Assembly (NCBI GenBank): GCA_044892505.1
Contig: CM097883.1
Span: forward strand, 375,968,001-376,032,000
Source of the DNA: Schmidtea nova
Lineage: Eukaryota
Length of the DNA: 64,000 nucleotides
Reading direction: 5' to 3'
Position numbers and translations under genes: made by a program. Positions within the stretch are counted from its first letter, which is position 1. Each line of letters opens with the position of its first letter. Of this stretch, positions 1 to 64,000 are shown piece by piece. The notes beneath the pieces are model-generated. The model was not told the DNA's origin and searched no databases. It saw only the letters and a list, made by a program, of their open reading frames with translations.

Positions 1-1047
1 AAACTGTCACTACACATTTTTTACATGAGACTGTTGGACTCTTCAATTTCCTCCGCTACAAACATCACTACTAACATCAACATACAACTATATAAATTAT
101 CATCACTAGAACTAGGTAGAATCTAATAGGGTCCAATAAGTATAGAATATATGTATCCAGAGAAAAAATAATTACTCTAAATCAATTTAATCAACCCAAT
201 AAATCCAATCTCACCTCCCATTCTGTGCATCAATCAATCAATCAATCCAATAATCATATCAATTAACTATGATTAGTGATTTTGCACAATTGTGAACATT
301 TATTCTCATTTTTTATATCAATCAATCAATCTACATCAAACCAACAAATTCAATGATGATTGACAATTAACTATGACCATAATTATTATTTATTAGTGAT
401 TTATTCCCTTATATAATTGTGACTTTTATTTTACTATGGAAAAGTGGTGATATTATTATTTCGTATATAAATTTTTATTATTCTTTCATATAATTGTAAT
501 CAATATTTTAGACTGTTAACGTAATTAGGTGAAACTGGAATCTTTTAGTCTGTACATAAAATCGTGTAATAAAATCTGCAATTAATAACATGTTATATAA
601 GCAAATATAAACATTGTTATCGTGGCTGAATAAATAAACATAAACAACCAAACATTTTTACTAAAAATATAATGGGTTGTTGATGGATGCTGCATTTTAT
701 TAACATGTTTGAGCTCCATCTTCTCTTGCGATTTCTTTTTATATACTTCGTGCTGCTTGCATTTATCGAAATTCATATTCTGCTTTTTTTCCCATTAATC
801 AAACAACTGTGTATAAATAAGTATATATTTTTAATTTAATTATATATATATTATATAATATTTTTAATTTAATTATATATAAGTTATACATCTTAAAATT
901 ATTTAAAATATAATATATATATATATAAAGATCCTCTACCGGTAACAACCTTTACCGTTTACCGGTAAAAATATTTACCATTTTACCGGTAATGCGGTAA
1001 TTGTGAAAATAGAAAAGAGCGTACAAGAAAATAAGATGTCTAAACCA

Positions 1048-1300
1048 AAAGACAAGACAGAACAATTGAAAAAAGAATTTTTTCCGTCATAAAAAAAACA
1101 TAATAGAGAGAATAACGTTACTTTTTTATTTTAAATAAAGAAGAGTAGGCTAGCAGCATTTTAAATTATTTTAAATAAAAGAGAGTAAGCTGTGCTGCTA
1201 GACTACTCTTTTTTATTTAAAATAAAAAAGTAGCGTTAGTCTCTCTATTATGTTTTTTTATGACGGAAAAATTTGTTTTGTCAATTGTTCTGTCTTGTCT
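1048..1300. repeat. Long imperfect inverted repeat (~110-bp arms, ~33-nt spacer) in the hAT 5' region
   Basis: gacaagacagaacaattg...gagtaggctagcagca (1048-1158) is the near reverse complement of tgctgctagactactc...caattgttctgtcttgtc (about 1192-1300). Confidence 0.85.
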
Positions 1301-1483
1301 TGTCTGGTTTGTGGTGTGATCGTGATTAAAAAAATTAATATTGGTTTTTAACATTAATAATATATCGTAATACATAGAATAAAAGCATACAATAGTTCGT
1401 AAGTAATATAATTTTTATCTATGATTTATTATTAAAAGAAATTTATATTAAAAGAAAATAAATATTTTTTAATAAATAGAATA

Positions 1484-3590
1484 TTGTTTAAACAGAATAT
1501 GGGTTCTTCAAATGTTTGGGAGCATTTTGAAAAGCGAAAAGATAGTATTAAAGAAGCTATATGCAAATTATGTAAAAAATCTAATAAATGTGATGGTGGT
1601 TCCACAAGTGGAATGATTTCGCACCTTAAACTTGTAAATAAAATTCTAATAAAAAAGCAGCTGATAATGATGCAGGTGCTAGTACTTCTGCCTCTACATT
1701 TAAAAAGGAGAAATTATTAATATCCAGCTATTTACAACGTGAAACTTTAGAAGAGATTGTGTCTAGACTAATGGCTTTAGATGGTTTCTCTTATTATGGC
1801 GTTACAAATTCGTCTTTTATTCGCCAAAGTATAAATAAACTAGGATACAAGCTGCCAAAAAATTCAACGGGCACGATGGAATTGGTAAAAAGTTATTACG
1901 AAAAAATCAAAATAGAAATTGTAGAACGATTACAGTCCAAAATTTCGATTGGAAAACGATTTTCGCTGTCTGTAGATGAATGGACAAGCATCAAAAATAG
2001 AAGATATTGCAATATTATTTTATATGATAACAATGAAAATTACAATCTTGGTTTAGCAAGAATAACTGGAAAATGCGATGCAAAAAATATCCAGGAAATA
2101 ATAAGAAAACGATTAAATGAGTTCAAGGTAGATTTTGATCATCAAAATTTCGATTGGAAAACGATTTTCGCTGTCTGTAGATGAAGTGACAAGCATCAAA
2201 AATAGAAGATATTGCAATATTATTTTATATGATAACAATGAAAATTACAATCTTGGTTTAGCAAGAATAACTGGAAAATGCGATGCAAAAAATATCCAGG
2301 AAATAATAAGAAAACGATTAAATGAGTTCAAGGTAGATTTTGATCATCATATTTTATGTTCAATCAGCGATGGTGCAGCAGTAATGCAAAAATATAATAG
2401 AGAAAGTCTATTTGAACCGGTATTATGCTTAAACCATGCATTACATTTATCAGTGACAAAGTTTTTATACCAAAAATATGTTGCTGTTGATTAAACTGAT
2501 CAGAGTTCAATTGAAAATGAGGAAGACATATTTTTAGAAGGGGAATATGACAGTGACGCTGATGTTGATGATGGTGATTCGGTTGAACCAGATGACCAGA
2601 TGGTAATTGAGAAGATAAGCGAGGCAATTGATAATGGTGTATATAGTCATTCAATTTTTTTCATTCAATTGCAAACCTTACGCAGCGTCATTAAATATTT
2701 TCGATTATCGTCCTTAAAAAATGATTTTTTACATAAAAACCCAACTTGGCAAAGAACTGGAATTAAAAATTGATATAAAGACACTTTGGAATTTCATAGA
2801 TCCCATGATAGAAAGATATTTACAAGTAAAAGAAGAAGTAAAAGAAGCCTTAGAATATTTTAATTCTCTTCATTTATTAGCTCCAATAGACGAGAAATAT
2901 TTGATAAACATCCAAAAAATTTTAGAGCCAGTACGCATAGACGCAGAAGCCTTAGCAAGAAATGATGCTACACTATTTACCGCGGAAAGTGTAATTGAAT
3001 TGTTATGTTCAACTTTGGAAAAAAATAGCGATTCACCAATATCCTCTAACTTCTTAGTTTGTTTGAAAAGAGAAATTAATAAAAGACGTAATATTAAATT
3101 ATTCTCTCTTGTACAGTATATGCTTCATCCAAAAAATTTAATGAAACGAAATGTTCACTTTGATTACTGTTCAAAGTTAACGACAGTGGCATTTGGGAAA
3201 AAAATAATTGAAAGATTATTCAAATCAGATGAGCAAGCAGAATCAGATTCAGAAGAGAATGACGAGCCTGAACTTTTAAATACTGACTTGAAATCTCAAT
3301 TTCAAAAAGCTATTTCTACAGCTATGGTTTCCATTTCCAGTAAACGAGAAGGACTATCGTCATCAGTCCAGAAAGAGTTTTTATTTTTTGAAGTATCCGG
3401 AGAAAAAAGTCATAATCTCACACTGTTGTTCGAAGCTCTGCAAACCGCAAAACCAACCTCTACAGACAATGAAAGAACATTCTCCATAGCGAACCGAGTT
3501 TGTACTAAAATAAGAACTAGGTTATCGGATGAAAATTTGCATATTATCGTTTTCCTTAAATATTTCTTTTTGAAACAAAATGGTAAATAG
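1484..3590 (+). pseudogene. hAT transposase, frameshifted
   Basis: BED finger (VWEHF...CKLC...HL), LSVDEWTS, SDGAAVM and CLNHALHL motifs, and a C-terminal PTSTDNERTFS dimerisation domain, split over four ORFs; contains a 205-bp tandem duplication. Confidence 0.9.
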
Positions 3591-3851
3591 ATTAACATTT
3601 CTTTTTAAATGTTGGGTAAATTATAAAAAAAACTAAATTATAATTTAAATTTTTGTATTTGTTCTTTTCTTGAATGATTTTTTTGTTCGTTTTTTGTATG
3701 AAATAAATATATTGTAATGTTTTTTTTCACTTAAACCATGATTTTCTTTTAATTTCTGTTAAAAAGTTTATCACCGAAATTTACCGGTTTTTACCGGTAA
3801 TAAGATTGAAAATTTACCGTTTACCGGTAAAAGAAAACATACGGTAATTGA

Positions 3852-3853
<2 letters not shown>

Positions 3854-3937
<84 letters not shown>
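3854..3937. repeat. (TA)n microsatellite
   Basis: Pure TA run; it explains the IYIY ORFs. Confidence 0.98.
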
Positions 3938-3942
<5 letters not shown>

Positions 3943-4492
3943 AAACGTTATAACTTGTCGTTATTTTCATTTTTATTATTGTCATTTTTATGATTGTTAT
4001 TATCTTATTGTTGTTATAATTATTGCAACCGCTTTTGTGGTCGTGGGCGTCCTTTCGGACACAGGAGTACCCCCTCCCATTTTTATTATTTCTGTTATTT
4101 TTATGATTTTGGTTGACTGGAAAATGTGCCATGAAATAATTATATAAATAATTATATAAAATAGTTAAAAAGAGTCAATACAAAAATCAATTAAGATATA
4201 GAAATTAAAAAACTATAGGAATTGAAAAAGAAAATTGATAGATATGGGAAATGAAATTATGAAAAATAAGAGAATTGAAAAATAAAGAAAATTAAGAAAA
4301 CAGAGGATATATCGGTGGAAAAATACTTTGAAAATTTTAGACTTAGTAATTACGTGAGTACAGGTTGATATTTACTGTTTGGTTTTGTTTTAGACGTAAT
4401 AAATTGTATAAATATTTTTATTCATTGTTGATTTGTTATTAAACACATTCACCTACGCACGAAAGCACGCAATCACACAAATACATAGCAAG

Positions 4493-4532
4493 CACCCCGA
4501 GTGTCCCAACATAAATCGGTGACTCTCTCGGG
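4493..4532 (+). repeat. Conserved hairpin motif CACCCCGAGTGTC...GACTCTCTCGGG, copy 1
   Basis: The same motif recurs at 7680-7720 and 10216-10258. Confidence 0.8.
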
Positions 4533-4604
4533 CTCTTCAGTATCTCCCTCACACAACTCTCCATAAACATTTATATTAACAATTTAACCCTCCATAAACA
4601 TTTA

Positions 4605-4607
<3 letters not shown>

Positions 4608-4676
<69 letters not shown>
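4608..4676. repeat. (TA)n microsatellite
   Basis: Pure TA run. Confidence 0.98.
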
Positions 4677-4678
<2 letters not shown>

Positions 4679-5753
4679 CGAAGGCACTACAATTGTCAAT
4701 CAAAAAATCAATAAAATCTGTTTAATTTCAATGGTTACATACAAAAATTTTACTATATAAGAAAAGCGAAAAAACTAGAAAACCACCACAAAATCATAAC
4801 CTAAATAAATTCAACTTTTTAAAAAATTACTTCTCGAAGGGTAATCCGGAACGACACTTAAAAACAGAGTAGGAAAAGGCTTTACACATTTTTATAAGTC
4901 GCATTCGAAATAACAGAAACTCATATCAGATTTTTACATAACACGCACCATACAAGCAGAAAGTTAACAGAAACTAAAATATTGTAAAGAGAATCTAGAC
5001 CTTGTAAAATGAATTATTGTTGTTATTGTAAAAAAGTAAATTTTATTGTTAAATAAATATTTCTTAAAAAGACTTGCTTCTCATTATTTATATAGCTATT
5101 GCCACAACAAGTTAAGAATTCAAATAGTAAATATTTGAAACCTCAACATTTATAATCGTTCAGTTTATTCTATTTATTTTTAAAAAAATCAAACAATTCT
5201 TTAGTTGCATCTTTTGTTTCCATTTTTCTGTTCAAAATTTAAATCCAATAATATCGACTGTACTATTCTCAATTTAAAGTTGTAGATTTTCCCCATCCAA
5301 ACGTCCGAATTGAGTCGTGATCAACATTCTCAATATCATCATTCAATCGTCATTATGCATCAATCCTAGTTTCAACAATCTCCTTTTTATTAACAATCAG
5401 ACTCTAGACTCATCAGATTACACCATCCCTTTTCCTGCTTTTATTATTACATTGATTAAAACAAACAATTCACACATCGATCCATTTTGTTATTATCTTT
5501 TGAACCCGATACTTTCCGCGTTCTTCTCCGGTAACAAAAATAAAATTACAGGGTCATATAGTAATCATTTCTCATACCTCACTCCTCACCGATTATTCAA
5601 TAATTAATAGTCAACATAACATAAATCTTTGACCAATCTATGGTAGCAATAATAATAATAATCAGATTATAATAAAATGCTAATAGTTTACTGATAATAC
5701 TAATTATAGTTAAATTAATAATGATAATAATATAATAATACGCGTTATGCGGC

Positions 5754-6037
5754 NNNNNNNNNNNNNNNNNNNNNNNNNNNNNNNNNNNNNNNNNNNNNNN
5801 NNNNNNNNNNNNNNNNNNNNNNNNNNNNNNNNNNNNNNNNNNNNNNNNNNNNNNNNNNNNNNNNNNNNNNNNNNNNNNNNNNNNNNNNNNNNNNNNNNNN
5901 NNNNNNNNNNNNNNNNNNNNNNNNNNNNNNNNNNNNNNNNNNNNNNNNNNNNNNNNNNNNNNNNNNNNNNNNNNNNNNNNNNNNNNNNNNNNNNNNNNNN
6001 NNNNNNNNNNNNNNNNNNNNNNNNNNNNNNNNNNNNN
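5754..6037. other. Assembly gap
   Basis: Run of N. Confidence 1.
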
Positions 6038-6097
6038 ATAGATCAAAATTTTTTTTTATAAACAATAACACAATATTTCGGCACAGCCTTTATCAAG
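6038..6097. repeat. One arm of a fold-back repeat family
   Basis: gatcaaaattttttttataaacaataacacaatatttcggcacagcctttatcaag matches the arm at 6982-7038. Confidence 0.9.
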
Positions 6098-6724
6098 TGT
6101 GTATATATATATATATATATATGTTGTTACGTAATAATTATAATAAAATATAATAAATCAGTTTTATTTTCATATTATTTGCCTAAATTACTGTATTTAT
6201 TTTTAAAATTATAATAATAATAATTCTGATATCTATACAATCATTAATACTCTGTGTTACTGCTTTCTTGGTTCAAAATTTCGTATTTTCCTCGAATTTT
6301 GGATTTAATAGTGGGGATTTTCTACACTTTTTATCGTTTCTGGTGTTGCATTTTATCCTTTGCCATATTTTCCATTTGCCTGTACTGCATACCCGTTTTC
6401 TACGCTCTATAGACATTATTTGATCATATTTTCGATTATCGGCTGTTCATTGGACTCATTTGTCGCGATATGATCTTTTGACTCTTACCCGCGATTTTTA
6501 ACCCACTTTTAACCCATTCCGGCTCAACTCTTAATCTTATGCTATTTTTGCCGTTTATCTGTACTAGAGATCTCTATTTTACGCTCTATAGTCACTTTTC
6601 ATTCTCATTTTCGATCATTGGCTGCTAATGGGGTTAAAAATTCGCTTTTTGGCTTTAAATTGGTGATCCTGTTTCAAATTTCTTGATTTTTTCCGATTTT
6701 CTAATTCAATTATCATCTAAAACA

Positions 6725-6930
6725 NNNNNNNNNNNNNNNNNNNNNNNNNNNNNNNNNNNNNNNNNNNNNNNNNNNNNNNNNNNNNNNNNNNNNNNNNNNN
6801 NNNNNNNNNNNNNNNNNNNNNNNNNNNNNNNNNNNNNNNNNNNNNNNNNNNNNNNNNNNNNNNNNNNNNNNNNNNNNNNNNNNNNNNNNNNNNNNNNNNN
6901 NNNNNNNNNNNNNNNNNNNNNNNNNNNNNN
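6725..6930. other. Assembly gap
   Basis: Run of N. Confidence 1.
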
Positions 6931-7107
6931 ACCTTTGATCTTTTTTTATTATTATTATCAATAATTCTCATAATGACTAGAGATCAAAATTTTTTTTTAT
7001 AAACAATAACACAATATTTCGGCACAGCCTTTATCAAGAGTGTATATTTGATAAAGGCTGTGCCGAAATATTGTGTTATTGTTTATAAAAAAAAATTTTG
7101 ATCTAGT
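6931..7107. repeat. Fold-back (palindromic) repeat, ~56-bp arms, 10-nt loop
   Basis: 6982-7037 and 7048-7103 are near-perfect reverse complements. Confidence 0.92.
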
Positions 7108-7348
7108 NNNNNNNNNNNNNNNNNNNNNNNNNNNNNNNNNNNNNNNNNNNNNNNNNNNNNNNNNNNNNNNNNNNNNNNNNNNNNNNNNNNNNNNNNNNNN
7201 NNNNNNNNNNNNNNNNNNNNNNNNNNNNNNNNNNNNNNNNNNNNNNNNNNNNNNNNNNNNNNNNNNNNNNNNNNNNNNNNNNNNNNNNNNNNNNNNNNNN
7301 NNNNNNNNNNNNNNNNNNNNNNNNNNNNNNNNNNNNNNNNNNNNNNNN
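7108..7348. other. Assembly gap
   Basis: Run of N. Confidence 1.
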
Positions 7349-7364
7349 AATTAAACAAGTAATT

Positions 7365-7535
7365 AAAAAAAGCAGTTCCTGCATTTAATCCCAAGGGCGA
7401 ATTGAAGAAATTAAAAAAGAGCAGTTCCTACATTTAATCCCAAGGGCGAATTGAAGAAATTAAAAAAGAGCAGTTCCTGCACTTAATCCCAGGGGCGAAT
7501 TGAAGAAATTATAAAAAAGCATTTCTTACATTTAA
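7365..7535. repeat. 49-bp tandem repeat, about 3.5 copies
   Basis: gggcgaattgaagaaatt recurs at 7395, 7444 and 7493. Confidence 0.9.
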
Positions 7536-7679
7536 ATCCAATCCGTAACAACTAAAAATTTTCTCGTCAAAAGTATTTATTTTGAATATAATTTGGATAA
7601 TATTTATTTTGTTTTGTTATTTATATTTTATATTCAGTCATTGTAAATTTTACCACAACACAATCACTTACACAGCAAA

Positions 7680-7720
7680 CACCCCGAGTGTCCCAACAAC
7701 TGATAGGTGACTCTCTCGGG
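7680..7720 (+). repeat. Conserved hairpin motif, copy 2
   Basis: caccccgagtgtc...gactctctcggg. Confidence 0.8.
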
Positions 7721-8289
7721 CGCTTCCATTCCTCTTTGCACGCACTTTCACACAATATAAACATCAAAAGATACACAACATATATAATATAAAATATACG
7801 AACATCATAAGAACGTCAACACAACCCTGATTCATACACAATATATAGATATATTTAATTATAATAAAACGTACAACATAACAAATAGTAACGATAATAT
7901 CAATAATATCAATAAAACACGGATATAATAAAACACTTAATATTTCGTTATGTTTTTGTCAAGAAATTTTAAAAGTTCGTCGATTTTCCATGAAAACGTT
8001 TATTAAATCTCGCTTTTCCCCACAAAGACAACTAAATAAATCCGCGCAAACTCAATTTTCCAAAGTTTTTCAATTTTTCCCAACAAAACAAACTAAATCC
8101 AGGCTGAGCCCCCTGGAAACCTTGGCAAACATAGCCGACAAAATTAATGATGAAATATATCTAACAATATCAAAGAGCTAGAAAATCTAAAAACTAAACA
8201 AAAACAAACAATAACAAATTCTCCGACGATGAACTCGCTCAAATTGGAAGAAATAGACGGAATCTGGGACGACACTTCAAACGACAACA

Positions 8290-9230
8290 ATAAAAGAATC
8301 ATTGTACCACCAGAATTCCGCGAACAGTACTTGCAGAAATATCACAACATTTACCACCCAGGAAACAAAGCCACATATGAACTTTTGCATCCAAAAGTAA
8401 TCTGACCTTACATGAGAAGGGACGTAAAAACATTTGTTAGAAACTGTCCACAATGTCAAAAGAACAAAATAACGAAAAAAACAATTTAAAACAGCTGTGG
8501 TACAATTCCCTAGATCGGAGCCTTTCGAAACAATACACATCGACATAGTCGGTCCTCTACCACCCAATAACAAATACAAGTATTTGTTAACAATAATAGA
8601 TCGCATAAAGGAAATATCTGCAGCAAAGATTTGCAACAATTTAGAACTAAATTGGTTCGCACGGTATGGTTGCCAAAAAACAATAAACAGCGATCAAGGT
8701 AGACAATTCGAATCCGACATTTTCAAAGGACTTTGCAATAAATATAACATCGCAAAAAGCAGAAAAACAGCGTACAAATCCCAATCAAGCGGAAAAGTGG
8801 AAAGATTGCATCGATCGATAAAACAAGCAATCAGAACGAAGACAAATAATAACAACAACTGGTTGGAAAAATTACCAGAAATCTTCATAGGATAGCGCAA
8901 GATCAAACGGTATAAAACCTAGCCAATCGTTATTCGGACACAACACAAATCTACCAAACTTAAAAGACAAAACAGAAAACAAATTAAAAACAAACAACAA
9001 AATCAACGAACCACAAATAATAAAACTAAAAAGCATTCTGAAAAACAAAAACACTCACAAAACCAAAACAGACTAATAATAGACAAAGTCTTCATAAAGA
9101 AACCTTTCACTAGTGGCTTCGAAACAAAGTACGAAGGTCCATACAAATTACTAAATATGTACAAAAACGTCGGCACAATAGTAAAAGACTACAAGTCAAT
9201 CAAAATAAACACACGCTGATTAAAACCATA
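8290..9230 (+). pseudogene. Ty3/Gypsy integrase relic
   Basis: HHCC region (YHNIYHPG...NCPQCQ), core IHIDIVGPLP, SDQGRQFES and SSGKVERLHR, and a later GPY-like segment; broken by stops and frameshifts. Confidence 0.9.
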
Positions 9231-9600
9231 TTATGAAAACAAACTACCCCCATCCAACAATGACCACAACAAAAACCCTCCAGAAACGCCAACAAAATAA
9301 AAACACAACATTCAGCGAAAACACAAAAAAAACATTCGACAAGAACACAGTAATCACACCAGAACAAAAACGATACAGCGACTGCTTTAAATAAAAACAC
9401 AAACATACATAAGCAAAACTCATGCACAAACAAAGTTGACTGTACAGTTTTTTTATTTTTTTTGTAAATGTGTAGCTTTTATTTTTAAATTGTTGTAAAA
9501 AAACAAAACAAAATAAAATAAAACAATTTTTGGTTGCTTAATTGTGGTTGTAAAAAACACTTTAATTCGATTTTTATTATTTATGTTAACCTCCGGTTTT

Positions 9601-9625
9601 AAAGTGGGAAGCTGTGTGGTGTACT
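9601..9625 (+). mobile_element. Probable polypurine tract and start of a 3' LTR
   Basis: aaagtgggaagc is followed by TGTGTGG downstream of the integrase; the same AGTGGGAAG core precedes the LTR at 48840. Confidence 0.55.
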
Positions 9626-10215
9626 CACCAGATATGTATAATTATTTATTTTTATAATTGAGTGTGTCGGTATGGACAGTTTTGATTCCCCCTTTTATTT
9701 GTGTGCATTGTGGTTATTATATTAATGGTAATATTAATTTGAATTGTAAATTTGAATTTGGCTTGCTATAGCAAATTGCTATAGTAAGCCAAATTACAAA
9801 AATAAGAAATTGATCCAAATTAAAATAATTACTGGATATTATGTCGTATTTTAATCTTGAATTTGAATGACTGAATATTTGTATTGGCATTAATTGGAAA
9901 TTATATGAAATTATCAAAATAATTATAATTTAAAATAATAAATATTATCCTATCAAATATTGCTATCCCTGCCAAAAAGAAAATCATAAAATAGCAAAGA
10001 GCATTATATAACGTTTGAAAATAATAAATATTATCCAATCAAATATTGCTATCCCGGCCCAAAGAAAGTCCAACCAAATTTGATTATTAAGAATATCCCA
10101 AGAAAATTACTAATCACCTATTTACAACATGAGTAGTATTCTTTTTTTAAAAATACAGTTTATTGGTTGAAATTTGTTATTTGTTTTTTTATTTTTATTT
10201 AAATCGTTGCTAAAG

Positions 10216-10258
10216 CACCCCGAGTGTCTCCACGCAGTTTTTGGAAGACTCTCTCGGG
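10216..10258 (+). repeat. Conserved hairpin motif, copy 3
   Basis: caccccgagtgtc...gactctctcggg with a different inner stem-loop. Confidence 0.8.
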
Positions 10259-10790
10259 ATCTACAATATCTCCGTTACTAACGAACGCTTACCAACAAAC
10301 TTTATCAAACGTACAACAATTACCATTCATTAAAATGTTTTAGTAAGAAGATTTCCCTCTTTCTCGGTTGAATTAATCGGTAATTTATAATTTTCGTTAT
10401 TTCACATGGTTAACTTGGTTTAGGTAATTTCTGTGGATCTAATACAATTCATTGACAACAAGAACGGAAAATTAGCCAACATTGGAATTATTTAATGACT
10501 GTTTTCACTTCAAAATATGAATTGGATAATTGATCAGCAACTCTTCTAATTTCCACAAAGTAACTTTTGTGAATTTTAACTCGATATGTCGATCCTTTGG
10601 TTGGATTTCATTTTAATAAATATTTAATTTATGTTAGCTTCTTATTTTTGATTTTTAAGCAGTATTTTGGTGTTTGCTTTTATTGATTGTTGGTTAGCTC
10701 GAAGCTATATTTGACACCGGGTCGATTTTCGGAAGGTTTCGTATCAGATTTTAAAAAATGCATTTCGATCATTTTACAGAATTATCTCGA

Positions 10791-10833
<43 letters not shown>

Positions 10834-11895
10834 TTTTCTGCTCTAGTAATAATAAGGATAACTTTTGCTATAATACTATGATGACGCAATAATAATATAA
10901 TGATATGATAGTGACAAATGTCGATGACAATAGATTAATGACAGGGTATTAAAATGATGAGCTATTAATATGATAGTACACGTTATAAAGTACAAATTTC
11001 ATGCAATAGATTGCGGCTCTTTTATACATAATATCGAGTTGTTTCCGTTTAAATAAATTTTCCTCAGGCATGAATGTGCGATGACAAAATATGACAAAAT
11101 ATTCATGCCTATATATAGCCTATAGTCAAGTTGAGTTTCGAATTGGTAAACTCTTCGAGATTGTATTATTTTGACTAAATAATAAAGATATTGAGGGATG
11201 TAGTTGGTGATTCCTAAAAACAGTTAGGCAATTTTCGACTTTTGTAATCATTTTCTTGAGTAAGTTATCCACGTATATAGGGTGTTATCGATTGATACTA
11301 TATATTACTAAAAGTATGATTGTTATTAACTACCGGAATTTTATGATATGGAATGTTGTAGTCTACAAGCATTAATAATATGCATTTTATAGATGAAATC
11401 GTGAATTCTCGGTGTGGTAAATTTGGATATGGGTGATGTTGTTGAATGAAATGGGTAGTTCAACGATAAATGTGACTGAGTGAAACAATGTGGTATGTGT
11501 GTATTGGTGATAAATAAATTTTGTATATGGTATTAGATATGAATGGTGCTAATAAATGATATGGATATATTGATTTGCAAGTCGAATTATTTCGTGATAT
11601 CATAAATTTATAATTTATATAATAATAAAATTCCAAATTTTTAATTTTTATATTCTAATATAGTAATTTTTGGTTTGTACTTTTTAATATATTCCAATAT
11701 AATTTTTGATTTAAAATTTTTATATTATAATTTTTACAAAATATAGTATCTTTATCTTTTTATAGCCAAATTTGAAATTCCATAAAATTTACACAATAAT
11801 AAAAATTCCAATTCACAAAGTTCAAGTTAAAATTTTTATATGTTAAATTATCTATAAAAGTAAATTATAATTTTTTACAAAAATTAATTACGATT

Positions 11896-12113
11896 GGTAG
11901 TTTGTTGATCGTCAATATGACGTTGCAATGGCTCCCATCAACAACTCAACCTACAAAACATTAGATTAACCATCTTGTTGCCCGTCGCAATGTAACGTTG
12001 GTAATGCAACAAATGGGTGGGTATTCGCAATCAGTGAGCGTCGAAAATTCGAAACTATGATTGACCGAATATCTCCTGGGTCCAAGGGCTACCGATAGAA
12101 GGATTAATGCCCA
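11896..12113 (+). ncRNA. Putative structured RNA element (~220 nt), copy 1
   Basis: Highly similar to 17773-17996 while the flanks are unrelated; several nested stems are visible. Function unknown. Confidence 0.5.
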
Positions 12114-14135
12114 TTTTTTATCGGCAATTCAACATCAGTATTCCACATAACTATAAATTTATTATTGCATCCAAATAAATCATTCCGAGCATCAAAAACA
12201 CTAACAAAACATTAAATTTTACTAATATTGCAATTTATGATAATTAATAAATAGAATATTTTGTTTCTAAAGAAAAATTTAATTTATTCTATAAACAGTA
12301 ATTTTATCAACTTTGAAAATATTAATTTTATTTGTTTAAAATCGCTAATTTAATCAAAAAGGAAAACTAATTTAATTCGAAGATTGTATCAGTATTACAA
12401 ATATAAGTATTATGAATTATTTTATTAAATAATGATTTTAAAGGCCAGACAAACAAAAAATGGGTAGGTTGGCAGATACAGAACCAGATACAGATTCTCC
12501 CAATAAAAATGAAATCATAAGATCGGAATTCTATCACACGTGAAGCACGACTACCCTTTCTGTCAAAAAGTTGAAATTTGTAATTATTTAAGAATTATTA
12601 TTAGTCTAAACAATTTTAGACTAAAGCTAGGATGCGTTGGAACCCTGCGCTTCAAGAACTGCAGGGAAAATCATTTCTGGAGATGCCTATTCCTCAAACG
12701 TGCCAGAGCCGGCCGTCAATTTTTATCAATAAATTTTAAAATATTATCAATTTGTTTTCTCTTTTTCGTTTATTACTTATTATTTTATGTAATTTTTGTA
12801 AAAATAATAATAAAAAATAGCAAACTATAATGTAAATGGTCTGTTTGAATTCAATAAGTTTGGCTGGGTACATTTATTTCATACATGGTATTGTTGAATG
12901 ATGAATGTTGATGGATTTATACCTGGGTGTTGATAGTTATAAGTGGATTTCTACTAAAAAATGGTGATAACTGCAAAGAGGATAGTCGTTGGTATATGAT
13001 GTTGTGATTGTTTGTGACTGTATGTTGAATAGTTTGTTGGATGAAATAGGTAATTCGGATTATGGATGTGAATACTTGTGTAAATTCTGGATGTATGATT
13101 CAGACAACTGTTGTGAATGAATTTCTTGTGTAAATTTCTGGATGTGTGATGCAGACACATGTTACTAAATGAATTTTTGGGTGTGTATTTTATGGATGCG
13201 TGATCTCCTTCATTTATTTTCTGAGTTTCCCTTAAATGTGTTAGGGATGGACTTTATGCCCTAATTATGTTAACTGAATTTTAGGATAAAAAAATAGAAA
13301 TATTTAAATAAAAATCAAATATTAAAATTACTAAAAATAGAAAAAAAATATATTAAATATATTAATTTTAGGGTATTAAAAATAGAAGCATCTAATAATT
13401 ATTATTATTTAGTAATTAAAAATATTGGAACATTTAATAATCAATAGTATAAATAAGGTTAGCAAGACCAGTATAAGAAGAGAGATAGTGAAAATTTAAT
13501 TGGCATTTAAATTATTTGGTATTTTAATCGTTGTGTTGGAATCGCTAATCGTTAGCAATCCAATATAAATAGATTCAAGAAAAGAGAAATTTAGAATAAT
13601 TTTGTTTTGATAATACAAACAATAGTTATTACTTGTGGCGGATTTTATATTAATAAATTTGAACGAAGGAGTTTCAACTCAGTGGCTTCTGAAAGCATTT
13701 AAGAAAATCATTGAAGTATCTTCGCAGCTCTTCCTAGAACTTAAGAAGCAGTAAGAATTGATTATAACTTTTTTTTTAAATTATAACCCCGTAAATTAAT
13801 CGGAAGCCAACAGTTTGATTTGTTGTGCTTACCTGTGTCGCGCCAAACTCAAGACTTTCTTACCCATCTGATTTAGTAATAACGGTGTGAGCTTATAGTA
13901 TTGAACACCATTTATTGTAATCTCTGTTAAATATATACATAGATACCTTTGTGGAATAAAATCATTATCGAACAGATCCTTTTTGTTATTTATTTATATT
14001 CGTTTTGTTATCTTTTATTTTGGAGTCAGGCATGTGTTAAGGTCGAGATATCCGCAAATTATTTATACACAATTCATAACGATCTTAACAAACCTTCTCA
14101 TTGGTAAGAGGATATGTCAGGTCCAAACCACTACC

Positions 14136-17100
14136 CAGGCCCGGCTCAACAGTGGAAGCAGAAGATACACGGCATCGAGGCGCCACTCTAAAGGGGCGCT
14201 GAAATCGAAAAGTTATTATCCACTTTTTTCAATTTTTTTAAAATCTAATTTCCAATCCTTTTTTTTGAAAAAAAAATTTCTTCGCTCCAATTAAAAATAA
14301 CACGAAAAATAATCTATTCGTAGTAGGTTCTTTTTTTCAAACGAATTTTTATTCGCATAATAAATTTTTGTTTTTATAAAATTACACACATTTTCCAACT
14401 AATTTAATTTTTTTCCGTACTGTTTCATTTTCCATTCACGTTTGTACATGTTAATTATATTGTGTCGATATTTTGAGTAAGAAAAAATAGTATTGATTAC
14501 ATTAAAAATTTATGATTTCTTTTGTGAAATATTTAATTTTAATTGAACATTAAACTTTAATGTCCAATTAAAGTGTAAGAAAAAATTGTAATTTGTTGAA
14601 TAATAACATAAAAAAATATAATTTGTTTTGTTAAATATTTAATTTGAATTAGACATTAAAGTGTAAGAAAAAAGTGTAATTTGTTGGATAATATCATTTT
14701 TGTGAGTATAATGATTTTTATCAATTTTATGTATTTTAAATTATTAAAATTTTGCAGTATCTTACCCAAAAATTTTAAAAATGGAAAAAAAGAAATTATC
14801 TGGAGCAGAGTACCGGAAAAGAAAAGCGCTGAGAGAAATTCAAGAAAAGAAGCTAAAAGGTCAATTGACCAAATTTTAAAAAAAAAACGATAACAGCTCT
14901 GTAAATATAAATAGTACTAACAATGAACCGCAAAATCTACATTCAGTCACAGTAGAAAAAGTTACTGATTCACATTCTTTAGCATTACCAGATCAACACA
15001 ATGAACATGAAAACATGTCAACTTCTGAATATAATTTATCTTCACCACAACAAACAGAAAATACAGTGCAAGTAAGCGAAACAGCAAGTGAAGATTTTAG
15101 TTTATTTAATTCAAATGATCCAGCCACTTGGCCGGAAATTATTAATGACAAAATATGAAAAGTTATTATTGAGCAAGGTGCGATGGTACAGATAAAAAAT
15201 AAATTATATCCACGAGATGATTCTGGTCGTAGTTTTAGTAATAATAATTATTATCGTAAGATAGCAAATAATGAAACTGTTTCACGAATGTGGCTCAAAT
15301 ATTCATCTTCTAAAAACTGCGTATTCTGTTCTTGTTGCAAATTATTTGCAGGTGAAAAAAGTCATTTAACAACAGATGGTTTCTCAAATTGGCAAAATTT
15401 ATCAAAGACATTAAGTTTCCATGAAGTAAGTAGATCACATTTAACATCGTTTATAAAATGGGTTCAACTAAAAAAACAGTTGGAGAAACATACCACAATA
15501 GATAATGAACTTGAAAAGGTATATGAAAGGGAAAAACGACATTGGCGTAGTGTGTTAGAAAGAATTGTTGAAATAATAAAATATCTCGCTAAACAAAATT
15601 TAGCTCTTCGCAGCTCGTCAGATATAATTTTTCAGAAAAACAATGGTAATTTTTTAAAATTAGTTGAACTATTTTCAAAATTTGATATTGTAATGGAAAC
15701 TCATCTCGCGAAAATTCAGAACATACAAAAAGACACCGTCCATTATTTGGGAAAAAATATCCAAAATGAAATAATATCTTTAATTTCAAAAAAATGTGTG
15801 AATGCTATTATCCAGAGGGTAAGTAATGCCAAATATTTTTCCATAATATTGGATTGTACTCCCGACATAAGTCACACTGAACAAACTACTGTAATTGTCA
15901 GATTTGTCCACAAAAATGAAAGCAACCAGATTACCGTAGAAGAACATTTCTTGGGTTTCGTAGAAATAAATGATTCTACCGGCGAAGGTTTGTTCAGATG
16001 CATAGTTGAAAAACTAAAAGAATTAGATTTAAATACAAAACATTTACGTGGACAGGGATATGATAATGGTGCTAATATGCGCGGTAAGCATAGCGGTGTT
16101 CAAAGACGTATTTTGAATGAGAATCCACGAGCATTCTTTGTTCCATGTGCGGCTCACACCTTGAATTTAGTGGTCAGTGATGCGGCGAAAGTTAATACAG
16201 AAACTATAATTTTTTTTGGTATTATACAAGAACTTTATAATTTTTTCAGTGCTTCAACAAAACGTTGGGATGTGTTAAAACAATTTAGTAAAATAAACTC
16301 AAACTTTTATCGGATACTCGGTGGGAATCAAGAATTGAAGCACTTAGCCCATTAAGAAACAATATTGGAGATTATTTAGATGCTTTACTTGCCATATACG
16401 ATAATGAAAATAATGACAATAATACAAAATCTGAAGCTAAATCTTTAGCAATGAAGCTTGACTACGAATTTATTTGTTCGCTAATAATTTGGTACGAGAT
16501 TTTAAGCAGAATTAATGTTGTGAGCAAAATGTTCCAATCTTCAAGTACCAACCTAAATGAATCAACAAAATGTTTAAATAATTTAATAACTTTTTTTAAA
16601 GAATTCCGCTTAGATGACAATTTTAACAATATAATAAAAAAAGCTGTAACCTTGGCAGAAGATGTAGATATTTGTCCTCAATTTAAAGAAAATCCATTAC
16701 GACTGCGTAAAAAACGTATGTTTAATTACGAATGTAGTGATAAGAGGCCGAAAGACCCGGAACAGAACTATAAAATTTCATTCTTTCTTCCAATTGTGGA
16801 CAGTGCAATTAACTCCTTAATAGAGAGATTCGAACTTCTGAATGCTGAAAAGTTTCAATTTCTTATAAAATTTAATGAAATTTATAATTTGGGTGATGAA
16901 GTAATGAAAATTAAATGTACCGATTTACAAACTGTATTAACTGATGATGAAGAAATAGACATAAATTCTTCAGAGTTATATAATGAACTGTTTATATTTA
17001 AAGATACAATAACGCCACTAAACAATTATGATCCCTTAAATATTTTACAGTATATATATACAAATGATTTATTTGGGATATTTCCAAATTTAACAATATC

Positions 17101-17515
17101 TTTGCGGATACTATTAACTCTACCAGTTTCTGTCGCAAGTGGCGAAAGATCATTTTCTAGACTTAAACTAATTAAGACATATTTGCGATCAAGTATTTCT
17201 CAAGAGAGATTAGTTGGGTTGGCAATGATTGCAATTGAAAGCGATATCTGCGAAGAAATAAAAATTAATGATATTTTGGATGAATTTGCTTCGATAAAAG
17301 CAAGAAAAATAAAATTTTGAATTCATCGTGCAATTTATTTTATGTATAATTGATATCTGTTAATTACAATTGATAACAAATAAATGTTTAATTTTAAATA
17401 ATATACAATAATCAATATAGTTTAATTTGTATTTGAGTTTGTTGATATATTTTTTTATTCAGGGCGCTAAACAGGAACTTGCATCGGGGTGATAGTACCG
17501 CTAGAGCCGGCGCTG
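14136..17515 (+). mobile_element. Full-length hAT transposon (TTF-zinc-finger/ZMYM1-like type) with 8-bp TSD
   Basis: TIRs caggcccggctc / gagccggcgctg; identical TSD CCACTACC at 14128-14135 and 17516-17523. Confidence 0.95.
14781..17320 (+). pseudogene. hAT transposase with few lesions
   Basis: ATG at 14781 (MEKKKLSGAEYRKRK); ORFs 15183-16355 (TTF ZnF, LDCTPD, GQGYDNGANM, CAAHTLNL) and 16451-17320 (PVSVASGERSFS) separated by a frameshift. Confidence 0.92.
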
Positions 17516-17529
17516 CCACTACCCCCATG

Positions 17530-17640
17530 TAGAGATTGCAATCGAGAATTTTATAAATTTCTATGTAATCGTTTCTCGGGAATTTTAATTATATAACTTT
17601 CGAGAATTCTCTTTTCCCGGGGAAAAATATTCTCGAGAAT
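17530..17640 (+). mobile_element. Left end of another hAT-like element
   Basis: tagagattgc terminus followed by repeated (c)gagaattt/ttctcgggaa motifs; the reverse-orientation motif cluster is at 26045-26155. Confidence 0.5.
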
Positions 17641-17772
17641 TTTATTACAAAAAGTCAGTATTATTTTGTACATATAAAGTACAATAGTAAATTGTAATTA
17701 GTACGTTTTTTACTGCAAATGTTAACACAACTGGCAACATTATCTGAATTTGACATACGAAATAATTCCGTA

Positions 17773-17996
17773 TTGGTGGGTTGTTGATCGTCAATATGAC
17801 CTTGACGTTACTATGGCTCTATCAACAACTCAGCATACAAAACATTTAAATAACCATCTTGTTGCCCGTCACTATGTAACGTTGGTAATGCAACAAATCG
17901 GTGGGTATTCGCAATCAGTGAGCGTCGTCAATACGAAACTATGATTGACCTAATATCTCCTGGGTCCAAGGAATACCGATAGAAGGTTTAATGCCA
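17773..17996 (+). ncRNA. Putative structured RNA element, copy 2
   Basis: Paralog of 11896-12113, with differences that mostly preserve pairing. Confidence 0.5.
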
Positions 17997-18298
17997 TTTT
18001 GTCCCTTTAAATCAAACGCTCTATCGCTGTGGATTTCCCATACAAGATCTCCATTTGAATATTTTCGCCAAACCGTTGTTTATTTATTAATTATTTAATT
18101 TATTAAATCTCTTTCATTTCGAACTGTATCCTTATTCAAACGAACAAATAGTAAAAACAATATAAGAGAGAACTTATAATCATAATACAAAACAATATTT
18201 AATACAGAATCAAATCAAATGTGGGGACTGGTTAAATCAATGTCAAAATTAATGATTTTCGAGGCCTCCACTCTCAACTGGCCTAGCACTCGCGCTTC

Positions 18299-18790
18299 TT
18301 AGCGACGCTTGTTCCTGGCTTTGGCTCCTTTACTGGGCCTACATCCTTTCGGCTTGGTTGGAACTGCTGCTGCGGATGCGATTTCTTCCTTCACTCTAAC
18401 AGGGAACAATTCCGGGGGGTGGGGCTGTGATTTTGGTAGTATGGCCGAGATGATGCCACTGTCTACCCTTAATTTCTCAATCAAGAGCTCCTGCTCTTGC
18501 ATTGAAACTCGACATGCCCGCAATCTCATTGCGTCTTCGGCGGCTTGTTGGATGAGCAGTTGATTTTGCTTTCTTAACCGGTCCACTGTTTCTTTGTCGG
18601 ACCATGTCGCTTCCATCTCTCGACATCGGGCCCGAAATTTCTCCATACGACTAGTCATCAGCTGGAGCGCGTCTGCGTTGGACGACCCTTTGGCTTCTAG
18701 ATCGGCAAAACGTGCGTCGACCTTCTTATTGTGTTTTGCATTCTCGATTAATAGCTTGTGGATTTCCTCTAACTGTTGTACTGGATTCAT
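18299..18790 (-). CDS. Intact 163-aa coiled-coil protein with basic C-terminus, probably a retroelement accessory ORF
   Basis: GC-richer open frame, helical/heptad character, tail KPKGCRPSKGAKARNKRR, and a splice-acceptor-like tttttag just before the ATG. No family recognised. Confidence 0.55.
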   Translation of the reverse strand: MNPVQQLEEIHKLLIENAKHNKKVDARFADLEAKGSSNADALQLMTSRMEKFRARCREMEATWSDKETVDRLRKQNQLLIQQAAEDAMRLRACRVSMQEQELLIEKLRVDSGIISAILPKSQPHPPELFPVRVKEEIASAAAVPTKPKGCRPSKGAKARNKRR

Positions 18791-19760
18791 CGCTAAAAAT
18801 TTTCAAACATTTAAGGCATATCGAGAATGGTTAATGTACAACAATTACAAAAATTATCATTATACAGAAAAATCAATTATCTCATTCATTATTACAATAA
18901 GCTAAGAGGTTCTTACATATTCGATCGCAAGTCTTTCCGTGAGTTTGCTTGACGCGTCTTGATTCAGGAATCGGAATCTCAACCAAAACATATTTTTCGG
19001 GGATAATTATTTAATTTCAATTATGTTTTATAATAATTGAATAAGATTTTTCTATTTCAGCTTTTTTCCTTTTATTAAAGTTTCAATAAGAATTTTAATC
19101 CCCTATACCTAGTGTCAAACTTGCTATTCTTATGGAAATTTTATAAATTTTATTTTAAAACTTTTAATAAATTTCTATTTAAATTCTCACCGAGGCATTG
19201 GCAACGGTATCAATATAAACTGCCTAAATATTAAGTAAATTTGATTTTATTAATATCTTTTAATTCCGAATATTTCCTATATTTTCTAATTCTAAATTTT
19301 ATTTTATTTTAGGAAATTCAAATCGAATCAGGACGCCTCTGAAAACGACGCCGCTCCCCCGTAAAAGAAGAAAACTATATAAACGTATTTCAAAATTAAA
19401 TCACTATTATTGGTTAGTTTATATGGCTAGTATTCAATCGTATGAATTATCAGTATTGATTTCTTGCATTTAGATTTATAAGAATTTTCATCCGATAACT
19501 GGTAATTTTATAGTTATAATTTATATATATTTTAGCCCTCTGGTTTTAGAAAAACAAAAAAAAACAAAAATCCTATTCACCGACATTAATGTTATCCAGT
19601 GGACAATCTTTATCGAGTAATTTTTATTTAGAAACTCTTTTACATTGATAAATTTCAGTAAATTAAAATTTTAGACAAACAAACTTCACAAAAAAATTAG
19701 TTAACTTTATCCTGACAGCGATCCTAATGGGAAATACTCGCATCTATAGACTATCTAGAC

Positions 19761-22344
19761 CAGTGATCGGCAAAGTTTATGGGTACTAGAGCTCATTTCA
19801 AATTTTGAAAACATCCAAGGGCGCAAGAACAATTTCTACCTGAAGAATCGTTGCGTGAAATAACAAAATTGACAAAAAATATGGCACTTCATTTATTAAG
19901 AATTAAGTAATAGAAAACAAAAATACATAAATTATACAATAAAACAATAATAAAAAGTATAATTTATTGCAGTTTAGACGAACTGTGGTGCAACTCTTCA
20001 ATATCGTCCACCAATTTTTCATAATTTGGAATGTACATTGAACTGGCTACTCTCAAACAGTTATCCAAATTCCCATCCGTTAACCGTGACCTGTATTTGT
20101 TTTTAATTACAGCCATCGATGAAAATAATGTTTCACAGAGATATGTTGATCCGAAAAATGAATATATTTTCATTGCAGCTGTTTTTAAATTTCGAATATA
20201 TTTTTTCGTCTACAATTCTCCAAAAATTTGGATTGTTCCGTTCAGCTCAAAATTACATTGTTTTGAAGATTTATGATTTCTACCTCAATATTTTGTTTAT
20301 CAGATGGTGTTTTAAAAATTGTACAAATTCTCTGTGCCATTTCAGTGACATCTATGGACTCAAACGGTGTTAAAATAAAGATCGCAATTGGTTCAATTTT
20401 TGCAAATTGTTCAAATATTATTTCAAATTCGGTATATAAAATTTCTATATGGCAAATAAATGGTCCCACATCAAAAGGTACATTGCTGATAAACTTTTCC
20501 ATTTGTGGAAAATCTTCATAAGACTTCTTTTGCATCTTTTTCATCCAAAAAAGTAATTTGGATTTAAAAGAATTAACGGAACTTATCATATTGACTACAT
20601 GCTTTCCTTTTCCTTGCAGTTCTAAATTTAAAATATTAAGTTTTTGGGTAATATCAGCAAGGAAACCTAAGTCAATTAGCCAAGTTCTCTGATTAAGTTC
20701 TTTAATATCTTCATTTCTAGACATTAAAAATTCTTTAATTTCATAAAAAGGCTCACTAATCTTACAAGCACTTTTCCTCTACTGAGCCACCTAACTTCTT
20801 CATAAAGCAACAAATCTCTGTCTTTCTTACCAGCTGCCTCTAACAATGCTTTAAATAACCTGTGTTGAAGTGAAGACGATCGGATAGAATTTATGGTTTT
20901 TGTCACAATATCCATAACGTGTTTAAATTTTAACACTTTGCAGCAAAGAGCTTCCTGATGGATGATGCAGTGATAACCGATGAATGACGGAAAATAAATA
21001 TCTTTTTGGCAGAGGGAAATAAATCCATTGTTTTTGCCAATCATGGATGGAGCACCGTCAGTAGTTATTGAGCATAACTTTTCAATTGGTATATTTATTT
21101 CACTGACAAATGTTTTAAATATGTGGTAAATGTCCTCGCCTCTTGTTTTGCCTCTTATTGCTAAAACCTTCAGCAATTCTTCTTTAACAGATGCATCATG
21201 GAATACCATTCTAATTATTATACTAAGTTGTGATGTATCACCTATGTCTGTGGATTCATCAAGTTGGAGAGAAAAGGCAAAGCACCTATCGATATCTGAT
21301 TTTAATTGTATTTTCATATCGGTGCCTATCTCTTCTAACCTTCTTGTAACAGTTCTAGCGGATAGTTGCAAGTTTGAGATAGCTGAAATCAATTCCTGTT
21401 TATTATCATATCCTTCATAGAGAGAAACAGCTCCAACTAAAAATGCTTCCTTGAATAGTTCGGCATCGATAAATGGTTTTTTATTTTTAGCAAGAAAATG
21501 GACAATTTTAAACGAGGCAATTGTAGCGTTTTTCGATATCTGTACTGGTCTTGTAAATATTTTTTGTTGCTGCAAAAGATTTGATTTAAGTAATTTGATT
21601 TTATGACATCTCAATTGTGATTTTGGTGGATATTCTTCATTAAATTTACTATGTTTTGTTTTATAATGCCGTTCGACATTGTGCCTCTTCATTACCGTAA
21701 AAATAAAATTACATATCAAGCAAAGACATTTTCCTTTATATTCAATTATCCCAAATTCATCCTCCCAAAGTATGTTAAACAATATAATCGCTGTTTTTTA
21801 TTGTTATTGCTAGCTTTCATTTTCTTTGGGTTTTTCTATAATAAATTAGTAAGAATATCGATTGAAATAAAGTATATTTGTAAAATTATTAAATGAATCA
21901 AATTTAATATTTAATTGTTGTTTGAAATAAATAAACAAATGACAATGAGTAAGAAGAAATCATATCAGTGCTATCTACTATAAAACAATAGTAGATTTTT
22001 GTTTGCTAAAATTTTAGTAAGCAGTTTTTTTATTACTACATTTATGCCAACACTGTATAAGTAAAAACTATTGTCAATTACAGCAGTCAGTATGAAAGTT
22101 TTCTTTCAGTGATAGAGGTTTAAAAGAAATTTCCCTGTCTGATAGTTTTTAAAAGTGATATAAGCAGCTATAAATTTACTTCTGATTAAAAATTATAATA
22201 TTTCTGAAAATTCTTTTTATACATACTTTCTCAAAAGATTTTTTTTTAATATCGTGAGGATATATGAATTTTTTATGCAAAGGGCGCATGAAAATATCTT
22301 GAAGGGCGCACCTGCGCCCGCGGGCACAGGCTTGCCGACCGCTG
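19761..22344 (-). mobile_element. Full-length hAT transposon (SPIN/Charlie/Buster group) with 8-bp TSD
   Basis: TIRs cagtgatcggcaa / ttgccgaccgctg; TSD ATCTAGAC at 19753-19760 and 22345-22352. Confidence 0.95.
19964..21782 (-). pseudogene. SPIN/GTF2IRD2-like hAT transposase, frameshifted
   Basis: CLIC...KRHNVERHY, FSLQLDESTD, TTDGAPSMIG, HCIIHQEAL, VRWLSRG and FGSTYLCETLFS motifs over three ORFs. Confidence 0.93.
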
Positions 22345-23939
22345 ATCTAGACTATCTTTTGATTATCTTGGAAATAATTATTACAACCACAACCAGCACC
22401 TGCTCTAAGCTTCTGCACTCTGCATCTCAAAATGAAATGTGACCAAGACGGTTATGGAAAAAAATGGTATTTTTATATAAAGGATATCATAATAATATAC
22501 TAACATTAAAATAAATTAAAAAAAATAATAATCAACAAAACGCGAGGAATGGGATGATCGTCAGGCATGATGATCGATGATCCCATTGTCCCTGAAACAT
22601 ATAACAAAAAAATCAAACTCTTACATTATCTTTAATACGAAATTCTTCCAAAAATTACCACTTCTTTCGGAGGCAAAAGTTCTGACACAAAATGCTTTCT
22701 TAAAATTCTGAACAAAACAGAAAAATTCTGACAAAATTTCTGCTAAAAATTTCTGGTCAAATTCTTCTACAATTCTTCAAATTTTTTCACAAATTCTTAA
22801 AAATTCTGAACAAAAATTCTAAAAGAAAAATTCCACAAATTCTGAAAAAATTCTGATTCTTGCCATTTTGATGGCGGTATATATACCATCGATTGTGTGT
22901 TACCTTTACTAAAGCAGTAAAACAAATTGTTCTAGAATGTTCTTTTTAATTTCTCGAAATTAATTCTAATAATTTTCCGCAAAATTAAATCCATATTTTT
23001 ATGTAATAATTTTTTTAAGCCCTAAATAATTTATTTAATCCAAAAATTTTTATTTTTGAATCAAATTTTATTCAATTTGATTTAATTTGCTATTTTTCGA
23101 TCAATATTAGTTCTTTTTATCTTTTGTGAAATTTTATGATAAAATCACAATTTTCTTCTAAAGTTTTGTTAATTTTTTTTCTGCACTGAAGTTTTATAAC
23201 ATAATTCCGTTTTTTATGGGCATTTTCAATGGGTTTTCTGCCTATTCTAATTTTCAAACGTTCTTTTTTTGACGACTTTTAATTTTTCTCGAGATTTCAG
23301 TGTAAGGACTTGCAAATTCACTGCTAGCGCGTTCTCTACTAGTTGATGTGCTTGAGTACACTTCACCTTTTTGGTGTTTCTCACTTAATCGCTTCGGTTT
23401 TTATTAGATGTTTGGGTTAAAATTGCATCTTGCGCGCTCTCTACTTATGGGGTTACTGCTTTATTAAAACAAGTTGCCCAACAGTATTCAGAAATTCAGC
23501 ATTTAGCCATTGTTTTTGAAGTGACAATGACAACTGACACCTATGACAACTTTGTCAAATCAAAAATGTAAGTCGAAGTAAATCATAATTTAATCATATT
23601 TTTGTGTTTTTTATTTGTAGTTTCAATTAATATTTTAAAAAATTCCTAATAGATTTATAATATATTTGGAAAAGTATTAAATAATTTCTACGCAATTAGT
23701 TTTGGTATTGTAGTGAATTTTGGAAGTCTGGTTAATTTTGGAGGTCGGAATACAAATAATATCCACGAATATTATTGATTTATTATCATTGATTTTATCA
23801 TTCAAATAAAAGTAAGTTAATATTTCATCAGTTAATGAAACTTTTATCTTATAAATTATAATTTTGTGAAACATAATTTATATAGCTTTCATTTTTTATT
23901 ATATTTTTAGCTAATATTAAAAAATATTAAGGACACAAA

Positions 23940-25849
23940 AAAATGAGCATCGAGAAAAATAAACAATACCAGAGTGTTTGGGCACAGCTTGTGCAAAGCT
24001 ATGATGACAAAAGTGTTGCTATATGTAATCTTTGTAATAAAAAATTGCTTGCAAAGGATCCTCAACGACCGGCTTGCATCGACATTTGCAAGGAAAACAT
24101 TGAATGGAAAAGCGTGCAATGGCAATCGAAGAAAATTTAAATACAAAACGTATGAAATCTACCGAACAAAGCATAACCAAATATTTAACGAGAAGCAATC
24201 TTGAAACGCTTGAGGAAATTGTTTCCAAATTAGCAGCTTTGGAAAATATTCCTGTTCAAAAAATTACAAATTGCGAATTCATAAGAGCAGTATAAAATTA
24301 CGAGGTTTTGAATTACCAAAACAACCAACCGGTGTTATGAATTTAATATATAAGTACTGTGACAAAGTTGAAGAGAAAGTCCGTAAAAAAATTAAGCTAG
24401 CAAAATCAAAAAAACAAAAAATTAGTCAAAGTATTGACGAATGGACTAGCTTTCGTAACAGAAGATATTTTAATATTCACATATATTTTGAGGGTGGTGA
24501 TTCTGTTAATCTGAAATTAATACGAATTCATGAAAGCTGCCCTGCAGATAAAATAATTGAACTAGTAAAATCAAAATTAAATTTATTTGAAATTGATTTT
24601 GAAAAGGACGTAGTGGCAACAACAAGCGATGGTGCTAGTGTAATGACTAGATTCGGATCATTATCCCCAGCAATATTACAGCTATGCTATAATCATGCTA
24701 TACACTTAGCAGTGATGAATATATTTTAATCAAAAATAAAACCAATACAAGAAAATATAAACGTTGATGATAATGAATATGAGGATCAATCAGAAATAGA
24801 TTCATTTTCAGAAGAAGAAAATGATTCCAACATAGATATAAATGAATTAAAAAATGATTCAAGTAATATATATTCAACCATTCAAGAAATTCGAGTAATC
24901 GTTAAAAAATTTAAATATTATCTTGTTCGAAATTCGGTTCTTCAGAAATATGTGATAATAGTTGAAAAAACTGAGTTGCAGTTGTTGCTGGACTGTAAAA
25001 CACTGTGGAACAGCTTGGTAACAATGATTGAAAAATTTCTTCGACTAATTGAACCAATCAAAAAGGCACTAATTGATCTAAATTTAGAACATTTGTGGCA
25101 AAATACTAGCACCATAAATTCAAGAAATATTTTAAAAGCATTAAAGCCAGTTCAAATTGCTGTAGAGGCGCTGTCGCGGCATGACGCAAACCTATTAAGC
25201 AGTGAGGGTGTTTTAAAATTTCTCTTTAGTTCACTTAAAGAAAATAATTCTATATTATCGACAAATTTGTTAAATGAAATTCAAATTCAAATTTGTAAGA
25301 GACGAAAAATGCATTTGGTTTCTCTTCTAAAATTTTTAAATAATCCTAAGTGCCTCACTGTTGGCGGCTCATCATCTGTCGATTTTTTTAGAATGAGTTC
25401 TAAAGCTGATTTAGTGAAATCTGCTAAATCCCTTATAAAAAGGTTGTTTGTTGTCGATGAAGATATTTCGATTTTAAATGAAAATATTAGTAATTTTGAT
25501 GCTGCTGATGGTGCAGATTGCGAAATGATAATGGTAGAAAATAATTTGACAACATTAAAACACAAATTAGAAGTATCAATTAATTCAAGTTTGGCAAAAA
25601 ATTGTAATTAAAAGTGATATAAGCACTGTGTTAAAGGAAATTAATTTATTTGAAGTGACTGGCCAAATTACACCAAATTCGAATTTAATAAAAAGGGCTC
25701 TGTTGACTATTCGGCCAACATCAACGGAAAACGAGCGTAATTTTTCAACAGCAGGACATGTAGTATCTAAAAAAAGAACTCGTCTATCGGATAAGGCAAT
25801 CAACGCGCTGTGTTTTTTGAAGTATTATTTTTTAAAAAATAAAAATTGA
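23940..25849 (+). pseudogene. hAT transposase (BED-finger type), degraded
   Basis: CNLC BED finger, SIDEWTS, TSDGASVM, CYNHAIHL and RPTSTENERNFS; paralogous to 1484-3590. Confidence 0.9.
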
Positions 25850-26044
25850 AATTAATTGTTTTTTGTTATTTTAGTATTTTATAACTATATCCGTTATATA
25901 TTTTTTCAATTTACTACATTTTTTTATATAATAACAATATACTGAATTTTTTAATACATAATAAATATAATAAATTGGCTTTAAAAATACAGAAAAAATA
26001 AATTAACAAAATATTCGTTTTTGAATATAAAATATCTATTTTGA

Positions 26045-26155
26045 AAATTCTCGGGAATTCTCGAGATTCTCGAGAAGTTAAAAAAATATTCTCGAAGTCT
26101 CGAGACATAAATATGGCCGAGAAAAAAATTCTCGATAAAAAAAATTCTCGCGTGA
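26045..26155 (+). repeat. hAT subterminal motif cluster (aaattctcg)
   Basis: Several ttctcgaga/ttctcggga motifs downstream of the transposase. Confidence 0.75.
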
Positions 26156-26228
26156 TAAAATTTCGTTGATAATTTTCAAAACCATTTTTATTTTTTTGAT
26201 AAATTGATTATATTTTTAATCCTTACTA

Positions 26229-27123
26229 AATGTCAATTGATACTGAAGAACAAGCAATAATCAAAATGAGTGATTCAGAACTCTGTGATTATGTTTCAGA
26301 AAGGCTTTTATAAGCGATCAATGCTTTGTACGGGGAGTTGCAATATTGCGTTAAAGCTTGTAAACTGCACCAGCTATGTAGACTGTAAATGTTGGCGGTG
26401 TTATACACAGACGTGCAGTAAATATCAAAACAGACATTCGATTCGCGAGCAGTCAATTTTAGAAGACATGAGGAAAGATGTTCGACTAATTTTAAGAGTA
26501 ATTCTAAGAATCGCAGGGCGTCAAAGACAGCATTCTATCTGTGAAACCCTGGATGTTTCGGGACCCACTTATAGAAAAATTTTCAAGAAATTAATTGAAA
26601 GAATGAAAAGAGAAAACTTGACATTGAGAAATCTTGGTGGTCCTGGAACTGTGATCCAAGTAGATGAAACAATGTTGAATAACAAATGCAAGAGCCACAG
26701 AGGTAGATCTCCTCTGAATAGGACAGATGCAATTTGTATTGTTGATGTTGTCAATGGAATTACTATGGTTTGGGCAGAAGTAAATCCCAACAAAATGGCC
26801 GCAACTCTTCTTTCAATAATAAAAGAACATGTTGTCGAAGGCTCAATTGTTCATACAGATGAGCATAGGAGCTATTCTGGACTCAGTGGTAATGGATTTG
26901 AGCATGACACGGTATGTCACAGGTTCAATTTCGTTGCACCAGTTACAGGAGTGCTTACTCAGCACGTCGAGTAATTTAATAACTCGTTGAAAGTGGAGAT
27001 CAAAGCAAGAAAAGGTGTTAAGACAGAGAAAAAAACGGATTTTCTTGATGAGTTCATATGGAAATGGAATCACAAAGCATCTCTAATGAATTCATTATTT
27101 AATTTATTAAAAGTTGATAATTA
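26229..27123 (+). pseudogene. Merlin (IS1595-like) DDE transposase
   Basis: VIQVDETM, KCKSHRGRSP, VHTDEHRSY and VCHRFNFV; HVE*FNN continues past an in-frame stop to ...FIWKWN; a TIR-like cgttgataccc lies near 27190. Confidence 0.9.
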
Positions 27124-27209
27124 AAATTTGATATTAAATTTATTTATTTTTAGTAAATTAAATTAATTTTTTCAATTCGGCATTTTTTTTCGTTGATACC
27201 CTTCCCGGC

Positions 27210-29293
27210 ATTTTTTTTTGTTGATCCATAATTTGGATCAACGAAATAAAAATAATTTTAATAAACGATTTGATATTTGTGATGAATTCAAAAATAGCAT
27301 ATTTTTTCTCAGCATTTTGGTATTTAAATCAGATAAATGTCCGGTGATATCGATTAAAAATGAAAAGTCAGCCATCTATTGTAAATCGTCAAATTCAGTA
27401 ACGTTTTTTCCTTTCATTTCCATGAACAACCGAATCTCTGGAAGAAGATTGTAAAATCGAAGCAATACCTTACTTTTGCTGAGCCATCGAACCTCACTAA
27501 GGTAAATAACATCGCTATATTCAGCATCAATATCGATCAACAACTGTTTGAATTGGCGATGGTTGAGTGCCTTTGATCTAATAAAATTAGCTGTTGACAC
27601 AACAATATCCATAACATGTTTCATATTAATTTGTTTTGCACATAAATTCCCGACATGCAGTACACAATGGAATACAAAAACCTTATTTCGATGATCGACA
27701 TCTAAACTTTGCAATATAAGGGTTGTAAGACCAGATCAAGCTCCTCGCATTGCTGGTGCGCCATCGCTGGATATTCCAATTAATTTGGAAAGTGGAAGGA
27801 ATTTTTTAGCTCAGTGAAAAGAACTTCAGCTATTGTTGTTCCTTTCATAGAAACCAGATCAAGTAATTCCTCTGTCACATTAACTCCTCGTCAACACCAC
27901 GGACAAAAATTGATAATTGGGCAGTATCGGATATATCAGTTGATTAGTCAAGACATGGAATAATATTGAAAACGCTCTATCTGGTCGATCAATTGCGTTT
28001 CGATATTTTGCGCCAATTTATCAATTCAGTTTGCGACAGTAAATCTTGACAACTTATGTTACTGAACAGATTTTTCTTTTCAGGACAAATTATTCCAACG
28101 GCCGTTTCAATGCACTCTTTTACAACATTGCCATCTGAAAAACATTTTAAGTGTTTAACTTAAATATTGGAAATAGCATAGCTGGCTTCGGTAACTGCTA
28201 CCCCTTCATTAAACTCTTGTGAACAAGTTTTGCTGTGAATTGATCATAATTTTCAGAATGCCTTTGTGTATAGTGACGCCTAATGTTATATTCTTTCATG
28301 ACACCGATAGGTTCTTGACAGATCAGACAAGTTAGATTTTCTTTATATAAAATAAAGTAATTTTTGGTCCAACTTTCCTTGGACATTCGATGTTATTCTT
28401 CAATTTTTCGTTTTCCTTTCAACATAGCCATTCTATAATATTTAACCCTTTGACCACTGTCGGGACATATATGTCCCAGTCAAATTTAAAAAAATTATAG
28501 ATGCCTTATTCTCTGTGCTATTACAACCAACGCTTGTCCCACTCGTGTTTATAGTATTTTCGACTAGTTTCGTCTATACTCGTTAATATACGTTCTGCCG
28601 GCTAGCAAACGTAACATTTTATTTCATTCGTTGTCACAGTTTACAGCATGTGCTTTGTGAAATAGTGGTTATAATACCTACATTATTGTTTATTTTGGAA
28701 GTATTTATATCAAAAGGTAAGCACATTTATTTTTTTGTGTATATGTTTATATTTTTTTATAAAACTGCATGCAATAATAGTTTTTGCCTTACATTTAGTT
28801 AGTGGGCTATATATGTCCCAAACTCAAATTTCAATTTTGCAGCATAGGAAAAATTTGAAATCAACATTAAACGTTTTAAACAAGCTATATAGTTGATTTC
28901 TATCGTTAAAGTTACAGAAATTTCATTTTTTTAAATTCGACGTCAAAGGGTTAAAATAATTTTTTTATTTATTATAAATTATATCACAAATTGTCCACAG
29001 TTAAAATTCTCCGTATCTGCATAAACTCGTACTTTACCAAAATATATTTTTAGAAATTTATGTAACAGAAAGAGCCAATGTATATAAAATTATACATCTC
29101 AAATAAATTTTATACATTGTTGCAAGCCAAAAGAATATTAGTGTTTGGTTATAGATTCTATGACAAAAATTTAATTTTTATCGGCACTTTTAAACAAATT
29201 TATAATATGTAGATTTATAAGCAAATCAGACATTTATCGAAAAACTCTCATGGGCAACAAAAAAATCTGTTGGCAGCAGGTTAAACAGGGCTG
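27210..29293 (-). mobile_element. Truncated SPIN/Charlie-type hAT element
   Basis: Degraded transposase 27218-28431 (CLICQE...RRHY, DGAPAM, EVRWLSK); end cagccctg at 29293 flanked by atttagat; the other end is missing. Confidence 0.8.
28446..28950. mobile_element. piggyBac-type MITE
   Basis: TTAA TSDs (28442-28445, 28951-28954) and TIRs CCCTTTGAC / GTCAAAGGG; no coding capacity. Confidence 0.9.
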
Positions 29294-29959
29294 ATTTAGA
29301 TATTTATTTTTAAATGAAATTGGAAATTGGATATATGTAAGTTTATTTTTAATTTATAAATATACTTTTAATTTTGATAACTTAGGTATTTTAATATATG
29401 GAGAAAAAAGAAGTCAAAATTGGTTATGTTGGTTATGTAAGTATATTTTTATAATATTTGCTAAGTAATTAATTTTCGAAATAAATACTGACATAAATCT
29501 AATTAACGAAATTATTTTAAAAAAGAATTATATCGAAGCAATTATGTAGGAAAAGTAATTCAATTTAAGTTAATTAATCAATTTTTGTAAGTATTTTTAA
29601 TTCAAGTCAATTTACCAAAACAAATAACATATATTATGTGATATTTTAGATAATTTTAGTATCATATTTTTCAAATTTTTTGCATTTTAAAGAATACTAT
29701 TAATACCAATAAAATTTAATAATAATTAAACTTAGTAATAATGTTAAATTAACATTTTATAACAATTTATATTTTCGCACTGATGGGAAAATTATTAATT
29801 AAAACAAATTACTTTTATTTTTGATAATTTAAATTTAATTTAGTAAATAAGTAATAGTATTTTAATAAATTTTGTTATTATTTTTAAATATACGCATACC
29901 AATGCAAACAATTAATTAAAACAAATTTGATATTTATTATTAATTTAAACTTTTATTTT

Positions 29960-31070
29960 AGATTAGAAATGTTCAATCCTCCATCTTGGGTTAAATATAC
30001 GTCTTTAACTATTTTTCCATAGTAATTCATCATCGCTACTGATAAAGGGATCATTTTTCTCGTTTCCGAACTGGCATACACCGCGTCGATGAATAATATT
30101 CTATTGAGAACTTCCTCGAGAGCCATTTCTTTCTTAATAAATAAGTTTTCTTTTTAACATTTCTTCTAAAAATTTAAATCAACGTTGAATCCTTGTTCTC
30201 TATTCAGGTTTCCGAAACAATGCTCGTTTCCTCGTTCGCTGCACGTATGGGTTTTTCCAATTCCTTTTTAATTTTCCAATAAGATAATTTTTTTTATTCC
30301 ATCCACAGTTGATTTCCTTCCATTATTTCCACTGCTCCTTTGAGGATATGCAGATAATATTGTTCCTTGCTGAATATTCGAACTTCATTAGTTAACTTCA
30401 TTTCCATTTTTCGGTGTATTTTAAGTATCTTGATTTTTATTTTCCTATCGTCTATTAAGAAATAATTTGTAATTTTTGTCCTGAATGGCGTCTTTGCAGT
30501 TATGCGTAGCTGTCGTATGTTGCCCGTGCCCATTGAATTTGATTCATTCTTACAAAAACATTTATAGTTAAAGTTTTATCAATTTAATTTTGAAGCTATG
30601 GTTAAGATGAAGTGCCTAAAGAATACTGCCTTACCCGTATCTGTTTATATATTTGTTCTTTAGTGCTGGCCAATCAAATTGATTCTTCTTTTCTTTCGTC
30701 GGAAAAGCAGTTTTACACAAACAATGATGATGCTTTCACTGATAATAATGAATAAATGTAAAAAAACTACGACAACGTTATCAAAATTGCATGCAAATTA
30801 ATCATGTCTTACAACACAAATTTTTCTTCATAAATCATCCAAGGTCTCAAAGGCTCGGATTGAATCGTAAAAAGTCTGGATATTTTATTGATTCGCATAA
30901 AACAAAAGCGACAAAATTGATGATAAAGATTGTTATAATAATGATAGTTATGTATAATATCACACACGCAATTTCTTTGTTATTGTTTAATAATGATATA
31001 GCTTTATTATTTGCAATTGATTTATTGCACGACCAAATATCTCGTATAAATCGTACAACCGTTTGACATA
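29960..31070 (-). pseudogene. Second, decayed copy of the env-tail plus exonuclease cassette
   Basis: Collinear similarity to about 49900-51200, e.g. MIPLSVAMMNYYGKIVKDVYLT, KIKILKIHRKMEMKLTNEVRI and the TM-tail region. Confidence 0.88.
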
Positions 31071-31723
31071 AAATTATCTTAATCTTTACACCTATGAATC
31101 GAAATTGCGGGTCGCAATTTTACCGCTCGAGCGGGTATGCTATGTTGGACAAAAGCAAAACCCAACTAATTTTTGTTTAACCGCAGCAAAAACACAACAC
31201 GAAGAAATCACGCGCGAAGTGAATTTAAATTGTAAACACCAGATAAATAAAACAAATAAAAGGAACATAAAATTAATTAAAACACAAAATAAAATAAACT
31301 TATATTAGATAATAAAAAGAGAAATATTGGAAGTTAACAAATATTATAAAATTGCAAAAAATAAATTTGGAATAAATGTGAACATAGGAGATCAAACGAT
31401 GGCTTAACTATTATATGGTTGATTGTTATTAATTTAATTTGTGTTATAATCTTCTTTTTGTTTTTTGTGTATGATAAATTGTTTTTTGTAATATAACTAT
31501 TTATAAGTGAAACATTAAAAAGTCTAAAAAATCATCTAAAACAAGATCAAACAGTTTATATTATTAAAAATAAAAAAATAAAAAATGTTGATAAACACTT
31601 ATTGACAAATTATAAAATTAAATAATGAAAAAAATATTGAACTCACATTAGGAGAAAAAATTCCAAAATCCATGAAATTCCCAAAAAGTTCTTAAAAATT
31701 TTCTGAATGATAATTTAATTTCT

Positions 31724-31954
31724 NNNNNNNNNNNNNNNNNNNNNNNNNNNNNNNNNNNNNNNNNNNNNNNNNNNNNNNNNNNNNNNNNNNNNNNNNNNNN
31801 NNNNNNNNNNNNNNNNNNNNNNNNNNNNNNNNNNNNNNNNNNNNNNNNNNNNNNNNNNNNNNNNNNNNNNNNNNNNNNNNNNNNNNNNNNNNNNNNNNNN
31901 NNNNNNNNNNNNNNNNNNNNNNNNNNNNNNNNNNNNNNNNNNNNNNNNNNNNNN
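31724..31954. other. Assembly gap
   Basis: Run of N. Confidence 1.
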
Positions 31955-32150
31955 ACCTTTGATCTTTTTTTATTATTATTATCAATAATTCCAATAATGA
32001 TGACTATAGATCAAAATATTTTTTATAAACAATAACACAATATTTCGGCACACACTTGATAAAGGCTGTTCCGAAATATTGTGTTATTGTTTATAAAAAA
32101 TTTTTATCTATAGTCATCATTATAGGAATTATTGATTATATTAATAATAA
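31955..32150. repeat. Fold-back repeat, same family as 6931-7107
   Basis: Starts with the same acctttgatc; arms are symmetric around cacacacttg near 32050. Confidence 0.88.
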
Positions 32151-32156
32151 TAATAA

Positions 32157-32191
<35 letters not shown>

Positions 32192-32193
<2 letters not shown>

Positions 32194-32964
32194 GTAAAAT
32201 CCCGAGTATAAGCTGCAGCTAATACGTACATTAAGGCAACATTTCTGAATTGCAGCTAATATGATGTGCAGCTTATACAACTAAAAAACAATTCAAATCG
32301 AAGATAAGATTATTTATTTCAATTTTCAACATCACACTCCTCAAAACCATCACACTTTTCATTGTCAATAAAATTTTCTAGTAATTCTACAATGTTTGGA
32401 TCAGACTCGTTCACATTCATTTCATTTTCTTCAATTTCAAGAACATCGTCGTCTTCACCGAATGCAACACATTTCGTTTCCAATTCCGGATATCTAGCGT
32501 TACCACCACGCAATGATCTTCGATTTGGATTCATTGCTTTGATAACAGACTCTTGGGCGATCCATCGTCGAATAACAGTTTCATTAATATCATATCGTCT
32601 TGCAACCTCCCGTATGTTTCCTAACTGACGAGCTAATTCAATAACTTCTTTTTTCTTTGCTGAACTAAAAGATCTTCGTTGTTTCTTTTGTTTTTGTTCC
32701 AAATCGTTATCAATTTTAATCAAGGATTCAAAAAGTGCAATAAACAATATAAACGATATAAACGATTAAAACAAAATGGTTATTGTTTTTTTAATGATAT
32801 TTGATATTTGTATTTTAATGATAGGTTGCTGATTTTAAAATCAGGTGTTTTCAACGCAAATGGTGCAGCTAATACGTGCTGCGGTTTATACGACTAAAAA
32901 ATACATTTTTATAAAAATGTCATCTGCAGCTAATACGCGCTGCAGCTTATACTCGGGTTTTTAC
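32192..32964 (-). mobile_element. Internally deleted pogo/Tigger-like DNA transposon
   Basis: TIRs gtaaaatcccgagtataagctgcagc / gctgcagcttatactcgggtttttac; ORF 32319-32747 fuses an N-terminal HTH (RRSFSSAKKKEVI...IRRW) to an acidic tail with no DDE core. Confidence 0.85.
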
Positions 32965-33414
32965 TTTTGATATAATGGATTAATGGATTTGATTTAATGG
33001 ATTATTCTAAAATATGGTTTGTTTGGTCAAATCAATAGATTTGTTTTTGAAAGGAATTTCTTTGTAATTGAATTTTTCAAATTTGGCTTAGTGGGAAGTT
33101 ATTGGAAATTGAAAATTGTGATCTGGGACGATTTGGCTTTATTGAGCGTTTGGTATTCTAGAACTTTGTGGGGATTTAAAATTTGGTTGAATCGTTTGGA
33201 TTTATTTGGGCATTTGGGAAACTGAGTGGTTTTGTCGATGCTCTTTTAAGATTTAATTGGATTTAAAAAAGGATATTGTTCAAAGGATATATGATTCAAA
33301 GAATTGTTCTGACATTCGTTATGTCTGACTCGAATTCATCTGAAATGACAAGAGATAATCGCATCACATTTTAATCATGTCGGCAACATTCTCACACAAG
33401 AAGACTCTAATTCG

Positions 33415-33747
33415 ATGGTTTTCATTCAAACTGAAGACGATGTTTTGGAAACGAAAGAGTGTATTTCTATAGATTGTGAAAAATATGTTATATCGCCAAG
33501 AGAGATGAATCCTACTTTTCAATTTAAGAAAGTCAATTGTGATTCAATGTCAATTTTAAAATCGATAATTCAAACATCTGATTTCAAGTTAAATAGTGAT
33601 ATCTATGACAGTATCTTTGCTGAGACAATAAAGAATTTCATTGATGCTTCTTTTGTTCGTTACAAAAGTGACAGTATGTTGGCTGATGAAATAAAAGCTT
33701 TATTAAAATGTTTTTGGCTCGATTCAATAATAATAATAATAGAATAA
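33415..33747 (+). other. Unassigned 110-aa ORF, possibly decayed coding sequence
   Basis: Protein-like composition, but no recognisable family or splice structure. Confidence 0.2.
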
Positions 33748-36059
33748 AAAATGTAGTATTATGAAAAATAGAAAAAGTTAAGCAGGATTAATTATTTTAA
33801 AAATTACCGAGATTCTTAAGTGTTAGATTCTGCACTTTTGAAGGTTAGACAACAACAAAATTATTGACAAATAATAATAACCCTTCAGGTGAAAAACAAA
33901 CAGAAAAAAAGTAAAAGTACTGAGGAAATTCTCAGTCAACTCACCAATAAATCATAATTTTATGTTTCTAAGTCTCAAAGACTAGAAAATTAAAATAAAG
34001 CATACAATAGATATCTAAGCTTGGACAACATCATTTGAAAACGCGCAATTGCATTGAAAACAATAGCAGCATAAAGCTTTGGTGAAGGTAATTGGATTTG
34101 TAAAAAATTGCATTTAATCAATAAATCCTTTGTAATTCCTTTTTAGTTCTGGTATTCAATAATTGCTGTGTATTTTTTGACCATTTTATAGTATTTTGCG
34201 ATATATTTATGAAACCTTTTGTGTCATCTCTAAATCATTTCCCTCTAAATTTAAAAATTATTTGATTAAGGGTTTGGAATTCCTGAGGAATGTCAGAGGG
34301 AAAATGAACAGGATTTTTCAAATTTAAATTCTGATATAAAAAGTATTTAAATCGTACCAATAAATTAAATGATACTATGTTCATTAAAAATCAAATGGTT
34401 GCAGCCTTAGACGTATTCAGTCAGAATTTACTTTTTTTAAGTAAAGAAAGGCAATTATCTTTTAAAACACTAGCGGATAAAACGAATTTAGAATAAAACT
34501 TTCCAGTAAAGGATTAGTTTGTTTATATATATTTATTTATTTTAATGCGTTAAGATGAAAATAAAAATTTGTTGGTATATTTTGCTACAAAATAGGGAGA
34601 AAACATAATAAATAAAATGTAAATAAACTATTGAACCTAAACTAAACACTACGTTCTAAATCAGAACAAAATAAAATCAACTGACAGTATGTTGATTAAT
34701 TAACGAGATGACAAGAGTAAGAAAAGCTGGAATTAATTTCTAAAAATACATACCCAGTTAAATGTTTCTTCTGAATTTTCATAAATTCTAACCGTCGGCT
34801 AAATTTGATAGAAAAATAAGTGATAAAACATCTAAAAATTGTTATTATAGTTGTCCATAATTTATTGATGAAATAAACCTTTATCAATAATAAAAGAGAA
34901 TGAAATATCTTTAAAATTGTAAAACAAGCATTATCTAAACAGCTGTTAATTAACTTTAACTAATGCATCTTTATTTTAAATTTAATTCATTAGACATCTT
35001 TTTTATATTCATATAGTATAGATTTGTGGAATATTTAAACAATTTTAAAGTTTATTTTCATAATTATAAAGATTTTATAATATGACTGAAACAAGTTAAC
35101 TTGCTTAACAAAATAACAGAATTTAAAAGAATTTAATTATTGAAATGTATAGAGTATTTTTACCGAGTTTCCTGAAGTCTGACAATTGAAATTTCTTATT
35201 GTTTAAAACATCTTAAATAAATGCACATGAAACAACAAAAAAGATTAATTTAAAAAGGAACAATAACGCATCAACAAAACCGAATAACTACATAGCACGT
35301 TGAGGGTAAATCAACGTGAGTAAATAAAGCAAAATAATATATGAGGTTGCAAGTATATTGATGTATAGGTTGTTCAAATTTATAGTTTCTTTAGTTACCA
35401 CAACCTCAAAAAAATTATGATTCCTGATGAAAAACTCATCGAAGAAACCCATAGTTACTTTTAAGTAATTAAGTTGGTAATATACACAGTGGTATGATAA
35501 ACAATTAGATGAACTTTGCTAAATACGATGTATGTCAATGCCGACACGTGGATGCAACGTATCTTGTGTAGAAACATCAACCAAGAAAAGTATCTTCGAA
35601 TGAACCTTTCCATTTACCGGAATTTCAAATTTTATTCGATTTAATTTAAATGTAAACCATAAGAGCTAGAACATTATTAAATAGAAAGATAAAAGTATGT
35701 GGGATTTTTTTAATTTAATTTTTTTCCTTTATTTTAATAATATTTTTATGACTTGATCATACTATTTCATATGTTACCTCAATCTATGATTTTTCTCTGT
35801 CAGATTGATCAAGGTCCTTCGAATTTAAATTCAACCGGCCCTCATATTGTGTGCTCTCTTACAAAATGCAGATTTGAAGATCTGCAATTTTGTTACTTCC
35901 AAATTCGTGCTTTTTAAAATTATTTTACTCTCCTCATATGTATTTTCTTAAATTAGAATATTTGGTGTAATCGTGTATTTTCTTTCTGTTTTATAAGTTT
36001 ATTTCGACAAAGATATTACCGAGCCAATTTTGAGGGTCTCAGCGTTATCGAAAGTTACA

Positions 36060-36480
36060 CCACGCAAATAATTAAAAGATGGTAAACCAACAATTCAACA
36101 TCCGGATAATACGGTGGATGCTAAAGAATCTCAAAATCAAGTTCTTGGATGGCAGTTTTAGCAATGTTAATTTTATGCGAGGTTGCGCTTTGTCGTGTAA
36201 AAGGTTTATACGGCTTTGTCTATTGGCTTGTTTCAGTTGAATAGTCTCATTTACTTGGTGCATCTTGGCAGCATAGAAGTTTTTCTCAACAGTCTTATTT
36301 TCTCCAGTATTTCACAGTGCACCAGATCTTACCAATTCCACCAAACGCAGATAATTGTTTTCTTGGATATCTTCATTAACTCTTATCTTAAGCATGGTTC
36401 CCGAGGGATAAATTTCAGTGTAATCAAGAATGTTTTGAGAAGAACATTGTCAAAAAACGAAAGATTATTGTGATTATTTC
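36060..36480 (-). pseudogene. Mariner transposase relic
   Basis: Degenerate ICVWWNW, LLHDKAQP (consensus LLHDNARP) and HPPYYPD (consensus HPPYSPD) across frames. Confidence 0.8.
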
Positions 36481-36889
36481 CCTAATGCTTGTAAATCGAA
36501 TAAAAAACAAATTGAATTATTAAATACTATATTGTCGGAATATAATCCGGTAAAGAACACGGATGACAATTATAATGTGATTTTTAATACGCAACTTCAA
36601 TTTGATCAAACAGACAATTATAAATATTTATAGTTATTAAGTACGATTAATTCCAAACGAAAATGAATAAATTACTTTTCATATTAATTTGGTAAAAATC
36701 TAAAATTTTCAATTGAATTAGTACAAATTTTATTTGTCTTTGGAATTCCATGATTAGTTCGTGATATTGTGACGTCAGTGCAACTGAGAAATTATAATAA
36801 GTAGTAAAATTATATAAATAAACTACGGGACATTGACACTGCAAATAATTTTGATATAGCTATATATTGGACATCCAGTTATTCTAGAC

Positions 36890-37331
36890 CAGTGTTTCCC
36901 AACGTAGGGCGTACGCCCCACAGGGGGGGGCAATCTGATAATTGGAGGGGTAAATTTGCAAATCTAGCTTTAGTGCTGTAAATGATATATTAATTAAATA
37001 AAGAAATCGTTTGAACATAACACAACGTGGTGATTTAAGATTAAAGCTTACTAAGATGGAGCTAAATATTAAATTTTTGTGCCGCAAGGATCGCATTAAA
37101 AATTTTTAACAAAATCTGTTTAAATTTAATTTTAATTACAGTTTTTAATTGTATTCTTGAAATTCTTCTTTGTTATGATAACAATTTTACAGTGTTTTTT
37201 ATAAAGCATATCATTTATAATATTTTTAAACAAAACAAATAAAATTTTAATGTTTAAAGTTTTTTAAGGCGGAGATAGAGGTTTAAAAATTGTAAAAGTG
37301 GGGCATGGCTTAAAAAGGTTGGGAAACACTG
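36890..37331. mobile_element. hAT (Charlie-type) MITE
   Basis: TIRs cagtgtttcccaac / gttgggaaacactg; TSD TTCTAGAC on both sides. Confidence 0.95.
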
Positions 37332-37454
37332 TTCTAGACGATTCGCAGATTGATTATGAGAATTCAAAATCATTCATACATTTCAAACCGATATACACTT
37401 AGAAATACAGGATGAATGACAACTTATACCCATAGAAATTTAAATAAAATAAAC

Positions 37455-39317
37455 TTGGATTAATCTTTTTCAAATATTTTTAATGACTTCGAATAATTTA
37501 TCGAACTTTGTGGAAATTCAGAAAGTTTCAACTTGTTAGGACTTTTAGAAGTCACAATGTTTCAACTTTTAATTTCCGACGTGTTTTTAAAGATTTGAAT
37601 AAAACCGATAAGGATAAATCTTTTTCAAATTTTTTCGATGAGTTCGATAAAGAAACCGAATTATTGTAAGAATCTGAGAATCTGAAGCTTCAGCTCGTTA
37701 TGACTTTTAGAAGTGACTTTTTTTCCTAAATTTAATTTTACTATGTATTTTTAAAAATTTATATAAAACCGATAAGGATAAATTTGTTTCAAATATTTTC
37801 AATGAATTCGATAAGCAAACCGGGCTTTATGGATATTCTGAAGGTTTCAGCTCGTTACGATCTTTACAAGTAACTATTTTCTTTGTTTTCATTTCCTACG
37901 TGTTTTGAAAGATTTGAATAAAACCGATAAGAATAAATCTTTTTTCAAATTATTTCAATGACTTCGATAGAGAAACCAGGTTTTGAGCAGACTCTAGACA
38001 AGTGTTTTTCAACCTGTGTGTCTCGACACACTAGTGTGTCGCGAGAGATTTCTAGGTTTGTCGCGAGATTTTGCAAACACATTTAGAATTTCTGAAATCA
38101 AGTCCAAGAAGCGAGAGACTCCTCAGAATTGATGATGAGATGCGGGTTTGCTTGTCAACTTTGAAGCCACGATGGAATATGATCTGTTCCCTTAAGCAGG
38201 CACAGCCATCACCCTGAATTAACATGTACAAAATGAAATCATTTAAATAAAATAACTTTAAAATATTTTTGTGTGTCGCGAAAATTCTCGGATATTTTTA
38301 GTGTGTCGTAACCCAAAAAAAGTTTGAGAAACACTGCTCTAGACGTTTCATCTCAATAAGACCTTTAGAAGTCACTGTTTTTCTTCTTTTACTTTTCGAC
38401 GTGTTTTTAAAGATTTGAATAAAATCGACAAAGGATAAATCTATTTTAATTTCTTTCGAAGAGTTCGATAAAGAAACCGCAGTTTAGGAAGACTCTATAC
38501 AGCTCGTTACAACATTTAGACGTCACATTTTTTCCTAAATTTATTTTCGACATGTTTTTAAAAATTGGAATAAAACTGATAAGGATAAATCTTTTTCAAA
38601 TTCTTTCGTTGAATTTGATAAAAAAACATGTTTTATGGATATTCTTAAAGTTTCAGTTCGGTATGACTTTTAAAAGTCATTGTTTTCTTTGTTTTAATTT
38701 TCGGAGTGTTTTAAGAAACTTGAATCAAATCGATAAGGATAAATCTTTTTCAAATTTCTTCGGTGAGTTCGATAAAGAAACCGAGTTTTGTGGAGACTCA
38801 GAAAGTTTCAGCTCGTTTTATAAAATTTTGTTTTATATAATTTGAATCAAACCGATCAAACAAAATCTTTTTCAAATTTTTTCGATGTATTCGATAAAGA
38901 AACCAAATTTTGGGGAGTCTGTGAATATTTCATCTCGAAAACAGTGACTTTTACAAGTCACTGTTTTTTTTTGTTTTTAATTTTCGACGTGATTTTAAAA
39001 ATTTAAATGAAACCGATAAGGATAAATATTTTTGAAATTTTTTCGATGAGTTAGACAAAGAAATCAAGTTTTCGGGAGACTTTGAATGTTTCACCTCGTT
39101 TCGACATTTACAAGTCACTGTTTTCTTTTTTAATTTTCAAAGTGTTTTTGAAAATTTGAATAAAACCAATAAGGGTAAATCTTTTTTATATGCATTGTTG
39201 ATGAGTTCGATAAAGAAACCAGGTTTTGAGGAGACTCTGAACGTTTCAGCCCATTAGGACCATTAGAAGTCATTGTTTTCCTATTTTTATTTTTGTAAAG
39301 ATTTGATTAAAATCGAT

Positions 39318-39362
<45 letters not shown>

Positions 39363-39700
39363 TCAAAGTTTTTGCTGAGTTATAGAAAAGAAACCGAATT
39401 TCACGAAGACTCTGAAAGTTTCGCTTCACTACGATCTTTAGAAGTCACTTTTTTTCCTAAATATAATTTTCGACGTGTTTTTAAAAATTTAAATAAAACC
39501 GATAATCATAAATCTTTTTCAAATTATTTCGATAACTTCGATAGAGAAACCAGATTTTGAGCAGACTATACGTTTCAGCTAATTAGGACTTTTAGAAGTC
39601 ACTGTTTTCCTTCTTTTAATTTTCGACGTGTTTTTAAAGATTTGAATAAAATCGATAAAGATAAATCTTTTTCAATTTCTTTCGATGAGTTCGATAATTA
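37455..39700. repeat. Diverged tandem satellite, unit about 150-165 bp, roughly 12 copies
   Basis: aaaccgataaggataaatc and ttcgataaagaaacc recur at ~155-bp spacing. Confidence 0.92.
38000..38336 (+). mobile_element. hAT (Charlie/Buster) deletion derivative inserted in the satellite
   Basis: TIRs aagtgtttttcaac / tttgagaaacactg; TSD CTCTAGAC; retains the transposase C-terminus KSKKRERLLRIDDEMRVCLSTLKPR...KQAQPSP*. Confidence 0.93.
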
Positions 39701-39748
39701 AATTTTCATTAAAATTTTCATTAATGCCAAAATACATCAAATGAACTA

Positions 39749-40298
39749 TTTCATTTGCTATTGGTTACTTTTAATTTATATTATAGAAATTTTTAATGCT
39801 TGAAACCAGGTGTATAGGCTATTTGAATATTATTGGTCGCCATATTCAGTGAAACCCGGTGTATATTACATTAAACAGATATGCTTAATACAAAAATGTG
39901 CAATTTAAATTGATAATTGACAGTAACTTTTGCATTTTATTAGTTATATAGATTCAATTAAAATTTGTTTGTTTCAATATTTTTTTTTAATAATAAATTA
40001 TTAATGTTAATGTTAATGATAAAATAATAAAAATTCAGCTGTTTTTACTGATAATTTCCACACGTTAACTGTAATAAATCATTTTAATTTATATTTGTAT
40101 AATATCCTGTATCAGTTATGTATCTGTCTATCATATTATAAATACCCGAAAAGAACAATACAAGAAAATTAAATACACAGATTCACTGGCATCATATTTT
40201 GGGACCACCGCTTGATTGCCATTCGTCAATCATACACCTGGTGTCAAGCATTAAAAATTTCTATAAAATATATTAAAAATAACCAATAGCAAATGAAA
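39749..40298. mobile_element. MITE-like element with ~65-bp inverted repeats
   Basis: tttcatttgctattggtt...ccaggtgtat (39749-39815) mirrors atacacctgg...aaccaatagcaaatgaaa (40232-40298). Superfamily unclear. Confidence 0.7.
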
Positions 40299-41033
40299 AC
40301 TTACGTAGATGTTGCATTTTGATATTTCGTATTTAAAATATTTTAATATGTGTTAGACATTCTGTAAGAAAAAATAAATTATACACACAAACACAAAACA
40401 TAATGAAAATTGCATGCAAACTTTTAAAGGTGTTATTTATTTCGCTATTAAAAATCCTATAATAAAGTTATTTATTTTTAAAATATGGTTTTTTGGTAAA
40501 TATTTGGAATATTTCCTAGGGAGTTGTTCAGAAAATGGATAGATAACATCGTAAGTTTTATTTTAACATAAAATTTCATATATTTCCAAAAATTATTTGC
40601 AAAATTTTTTCGTTTTCAGTAGCCAAAAAAAATAATTCAGTCTAATTACTTTAAAATTATAGACAAAATAACATATTGTTGGATCCACCATTTGGTCCAC
40701 ATTCGACATAAAAATAATAATAATAGGAAAACAAATAAGAATAAAGGAATATTAATGTACTTAAATAAATTCCATTAAAAAGGAATTAAAAGTAATGTAA
40801 AAATATAAATGGTCTGTGAAATCAAAAGAAATAAAATGTTAAATGTTAAAAAGTCATAAGAAATAATATCTAAATAGCATAAAATTGATTAACAATAGAA
40901 TTTAATAGTTAAATTAAGAAAAAAATTAAAGAAATTTTAAGTGAATTTAAACAAAAAATAAAAATGATTATTTGTAAATGAAATTGATTATTTGCTTTTG
41001 ATAAAATTATGTTAGAACATCAGCTTCACGCTG

Positions 41034-41097
41034 ATTGGTTCAAAAACGATTGGTTCAAAAACTGATCTGGTCAGTATAAATACTGATCCAGATTCAG
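41034..41097 (+). promoter_or_regulatory. Candidate promoter: two reverse CCAAT boxes and TATAAATA
   Basis: gattggttcaaaaac repeated twice (ATTGG at 41034 and 41049); TATAAATA at 41075-41082. A second TATAAA lies at 41646. Confidence 0.5.
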
Positions 41098-41297
41098 ATG
41101 AAATATCATCATCATATAGATAGAGATAAAATTTTGATTTATATTTGTTAAATTTTATGCTTCAGAAGAACTTTGTGAGCAACTAAAGGTATGAGACTTT
41201 GATTGTTTTATTGTTTTATTATTATGATTGTACTGTCATTGACCATTATATCAATAAATTTTAATAAATATGAATTCTTTTATTTTACGATTTGTTT

Positions 41298-41595
41298 AAG
41301 CTTCTTCCACTGTGAAATCGGTGGAAGGAGACGAAGGTATTGAAAAGTCCATTTACATTTTATTTTTGAGTCAATTGAGCTTCTTCCACCGTGTAATCGA
41401 TGGAAGGAGGCAACATTATTATATTCAGTTACTAATTAGGTATGAGTTATATTATTTATGGGTATATTTTGGTCGAGCTTCTTCCACCATGTAATCGGTG
41501 GAAGGAGGCGAATTTATATTATATATTGTATTTAAGTAGATATATACATATTATTCAAGGGGCTCCTGAACATCGTGAAATCGATGAAAGGAGGC
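41298..41595 (+). repeat. Four-copy ~35-bp hairpin array with unique spacers
   Basis: agcttcttccac(c/t)-gtg(a/t)aatc-g(g/a)tggaaggag at about 41298, 41378 and 41476, with a degenerate copy at 41568. Confidence 0.88.
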
Positions 41596-42046
41596 ATACT
41601 GTGCCGAGTAGAAGACTGCTCCGTACAGTTAGTCCGTCCGACTGGTATAAAGTGCCACTCGGAGGGTAGGATTTTACTAACCATAAATGCTAACATTTTT
41701 TATCACTGGACAGTACAGCCAGTTTGAGTTTGAGTTTAATTCTAATTTTGAGATAATCATAGATTGATTTTATTTTTGAGATAATAATAGATGTGATTAT
41801 TATTGATCTGATTTCATATTTGGATTAACAGAATGGTACCCTATTTTTACGATTGTCACATCTGGGGTTTGTTGGCTTAAAGCGGCTGAGATAAGGTTTA
41901 GAAATAAGTATAGAATACCCTTTGAACGAAGTAACACAAGAAATCGATAACCTTAATAGCGTAGTTCAGTGATCTACCACGCAAGTAGAATATCATCAAT
42001 AGGCTAAAGGATCAAATATTCAACACAGATAATTAATATAATTGAT

Positions 42047-42188
42047 TATCCTGAACCCTGTACATAGGGCAGTAGATCTTAGTTTTATTTTCAATAATTT
42101 ATTATCCTGATTGCTGTACATAGCACAGGCGTGAATAAATGAAATAAATTATCAAATGAATGTATCTGATCGCTGTACATAGCGGCAG
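42047..42188 (+). repeat. Three-copy bulged hairpin array (CTGTACATAG core)
   Basis: Copies at 42047, 42103 and 42163 with co-varying stems. Confidence 0.88.
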
Positions 42189-42310
42189 TGTTGAAAGTAG
42201 GTATATTATTTCTTTTCCTGAATTAGAAATTAAAAGTCGTAGAAATTAGGAGAGTTATTCAAACCAAAAAACCAAGTTCATATTGATAAACCATCTTGAA
42301 TTCTAGAAAA

Positions 42311-42843
42311 ATGTCAATCAACTCAGTAACTCATCAAGCAGAATTGGACAAGGCGTGGCGCATTATCCGCAGCCTGGAGAAAGAGATGTTGAGAAAATCA
42401 GAAAGGATAAAAGAAGCTGACATCACAATAGCACAATTAAAAAAGAGCTGAATGATGAATATAAAATGGAGCTGGAAGCAACTAAAATGGAATTAAGGAA
42501 ATGCTTAAAATCGGTAACGGCTTCTTACCTCAATCAAGAGTTGAAACAACTCATCCGTCCAATTACATATCAGCATTGGGCTGAAGAGAAGTCAGGCTGT
42601 TCAAAAGGAACAAATACGGATGAACCATCTCAGGTTCGAAAAATCCCAGTGCAAACTACACCAAAAAGCGTAGGAAATCCAGAGATTAAAAAGAAGAAGA
42701 AGAGTAAGATGGGCGCACGTCAGCGGCGCTGGAAAAAGCAAGTCCTACAACAATTGATACATCATTCGAAAGAAATACCGGAAATCGACTTAACTATGGA
42801 TTTCGTAGTAACTGATGAAGATATTATCAAATATTTTGAATGA
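42311..42843 (+). pseudogene. Coiled-coil ORF with Arg/Lys-rich motif and one frameshift
   Basis: MSINSVTHQAELDKAWRIIRSLEKEML...AQLKK joins by a frameshift near 42445 to ELNDEYKMELEATKM...KKKKKSKMGARQRRWKK...; ttctag acceptor just before the ATG. Confidence 0.6.
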
Positions 42844-43619
42844 CGACTTGAGACTTTTTAGTATTATTGAATTGTGTATAAAAATTTAGCTTAATTATAT
42901 GTTTTGTTTTTGTATTTATTTTATTATAAAGTATTGGAAATAAAGTATTTTATTAAAAATTTAAAATTAAATTAAATTAAAGGTAGATTATAAGTAACAA
43001 TAGGATTGACATAGATATAATAAACAATAGGAGCATCAAAGAGATAACATATTGTAATCGATTAAAGATTATCTGTTGATATTGTAAAGAAGGGGGCAGA
43101 AAAGAAACATTAAAATGCAAGACAAGGAATGCGGATAGATTAAAAGTAAAGCGTAAGTCCTTCTATCGGCAGCGAGACGAACCCGTGAACATAAATGGGG
43201 AGTAGTTTTAGCAATAGAGCTCACCTGCCCATCATTGTTCAAACACCTTGCACATTTCCAACTCGATTATTACAGGGAAATGATCGAGGGTGCTCGTGTG
43301 ATACGTAAGCATTTTATGTTTGGTCTTGGATGGAGGCATCCCTAGAGCGTTTATTTATTCTATCTTTTTGTTTTAACCCATCCAACAACCGCAACAATAT
43401 TTACACTTCAATTTAGACATTTTGAAGCCTCAGATAATACAGGATAATAAACTTTGCCAATTCTTGAAATAAAAAATAATCTTAATTAAATTATTTCTTG
43501 GAATAATTCAAAATATTTCAAAATTAGAAATAATTATAATAATTCTTATTAAAATATAATTTTTTAACTTACGTTAAAATAAAATAATTCCCAAAAAATG
43601 TTTAAAAAATCATGATTTC

Positions 43620-44114
43620 CTAAAAAGTATTGGATCGGCGCATCCAGCTCCGTTTGATATCTTTATCTTTTTGAAGCTTCTTTTCCTCATAACTTATAGC
43701 TTCCAGTTGTTTTCTACCGACCGCAACAGCTCGACGACCAGCTACAAATCCACTGGGATCGGTTTTGAATAACAGTGGCTTATCCATCTCCTTATCACAC
43801 GAAAATGGGATCATTGAACAGCCTAATGGCATCATTACAGCTGATTGAATATACGCTTGATTTATTTCGACAATACATAGACAAATCTTGTCACAGGACA
43901 TTTCGTAATCCAAATTACACTCACATCGTGCAGCTTCCATTTGTGCACGGCATACTTGCGATCCGCAATCAGGAATCATTTCGGTCCTAACGCAACCGGT
44001 ACTCTCATTTACGTTAAATAATCTTGTAGCTTGAACATCCACAAAAAGTAATCCATTCATCGCCATCGCTTTAAATGCATATTCGGTTCCCAATCGAAAA
44101 CGAAACATATCCAA
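43620..44114 (-). CDS. Intact 164-aa Cys-rich hypothetical protein
   Basis: Open frame in a GC-richer island within AT-rich DNA; many Cys in the central part; no family recognised. Confidence 0.5.
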   Translation of the reverse strand: MDMFRFRLGTEYAFKAMAMNGLLFVDVQATRLFNVNESTGCVRTEMIPDCGSQVCRAQMEAARCECNLDYEMSCDKICLCIVEINQAYIQSAVMMPLGCSMIPFSCDKEMDKPLLFKTDPSGFVAGRRAVAVGRKQLEAISYEEKKLQKDKDIKRSWMRRSNTF

Positions 44115-44810
44115 AATCCGAAATAAATTCCAATAAATTCAATTATTAACGAAGAAATTAAATTAAATCCACAAGATTAAATTATATTTTAAATTCCAAT
44201 CCATTTTACCGCCATAATTAATTAATCGAATAAATCACACAAGATCCAGAAGCCCAATTACAAAATTAATTAAAGATCGTATTCAGCAATTAAATTCAAA
44301 TCATTCATCCAAAGTTAAATTCTGCCAAGATAAATAATTAATTAATTAATCCGATAAAACAAATCCATCCATAAAGCAATTACTTCACAATTTGTTACAA
44401 AACATTTAAAAAACAAAACATGCGTCTTTCATTTAAATTTTCGTAATTATAATTAACACAAACCATTTCTAAAAAATTACACGACCGACCGCACAAACTA
44501 AGCATACCGAGCGAGCAAAGAGAAAATAAATACAGCACAAAATAACTCCAAAAACTGACAAACAACTATCGCAATTTATACAAGTGAGAGTGACATAGTA
44601 AAATATAACAAATAAGCAATTGATTCCCGTTCCAGCATCAAGAAGTCACATATCATCATCACCATCTATCATCTTTTCAAGTCACGAGTATAAATATCAT
44701 CTCAAAACTATCACTTGTGTCCGCAGAATTAGCACATACTACCACACTGCACACCAACAAAGACAAAACTACCCATTCCTACAAATCAAATTTTCTTGAC
44801 GCGATGGTGG

Positions 44811-45618
44811 CTAGTAGCCCCAACTGTTCTGATTCGGAATATGAGAATATAGAAACTGTTGTTGAGGCTGAGGTTGTGGCTGCTGAGATTGCTGTTGATT
44901 CTGACCAACAAAACTTACAAAAGCAAACGACCTAAACGGTCTTGGAATATAAATAGACTCAACTTTTCCGTATTGATTGAAGAAGCTCCGCAAAACATCA
45001 GCGGTTACAGCTTCCGATAATCTACCAACGTGGATTTTGTTGCGAACTTCGTTGGCTTCAGGATTCATCTGAACAGATTTCGAATATGGAATTTTCACCT
45101 CGCACCAGCGATTATCAATGCAATGCTGCTCAGCCAGACACATGACTTGTGCATCGTAATCAGCAAATCTGATAAATGCATAACCTTTACTCTTCAACGT
45201 GTCGGGCTCACGTTTCACCTGTACCATTACCACATCGCCGAATTTCGAGAAATACATTTTCAAAGCTTCGTCATCTGTTCGCCAAGGTATATTTAGCACT
45301 ATCAAATCTGTACACTTCTTCCCTTCCATTTTTTTTCGTTTTAGCTAATGTATATTGTTCATCGTCTGATTTGCGCTTATTATCTTTAAACAACACACAA
45401 GAATATGTATAAGTTTCCCACCCTTCAGGAGGCGGATAAAACCTATCAGAAGCAAATCTCACCCCTCGATATATGCCGGTGTCTTTACTTTTATATTTCA
45501 AACCTGTAGCTTTAGGAAACTGACAAGTTAATGTAGACGACAAGAGAGTTCCATCTTCCTCTAACGGTAACTCAATCGTCGGCTCTTCTTCTTCTTCACA
45601 AACAATTACATATTTCAT
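44811..45618 (-). pseudogene. TARDBP: Intronless TDP-43 homolog with a +1 frameshift and truncated RRM2
   Basis: N-terminal domain (EPTIELPLEEDGTLLSSTLTCQFPKATGLKY), KRK NLS region, RRM1 (DLIVLNIPW...KGYAFIRF...IDNRWCEVKIP), RRM2 start (IHVGR...IPRPFRSFAFVSF), then a short Q-rich tail; extra A in the A8 run at 45329-45336. Confidence 0.92.
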
Positions 45619-47101
45619 TTTTAACTTAGGTTTAAAATTCTCATAAATTAACTATAGAGATATTGATAAGACCGTCTAACGGCTTCCAGGCTCGCTCCAC
45701 AATCTCTCACAGCGATCAAGCACCCAATTAATTATTTTATTTATTATTTAATTAATTTTAAAAATATTTTAAGAGCGGGCGCGACCAAGTATTTAAAAAT
45801 TAAGTAAATGTAAGTGTAGAACATATAAAATAGAAATATTCGGAGAACGATTAATTTCATTAATAAACTTTTGCTAAAAAATAATTTTACTTATATTTAA
45901 ATAAAATACTTCCAAAAAAATTCATATTTTTCTAAAAAACTAATAAATATAAAATAATAATGAAGAATATAGATAACCTTTCAAAGCTTCTATAGTGATA
46001 TTACATCATTGTAAGATCAAAATAGAATCCTTAAAAGATATCTAGATAAATAAAATTACCTGATAGCCATTTTTAAAAAATGGCTAATTGAAAAATAAAT
46101 GTCACCGGGTGTATATAAATACTGTACAGTTAATGCAGCACCATCTTCATTCGATTCAAACCGTGATTAGCCAACAATACTGTCTTGATTTTGACTGTGC
46201 GTCTATATTTGAGAAAGTTGTGTGTATACTTAACTTACAGATATACCATGTAATGGGTGAAACAAAATTGCGTGTGTCAGAAAAACTGACACATTCGAAA
46301 CATTACAGCAGAAAACTGTACAAATTTTTAGCAAATTAAAGTTAGTGTTAAAAATACGAGTAAGTAAACATGCATCTATACACATATAGTTTTATAATGC
46401 AATGATTATACAAAATATATAAAAATAAATGACCAATAGGAAATAAGGATAATGATACTAGCTAGTTAAAAAATTTCAAGTACCTCTTCGAAAGGAATTG
46501 ATTGATATATGCCATTAGCTCATTGTATTAGTTTCACGCATTAAAAATTTCTAGAAAATTTCAACAGAAAAACAGGCCAATAAAAATGAAACATGTTGTA
46601 GCACACGTACACAGTGTACACATTTACAAATTTCAAATTATCGACTCAGTACATCAGTCAGTCTGCAGGATTAACACAGATAAACACACACACTCCCATA
46701 TGTATTTCAGTTATTTCAGTCATTTCAGTTAGATCTGTAAGCATTATTTGTTCCATTTTGTGCATGCTTTGGACAAGCAAAACAAATTTGCGAAGTACTT
46801 GCCAGAATATTCAAAGTAAGTTTTTTTCTTCTCTAACTTAACTTATTGAATATTTATAATTGCATTCGATGTAACCAAAGTTGTTACTACTATAAAGTAG
46901 AAAGGATTTATATTGTTTACGCTAACTATCAAACAGTAGATCTCACAGAATTAAATAATAAATGGTTAAAGAATATTTTTTTTGACGAGGACTAAAAATA
47001 CATGTACATGGTCTTATGGGTAGCAATTAAAAAAAATAAAAGGTTAGTCAAAACTTTAAATTTATTGAACTTAAACTTATTGAGATAAATACAAGAATTT
47101 C

Positions 47102-47138
<37 letters not shown>

Positions 47139-48239
47139 GTGATAATGATAATAATAATAATAGTGATAATGATAAATGATTTTATTTCGTGAAAATAATA
47201 ATGGTAAATTGTCGGTAATTTATTTTAGTTGTCAGTTTTCGCTCAGACTGACACTTTAATTATCCCCGCCATCAATCATTCCGATGCCACCTATCATTTT
47301 TATATAATTGAGCTACTTATCAAATCGAGTTAGACATGTTACTGCGAATGTCGACCATTGCTCAATCAACTAGATCCTATATTTAAAATTTTAATTATGT
47401 GTTTATTCACGAGACATCAATTTTTTAAAATTAGTTAACAAATTTGATAATAAGGCTACTGTCAATGATTTTCGTCATGCCTTTTCAGTTTTGCTGTTAA
47501 TATCTGTTTCGGAGTTTAATTCTTATTTAATGATGGAACGATTTTACAGCGAAACTCATTAGGTATTTATCATTCAGGGCTGTTTTCTCTGTGAGGATGT
47601 GCCCCTTGTAAAATTGATGGCAATCTCATTGGTCCGCCAATTTGGCTATATTAATAAGTCGGCTATCATAATGTTATGATAAAATAAATTTAAATTACTT
47701 CGCAAGCCAAACGAAAAAAAAGTTTTGTCTATTAAAATAATTCGAATATTATTTGGAAGTAAGTGTATGATATAAAGTTTAAAATTATTGAATGCTCTAA
47801 GGTATTAAAATTAAATTTATTATAAATTGAAATTTAATAATCGTTGTGTAATTTGCCAAAATTATTCCCAAGGATTTTGATCAAAGGAACTGAATTATAT
47901 CTATTAATTTAAATTTCGTGATGTTTATTTTCTTAAGAATAGGCATGAATTTGTGTGAAAATTTTATGAAAAGAAAAATGTTGAAAGAAGTTCCACAATT
48001 AGAGAAAAATGATTTTAATTTCAAATTAATATCAGAAAATTATAGCTTATTATATCTAGAGGCGGCTTCACTAGTCAAATATGTTATGAGCCTGAAAGTA
48101 ATATTTTTATTATTGCTTTTATTTTTTTTTTTTTTTGAATTTATTTTTTCTTAATTATTAATTTTGAATATTTTTCTTAATTATTAAAATAATTTCTTTA
48201 AGGATTTTATTTCATAATTTTCCCCAATGATAACCACAG

Positions 48240-48840
48240 TGTGACATGAACAGGAACTACAGAACGTAAATGTTTTAAATTTGTTTATTTATTTATTTAT
48301 ATATTAGTGACAGTTTTATAATAATAATGTAGTTTTATTTATTTCAGAATTTTGTTACTTGATTTACTAAAGCTCGATTAGCAGCTCGAAGATCAATGTT
48401 AAAAACTAAAGCTTATTTATCTTTTATTTGTCCATTAAAACTTTTATGTTAACCTTTTTAATTAATATTGTTACATTTTACTTTCTTTATTCGATTATAT
48501 GTTTAATGTAAGTTCGATTTAATATTTATTTTACTTAACACTATGGAAATTTAATAATAATTCGAAATTTAATAATAGTTCGAATGGTTGCGTTACGTCG
48601 ATAATAATAATAATAATAATATTAATAGTAATAACAATTATAATAACAATAACCGTAATAACAATAATAATAATAACAATAATAATGATAACAATAATAA
48701 TAACAATAAAATTTATTATTATTGCTTAGAACACTATAAAAGTATAATGACTATAGTAATTTATATAATGATGATGTTAATGATACTAATTTCTATAATT
48801 AGGATGATAATGACACTGATAGCATTTACCTCTAACAACA
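48240..48840 (-). mobile_element. Probable 3' LTR of the Gypsy element
   Basis: On the minus strand it starts TGTTGTTAG right after the PPT; the end GTCACA at 48240 is inferred. Contains an AAT tract. Confidence 0.55.
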
Positions 48841-48853
48841 GACCCTTCCCACT
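48841..48853 (-). promoter_or_regulatory. Polypurine tract
   Basis: Minus strand AGTGGGAAGGGTC abutting TG. Confidence 0.65.
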
Positions 48854-49083
48854 CGTCGTCCAGGGTAGCCAAACCCCGGTGATTGGGATTGTTTTGTTTG
48901 TTAGTTAGCTATTTTATTTTTATCTCTATTTAAAACAATTACTTATTTGCTTTATAAGTTGACTGAAAGTTAAAGCTACTGGGTCTAATTGGTGGGTTGC
49001 CATAAATAAACGAATCCACAATATTTTACGATTATTTATTTTATAAATAAATCATATACAGTTTAATAAATTTCAGTTAATCA

Positions 49084-50274
49084 TCAATCCATTTTTATCT
49101 CCATTCGGTTTGATCCGTGCTTGTACCGAACAATCGTTTCTTCTCGCTCATAGATAACACTGCTGTATAATATAGTTTTGCTGACTTCAATTGTCGGATC
49201 TGCTTTCCTTTTCAACTCGTTTACTTCTCTATACATTGGGCCATATTCTAACAAGGGTTGGAGTTTCACCATGTTCCAGTTTGGTATTGTTTCCAGACTC
49301 TCTTCAACTGGATCTATCAGTGTTTCCATTGGATAACTCAGATCAATAGGAGGAACTTCGCTCTCTCCCATTACTATGTATTCACTTGTTAAATCTATTG
49401 CTTCCATAGCCATGTTCTCCAGGATTTGTGCTAACTTTTGCCTATCGGTTCCCTGAGTTGATTTGGATGTGTTGGTATAAAACTTTTTGTATTCCTTTAG
49501 AGAATACTTTCTTGATGGTTGTTTTCTGGGAATCACTATGTCGTCAATCCATTGATTCTCTATCCGTTGGTATATTTTCCGTATCGTTTTGACATCGTCC
49601 AGCGCAGAGTGTATCCAAACCTGCGTTTCTCCGCATATTTCCCGTGATACTGTCTGCAGCTTGAACCACTCTCCTCTTCTGGTTACATTCATTCTTTGTA
49701 GTATTTGTGCAGCTGCAAGATCCCGTATCCCATACAGTTGATCTACCCATATTCCCAGATACTGTAGTTCGGCATGTAAGTCGTGGCCTATTAATATTTT
49801 CCCCACTGTTAGCCTCTGAATATCCTTCATTTCCGAATATTGATCATGCTGATTTCTGCTGGCCACTTCTGTAATTCCATGGATCTTGGAATTGAAATAA
49901 CCAATTTTCCCCCTTGGGGTCAAATACACGTCTTTAACTATTTTTCCATGGTAATTTATCATCGCAACTGATAAAGGGATCATTTTTTTCGTTTCCGATG
50001 TGGCATATTCCGGGTCCACGAATATTATTCTGTTCCGAATTTCCTCGATATCCATTTCTTTCCTAATGAATGAGAGTTTCCTTTTTAACATTTCTGCTGA
50101 TATTTTCATCAACGTTGGATCCTGTTCCTCTGATGGTTGTGTGCTTGGCCTCTCATTTGGCTCGTTTTCTATTTTTGTTTCTAAAACAATGATTGTTTCC
50201 TCATTCGCTGCGCGTATAGGTTTCGCCGTGATTTCCATTTGGATCTTCCAGGACGACCATTTCTTCAATTCCAT
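49084..50274 (-). CDS. DEDDh 3'-5' exonuclease (REX4/ISG20-like), retroelement cargo
   Basis: ExoI IFVDPE, NSKIHGITE, ExoII ILIGHDLHAEL and ExoIII HSALDD, in order and spacing typical of REX4/ISG20-like nucleases. Confidence 0.85.
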   Translation of the reverse strand: MELKKWSSWKIQMEITAKPIRAANEETIIVLETKIENEPNERPSTQPSEEQDPTLMKISAEMLKRKLSFIRKEMDIEEIRNRIIFVDPEYATSETKKMIPLSVAMINYHGKIVKDVYLTPRGKIGYFNSKIHGITEVASRNQHDQYSEMKDIQRLTVGKILIGHDLHAELQYLGIWVDQLYGIRDLAAAQILQRMNVTRRGEWFKLQTVSREICGETQVWIHSALDDVKTIRKIYQRIENQWIDDIVIPRKQPSRKYSLKEYKKFYTNTSKSTQGTDRQKLAQILENMAMEAIDLTSEYIVMGESEVPPIDLSYPMETLIDPVEESLETIPNWNMVKLQPLLEYGPMYREVNELKRKADPTIEVSKTILYSSVIYEREETIVRYKHGSNRMEIKMD

Positions 50275-50543
50275 CCACGGCCTATTCGGTCCATTATTTC
50301 TACTGTTCCTTTGATAAGATGTAGGTATTATTGTTCTTTATTGGATATTCGAACTTCGTCCGTTAACTTCATTCCCATCTTTCGGTGTATTCTGAGTATT
50401 TTAATTTTCATTTTTCGGTCGTTGATTCTGAAATAATTTGGGATTTGTAAGTTGTCTGTAATCTGGAATTTTTGCCCTGCATGGCGTCTTTGCAGCTTTG
50501 CATAGTTGTCTAATGTGGATCTTGCCCATTGAATTTGTTTCAT
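50275..50543 (-). pseudogene. Disrupted N-terminal extension of the exonuclease ORF
   Basis: In the copy at 30294-30533 this segment is in frame with ME(L)KK; here it carries one stop and a 1-nt deletion. tttcag acceptor 5 nt before the ATG. Confidence 0.75.
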
Positions 50544-50619
50544 TCTTACTGAAATATTTATAATTAAAGGTTTATCAATTTAAAATTTGAATCTAGGGTT
50601 AAAATGAAGTGCCCGTATA

Positions 50620-50720
50620 TATAAATATTAATAAAATAAATATATAAAATAAATATTAATATAAAATAAATATTAATATAAAATAAATATTAATATTAAT
50701 ATAAAATAAATATTAATAAA
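50620..50720. repeat. ~17-bp AT-rich tandem repeat
   Basis: aatataaaataaatatt repeated about five times. Confidence 0.8.
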
Positions 50721-51010
50721 AAAATTACCAATTTAAAATTTTGAAATCGGATTTATTTAAAAAAAATTTAAGTTTAAAGGATTAACGCTTCCTTATATGC
50801 CCCTTACAAATTTTCTATAACCTATTTCCTACTTTTCTACTCCCCTTGTCCTTTAGTGCTAGCCAATCAAATTTATTCTTCCTTTATTTCGTCCGAAAAG
50901 CAGTTTTACATGAACATTGATGGCACTATCACTGATAACACTGAATAAAATGTAAAAAACTAATACTACTACTATGTTATCAAAATTGCATGCAAATTAA
51001 TCATGTCTTA

Positions 51011-52200
51011 CTACACAAATGTTTCTTCATAGATCATCCAAGGTCTCGAAGGCTCGGATTGAATCGTAGAAGGTCTGTATATTTTTATCGATTCGCAAAA
51101 GGCAATAGCGCCAAATGTGATGAGAAAGATTGTTAGGATAATGATAATTATAAATAATATCACACACGCGATTTCTTTGTCATTGTTTAATAATGATATA
51201 GTTTTATTATTTACAATTGATTTATTGGTGATGTCATTGAAAGGCGTTGTCATCTGATTTTGGTACAGTGTATTTGAATCGCTGTCATTCATCTTGTCGT
51301 AAAAGATTTGGACGAACTTTTCCTCGACTAAAGTTACTCGCCATAGATTAGAATACGAGATGCGACGCTGATATTTGATTTTCATAAAGACAAATTTTGA
51401 CCTTGATTTTGAGCGCAGTTGTTGAAAGGTTAATATTTGAGATTTATTGCTGCTGTCTAAGATTGCCTGAACTTTTCCACAATAGTATATGATAGCTTTT
51501 TGATTTGGGTCTGCTCTCCAAGTAACATTTATTAACTGATTGTAGATATAAAACTGAACTCAGTTCGTTTCGTTTTATCGCTTGTTGACTAGACTGAATT
51601 TCAATCCATAGATTATCACTGACCGTTCCATTATCATACAAGGATTTTTCATAATAACGAATTAAGATATTATATGTATGAAATAATTTCAAATTAACAT
51701 AGTTTATAAAGGGTTTTCTGCTGTTCAGCGTGTCTATAGCATAATTCTGGAAGACAGTTTTCACTTGTTGGGATTTTTGTGGTTCCCAATGTACATAAAT
51801 TCCATTCACAACGGGTTCAATCGAAACAAGATGCTATAACCTTTTCGTCCAAACAACGAGATGTACCATATTATATATTTTGGTAGTGTTCCCTTTAGAG
51901 CTTAATTGTGTTATTAGCCACTGATATTTATAATTCATCGTTAATTGCCTTGCCACGTGAATGTTTTTATTATAATTCAATCTAAATGAGGGTTCAAAAT
52001 AATCTAGTAAATTATTTACTTCAATTTCCTCTTCCCTTTAACCGTGAAAAAACCATACGATCTGGGTAGATGTTGCATATGTCAATTTTTTCCATCAATG
52101 GGATTCTTTTTGTTGCATACAAGGGAAAAACTCGTATTGCACTTGTACAAAAGACATTTGCCATCATTATTGTTGAAACCAATAAGACTTTGTTGATATA
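51011..52200 (-). pseudogene. Env-like type I membrane glycoprotein (ORF3), degraded
   Basis: Directly after integrase; signal-peptide-like KVLLVSTIMMANVFCTSA, N-glycosylation sequons (NGT, NKS, NKT) and a C-terminal TM helix IACVILFIIIIILTIFLITFGAIAF. Confidence 0.65.
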
Positions 52201-52202
52201 GT

Positions 52203-53840
52203 TTAGTGGAGCTGGGTTTTTGTAAATCTTTGTTTTACTGCTCCTTCTCTGTCTTTAGTCAGTTTTGATCTCAATGGATATCGTGTTATTTCCTCCGACG
52301 GAACTTTCTTGCACCTGTTTACATGAACAATTATTGTTCCAGCTTTTTTATTATTCTGTGGGCGTAATTTCAAATTAGTTTCTGTAGTATCACATACGAT
52401 ATATGGTCCTCTAAACGGTCGCTGCAATTAAGGGGATTATCCCTTTGTCAGCTCTGGTTTATTCACATATACTAAGTCTCCAATTTTAATATCATGTGCA
52501 TGAGTGCGCTTGTCGTAGCACTCCTTATATGCTTCTTGCTGGTGTTTTATTTTAAGTCCAGCTTGAATCCAAACTGTCTGGAGTCTTTCTTGCATAATCA
52601 CTTTATAATCCGATACATCCATATATTGGGAAATAGGCGACTAAAATTTCAGATCGATAGGCATATTGTTTCTTTGTAAGTACATGAGATAGAAAGGTGT
52701 TTTACCGGTACTTTCGTTCACTGCATTTCTGTATGCATACAAATATGGTTTAATGAATAAATCCCAATCTTTTTGTTTTCTATTTACGTATGATGATATC
52801 ATGTTAATTAATGTTCTATTAAATCTTTCCACTAATTCATCTGTCTGTGGATGGTATGGTGATGCACTGATTTTCATTATTCCAAAAAATTCTGTAATTG
52901 ATTTGAACAATTCGCTTTGAAGATTTGTTCCTTGGTCGGTAAGCAATTTGTTTGGTGCCCCATATCGAAATATTATGTTTTCCACAAATATCTTTGCAAC
53001 TGTCTCAGCTTTCTGGTTTTGCATGGGGTAGGCTTCTGGCCATTTGGTTAAACAATCACAGAAGACAATGATGTATTTATTGCCGTTTGTCGTTTCTGGT
53101 AATGGACCGACAATATCCATTGCCGTCATTTCCATTGGTGCCTCCGGTACAGACATTGGTTTTAAAGCAACTCTAATTTTTCGTCCTGTGTTTCGTCTAG
53201 TTAAGCATATTTCGCAAGTATGACACCATTGTCTGACATCTTGTTCTATTGTGTCCCAATAGTATTTTTGTTTTAATCTTGACAATGTTTTTCGAGCTGA
53301 TAAATGCCCTCCTAATGCTCCGTCATGATACAACAATAATAATGATTTTCTATGTTTTGTTGGAACTATAATTAATAAATTTTCATTTTTTACGCATTTT
53401 AGCAAACCATCATGTATAATGTATTTATGTCTTTCCTCGACAATATGCTTCCAGTCGCTTTCTTTTCTAATTGTGACAGCATGTTGACGTAGCTGATTCA
53501 ATTCATCATCCTTTTCTTGATCACTTTGCAATTCCTTCATATTATTTGCAATTTTAATTGCCATAAATATAGTGTTTTCGTACTTTGTTTCATATTGAAC
53601 AACGTCCTTCTGCTCTGAAATTCTCGACAGCGCGTCTGCATTTGCGTTTGACTTTCCTGTACGGTATTTGATCTCAAAATCATATTCCTGAAACGCAATT
53701 GACCATCTTATCAGCTTACTTGCCGAGTCTCTGTGCTTCATTAGCCATTGTAAAGGGTCATGATCAGTGAAAACAACAAATTTTCTACCGATTAAGTATT
53801 GCCTGAACGTAGTAATCCAATATACTAATGCTAACGTTTC
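52203..53840 (-). pseudogene. Gypsy pol 3' half: RNase H C-terminal part and integrase
   Basis: ETLALVYW...FTDHDPL, NADALSR, HDGALGGH...CHTCEIC, MDIVGPLP, TDQGTN, VERFNRTL and GPY; frameshifts near the end. Confidence 0.95.
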
Positions 53841-54241
53841 AGCTTAACTTCCAATTTTCCAACGATATTCAATACATTATGCGCCATTGATTTAATAATT
53901 TTCGTTGTTGGCTTTATTCTTGCCTTTTCCTGTCTCGTCAAGAGGTTCTCAGATACTATGCTGTGGCTTGAGCCTGAATCCAATAACGCTTCAACTTTTC
54001 TTCTATTAAATTGTATGTCAATTCGAAGTTGTTTTCCTCCCAATTCTATGGTCATTAATGCATAACTACATGGTAAACCAAGCATATTCTTTCTTGCAAT
54101 TTCGGCGCTCGATGGTTCAATATTTTCTAACTCGACCTTAATATCATCAACTGGTTTCATTTCTGTCAAATTCTCACTTGGGTATACAGGAGCTGTTGGC
54201 AAAAATGTCGGTGTGTACCATTTAGAGAGTGTCAATTCCAA
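53841..54241 (-). pseudogene. Gag end and retroviral aspartic protease, truncated
   Basis: ALLDSGSSHSIV active-site motif; joined by deletion to RNase H, so RT is missing here. Confidence 0.88.
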
Positions 54242-54419
54242 TTAGTTTTGGTATTGGTTCCAGCAAGAATCTGGATTCGGGTTCTATTCTACGTTTTATT
54301 ATACCCCTTCGAAACGATTTTGGCTCTGATCGGCCGCCATTGCTATCATTGTTGTAACTATTATTTTTATCCTCAAATTCGCATTATGATTCTTCACTTT
54401 TCGGATCATTTTTCAATTG

Positions 54420-55320
54420 TTCTCTAACACTTGCCATTTCCTTATATTGATGATTTGTAATGAAGAATCTAGACAAAAATGGAATTCAACCAATAATCAT
54501 TTTCCATGACCATCCGGAAATTGCATATATTCGTTAAGCGTAAAATATTTGTGATAATATTACTTTTATTGTTACTGCAACTACATAAACGCCAAATACA
54601 CAAATGCTCAAGCTTGTCCTAAAAACATATATCTTCCCCAATTTTTTTCCATTGTCTTAAACGTAGCTCGTTTAAAATGATCAGGTGTCAGTAAATATTC
54701 GTAATTAACTTTTCCTTCTCTATTTGGCAGTATTGTATCAATCATCTTAGAAATCACTCGTTCTTTTTCGAAGGAATAACAAATTTCTTTGGGTTTCTTC
54801 TATATCTTCACTCGCATATAGACCCATTTGTGCCATTTTATTCATTGATGTGAAATTTACCAAGTACTCTAAATTTATTAATTCCAATTTATCTGGAGTT
54901 CTAACTCCCCGGTAATCTGGTAACGCTATCCATGAATTTTGTGCTAAACGATATAATGAAGCTAATAGTCGATTACATTGTAGAATTTTCGGTTTGACTT
55001 TTTCTTCCAACAATATTCGAGTTATGGGTTCCATGAATCGTAATTTCCCGCCAACACTTACCGGTAATTCATTTGTACATTTCTCATATTTCGCGATTTT
55101 CACTATAGTTTCCTTGCATTTGTAACTGTATAATGCTTCTCCAAAGATCCTAGCGAATACACCATTTTCTTATATTAGCATGGGTGCTACTAAATTTGGA
55201 TTGGTAATTGCCATTGCAATTGGATTTCTAAGTATTTCCTTGTTCAACTTACAGTTGTTTAGAATCATTTCTCTATATACATTTTCCATGATGTTTTGAC
55301 TAAAATGAAACAAATAGTCA
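54420..55320 (-). pseudogene. Class III (herpes gB / chuvirus G-like) envelope glycoprotein, C-terminal half
   Basis: NNCKLNKEIL...GVFARIFGEALYSYKC...KCTNELPV...FMEPITRIL...C...W...GLY, then TM segments and ISGWSW; pattern recalled from chuvirus-like G proteins in LTR elements. Confidence 0.75.
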
Positions 55321-55366
55321 ATTTTATTATTAAAGTAATAAGTTAATTTGATATCATCCCGGTGAA

Positions 55367-55414
55367 TTCTTGTTTTAGCCTCATATACAATCGTATATGA
55401 GGCTAAAACAAGAA
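55367..55414. repeat. Perfect palindrome, 22-bp arms, 4-nt loop
   Basis: ttcttgttttagcctcatatac-aatc-gtatatgaggctaaaacaagaa. Confidence 0.95.
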
Positions 55415-55833
55415 AGGGATGTCCAATTGGAAGACTTACCCTATCGCTGAAAAGTGCAGAAACAACAAGTTTAACTGTAATTGTGTATTGAAATTCAAAT
55501 AAAAGTTATTGTATTGGGTTTTTTTTCAATTGATTTATAAAGAAAGGACACGATGAGTCAGAGAGTAACCAACTATTTCATAATAACCCAAAATATTAAT
55601 TGAAAATTTTCCTTCTGTAAAACTGAACTGTCATAGCTATGCATTTGAACTGACTATTATATCAATAAGTATCTTAAAATCTTTTGTTGAGCTTTTTCTT
55701 AAAATAATTAATACAGAGTCCACCACAAAATCTAATTTTGGCGGTTATTTTTAAAGATCTGTAGAAAATATGATTATTTAAAAAAAATAAAACAATTAAG
55801 TCATTTAAAAATGAAGTTTTGCCTCCAGGATTG

Positions 55834-55921
55834 TTAGTCAAGTTTCTTGACCATATACTTGGTAATTATGTCTATCATAACTTCATCTGCCCCTCCTCCA
55901 ATCGATACCAATCGAAGATCC
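55834..55921 (-). CDS. Acyl-CoA dehydrogenase, terminal exon
   Basis: (R)DLRLVSIGGGADEVMIDIITKYMVKKLD*, after a 53-nt GT-AG intron (55922-55974). Confidence 0.88.
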
Positions 55922-55974
55922 CTGACCAATAGACAGATACATTATTACACAACAATATACGCTACGAAACATAC

Positions 55975-56201
55975 CTAAACATTCGACTGACATACATGTC
56001 AGCTGTAAAGCCAACTCCGCCGTAAAACTGTAAACATTTATCAGTTATTTCTCTACATATTCTTCCGACTTTTAATTTAGCCATTGACGCAAGAGGAGTC
56101 ACGTCAACTTTATCGAATGTATAGTTATAAACAGCTCGGTATAAAAGGGACCGAACACACTCAAGTTCTGTAAGTAATTCACCCAATGTGAATGCAACTA
56201 C
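55975..56201 (-). CDS. Acyl-CoA dehydrogenase, penultimate exon
   Basis: ttttcag acceptor; VVAFTLGELLTELE...ASMAKL...CLQFYGGVGF...VSRMFR; the 227-nt exon keeps phase with the last exon. Confidence 0.9.
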
Positions 56202-57769
56202 CTGAAAATAAAAAAAATCATTTCAAATTGAAATATTTATAATTTTTAAGGCCTTCTTAAAAATGTACAGGGAAATGGATTTAATAGAAAATTTATTGGG
56301 TATCCAACCTTAAATCTCCATAACAACGAACATTATTCCCCTGCTCGGCCATTTGATATAATTTTTCAAGTCCTCATTCGTAATCCCACAAGATATAACC
56401 GTTAACACGTGATTTGGTATGTCCACGTTAGCAATATTTGCGGTATATAGGCTACGTCAGCAGTGAGTTCAATCCTCGAACTTTGCGTCTACCCCTATCA
56501 ATTTAATATCTTGGTCAATAGATGACCTTTTATGGAGAAATCTGTCTTAACCGTAATGAACACTCTATTTACCAAAGACACTAACTTCCCTTACGTTTAT
56601 TCTCTAGTATTAATTCGGTATTTATCCGTAACTTTCGCTTACGATCAGACAAGAATAGTAGACAGAAATATATATTTATATACATATATTTAGATATTCA
56701 GTTTGTTACTTGGATTAAGCTCGAACGTCAAATTGAAGATGTTATATTTCCGCAATTAATAGATCCTTTTTGTTTTGGACGGTTTGTTTTGTTTTAAAGA
56801 GTACCACTGCTGTTGCTGGCACTTTTCATTGCAATTTCTCTAGATTTTGTTTTAGGATTTCACTCATGACCTGATTTGTTTTCCTTATTCGTGATCCACA
56901 AATTTAGTGACAAAATTAGTGACAAAATTTAGTGACGCATTTTCCTATAATAGATAAGCATTAACCCGTTCTAAATTAGTGATTTTTTGATGTGATTGCT
57001 GGGTTTTGAAAGGTTAGGACCAGGTTGCATTCAATCGCGTAATTTTGTTTGACATTTCCTTCAAGGTCCCCGCATTGACATATCTTAAATCTTTTCGATG
57101 GTCTTGACATATGTAGATATCGGAATATTAAATTATTACGAGTAAACGGAATTTAGATTCCTTATATATCACAATATCTCTGACATACACTTCCAGAGCC
57201 CTCTATTTCTATGTTATCTTTCCTCTGAATATAGTGCTTTAGCCTTTTGTAAGCGGCTATTAAATTTGAATAAGTCTGACTGTACGTTGTCTAATATTCT
57301 CCTAGAAAAAATTAAAATTCTAGTCTCTAACGAGCCTTATATGCAAGAATATCACTCCCAAGTCAAAAAGAAGCATTTTAGTCTTTTTCGAGCCTTAACG
57401 CTAGGAAATGAAAAGTGAAATAAGTCTCGATCGAGACTTAACGCTCGGAAAAGGTTATTCATTTGTTCGACAAATACTAAAATAATGAGTTAAATCAACC
57501 AATTAATTTATTGCTACAAGGAAAATCTAAGTACAAACTATATATAATTTAGTCTATACAGTTTTCAAAATCATCTTTCAGATTCTTTCGATATTTTGAA
57601 TAGAAATGTTCTATTATCTCCATCACCTCCACTTTGATTAGGATGTAATTATTAGTCTGCATAAGCAACTCATAACCCAATGTGATTTTCGCTAGTACTA
57701 TAATAAACTCACCAGTATTCATTTTATTATTCTAGGTGCAAAATGTCGAAATGGTATTGGAAATAAAGA

Positions 57770-58185
57770 TACGTGGATATTGGACAAAATGAATTAGAGA
57801 TATAATGGTTTTGGAGAAGAAAGAATGCGGATATCATGGTTTTACACAAGATAGAATGTGGATATAATAATATTGGACAAGATGGAATGCGGATATATTG
57901 GTATTGGAGAAGACAGAATGTGGATATAATGATTTTTGACAAAATGGTATGTGGATATAATGGTATTGGCCATGACAGGATGTGGATATAATGATATTGG
58001 ACAAGACAGGATGTGGATAAATTGGTATTGGAAAAGACAGAATGTGGATATAATGATTTTGGACAAGATGGTATGTGGATATAATAGTTGTGGACATGAC
58101 AGGATGTGGATATAAAGATATTGGACAAGACAGAATGTAGATAAAATGGCTTTGGACAAGATTGTATATGGATATCATGGTATTG
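57770..58185. repeat. 31-bp minisatellite, about 13 copies
   Basis: Consensus gatataatggtattggacaagacagaatgtg. Confidence 0.95.
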
Positions 58186-59099
58186 TTGGTATAGTGGATA
58201 TAATCGATTGTTTACGCGCTTTGACTTGCTTCTTTCTCAATATTCTTTAGCTTTAAATTCTCGTCTGCTTAGCTTCCTTTGTCCTTTGCAACACAAATTC
58301 CTTTTCTGCAACTGATTCAATTAACAAATTTCTTTTCGTATTTCAATTCGACTCTTAATTTCATTTCTGTTCAAGTTCCCAATTTTCTCTTCCTACTTCA
58401 ATTCAACAATTTGATTCCTGTTTCTCAATATTCCACCTAAATGTTCTGTCTAAAATATTCTGCAAAAAATTCTGACCGCTTCTGCTGTGCTTCCTCCTTT
58501 TATATCTCGTCACTTTGTGGCACTTCGCCTTTGCCATTCCTGTCTCTGGCATTTTCCATTTTTCTCCGCAACTCCCATGTTGCTCCTGACAGTTCGGCAC
58601 TCGTGACAACTTGCTTTTTTCCCATTTCTGCTTATGGCATTTCCTATACTTTTTTAGAACTCCCATGCTGCCTTTGACAGCTCGGCACTCGGGCTACTTT
58701 GTTTTTTCCTTTTTCGCTGCTATGGCCTGTTTTATTTTTTTGTTCCCGTTATCTCTGACAAGCTGTCGAGATAAGCATATTGTTGTTGCTGTTATTTCTG
58801 TTTTTCCCGATTCTGAAATTCCTTTTCCTTTTGTACTAATTAATTAGTGCTGACCTTTGTTTTTGTTTTCTTGTCTGATTTCTTTTGTCTGATTCCTCTT
58901 TCTCATTTCTTTTTATTTCCGTTTTCTTTTCTGAGTTCCCATTAACCGTCTCATTCGTCATGACGATTTTCCCCCAGGTAATTTTATAATTTTCTTATAT
59001 TATTTTTGTGTTTTAGGTATCTTCAAGATATCTCCCTCCTTTTAAAAAATTTGTCATCGAATTTGTTATTACATTTTCAATTGATACCTTAAACTAAAT

Positions 59100-59746
59100 T
59101 ATAGTATAATTGTATAATAATGCTTTCTAATTGCCACATATTTACAAAATAACAGTAATTTTAATGTTTAATATAATAACAATAATATCAATATTAATTT
59201 TAACAATTATAGCAATGCAGATGATACCATAACGGTACTAATAATAATTTTAACAATAATAAAATCAATAATACTGTTGATTACTGCAATTGTACTCATA
59301 CATTAATGATAACAATTACAACGATATCATAATAATGACAATGATACTCACAATAATAGTACCAATTATTATAATTACATCAATAGAAATAATACTAACA
59401 ATAATGATAATACTATTATTAATTACCTTAATAATGATAATATTAATAAAACGTTAATAATATTTTAATAATAAATAATTGATAATAGTAATAAATATGT
59501 TATTAATAATAGTAATAATACTTATAATAATAACAATGATAATAAAATACTAATAAATACTAATAGTGATACTGATAATAGTGCTATTTATAATACAAAT
59601 AGTAATAATATCAATAACAATAATAACAATAATAATACTAATAATGCTAATAATAATTATAATAGTAATAAACATTGATGATAATACTAAGGATGATAAT
59701 AATAATGAATAATAATATCAATAAAATTGATATTAATAATAACATC

Positions 59747-59800
<54 letters not shown>

Positions 59801-59835
59801 AACAAGCAATAATCCCATTTATAGTAATAATAATA
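59100..59835. repeat. Degenerate (AAT)n low-complexity tract
   Basis: AAT-rich with a pure core near 59745-59800. Confidence 0.9.
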
Positions 59836-60974
59836 ACTATTACAACACAAAAATTTTGTTTCTTTTAATTAGAATTTTTCTATTATTTTAAATTATTTTA
59901 TTATTTGGCATTCTAGAGCCTTTTGATTAAAATTTTTGGTGGCATTTTAATGCCATTTATTAAAGTTTTGTTTATTAAACTTTGGCGTTTGCATGCCCCG
60001 CCGAATTTTTGCGTTTCAATTTTTTTTCGACATTCTGACAACCGCAAGTCCGAATCGATCATAAATTATTCATGTTTTCCCGAACGACTTGGATTTTTTT
60101 ACATTACTGCACTTATGTGCCTAATTTTTTGAATTACCGCTATTTAATTAATTTGGTGCGACATTGTCGCCTTTACATAGCCGTTCGCGGCAAAATTGTG
60201 TGCTGACATTTCCTGATGCAAAGGCATGCCAACAAGATAGATAAAATACAAGTAGAGAAGCCCCAAATACAAGTCTACCTCCACGCCACAGACAGAAAAT
60301 AGAATTCCTTCGATTTGTTTGGGTAATTTTATGCACCCTTTTTTTAAATCGATTTGATTTAAGTAAAAATTTCAAATTCTGCGTCATTCAAAATTTTCAG
60401 CTGTCACGGAACGTCCAAAAAACCTGACAAGAGAGGCCAAGAAAAGACTCCCACCACGATCCAGTCCCTAGGGCAACGAATGCAAACACCAACCCAGACT
60501 CCATTAAAGAATGGATTGACATGGTTGATGGTGATGGTTCGTTGATTTTGTAAATTGTTTTTTTTATCTTTCCTGTTTGTTTCTCCAGCCATGGCAAAAC
60601 ACCAACTGACGAACAAGACGAACTCAAGAGAGATTGTTGATGGTCATGATCATTGCTATCGCCATCTGGCTGATGTAATGAAAATACAAAACTGGAGAGG
60701 ATACAAAATGAAAAACTGATTATTATTGCTGAATATTGGCTTTTTATGAGTTATTAATCAACGAATTTCGGCAGTGACGAAATGAAATAATAAATGAACT
60801 CCCACCAATCCGTCGAACTTTGGTATGCTATGATCACTGCCGCTGCAGAAGTATCGAGAAAAGTCGGTCAAAACTCGCTCCAAAGCATCAAATGCCCGTA
60901 ACCAAGTACAGAAATAAATATTTCCAAGTTGTTACAATTTCATTTTACTCACCTTATCAGTACAATTATAGAAG

Positions 60975-60982
60975 TAATGATA

Positions 60983-61027
<45 letters not shown>

Positions 61028-61086
61028 AATAGTGCTAATAATGATGATAATGACAGCACCACCTGTAATGCCAGTAATAGTACTAC

Positions 61087-61139
<53 letters not shown>

Positions 61140-61900
61140 GTAATAATAATAATAATAGTAATATTAATAATGATAATTATAATTACAATAGCCATAATAA
61201 TAAGAATAATACTTGCAATAATTATATAGTTATAATAATAATACAATTGACAACAATTATAAAATTTCTAATAATGGTAATAATAGTAATAACGATAATT
61301 AACTAAAATTATCTATCGTGACATTTATGTGCCTTAATTATAATAATAGAGATAATAATAGTAATCATAACAATGATAATAATAATAATATAATAATAAT
61401 AATAAAAATAATAATAATAATAATAAGTCTATGACTTTCTAAAGATCTCAACACAATGAAATCTCTCCACCACAACTCGTCATCGTTTTTGGATTATAAT
61501 TTATGCACAGCAGACACATTATTATTTTTGCTTTGACCCATTAAGGTAAGTATTGTTTTATAAATTGTTTATGATAATAATATTAAAATAATGTTAATAA
61601 TAATATGATGATAATAATATATAATGATAATAATAATAGTAATGATAATAATTCTAGTATAATGATACTAATAATAATAATAAGTAATCATGATAATAAT
61701 AAAATAACCATGGAATAATAATAATAATGACAATAATGATACATAATACACTCGCTCATAATAATTAATGGCAATCTTAATAATAATACTGTTGATAATG
61801 CAGATAATAATATAATAATAATGATAACAATATAATATTAAAATAATAGACAATGGTCTTAATTATTAACATTAATAATACAGTGACAATGATAAGAATA
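60975..61900. repeat. Degenerate (AAT)n low-complexity tract
   Basis: Explains the poly-N and poly-I ORFs. Confidence 0.9.
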
Positions 61901-62321
61901 ACATTAAAATATTACATTATATTTATTTCTCTATATATTGTTATTTGATTTTTATTTCGATTTTTTAATTATTTATTTATTTGTCATTTTAGTTTTATTA
62001 GTGCTATATTATTGATTTTATTTATTTATTCTCTTTTATATATACTTCTAATTATTTATTTGTTCTTTGATTTCAACCACCCCTCTACTATTTTACTACC
62101 TACTCGTCCTTTTATAGGTATTAAATTACTTAGAATTATCCTATCCGCTGGGTACGCCAGCGCTGCCGGCGGTTAGGGTAATTGGTCTTGGAGGTCCCAA
62201 ATACCAAAGTTCGAAATTTGGGATTTTCAAGACTTATATTGATCACAATTTGTTTGATTATTTAAATTTAAAAATTTAGTCTAAATTTTTGCTATTTATT
62301 ACCAATCGTTATATTTTATTT

Positions 62322-62326
<5 letters not shown>

Positions 62327-62378
<52 letters not shown>
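62327..62378. repeat. (TA)n microsatellite
   Basis: Pure TA run. Confidence 0.97.
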
Positions 62379-62382
<4 letters not shown>

Positions 62383-62716
62383 TCTGAGTCACTCCCGAGT
62401 GGGTTTGTACAACAGATATAACAGAATTAAAATTTTTACTATACTTATTTTATTTATTTATTTTGTTCGTTACAACCTTTACTTATTTCTTTACGATTCA
62501 TACCTATTATTTATTTATTTTAGTTTTATTCATTGTCTAATTATTTTCTTTAACTTTTGTGAGGGTGGGAGCGCAAAAGAAACATAAAACCTAAAATAAT
62601 AATTTATTAATTTAATACAATTTTGACTTTTCTATTGTCTTTTTTGTAAACTGCAACGATTTTCTCGAGTTGAAACTCTTCTCCATCAATTGAGATTTTC
62701 TTTTTGGCTGCCACTA

Positions 62717-64000
62717 TCTTTTTCGATTGTTGAATAGTTTTTTTCATGCGGTTTCAATGATCGACTAGCATATGCGATTACATGATCTTTTTCTCTTTCA
62801 GCCTTTTGTCCTAATACCTCTCCCAAAGCAAAACCGCTTGCGTCTGTCATTAACATAAATGTCTTTGTGAAGTCAGGACATCGTAATATTGGGTTCATCA
62901 TTAATTTTTGTTTGAGTATCTCGAAAACATCCTGCTGAGCTTTGCCCCACACGAATTTCGTAGTTTTCGTTAATAGCGTCGTTAATGGTTGAGCAACATG
63001 TACAAAGTTTCTAATAAATTTTCTGTAATAGCTTGCTAACCCGAGAAATTGTCTAATATCATCAATATTTTTTGGAGTTGGATAATCTTTAATTTTCTTA
63101 ACATTTTCTGGATTTGGTTGTAGACCTCTTCGTGAAATGATGTGTCCAACATACACTACCTCTGATTTTCCCCATTCACATTTTGATGGTTTGATTTTGA
63201 GATTTGCTTCTCTGAGCCGTTTAAATACCGTTTCCACATCTCTCATATGCTCTTCGAAATTACACGAGAAGATTATAATATCATCTATATACACCAAAGC
63301 GTGTGGAATATCTCGCAGCACAAAATTCATTCCTCTTTGAAATGTCTGGTGCACCTATTAAATCAAATGGTAAAACATTAAATTCATACAAACCTTTTCC
63401 ATCTGAAAACGCTGTTTTCCCTTTATCTGTCTATTTAACTTTGAATTGATTTATTTAAATCAATAACAGTAAAATATTGAGCTTTTCCCATTTTGTCAAA
63501 CATTTCCTGGGGAACCGGAATTGGATACGTATCTTTTCTTGTCACTTGATTCAACTTTCTATAGTCAATACAAAATCTTAGTTCACCGTCTTTCTTCTTG
63601 ACCACAACAATAGAGGAAGAAATGGTGAAAAACTCTCTCTAATAATATGAAATTCTTTCATAGCCTTTATTTGTCTATCGCTTTCGTTTTGATGTGCATA
63701 CGCAATTCTGTATGGCCGTAATTTAATTGGAGTTTCGTCAATTAATGGGATTGCATGCTCAATTATATGAGTTACTCCCAGGTCATACTCATGTTTCGCA
63801 AAAATATCTTGATATTTTCTCAACAATTTTGTAAATTTTTGTATTTGCTCTTGCGTCAACTCGTTGTGGTTATTTATATATTTTAATATTTTTTGGTAAT
63901 CTTTTATTATCGATTTTTAGGATTTTTGTTAGCTTTCCTAATTTCGTTTTTGGTTTTAATGACACTTCTTTGTCGTTATTGTTAGTGATACGAATAGGAA
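62717..64000 (-). pseudogene. Gypsy reverse transcriptase and N-terminal RNase H
   Basis: PIKLRPYR, RFCIDYRKLN, YIDD, FLGLASYYRKFI, TDASG and YASRSL...NYSTIEK; frameshifts; runs off the window edge. Confidence 0.95.

Follow-up and report, generated by a model that had tools for sequence, protein, structure and literature searches.

Within the window, that is, the whole 64,000-nt stretch of Schmidtea nova DNA that was analysed, lies the solo long terminal repeat (LTR) of a Burro-type gypsy retroelement. This LTR contains a protein-coding gene of its own, here called ORF-B, and an array of three small hairpins upstream of it (Table 1).

Table 1. Features of the LTR and of its surroundings, in window positions
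Feature	Position	Strand	Description
Tandem satellite	37400..39740		diverged; units of ~154 nt
Solo LTR, Burro-type giant gypsy element	40677..43396	+	2,720 nt; TG...CA ends; ATAT target-site duplication
Predicted promoter	41033..41082	+	two GATTGG (CCAAT) boxes and TATAAATA; start inferred near 41100
Predicted first splice donor	41186..41194	+	exon 1 would end at 41188
Upstream hairpins	41301..41670	+	four long stems with UG(A/U)AAU apices, plus a double hairpin
Hairpin 1	42051..42072	+	2-nt bulge, 5-bp stem with G.U, UACA loop
Hairpin 2	42107..42128	+	form as hairpin 1
Hairpin 3	42166..42188	+	single bulged A, extra U.G pair
Predicted splice acceptor (TAG)	42304..42306	+	4 nt ahead of ATG
ORF-B	42311..42843	+	196 aa when intact: predicted coiled coil, linker, basic helix, acidic tail
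Basic motif KKKKKSKMGARQRRWKK	42688..42738	+	[MIL]G-x-basic-rich core common to all lineages examined
Conserved 3' block	43141..43345	+	donor-like site 43151-43160; candidate poly(A) hexamer at 43190
Proteasome-subunit-like piece	43620..44138	-	adjoins the LTR
TDP-43-like gene	44811..45651	-	apparently intron-less, split over two frames; adjoins the LTR
Second gypsy-type element	49084..55505	-	decayed; integrase and Monjiviricetes-type fusion domain

When aligned to other copies in the genome, homology breaks off exactly at the two LTR ends given in Table 1, and a 4-bp target duplication was found in all eight solo copies with both ends printed. The window copy is solo, its TG...CA ends and short duplication enclosing no internal domain, and it has many relatives in its own 1.25-Gb genome (40 of 1,122 candidates were scored). 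The same LTR borders elements bearing gag, pol and env. In three two-LTR elements, LTR pairs of about 99% identity surround an internal region, with a primer-binding site (PBS) directly after the 5' LTR. A domain scan of the internal ORFs of two-LTR copies identified RING, Gag with CCHC (two knuckles), protease, ankyrin and TRAF/MATH domains, together with RT, RNase H and integrase. The setting is a retroelement with several accessory genes, which supports this side of the complex-retrovirus-like module suggested in the first-pass annotation. One of these elements (L019) also encodes a Monjiviricetes-type fusion domain (PF24664) between gag and protease; in the other two elements, the ORFs that were scanned gave no match to this env-like domain. 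The same annotation had placed the hairpins in a leader downstream of a PBS-like site. That site lies inside the LTR and is not a PBS, since full-length copies have their true PBS downstream of the LTR, and the array likewise sits within the LTR, so that a post-PBS leader was the wrong context for it.

The PBS begins about 6 nt past the LTR end (L014, L020 and L087, just after the 5' LTR) and is presumably Pro-type; a scan of six loci for the primer tRNA recovered no tRNA gene. The PBS core has 4,165 matches in the genome, and among the first 40 of these another LTR family is present at 26. Directly before the 3' LTR (L013, L016 and L099) there is no plain polypurine tract, and one two-LTR copy has a second PR-RT-RH-IN set upstream of gag (L097:2438-5527), likely a nested gypsy element. 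Beyond the LTR, the proteasome-like piece may sit in a repeat because it overlaps high-depth sequence, and the region of the second gypsy-type element also holds a 417-aa ORF with no Pfam match at 1e-3, which by eye we take to resemble a DEDDh exonuclease.

From the motifs in the LTR, we infer a transcript with a short exon 1, an intron holding all of the hairpins, ORF-B as exon 2 and an R region of about 2 kb. Of the 24 loci tested, 21 retain the CCAAT and TATA motifs, in leaders that otherwise defy alignment. A donor-like motif, whose definition was set once the TATA results had been inspected, occurs 85-185 nt farther downstream; 61 of 72 loci have it, compared with 6 of 72 for a control window. 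At the other end of the predicted intron, a YAG stands 1-5 nt ahead of the ORF-B ATG in 64 of 65 copies with a start, as against 225 of 931 other leader ATGs; YAG also directly precedes several internal accessory ORFs and a second LTR gene, and does not clearly do so for the gag frames. The array is placed in the predicted intron because it falls between these conserved donor-like and acceptor-like sites, about 70-240 nt upstream of the first acceptor in both array-bearing clades. Left unspliced, the window leader presents 15 ATGs ahead of the ORF. Between donor and array lie the upstream hairpins (z -3.0 to -5.0), and a strong hairpin pair is found at this position in every lineage examined, ORF-less LTRs included (19 loci fold; L131 is weak).

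Downstream of ORF-B, the 3' block retains about 80% identity across otherwise unalignable LTRs, and its candidate poly(A) hexamer reads CATAAA in the window and AATAAA or GATAAA in sister families. The predicted start near 41100 and end past the ORF would together imply an R of about 2 kb and make the solo LTR a whole transcription unit. An alternative TATA box at 42876, which would place the ORF in U3, was rejected, as that site is not conserved. Four unlabelled sequencing runs covered the flanks and the LTR alike, which is the behaviour of genomic DNA, and thus they say nothing on splicing.

ORF-B starts at the ATG at 42311. The first-pass annotation had reported the next ORF after the hairpins as a coiled-coil protein with an arginine-rich motif; the ORF and its basic motif are real, but the 140-aa frame at 42421-42843 is only the distal part of a 196-aa ORF. 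In the window the frame is broken, 58 nt being absent after 42449 relative to all five copies compared. Elsewhere it runs without a stop in 138 of the 150 best-scoring copies (counted by eye in a set biased to intact copies), and 51 intact copies gave a median dN/dS of 0.10 over the 405 pairs with dS between 0.6 and 1.5, with 452 of 1,275 pairs saturated. ORF-B is under purifying selection, with dN/dS of about 0.1. In a structural model (pLDDT 71, pTM 0.27), long helices extend as far as residue 100, the linker is disordered and the basic motif is helical.

The protein appears to be an orphan in the searches made. No homologues were found in a word-indexed protein search (lengths 107-343 only) or among 1.84 billion representatives searched with a 12-sequence profile; the low-confidence model had no fold match in a viral library, atlas leads were all below 0.9, and Pfam returned weak coiled-coil-type matches only, below the cut-off. 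Homology to Rev, Rex, Rec or Rem was not found by Pfam, sequence, profile or fold searches. A leucine-rich export-signal pattern is present in 6 of 11 ORF-B tails and in 208-494 of 500 shuffles, so that no nuclear export signal pattern was detected in the tails above shuffles. At first look, about 8,500-9,200 candidate loci in the genome resemble ORF-B.

All three hairpins reported by the first-pass annotation are present at the positions in Table 1, where CTGTACATAG has three exact matches within 125 nt compared with about 0.1 expected in the whole window from base composition. The two-nucleotide bulge claimed for each of them holds for hairpins 1 and 2; hairpin 3 instead has a single bulged A plus a U.G pair. 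Single hairpins fold with energies close to those of shuffled sequences (z -1.1 to -1.2), and the evidence for them is therefore comparative, not energetic. A strict hairpin pattern has 2,678 matches in the genome and none for the reversed control. In a survey set of 79 LTR loci, 20 of which were picked by the hairpin pattern, 219 hairpin instances were found in 75 loci, the remaining four being deletions or truncations. Copies are not independent events, and the diverged lineages number about ten. The array comprises two to four units and is still present where ORF-B identity has fallen to about 40% and the intervening DNA is unalignable. What stays constant is the bulged A with a G before it, the 5-bp stem, and the UANA loop with its closing G.U. 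The constancy of the loop (GUA-N-AU) is partly built into the search pattern, and in the diverged clade a scan that left the loop free recovered a degenerate hairpin upstream whose apices differ.

Each of the four free stem pairs is formed in 214-215 of the 219 instances. In 36 variants, hand-picked from 67 distinct ones and mostly leaving out single decayed copies, four of the five pairs vary on both sides, and none of 500 shuffles attains the covariation score. Every one of the upper stems originally read as perfectly covarying ends in a G.U wobble. Non-canonical pairs favour G.U on the sense strand, with 18 G.U against 2 A.C in diverged lineages and 21 against 9 over all copies. Among 36 near copies, array columns vary by 1.4% and spacers by 7.9%. 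The hairpin is a sense-strand RNA structure under selection, and the earlier suggestion of such a structure near an element-encoded protein is borne out by the covariation, the G.U bias and the selection on the ORF.

These observations bear directly on the view that the repeats are quasi-palindromic transcription-factor sites acting at the DNA level, targets of some other host RNA-binding protein, or neutral. Repeats in an LTR that look like inverted repeats, and whose single hairpins are not unusually stable, would be expected under such a view. However, the compensatory changes and the 18:2 bias of G.U over A.C point to sense-strand RNA, neutral repeats are excluded by the low variation of the array, and an Rfam scan found no family match, its only return being a chance match to CRISPR-DR25 (E 1.7). 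We regard this group of explanations as distinctly unlikely.

As an alternative, the first-pass annotation had read the array as a threefold dimerisation signal, in which the UGUACA palindromes would form kissing loops. At the third loop position, C, U, G and A occur in 168, 37, 9 and 5 instances, respectively, so GUAC is present in 168 of 219 and the U variant still gives a self-complementary UAUA loop. The remaining 14 loops (UAGA and UAAA) lack a palindrome and turn up repeatedly across several diverged families, only 11 of 44 diverged-clade hairpins contain TGTACA, and the outer bases of the palindrome are paired in the stem. There is moreover no GC dyad, unlike the retroviral DIS loops described in the available text of PMC12789967. 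Because the palindrome is not conserved, dimerisation by kissing loops is very improbable, and the original proposal is largely refuted.

A host protein is a better candidate. The apex presents UGUANAUA, and the array might recruit a host Pumilio (PUF) protein so that unspliced RNA is repressed, stored or routed. UGUAHAUA occurs in 192 of the 219 hairpins and UGUANAUA in 197, with at least one perfect site in each of the 20 diverged elements tabulated. The free loop base corresponds to position 5, which PUM2 barely discriminates, and predicted structure does not lower occupancy in vivo, although it limits PUM2 access in vitro, according to the accessible part of the same study (bioRxiv 10.1101/403006); functional sites in a 3' loop are known from viral RNAs (PMC13692250, available portion). 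Against recruitment of Pumilio, four of the eight site bases are predicted to be paired, the bulged A and lower stem are unexplained by PUF binding, and perfect sites are present in only 27 of the 44 diverged-clade hairpins. First and last hairpins can carry compensated C-G or G-C pairs at positions 1 and 8 with loop and bulge unchanged. The pair below the G.U is U-A in 197 instances, G-C in 11 and C-G in 4 of the 219, indicating that the reader need not require UGUA; besides UGUANAUA, the natural hairpin types include GGUANAUC and CGUANAUG. On balance we consider Pumilio recruitment unlikely, though it competes seriously with reading by ORF-B.

The distribution of the array relative to ORF-B was assessed in a PBS-anchored sample consisting of the first 40 of the 4,165 PBS matches. 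Three loci have both array and ORF-B, four have ORF-B only (in one of them, other DNA seems to have taken the place of the leader), five have only the shared 3' block and 28 have none of these. The array therefore comes with ORF-B in all three array loci of this sample, as the first-pass annotation would predict, but ORF-B and its basic motif persist without the array in sister families (L115, L116 and L142). One of these, the L115 family, is very young, with 47 of its 150 top matches 100% identical; it has kept the basic motif, and no array was found in its LTRs or in the internal stretches of one element, in a scan in which positive controls scored. Two of the 75 array elements (L067 and L073) had no ORF-B match. 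Both keep ORF-A, a second LTR gene of about 160 aa located between array and ORF-B in the diverged clade (L057-L074, e.g., L064:3249-3725). ORF-A was also noted in L115 and L142, is missing from the clade of the window, has no Pfam match and is directly preceded by YAG at all five of its located starts.

In a tree of the 3' block, the array-bearing clades lie on one side of a branch with support values of 83/97 (not starred), and array-less carriers of ORF-B fall outside them, for which reason ORF-B is probably older than the array; support in the ORF-B protein tree was too low to order events. It would seem that the ORF came first and that the array is a clade-specific acquisition made afterwards. 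Six sister LTRs with a PBS have neither ORF-B nor array (L108, L112, L118, L123, L131 and L132); they retain the post-donor hairpin pair and, except for L132, the 3' block. As judged from this distribution, a cognate pairing of array and protein is only half supported.

The same distribution weighs on the possibility that the array is part of a psi genome-selection signal, read by the zinc knuckles of Gag and lying in an intron, so that unspliced RNA alone would be packaged. Psi is usually found 3' of the major splice donor. The available text of PMC12789967 locates it in the 5' UTR and gag. The array would lie 3' of the first donor, and hence be missing from spliced RNAs, and Gag with two CCHC knuckles is encoded by the element. 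Intron-less LTR copies gave no matches in the genome (one subfamily pattern, run without a positive control), and copies that have lost array and ORF are rare. One such loss is a 1-kb deletion at a short microhomology, common to two loci (L042 and L044) and having just two exact matches in the genome. These two copies are 94% identical and have different flanks, which argues against psi function in that two insertions share one deletion of array and ORF. In addition, sister families have spread without the array, most copies lack an unpaired G in the tetraloop, and the post-donor double hairpin, kept in all lineages examined including the ORF-less ones, is a better psi candidate. A packaging role for the array is accordingly quite unlikely in our view.

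We propose that the hairpins are likely to be repeated docking sites for a structure-reading protein on unspliced RNA. A reader of structure is favoured because hairpins that do not present UGUA are conserved, and a reader encoded by the element is suggested by the confinement of the RNA site to one element clade, structured operators of this kind usually having such a reader. ORF-B is the favoured reader because its gene adjoins the site and its own predicted mRNA would not contain that site. We put the probability that the ORF-B product reads the array, and thereby favours retention or export of unspliced RNA, at roughly 35%. Transcription would start near 41100 and end past the ORF, and splicing from 41188 to 42307 would yield an ORF-B mRNA without the array and with 14 of its 15 upstream ATGs gone, so that only unspliced RNA would keep the array. 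In the least certain step, ORF-B, perhaps in oligomeric form, may then use its basic helix to bind the array, and bound ORF-B could lower the share of spliced accessory mRNAs in favour of genome-length RNA, following the logic of Rev and Rex. Two points speak against reading of the array by ORF-B: the basic motif may do no more than direct the protein to the nucleus or nucleolus, and array-less ORF-B families exist, one of them very young.

A more far-reaching version is doubtful. It would see in this gypsy LTR an independently evolved, complete Rev/RRE-like switch, with a spliced regulator gene and a multi-hairpin operator in that gene's own intron; solo LTRs would be cassettes acting in trans on full-length elements, and sister families would use different RNA operators for the same protein.

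Burro elements are already known, and the combination of an LTR gene and a hairpin array does not appear to have been described. The literature found on Burro LTRs describes no internal gene or hairpin array, and the figures or supplements of the original 2018 paper may show the ORF. Export or splicing regulators in the literature found were confined to complex retroviruses, the sources being retrovirus and piRNA reviews. An orphan gene under selection and a covarying RNA motif in the LTR of an abundant giant retroelement pose a small, testable RNA-protein question, at the core of which is how an element with many spliced accessory genes keeps some of its RNA unspliced. The 8,500-9,200 ORF-B-like candidate loci suggest that solo LTRs may be expressed genes and not debris. 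If Pumilio, a stem-cell regulator, proved to be the reader, the element would be tied to the host through that regulation of stem cells.

Burro, or GYPSM1, denotes giant gypsy-like LTR elements of planarians (PMC6431247). As characterised in the available text of that source, Burro resembles the window element in its RING, Gag with CCHC, PR-RT-RH-IN, ankyrin and TRAF/MATH domains, in its long LTRs and in its thousands of copies, and resembles L019 in an env-like fusion domain between gag and protease (present in one copy here). That text mentions no LTR-internal gene, intron or hairpin array. The copies described here differ from it in being about 19-27 kb plus insertions and in having no BIR or BCL2 domain match in the ORFs scanned. 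By domains and LTR features, our assignment of the element matches the Burro type.

The TAR hairpin of the Tat/TAR system stands at the extreme 5' terminus of the nascent transcript. By comparison, the array lies about 950 nt past the inferred start, and not at a 5' end. Protein-coding sequence within an LTR is shared with MMTV sag and rem and with HIV nef (PMC12789967, available text). Those genes lie in U3, whereas ORF-B is downstream of a conserved TATA motif and would therefore belong to R, and the solo LTR here would constitute a whole transcription unit. A splice donor upstream of the poly(A) signal is known from the foamy virus LTR, as set out in the accessible part of PMC3694450, and here a donor-like site stands about 40 nt before the candidate hexamer; unlike in foamy virus, the hexamer is non-canonical in the clade of the window, and the donor is a predicted one. 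In presenting UGUANAUA at a hairpin apex the array is reminiscent of HSUR1/2 of Herpesvirus saimiri and of Pumilio response elements (PMC13692250, available portion), but the site is partly base-paired here, and some units swap U1 and A8 for compensated pairs.

The closest functional parallels are the export systems of complex retroviruses, Rev/RRE, Rex/RexRE and Rem/RmRE (PMC12789967, in the part available). ORF-B differs from the proteins of these systems in having no sequence or fold similarity to them and no export signal detected above shuffles, gene and hairpins are both inside a predicted 2-kb R, the carrier is a gypsy element rather than a retrovirus, and array and protein do not go together throughout the family. 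We do not class the module with Rev/RRE, because tests of homology and of family-wide co-occurrence both failed. The likeness lies in the arrangement, namely a small protein with a basic motif from a predicted spliced RNA, and a structured, multi-hairpin RNA that, as predicted here, only unspliced RNA would retain.

Follow-up and report, generated by a model that had tools for sequence, protein, structure and literature searches.

The Gypsy elements described here appear to have held for a long time an accessory gene which is predicted to encode a cupin-like domain fused to an ISG20-like exonuclease, is likely expressed from its own promoter and likely counteracts RNA-based defence of the host. 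This reading as a whole, in which the counter-defence role is adopted because of analogy and the exclusion of rival explanations, has in our judgement an even chance of being right. It is nearly certain that the elements make functional use of the gene.

The window, i.e. the whole stretch of 64,000 nucleotides analysed, contains on its minus strand a truncated, broken and dead member of this roughly 17-kb Gypsy family, extending from about 55409 to 48223. Its parts and those of a second relic are as follows, with the evidence in brackets.

54201..55409 (-): broken 3′ part of the true env (Monjiviricetes_fusion); 5′ limit of the window copy (Pfam, comparison)
53840..54232 (-): partial aspartic protease, with the RT deletion junction near 53840 (Pfam, comparison)
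52250..53840 (-): C-terminal half of RNase H and integrase (Pfam, comparison)
51020..52250 (-): post-integrase extension of the polyprotein, broken, with a hydrophobic start, a C-terminal TM helix and weak FN3-like features (Pfam, TM prediction, comparison)
50544..51010 (-): spacer with a predicted internal promoter and 5′-UTR intron (sequence motifs)
50985-50996 (-): octamer-like motif (spacer motif)
50863-50871 (-): inverted CCAAT box (spacer motif)
50791-50799 (-): TATA-like box (spacer motif)
50724-50729 (-): donor-like GGTAAT (spacer motif)
50586..50645 (-): degraded remnant of a covarying hairpin of ~50 nt which is whole in four subfamilies (E=0.77 in the window)
50549-50550 (-): acceptor-like AG (spacer motif)
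49084..50543 (-): accessory gene, cupin-like plus DEDDh exonuclease, broken (ORF, comparison with L036)
50163..50543 (-): predicted N-terminal cupin-like (double-stranded beta-helix) domain, about residues 1-128, without the metal triad (models, fold searches, conservation)
49540..50040 (-): REX4/ISG20-like exonuclease domain with a D-E-E-H-D site (ExoI 50016, ExoII 49788, His 49611) (Pfam, ISG20 match, fold and profile searches)
49087..49510 (-): acidic low-confidence tail with a basic, possibly NLS-like KRK cluster (model, omega 0.19)
48223..49083 (-): truncated 3′ UTR including a purine tract at about 48841-48855; the true PPT and LTR are missing (comparison with family loci)
29955..31027 (-): second, older relic of a related copy, with polyprotein end, spacer and 5′ half of the accessory gene (comparison)
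30589-30646 (-): whole hairpin in the spacer of this relic (hairpin search)

The 417-aa open frame within the window (49084-50337, -) matches Pfam RNase_T with E=0.0027, under the curated cut-off, and human ISG20 with E=2.4e-6. It carries D-x-E at 50016, GHDL-x-x-E at 49788 and H-x4-D at 49611, the middle residue of D-x-E being a proline, which is rare for the family. An earlier note, made from the letters alone, had proposed a REX4/ISG20-like DEDDh exonuclease on a Gypsy element, and these matches bear it out, as do the Pfam matches to protease and RNase H/integrase found upstream of the exonuclease on the minus strand, where it had placed them. Its statement that the catalytic domain is open holds for the 417-aa frame but not for the whole gene, which starts with an ATG at 50543 and is broken by a stop after 71 codons and a frameshift near 50289. 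Its identity to the family-A copy in L036, which is open, is 92–93%. The window copy has lost its RT (deletion junction at 53838-53840), and none of the three family LTRs matches the window sequence.

Two candidate features were rejected. The purine tract and TG at 48841, about 230 bp past the stop, had been taken for the PPT and the start of an LTR; they are internal 3′-UTR sequence, since both lie at the same place in the other family-A loci and the true PPT and LTR of L036 lie 3,102 bp past the stop. Likewise, the ‘env’ seen between integrase and exonuclease is a C-terminal extension of the polyprotein with no Pfam match and one TM helix, while the true env (Pfam Monjiviricetes_fusion, 54750-55505) lies upstream of the protease. 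The earlier note had overlooked two features, the cupin-like domain at the N terminus and the promoter-like spacer.

A genome search with the nuclease domain gave 2,177 candidates, of which 150 were scored; most of these 150 had open frames. Three retrieved copies with both LTRs (814–869 bp, 99.5–100% identical) have TG..CA ends, one common PBS and a PPT, and the L036-L037 element is 17.0 kb long. Intact copies encode a single ORF of ~3,400 aa (open frames 3,393–3,402 aa), Gag-Env-PR-RT-RH-IN, in the order Gag, CCHC, Monjiviricetes_fusion env, PR, RT, RH, IN and a TM-anchored extension. A Pfam Bcl-2 match before env was obtained in two subfamilies (E=0.003 and 0.038, below the cut-off) and none in family A; subfamily D has a weak ubiquitin-like match. 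The extension (L036:6512-7753 (-), window 51020-52250) has a hydrophobic start and a C-terminal TM helix, and its Atlas features give a weak FN3/cytokine-receptor-like lead, below the recognition mark; a second surface protein and a receptor decoy are two possible roles. After the polyprotein come a spacer of 270–420 bp and a separate accessory ORF of ~480 aa, present in five subfamilies (A–E).

These elements are a recently active, envelope-bearing, Burro-like Gypsy family. Planarian Burro/GYPSM1 has env in frame between gag and protease in one polyprotein of 4,873 aa, in elements of >30 kb (PMC6431247, part of the text). The same part describes the features shared here: Gag, CCHC knuckles and a mononegavirus-type env between gag and protease, all in one polyprotein that goes on with PR-RT-RH-IN. 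Burro also has a BCL2-like motif before env, to which the sub-threshold Bcl-2 matches may correspond. However, the present elements are about half that size (~17 kb and 3,400 aa), and no Pfam match to MATH, BIR, ankyrin or dUTPase was found in them; with this middle size and no such cargo, they are Burro-like rather than Burro. The accessible portion of the Burro account (PMC6431247) names no exonuclease.

To count retention we used the 150 best integrase matches, which are 91–100% identical and belong to subfamilies A–C; for D and E, presence of the ORF is known from single copies. The accessory ORF lies within 6 kb downstream in 144 of these 150. A listed exonuclease match was found within 6 kb downstream in 111 and at 17–20 kb in 4, and among the remaining 35 loci the ORF is present in 33 and most of the nuclease core in 29. 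The two matches without the gene are internal deletions joining the post-integrase region to the 3′ end. In one of these two (L125, G000:C3:93778996-93784995) the polyprotein is open at 3,393 aa; thus, the gene is at least not needed in cis. In a further copy (L042:4334-10000 (-)), integrase is fused in frame to the exonuclease. This copy, with LTRs 99.5% identical, is 2.4 kb shorter than the others, and the fusion is a deletion product.

Several other copies (L031-L033, L072, L075) are deleted, non-autonomous or tandem derivatives which have lost RT or env and keep an open accessory ORF. One copy (L079), whose cupin part is near-identical to that of subfamily B (pS 0.013) but whose nuclease and tail have diverged (pS 0.18 and 0.46), is likely a recombinant. 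Clusters of ORFs with a P-loop ATPase lie beside several copies (L033:6579-9834, L084:2740-10000); they resemble genes of Maverick/Polinton elements.

Among 7 subfamily representatives the nuclease had an omega of 0.060, the N-terminal domain one of 0.108 and the tail one of 0.191, values which are imprecise because dS is saturated between most subfamilies. Fixing omega at 1 cost 296, 111 and 68 log-likelihood units, respectively. The unsaturated pair L003-L083 gave omega of 0.07 and 0.11, and pN/pS within subfamilies was 0.29–0.59. The D-E-E-H-D residues are kept in 44 of 48 distinct copies, picked for being open, and altered in the other 4. These five catalytic positions are also held across subfamilies that are 36–61% identical, and in most database members. 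The ExoII residue of the element enzymes is a Glu in place of Asp, which may alter or lower activity. Pairwise identities of exonuclease and RH-IN correlate with rho 0.91 over 9 elements, the pairs not being independent, and the two trees disagree on the attachment of subfamily D. As judged by these sequence comparisons, the accessory gene is under strong purifying selection and diverges in step with pol.

Structure prediction for residues 1–345 (108 aligned sequences) gave a pLDDT of 96.8 and a pTM of 0.91. The C-terminal half is modelled as a DnaQ-like fold of the DEDDh superfamily, with ISG20 as best match (Z 18.6, rmsd 2.2 Å over 160 residues), followed by PAN2, PolC and SDN1; RNase D (Z 9.2) and SARS-CoV-2 ExoN (Z 9.8) score lower. 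Profile search was led by ISG20L2, ISG20 and the small-RNA nuclease SDN1. ExoI D-x-E, an acidic ExoII in the form of Glu, and ExoIII H-x4-D are all present. For the N-terminal 130 residues, cupin/2OG-oxygenase barrels dominate the top 50 fold matches with a middling best Z of 8.8. No Pfam cupin match was obtained in any of 49 members, nor was the His-x-Asp/Glu...His metal triad found, strong conservation being limited to one His (89%) and a single acidic position (93%). The tail is acidic, modelled with low confidence, and has a KRK cluster in all five subfamilies. No TM helix was predicted in the protein. The model predicts a cupin-like barrel fused to an ISG20-like DEDDh domain.

All five spacers contain an octamer-like motif, an inverted CCAAT box 103–123 nt later and a TATA-like box; in shuffled spacers the CCAAT box occurred at rates of 0.025–0.05 and the octamer at 0.004–0.007 each. 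In four of the five, a GGTAAT donor 123–132 nt upstream of the ATG is followed by a pyrimidine-AG immediately ahead of the start codon. The interval between donor and acceptor holds a hairpin of ~50 nt (z -2.6 to -6.1). Among 10 related rows, both partners have changed in 7 of its 19 pairs; these rows come from only four subfamilies, one of which supplied the structure. No credible Rfam family could be assigned to any of 7 loci. Taken as sequence signals, the octamer-CCAAT-TATA array, the likely 5′ intron and the covarying hairpin predict an internal promoter. There is a precedent in Oikopleura Tor elements, where an internal env promoter after pol was shown by RACE (PMC4402516, in the part seen); there too a 3′ gene is driven from the post-pol intergenic space, whereas here the promoter is predicted from conserved motifs and serves a nuclease gene. 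Donor and hairpin were not found in subfamily D, nor was the hairpin in the more distant locus L091, and both keep the gene. The spacer of a related family with a dead nuclease site, described below, does not have the octamer-CCAAT-TATA array. Splicing from the LTR leader is thus a possible and live alternative route of expression. In contigs from four sequencing runs of a single study, whose molecule type is unrecorded, no splice junction could be assigned, a result that bears neither way on expression.

A query with a dead catalytic site retrieved a second high-copy family from the same genome (78 scored). Its elements are ~14.6 kb long, with Gag-Env-Pol, LTRs 99.7% identical and the same PBS, and their RH-IN is 59% identical to that of family A. 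The accessory ORF, of 654 aa, matches both domains (E=8e-82) and has lost most catalytic residues, with a pN/pS of 0.06 among 8 open copies. Since this family has moved recently, mobility in that lineage does not depend on catalysis, while the fold is kept. A second dead-site query (P0056) found nothing in the genome at E≤1e-20.

A word-index search for homologues returned no relative with a single protein and one with an alignment, so that a full profile scan was needed. Among 1.84 billion protein representatives, 37 proteins matched at E≤1e-30, many of them in both domains, with REX4-like proteins appearing from ~1e-15. The tree was built from 151 of 162 rows; the intended outgroup was among the 11 short rows dropped, and it was therefore midpoint-rooted. 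A clade of 72 rows (SH-aLRT 99) stands apart from 79 REX4-like rows, including the host REX4 exon. Host REX4 is an intron-split gene with a canonical site and is ~48% like other REX4s, against 22–30% for the element domains. Within the 72-row clade, basal members have Asp at ExoII, a derived group has Glu and a further group has lost the site; the dead-site subclade arises inside the region of the tree occupied by D-E-E-H-D forms. We would place the origin of the gene in an ancient capture from a REX4/ISG20L-type ancestor.

Outside this genome (G000), the layout recurs in metagenome sequence with an RH-IN 52% identical: at L091 and L092, the accessory gene follows a Gypsy pol with ankyrin repeats and one more ORF. 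Other database members of the clade are presumably element-borne as well, the context being available for a few. Related, unnamed Env-Pol polyproteins occur in metagenome assemblies (55–60% identical in RT-IN), and none of 15 related database polyproteins includes the exonuclease domain. Used as a distant DEDDh query in the genome, L091 gave recognised matches falling in the known subfamilies. An IMG/VR scan gave 6 pattern matches, none confirmed, and the tree places L094, a find of the metagenome scan, with ordinary REX4.

The L091 contig further contains a second protease, ankyrins, two further ORFs, one weakly ubiquitin-like, and, before the exonuclease ORF (L091:8801-8940 (+)), two identical 51-nt GC-rich structured repeats with no Rfam match. 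Many metagenome contigs of the exonuclease cluster P0035 (24 members) and of the Env-Pol cluster P0260 (21 members) are 15.6–17.0 kb long, and P0042 and P0276 have a common longest contig of 32,242 bp; these contigs may be whole elements.

How could such a protein serve the elements? ISG20 is an antiviral nuclease of vertebrates. Transcription from the octamer-CCAAT-TATA array, with a short 5′ intron, would yield the protein apart from the particle polyprotein, and the KRK cluster could direct it to the nucleus. There it might act on RNA 3′ ends, be they those of small silencing RNAs, of their precursors or of immunostimulatory element RNA. Binding would be the core job, with catalysis kept in some lineages and lost in others. 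We regard such a nuclear RNA-binding or RNA-trimming counter-defence as most likely and favour it over proofreading. A stronger version, which we offer as a tentative possibility and would sooner doubt than accept, is a whole env-bearing Gypsy lineage with a dedicated anti-silencing protein of the ISG20 nuclease family under its own promoter, kept since a deep split; in some subfamilies it would break down small RNAs of host defence, and in others, as a dead enzyme, it would sequester them. If true, an animal LTR element would here encode an enzyme that suppresses piRNA/siRNA defence. To our knowledge, few element-encoded counter-measures to piRNA/RNAi control are known in animal LTR elements, and the question bears on how these elements stay active under such control. 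As the protein is compact, soluble and confidently modelled, and exists in active-site and dead-site versions in one genome, its substrate and role are directly testable.

The protein could instead mature or stabilise the element's own RNAs, through 3′-end trimming, export or hairpin-based control of translation, in a Rev/Rex-type manner and with no action on host defence. REX4 and ISG20L2 relatives trim structured RNA ends, in keeping with the titles of their PDB entries. The conserved hairpin adjoins the gene in four subfamilies, dead versions would fit a binding role, and 3′-end processing was proposed for a rotifer exonuclease, ORF3 (PMC5408684, in part). On the other hand, subfamily D and L091 keep the gene with no hairpin found. 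We consider this explanation rather improbable; with the replication proposal that follows, it is one of the two main rivals.

Another proposal is that the nuclease serves replication, either by trimming cDNA or primer ends or by proofreading for RT in a large genome, like nidoviral ExoN. ISG20-type enzymes also cut ssDNA, the elements are large (~17 kb) and the site is complete in five subfamilies. The ExoII residue of nidoviruses can be D or E, and their ExoN is linked to the size of the genome (PMC7968707, as far as accessible). However, the gene is a separate ORF outside the polyprotein, the domain is absent from the 15 related database polyproteins, and the single in-frame fusion to integrase is the deletion product described above. 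Conservation of a dead site in the recently mobile sister family further weakens the proposal, and with it the cDNA processing suggested in the earlier note; we judge it unlikely. Still less probable is that the Glu-for-Asp enzymes are already pseudo-nucleases, all members being scaffolds or decoys: the conserved dead-site subclade does lie inside the D-E-E-H-D part of the tree, yet the five catalytic positions are held across the divergent subfamilies and in most database members.

Finally, a one-off, neutral retrocopy of host REX4 carried along passively would suit the broken window copy, but is already refuted by the retention in 144 of 150 loci, the omega of ~0.06, the separate clade and the intron-split, canonical host gene with its closer likeness to other REX4s. 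The earlier note had set this reading against a captured nuclease serving the element, and it is the latter that is supported: full-length members, which might have lacked the ORF, carry it, it is under purifying selection, and both the tree and omega set it apart from a copy nested in host REX4.

Cell-derived DEDDh nucleases are known from viruses, in nidovirus ExoN and the arenavirus NP exonuclease, which serve proofreading or immune evasion (PMC7968707, in the accessible text). Here the structural match to ExoN is much weaker than that to ISG20, no zinc fingers were seen, and the carrier is reverse-transcribing. With ISG20 (1wlj), ISG20L2 (7yw5), REX4 and Arabidopsis SDN1 (5z9x), the element enzyme shares the fold (Z 18.6, TM 0.83 on the target) and motif spacing; it differs in ~20% identity, Glu at ExoII, the extra N-terminal barrel and acidic tail, and a separate clade.

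The closest published layout is that of the bdelloid rotifer LTR elements Juno and Vesta, in which a separate ORF3 after pol encodes a putative DnaQ-like DEDDy 3′-5′ exonuclease, with DEDD changed to DEED there too (PMC5408684, part of the article). In contrast to this RNase D-like DEDDy enzyme, the present one is REX4/ISG20-like DEDDh, with His in ExoIII, which points to independent capture. It also has the cupin-like fusion, a carrier with env and dead-site paralogues, and is under strong purifying selection, whereas the same part reports for ORF3 no clear departure from neutrality within a genome. DEDDy exonucleases are cited as known accessory domains of LTR elements (PMC6338049, part of the text). 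The earlier impression that this is not a standard Gypsy domain thus stands for the REX4/ISG20 type, of which no report was found, and gives way for post-pol exonucleases of LTR elements at large, with the rotifer ORF3s already published; novelty is partial. Our full-text literature search found no REX4/ISG20-type DEDDh nuclease or cupin fusion in an LTR element, and the accessible parts of PMC9289625 and PMC11410931 mention no exonuclease; Repbase/Dfam or the Burro supplements could already annotate the ORF. After the rotifer case, the present gene is the second instance in which LTR elements have captured a DEDD nuclease, independently of the first, and such repetition suggests repeated selection for this activity. 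The elements also extend the Burro-type proviral architecture to mid-sized, recently mobile families.

Other sequences were noted in the window. An RT-RNase H fragment of a related subfamily (62713-63998 (-), and L090) has ~72% DNA identity to family A, and env fragments of this relative lie beyond the window end. A TDP-43-like gene (TDP-43_N plus RRMs; 44811-45651 (-) and 43620-44138 (-)) consists of two overlapping frames with no evident intron and adjoins a proteasome-subunit fragment; it is perhaps a retrocopy. Short exon-like stretches at ~55840-56600 (-) resemble what we take to be an acyl-CoA dehydrogenase C-terminus. Transposase-like ORFs, hAT-like by eye, lie at 1642-3590, 15159-17320, 20242-21797 and 24214-25849.
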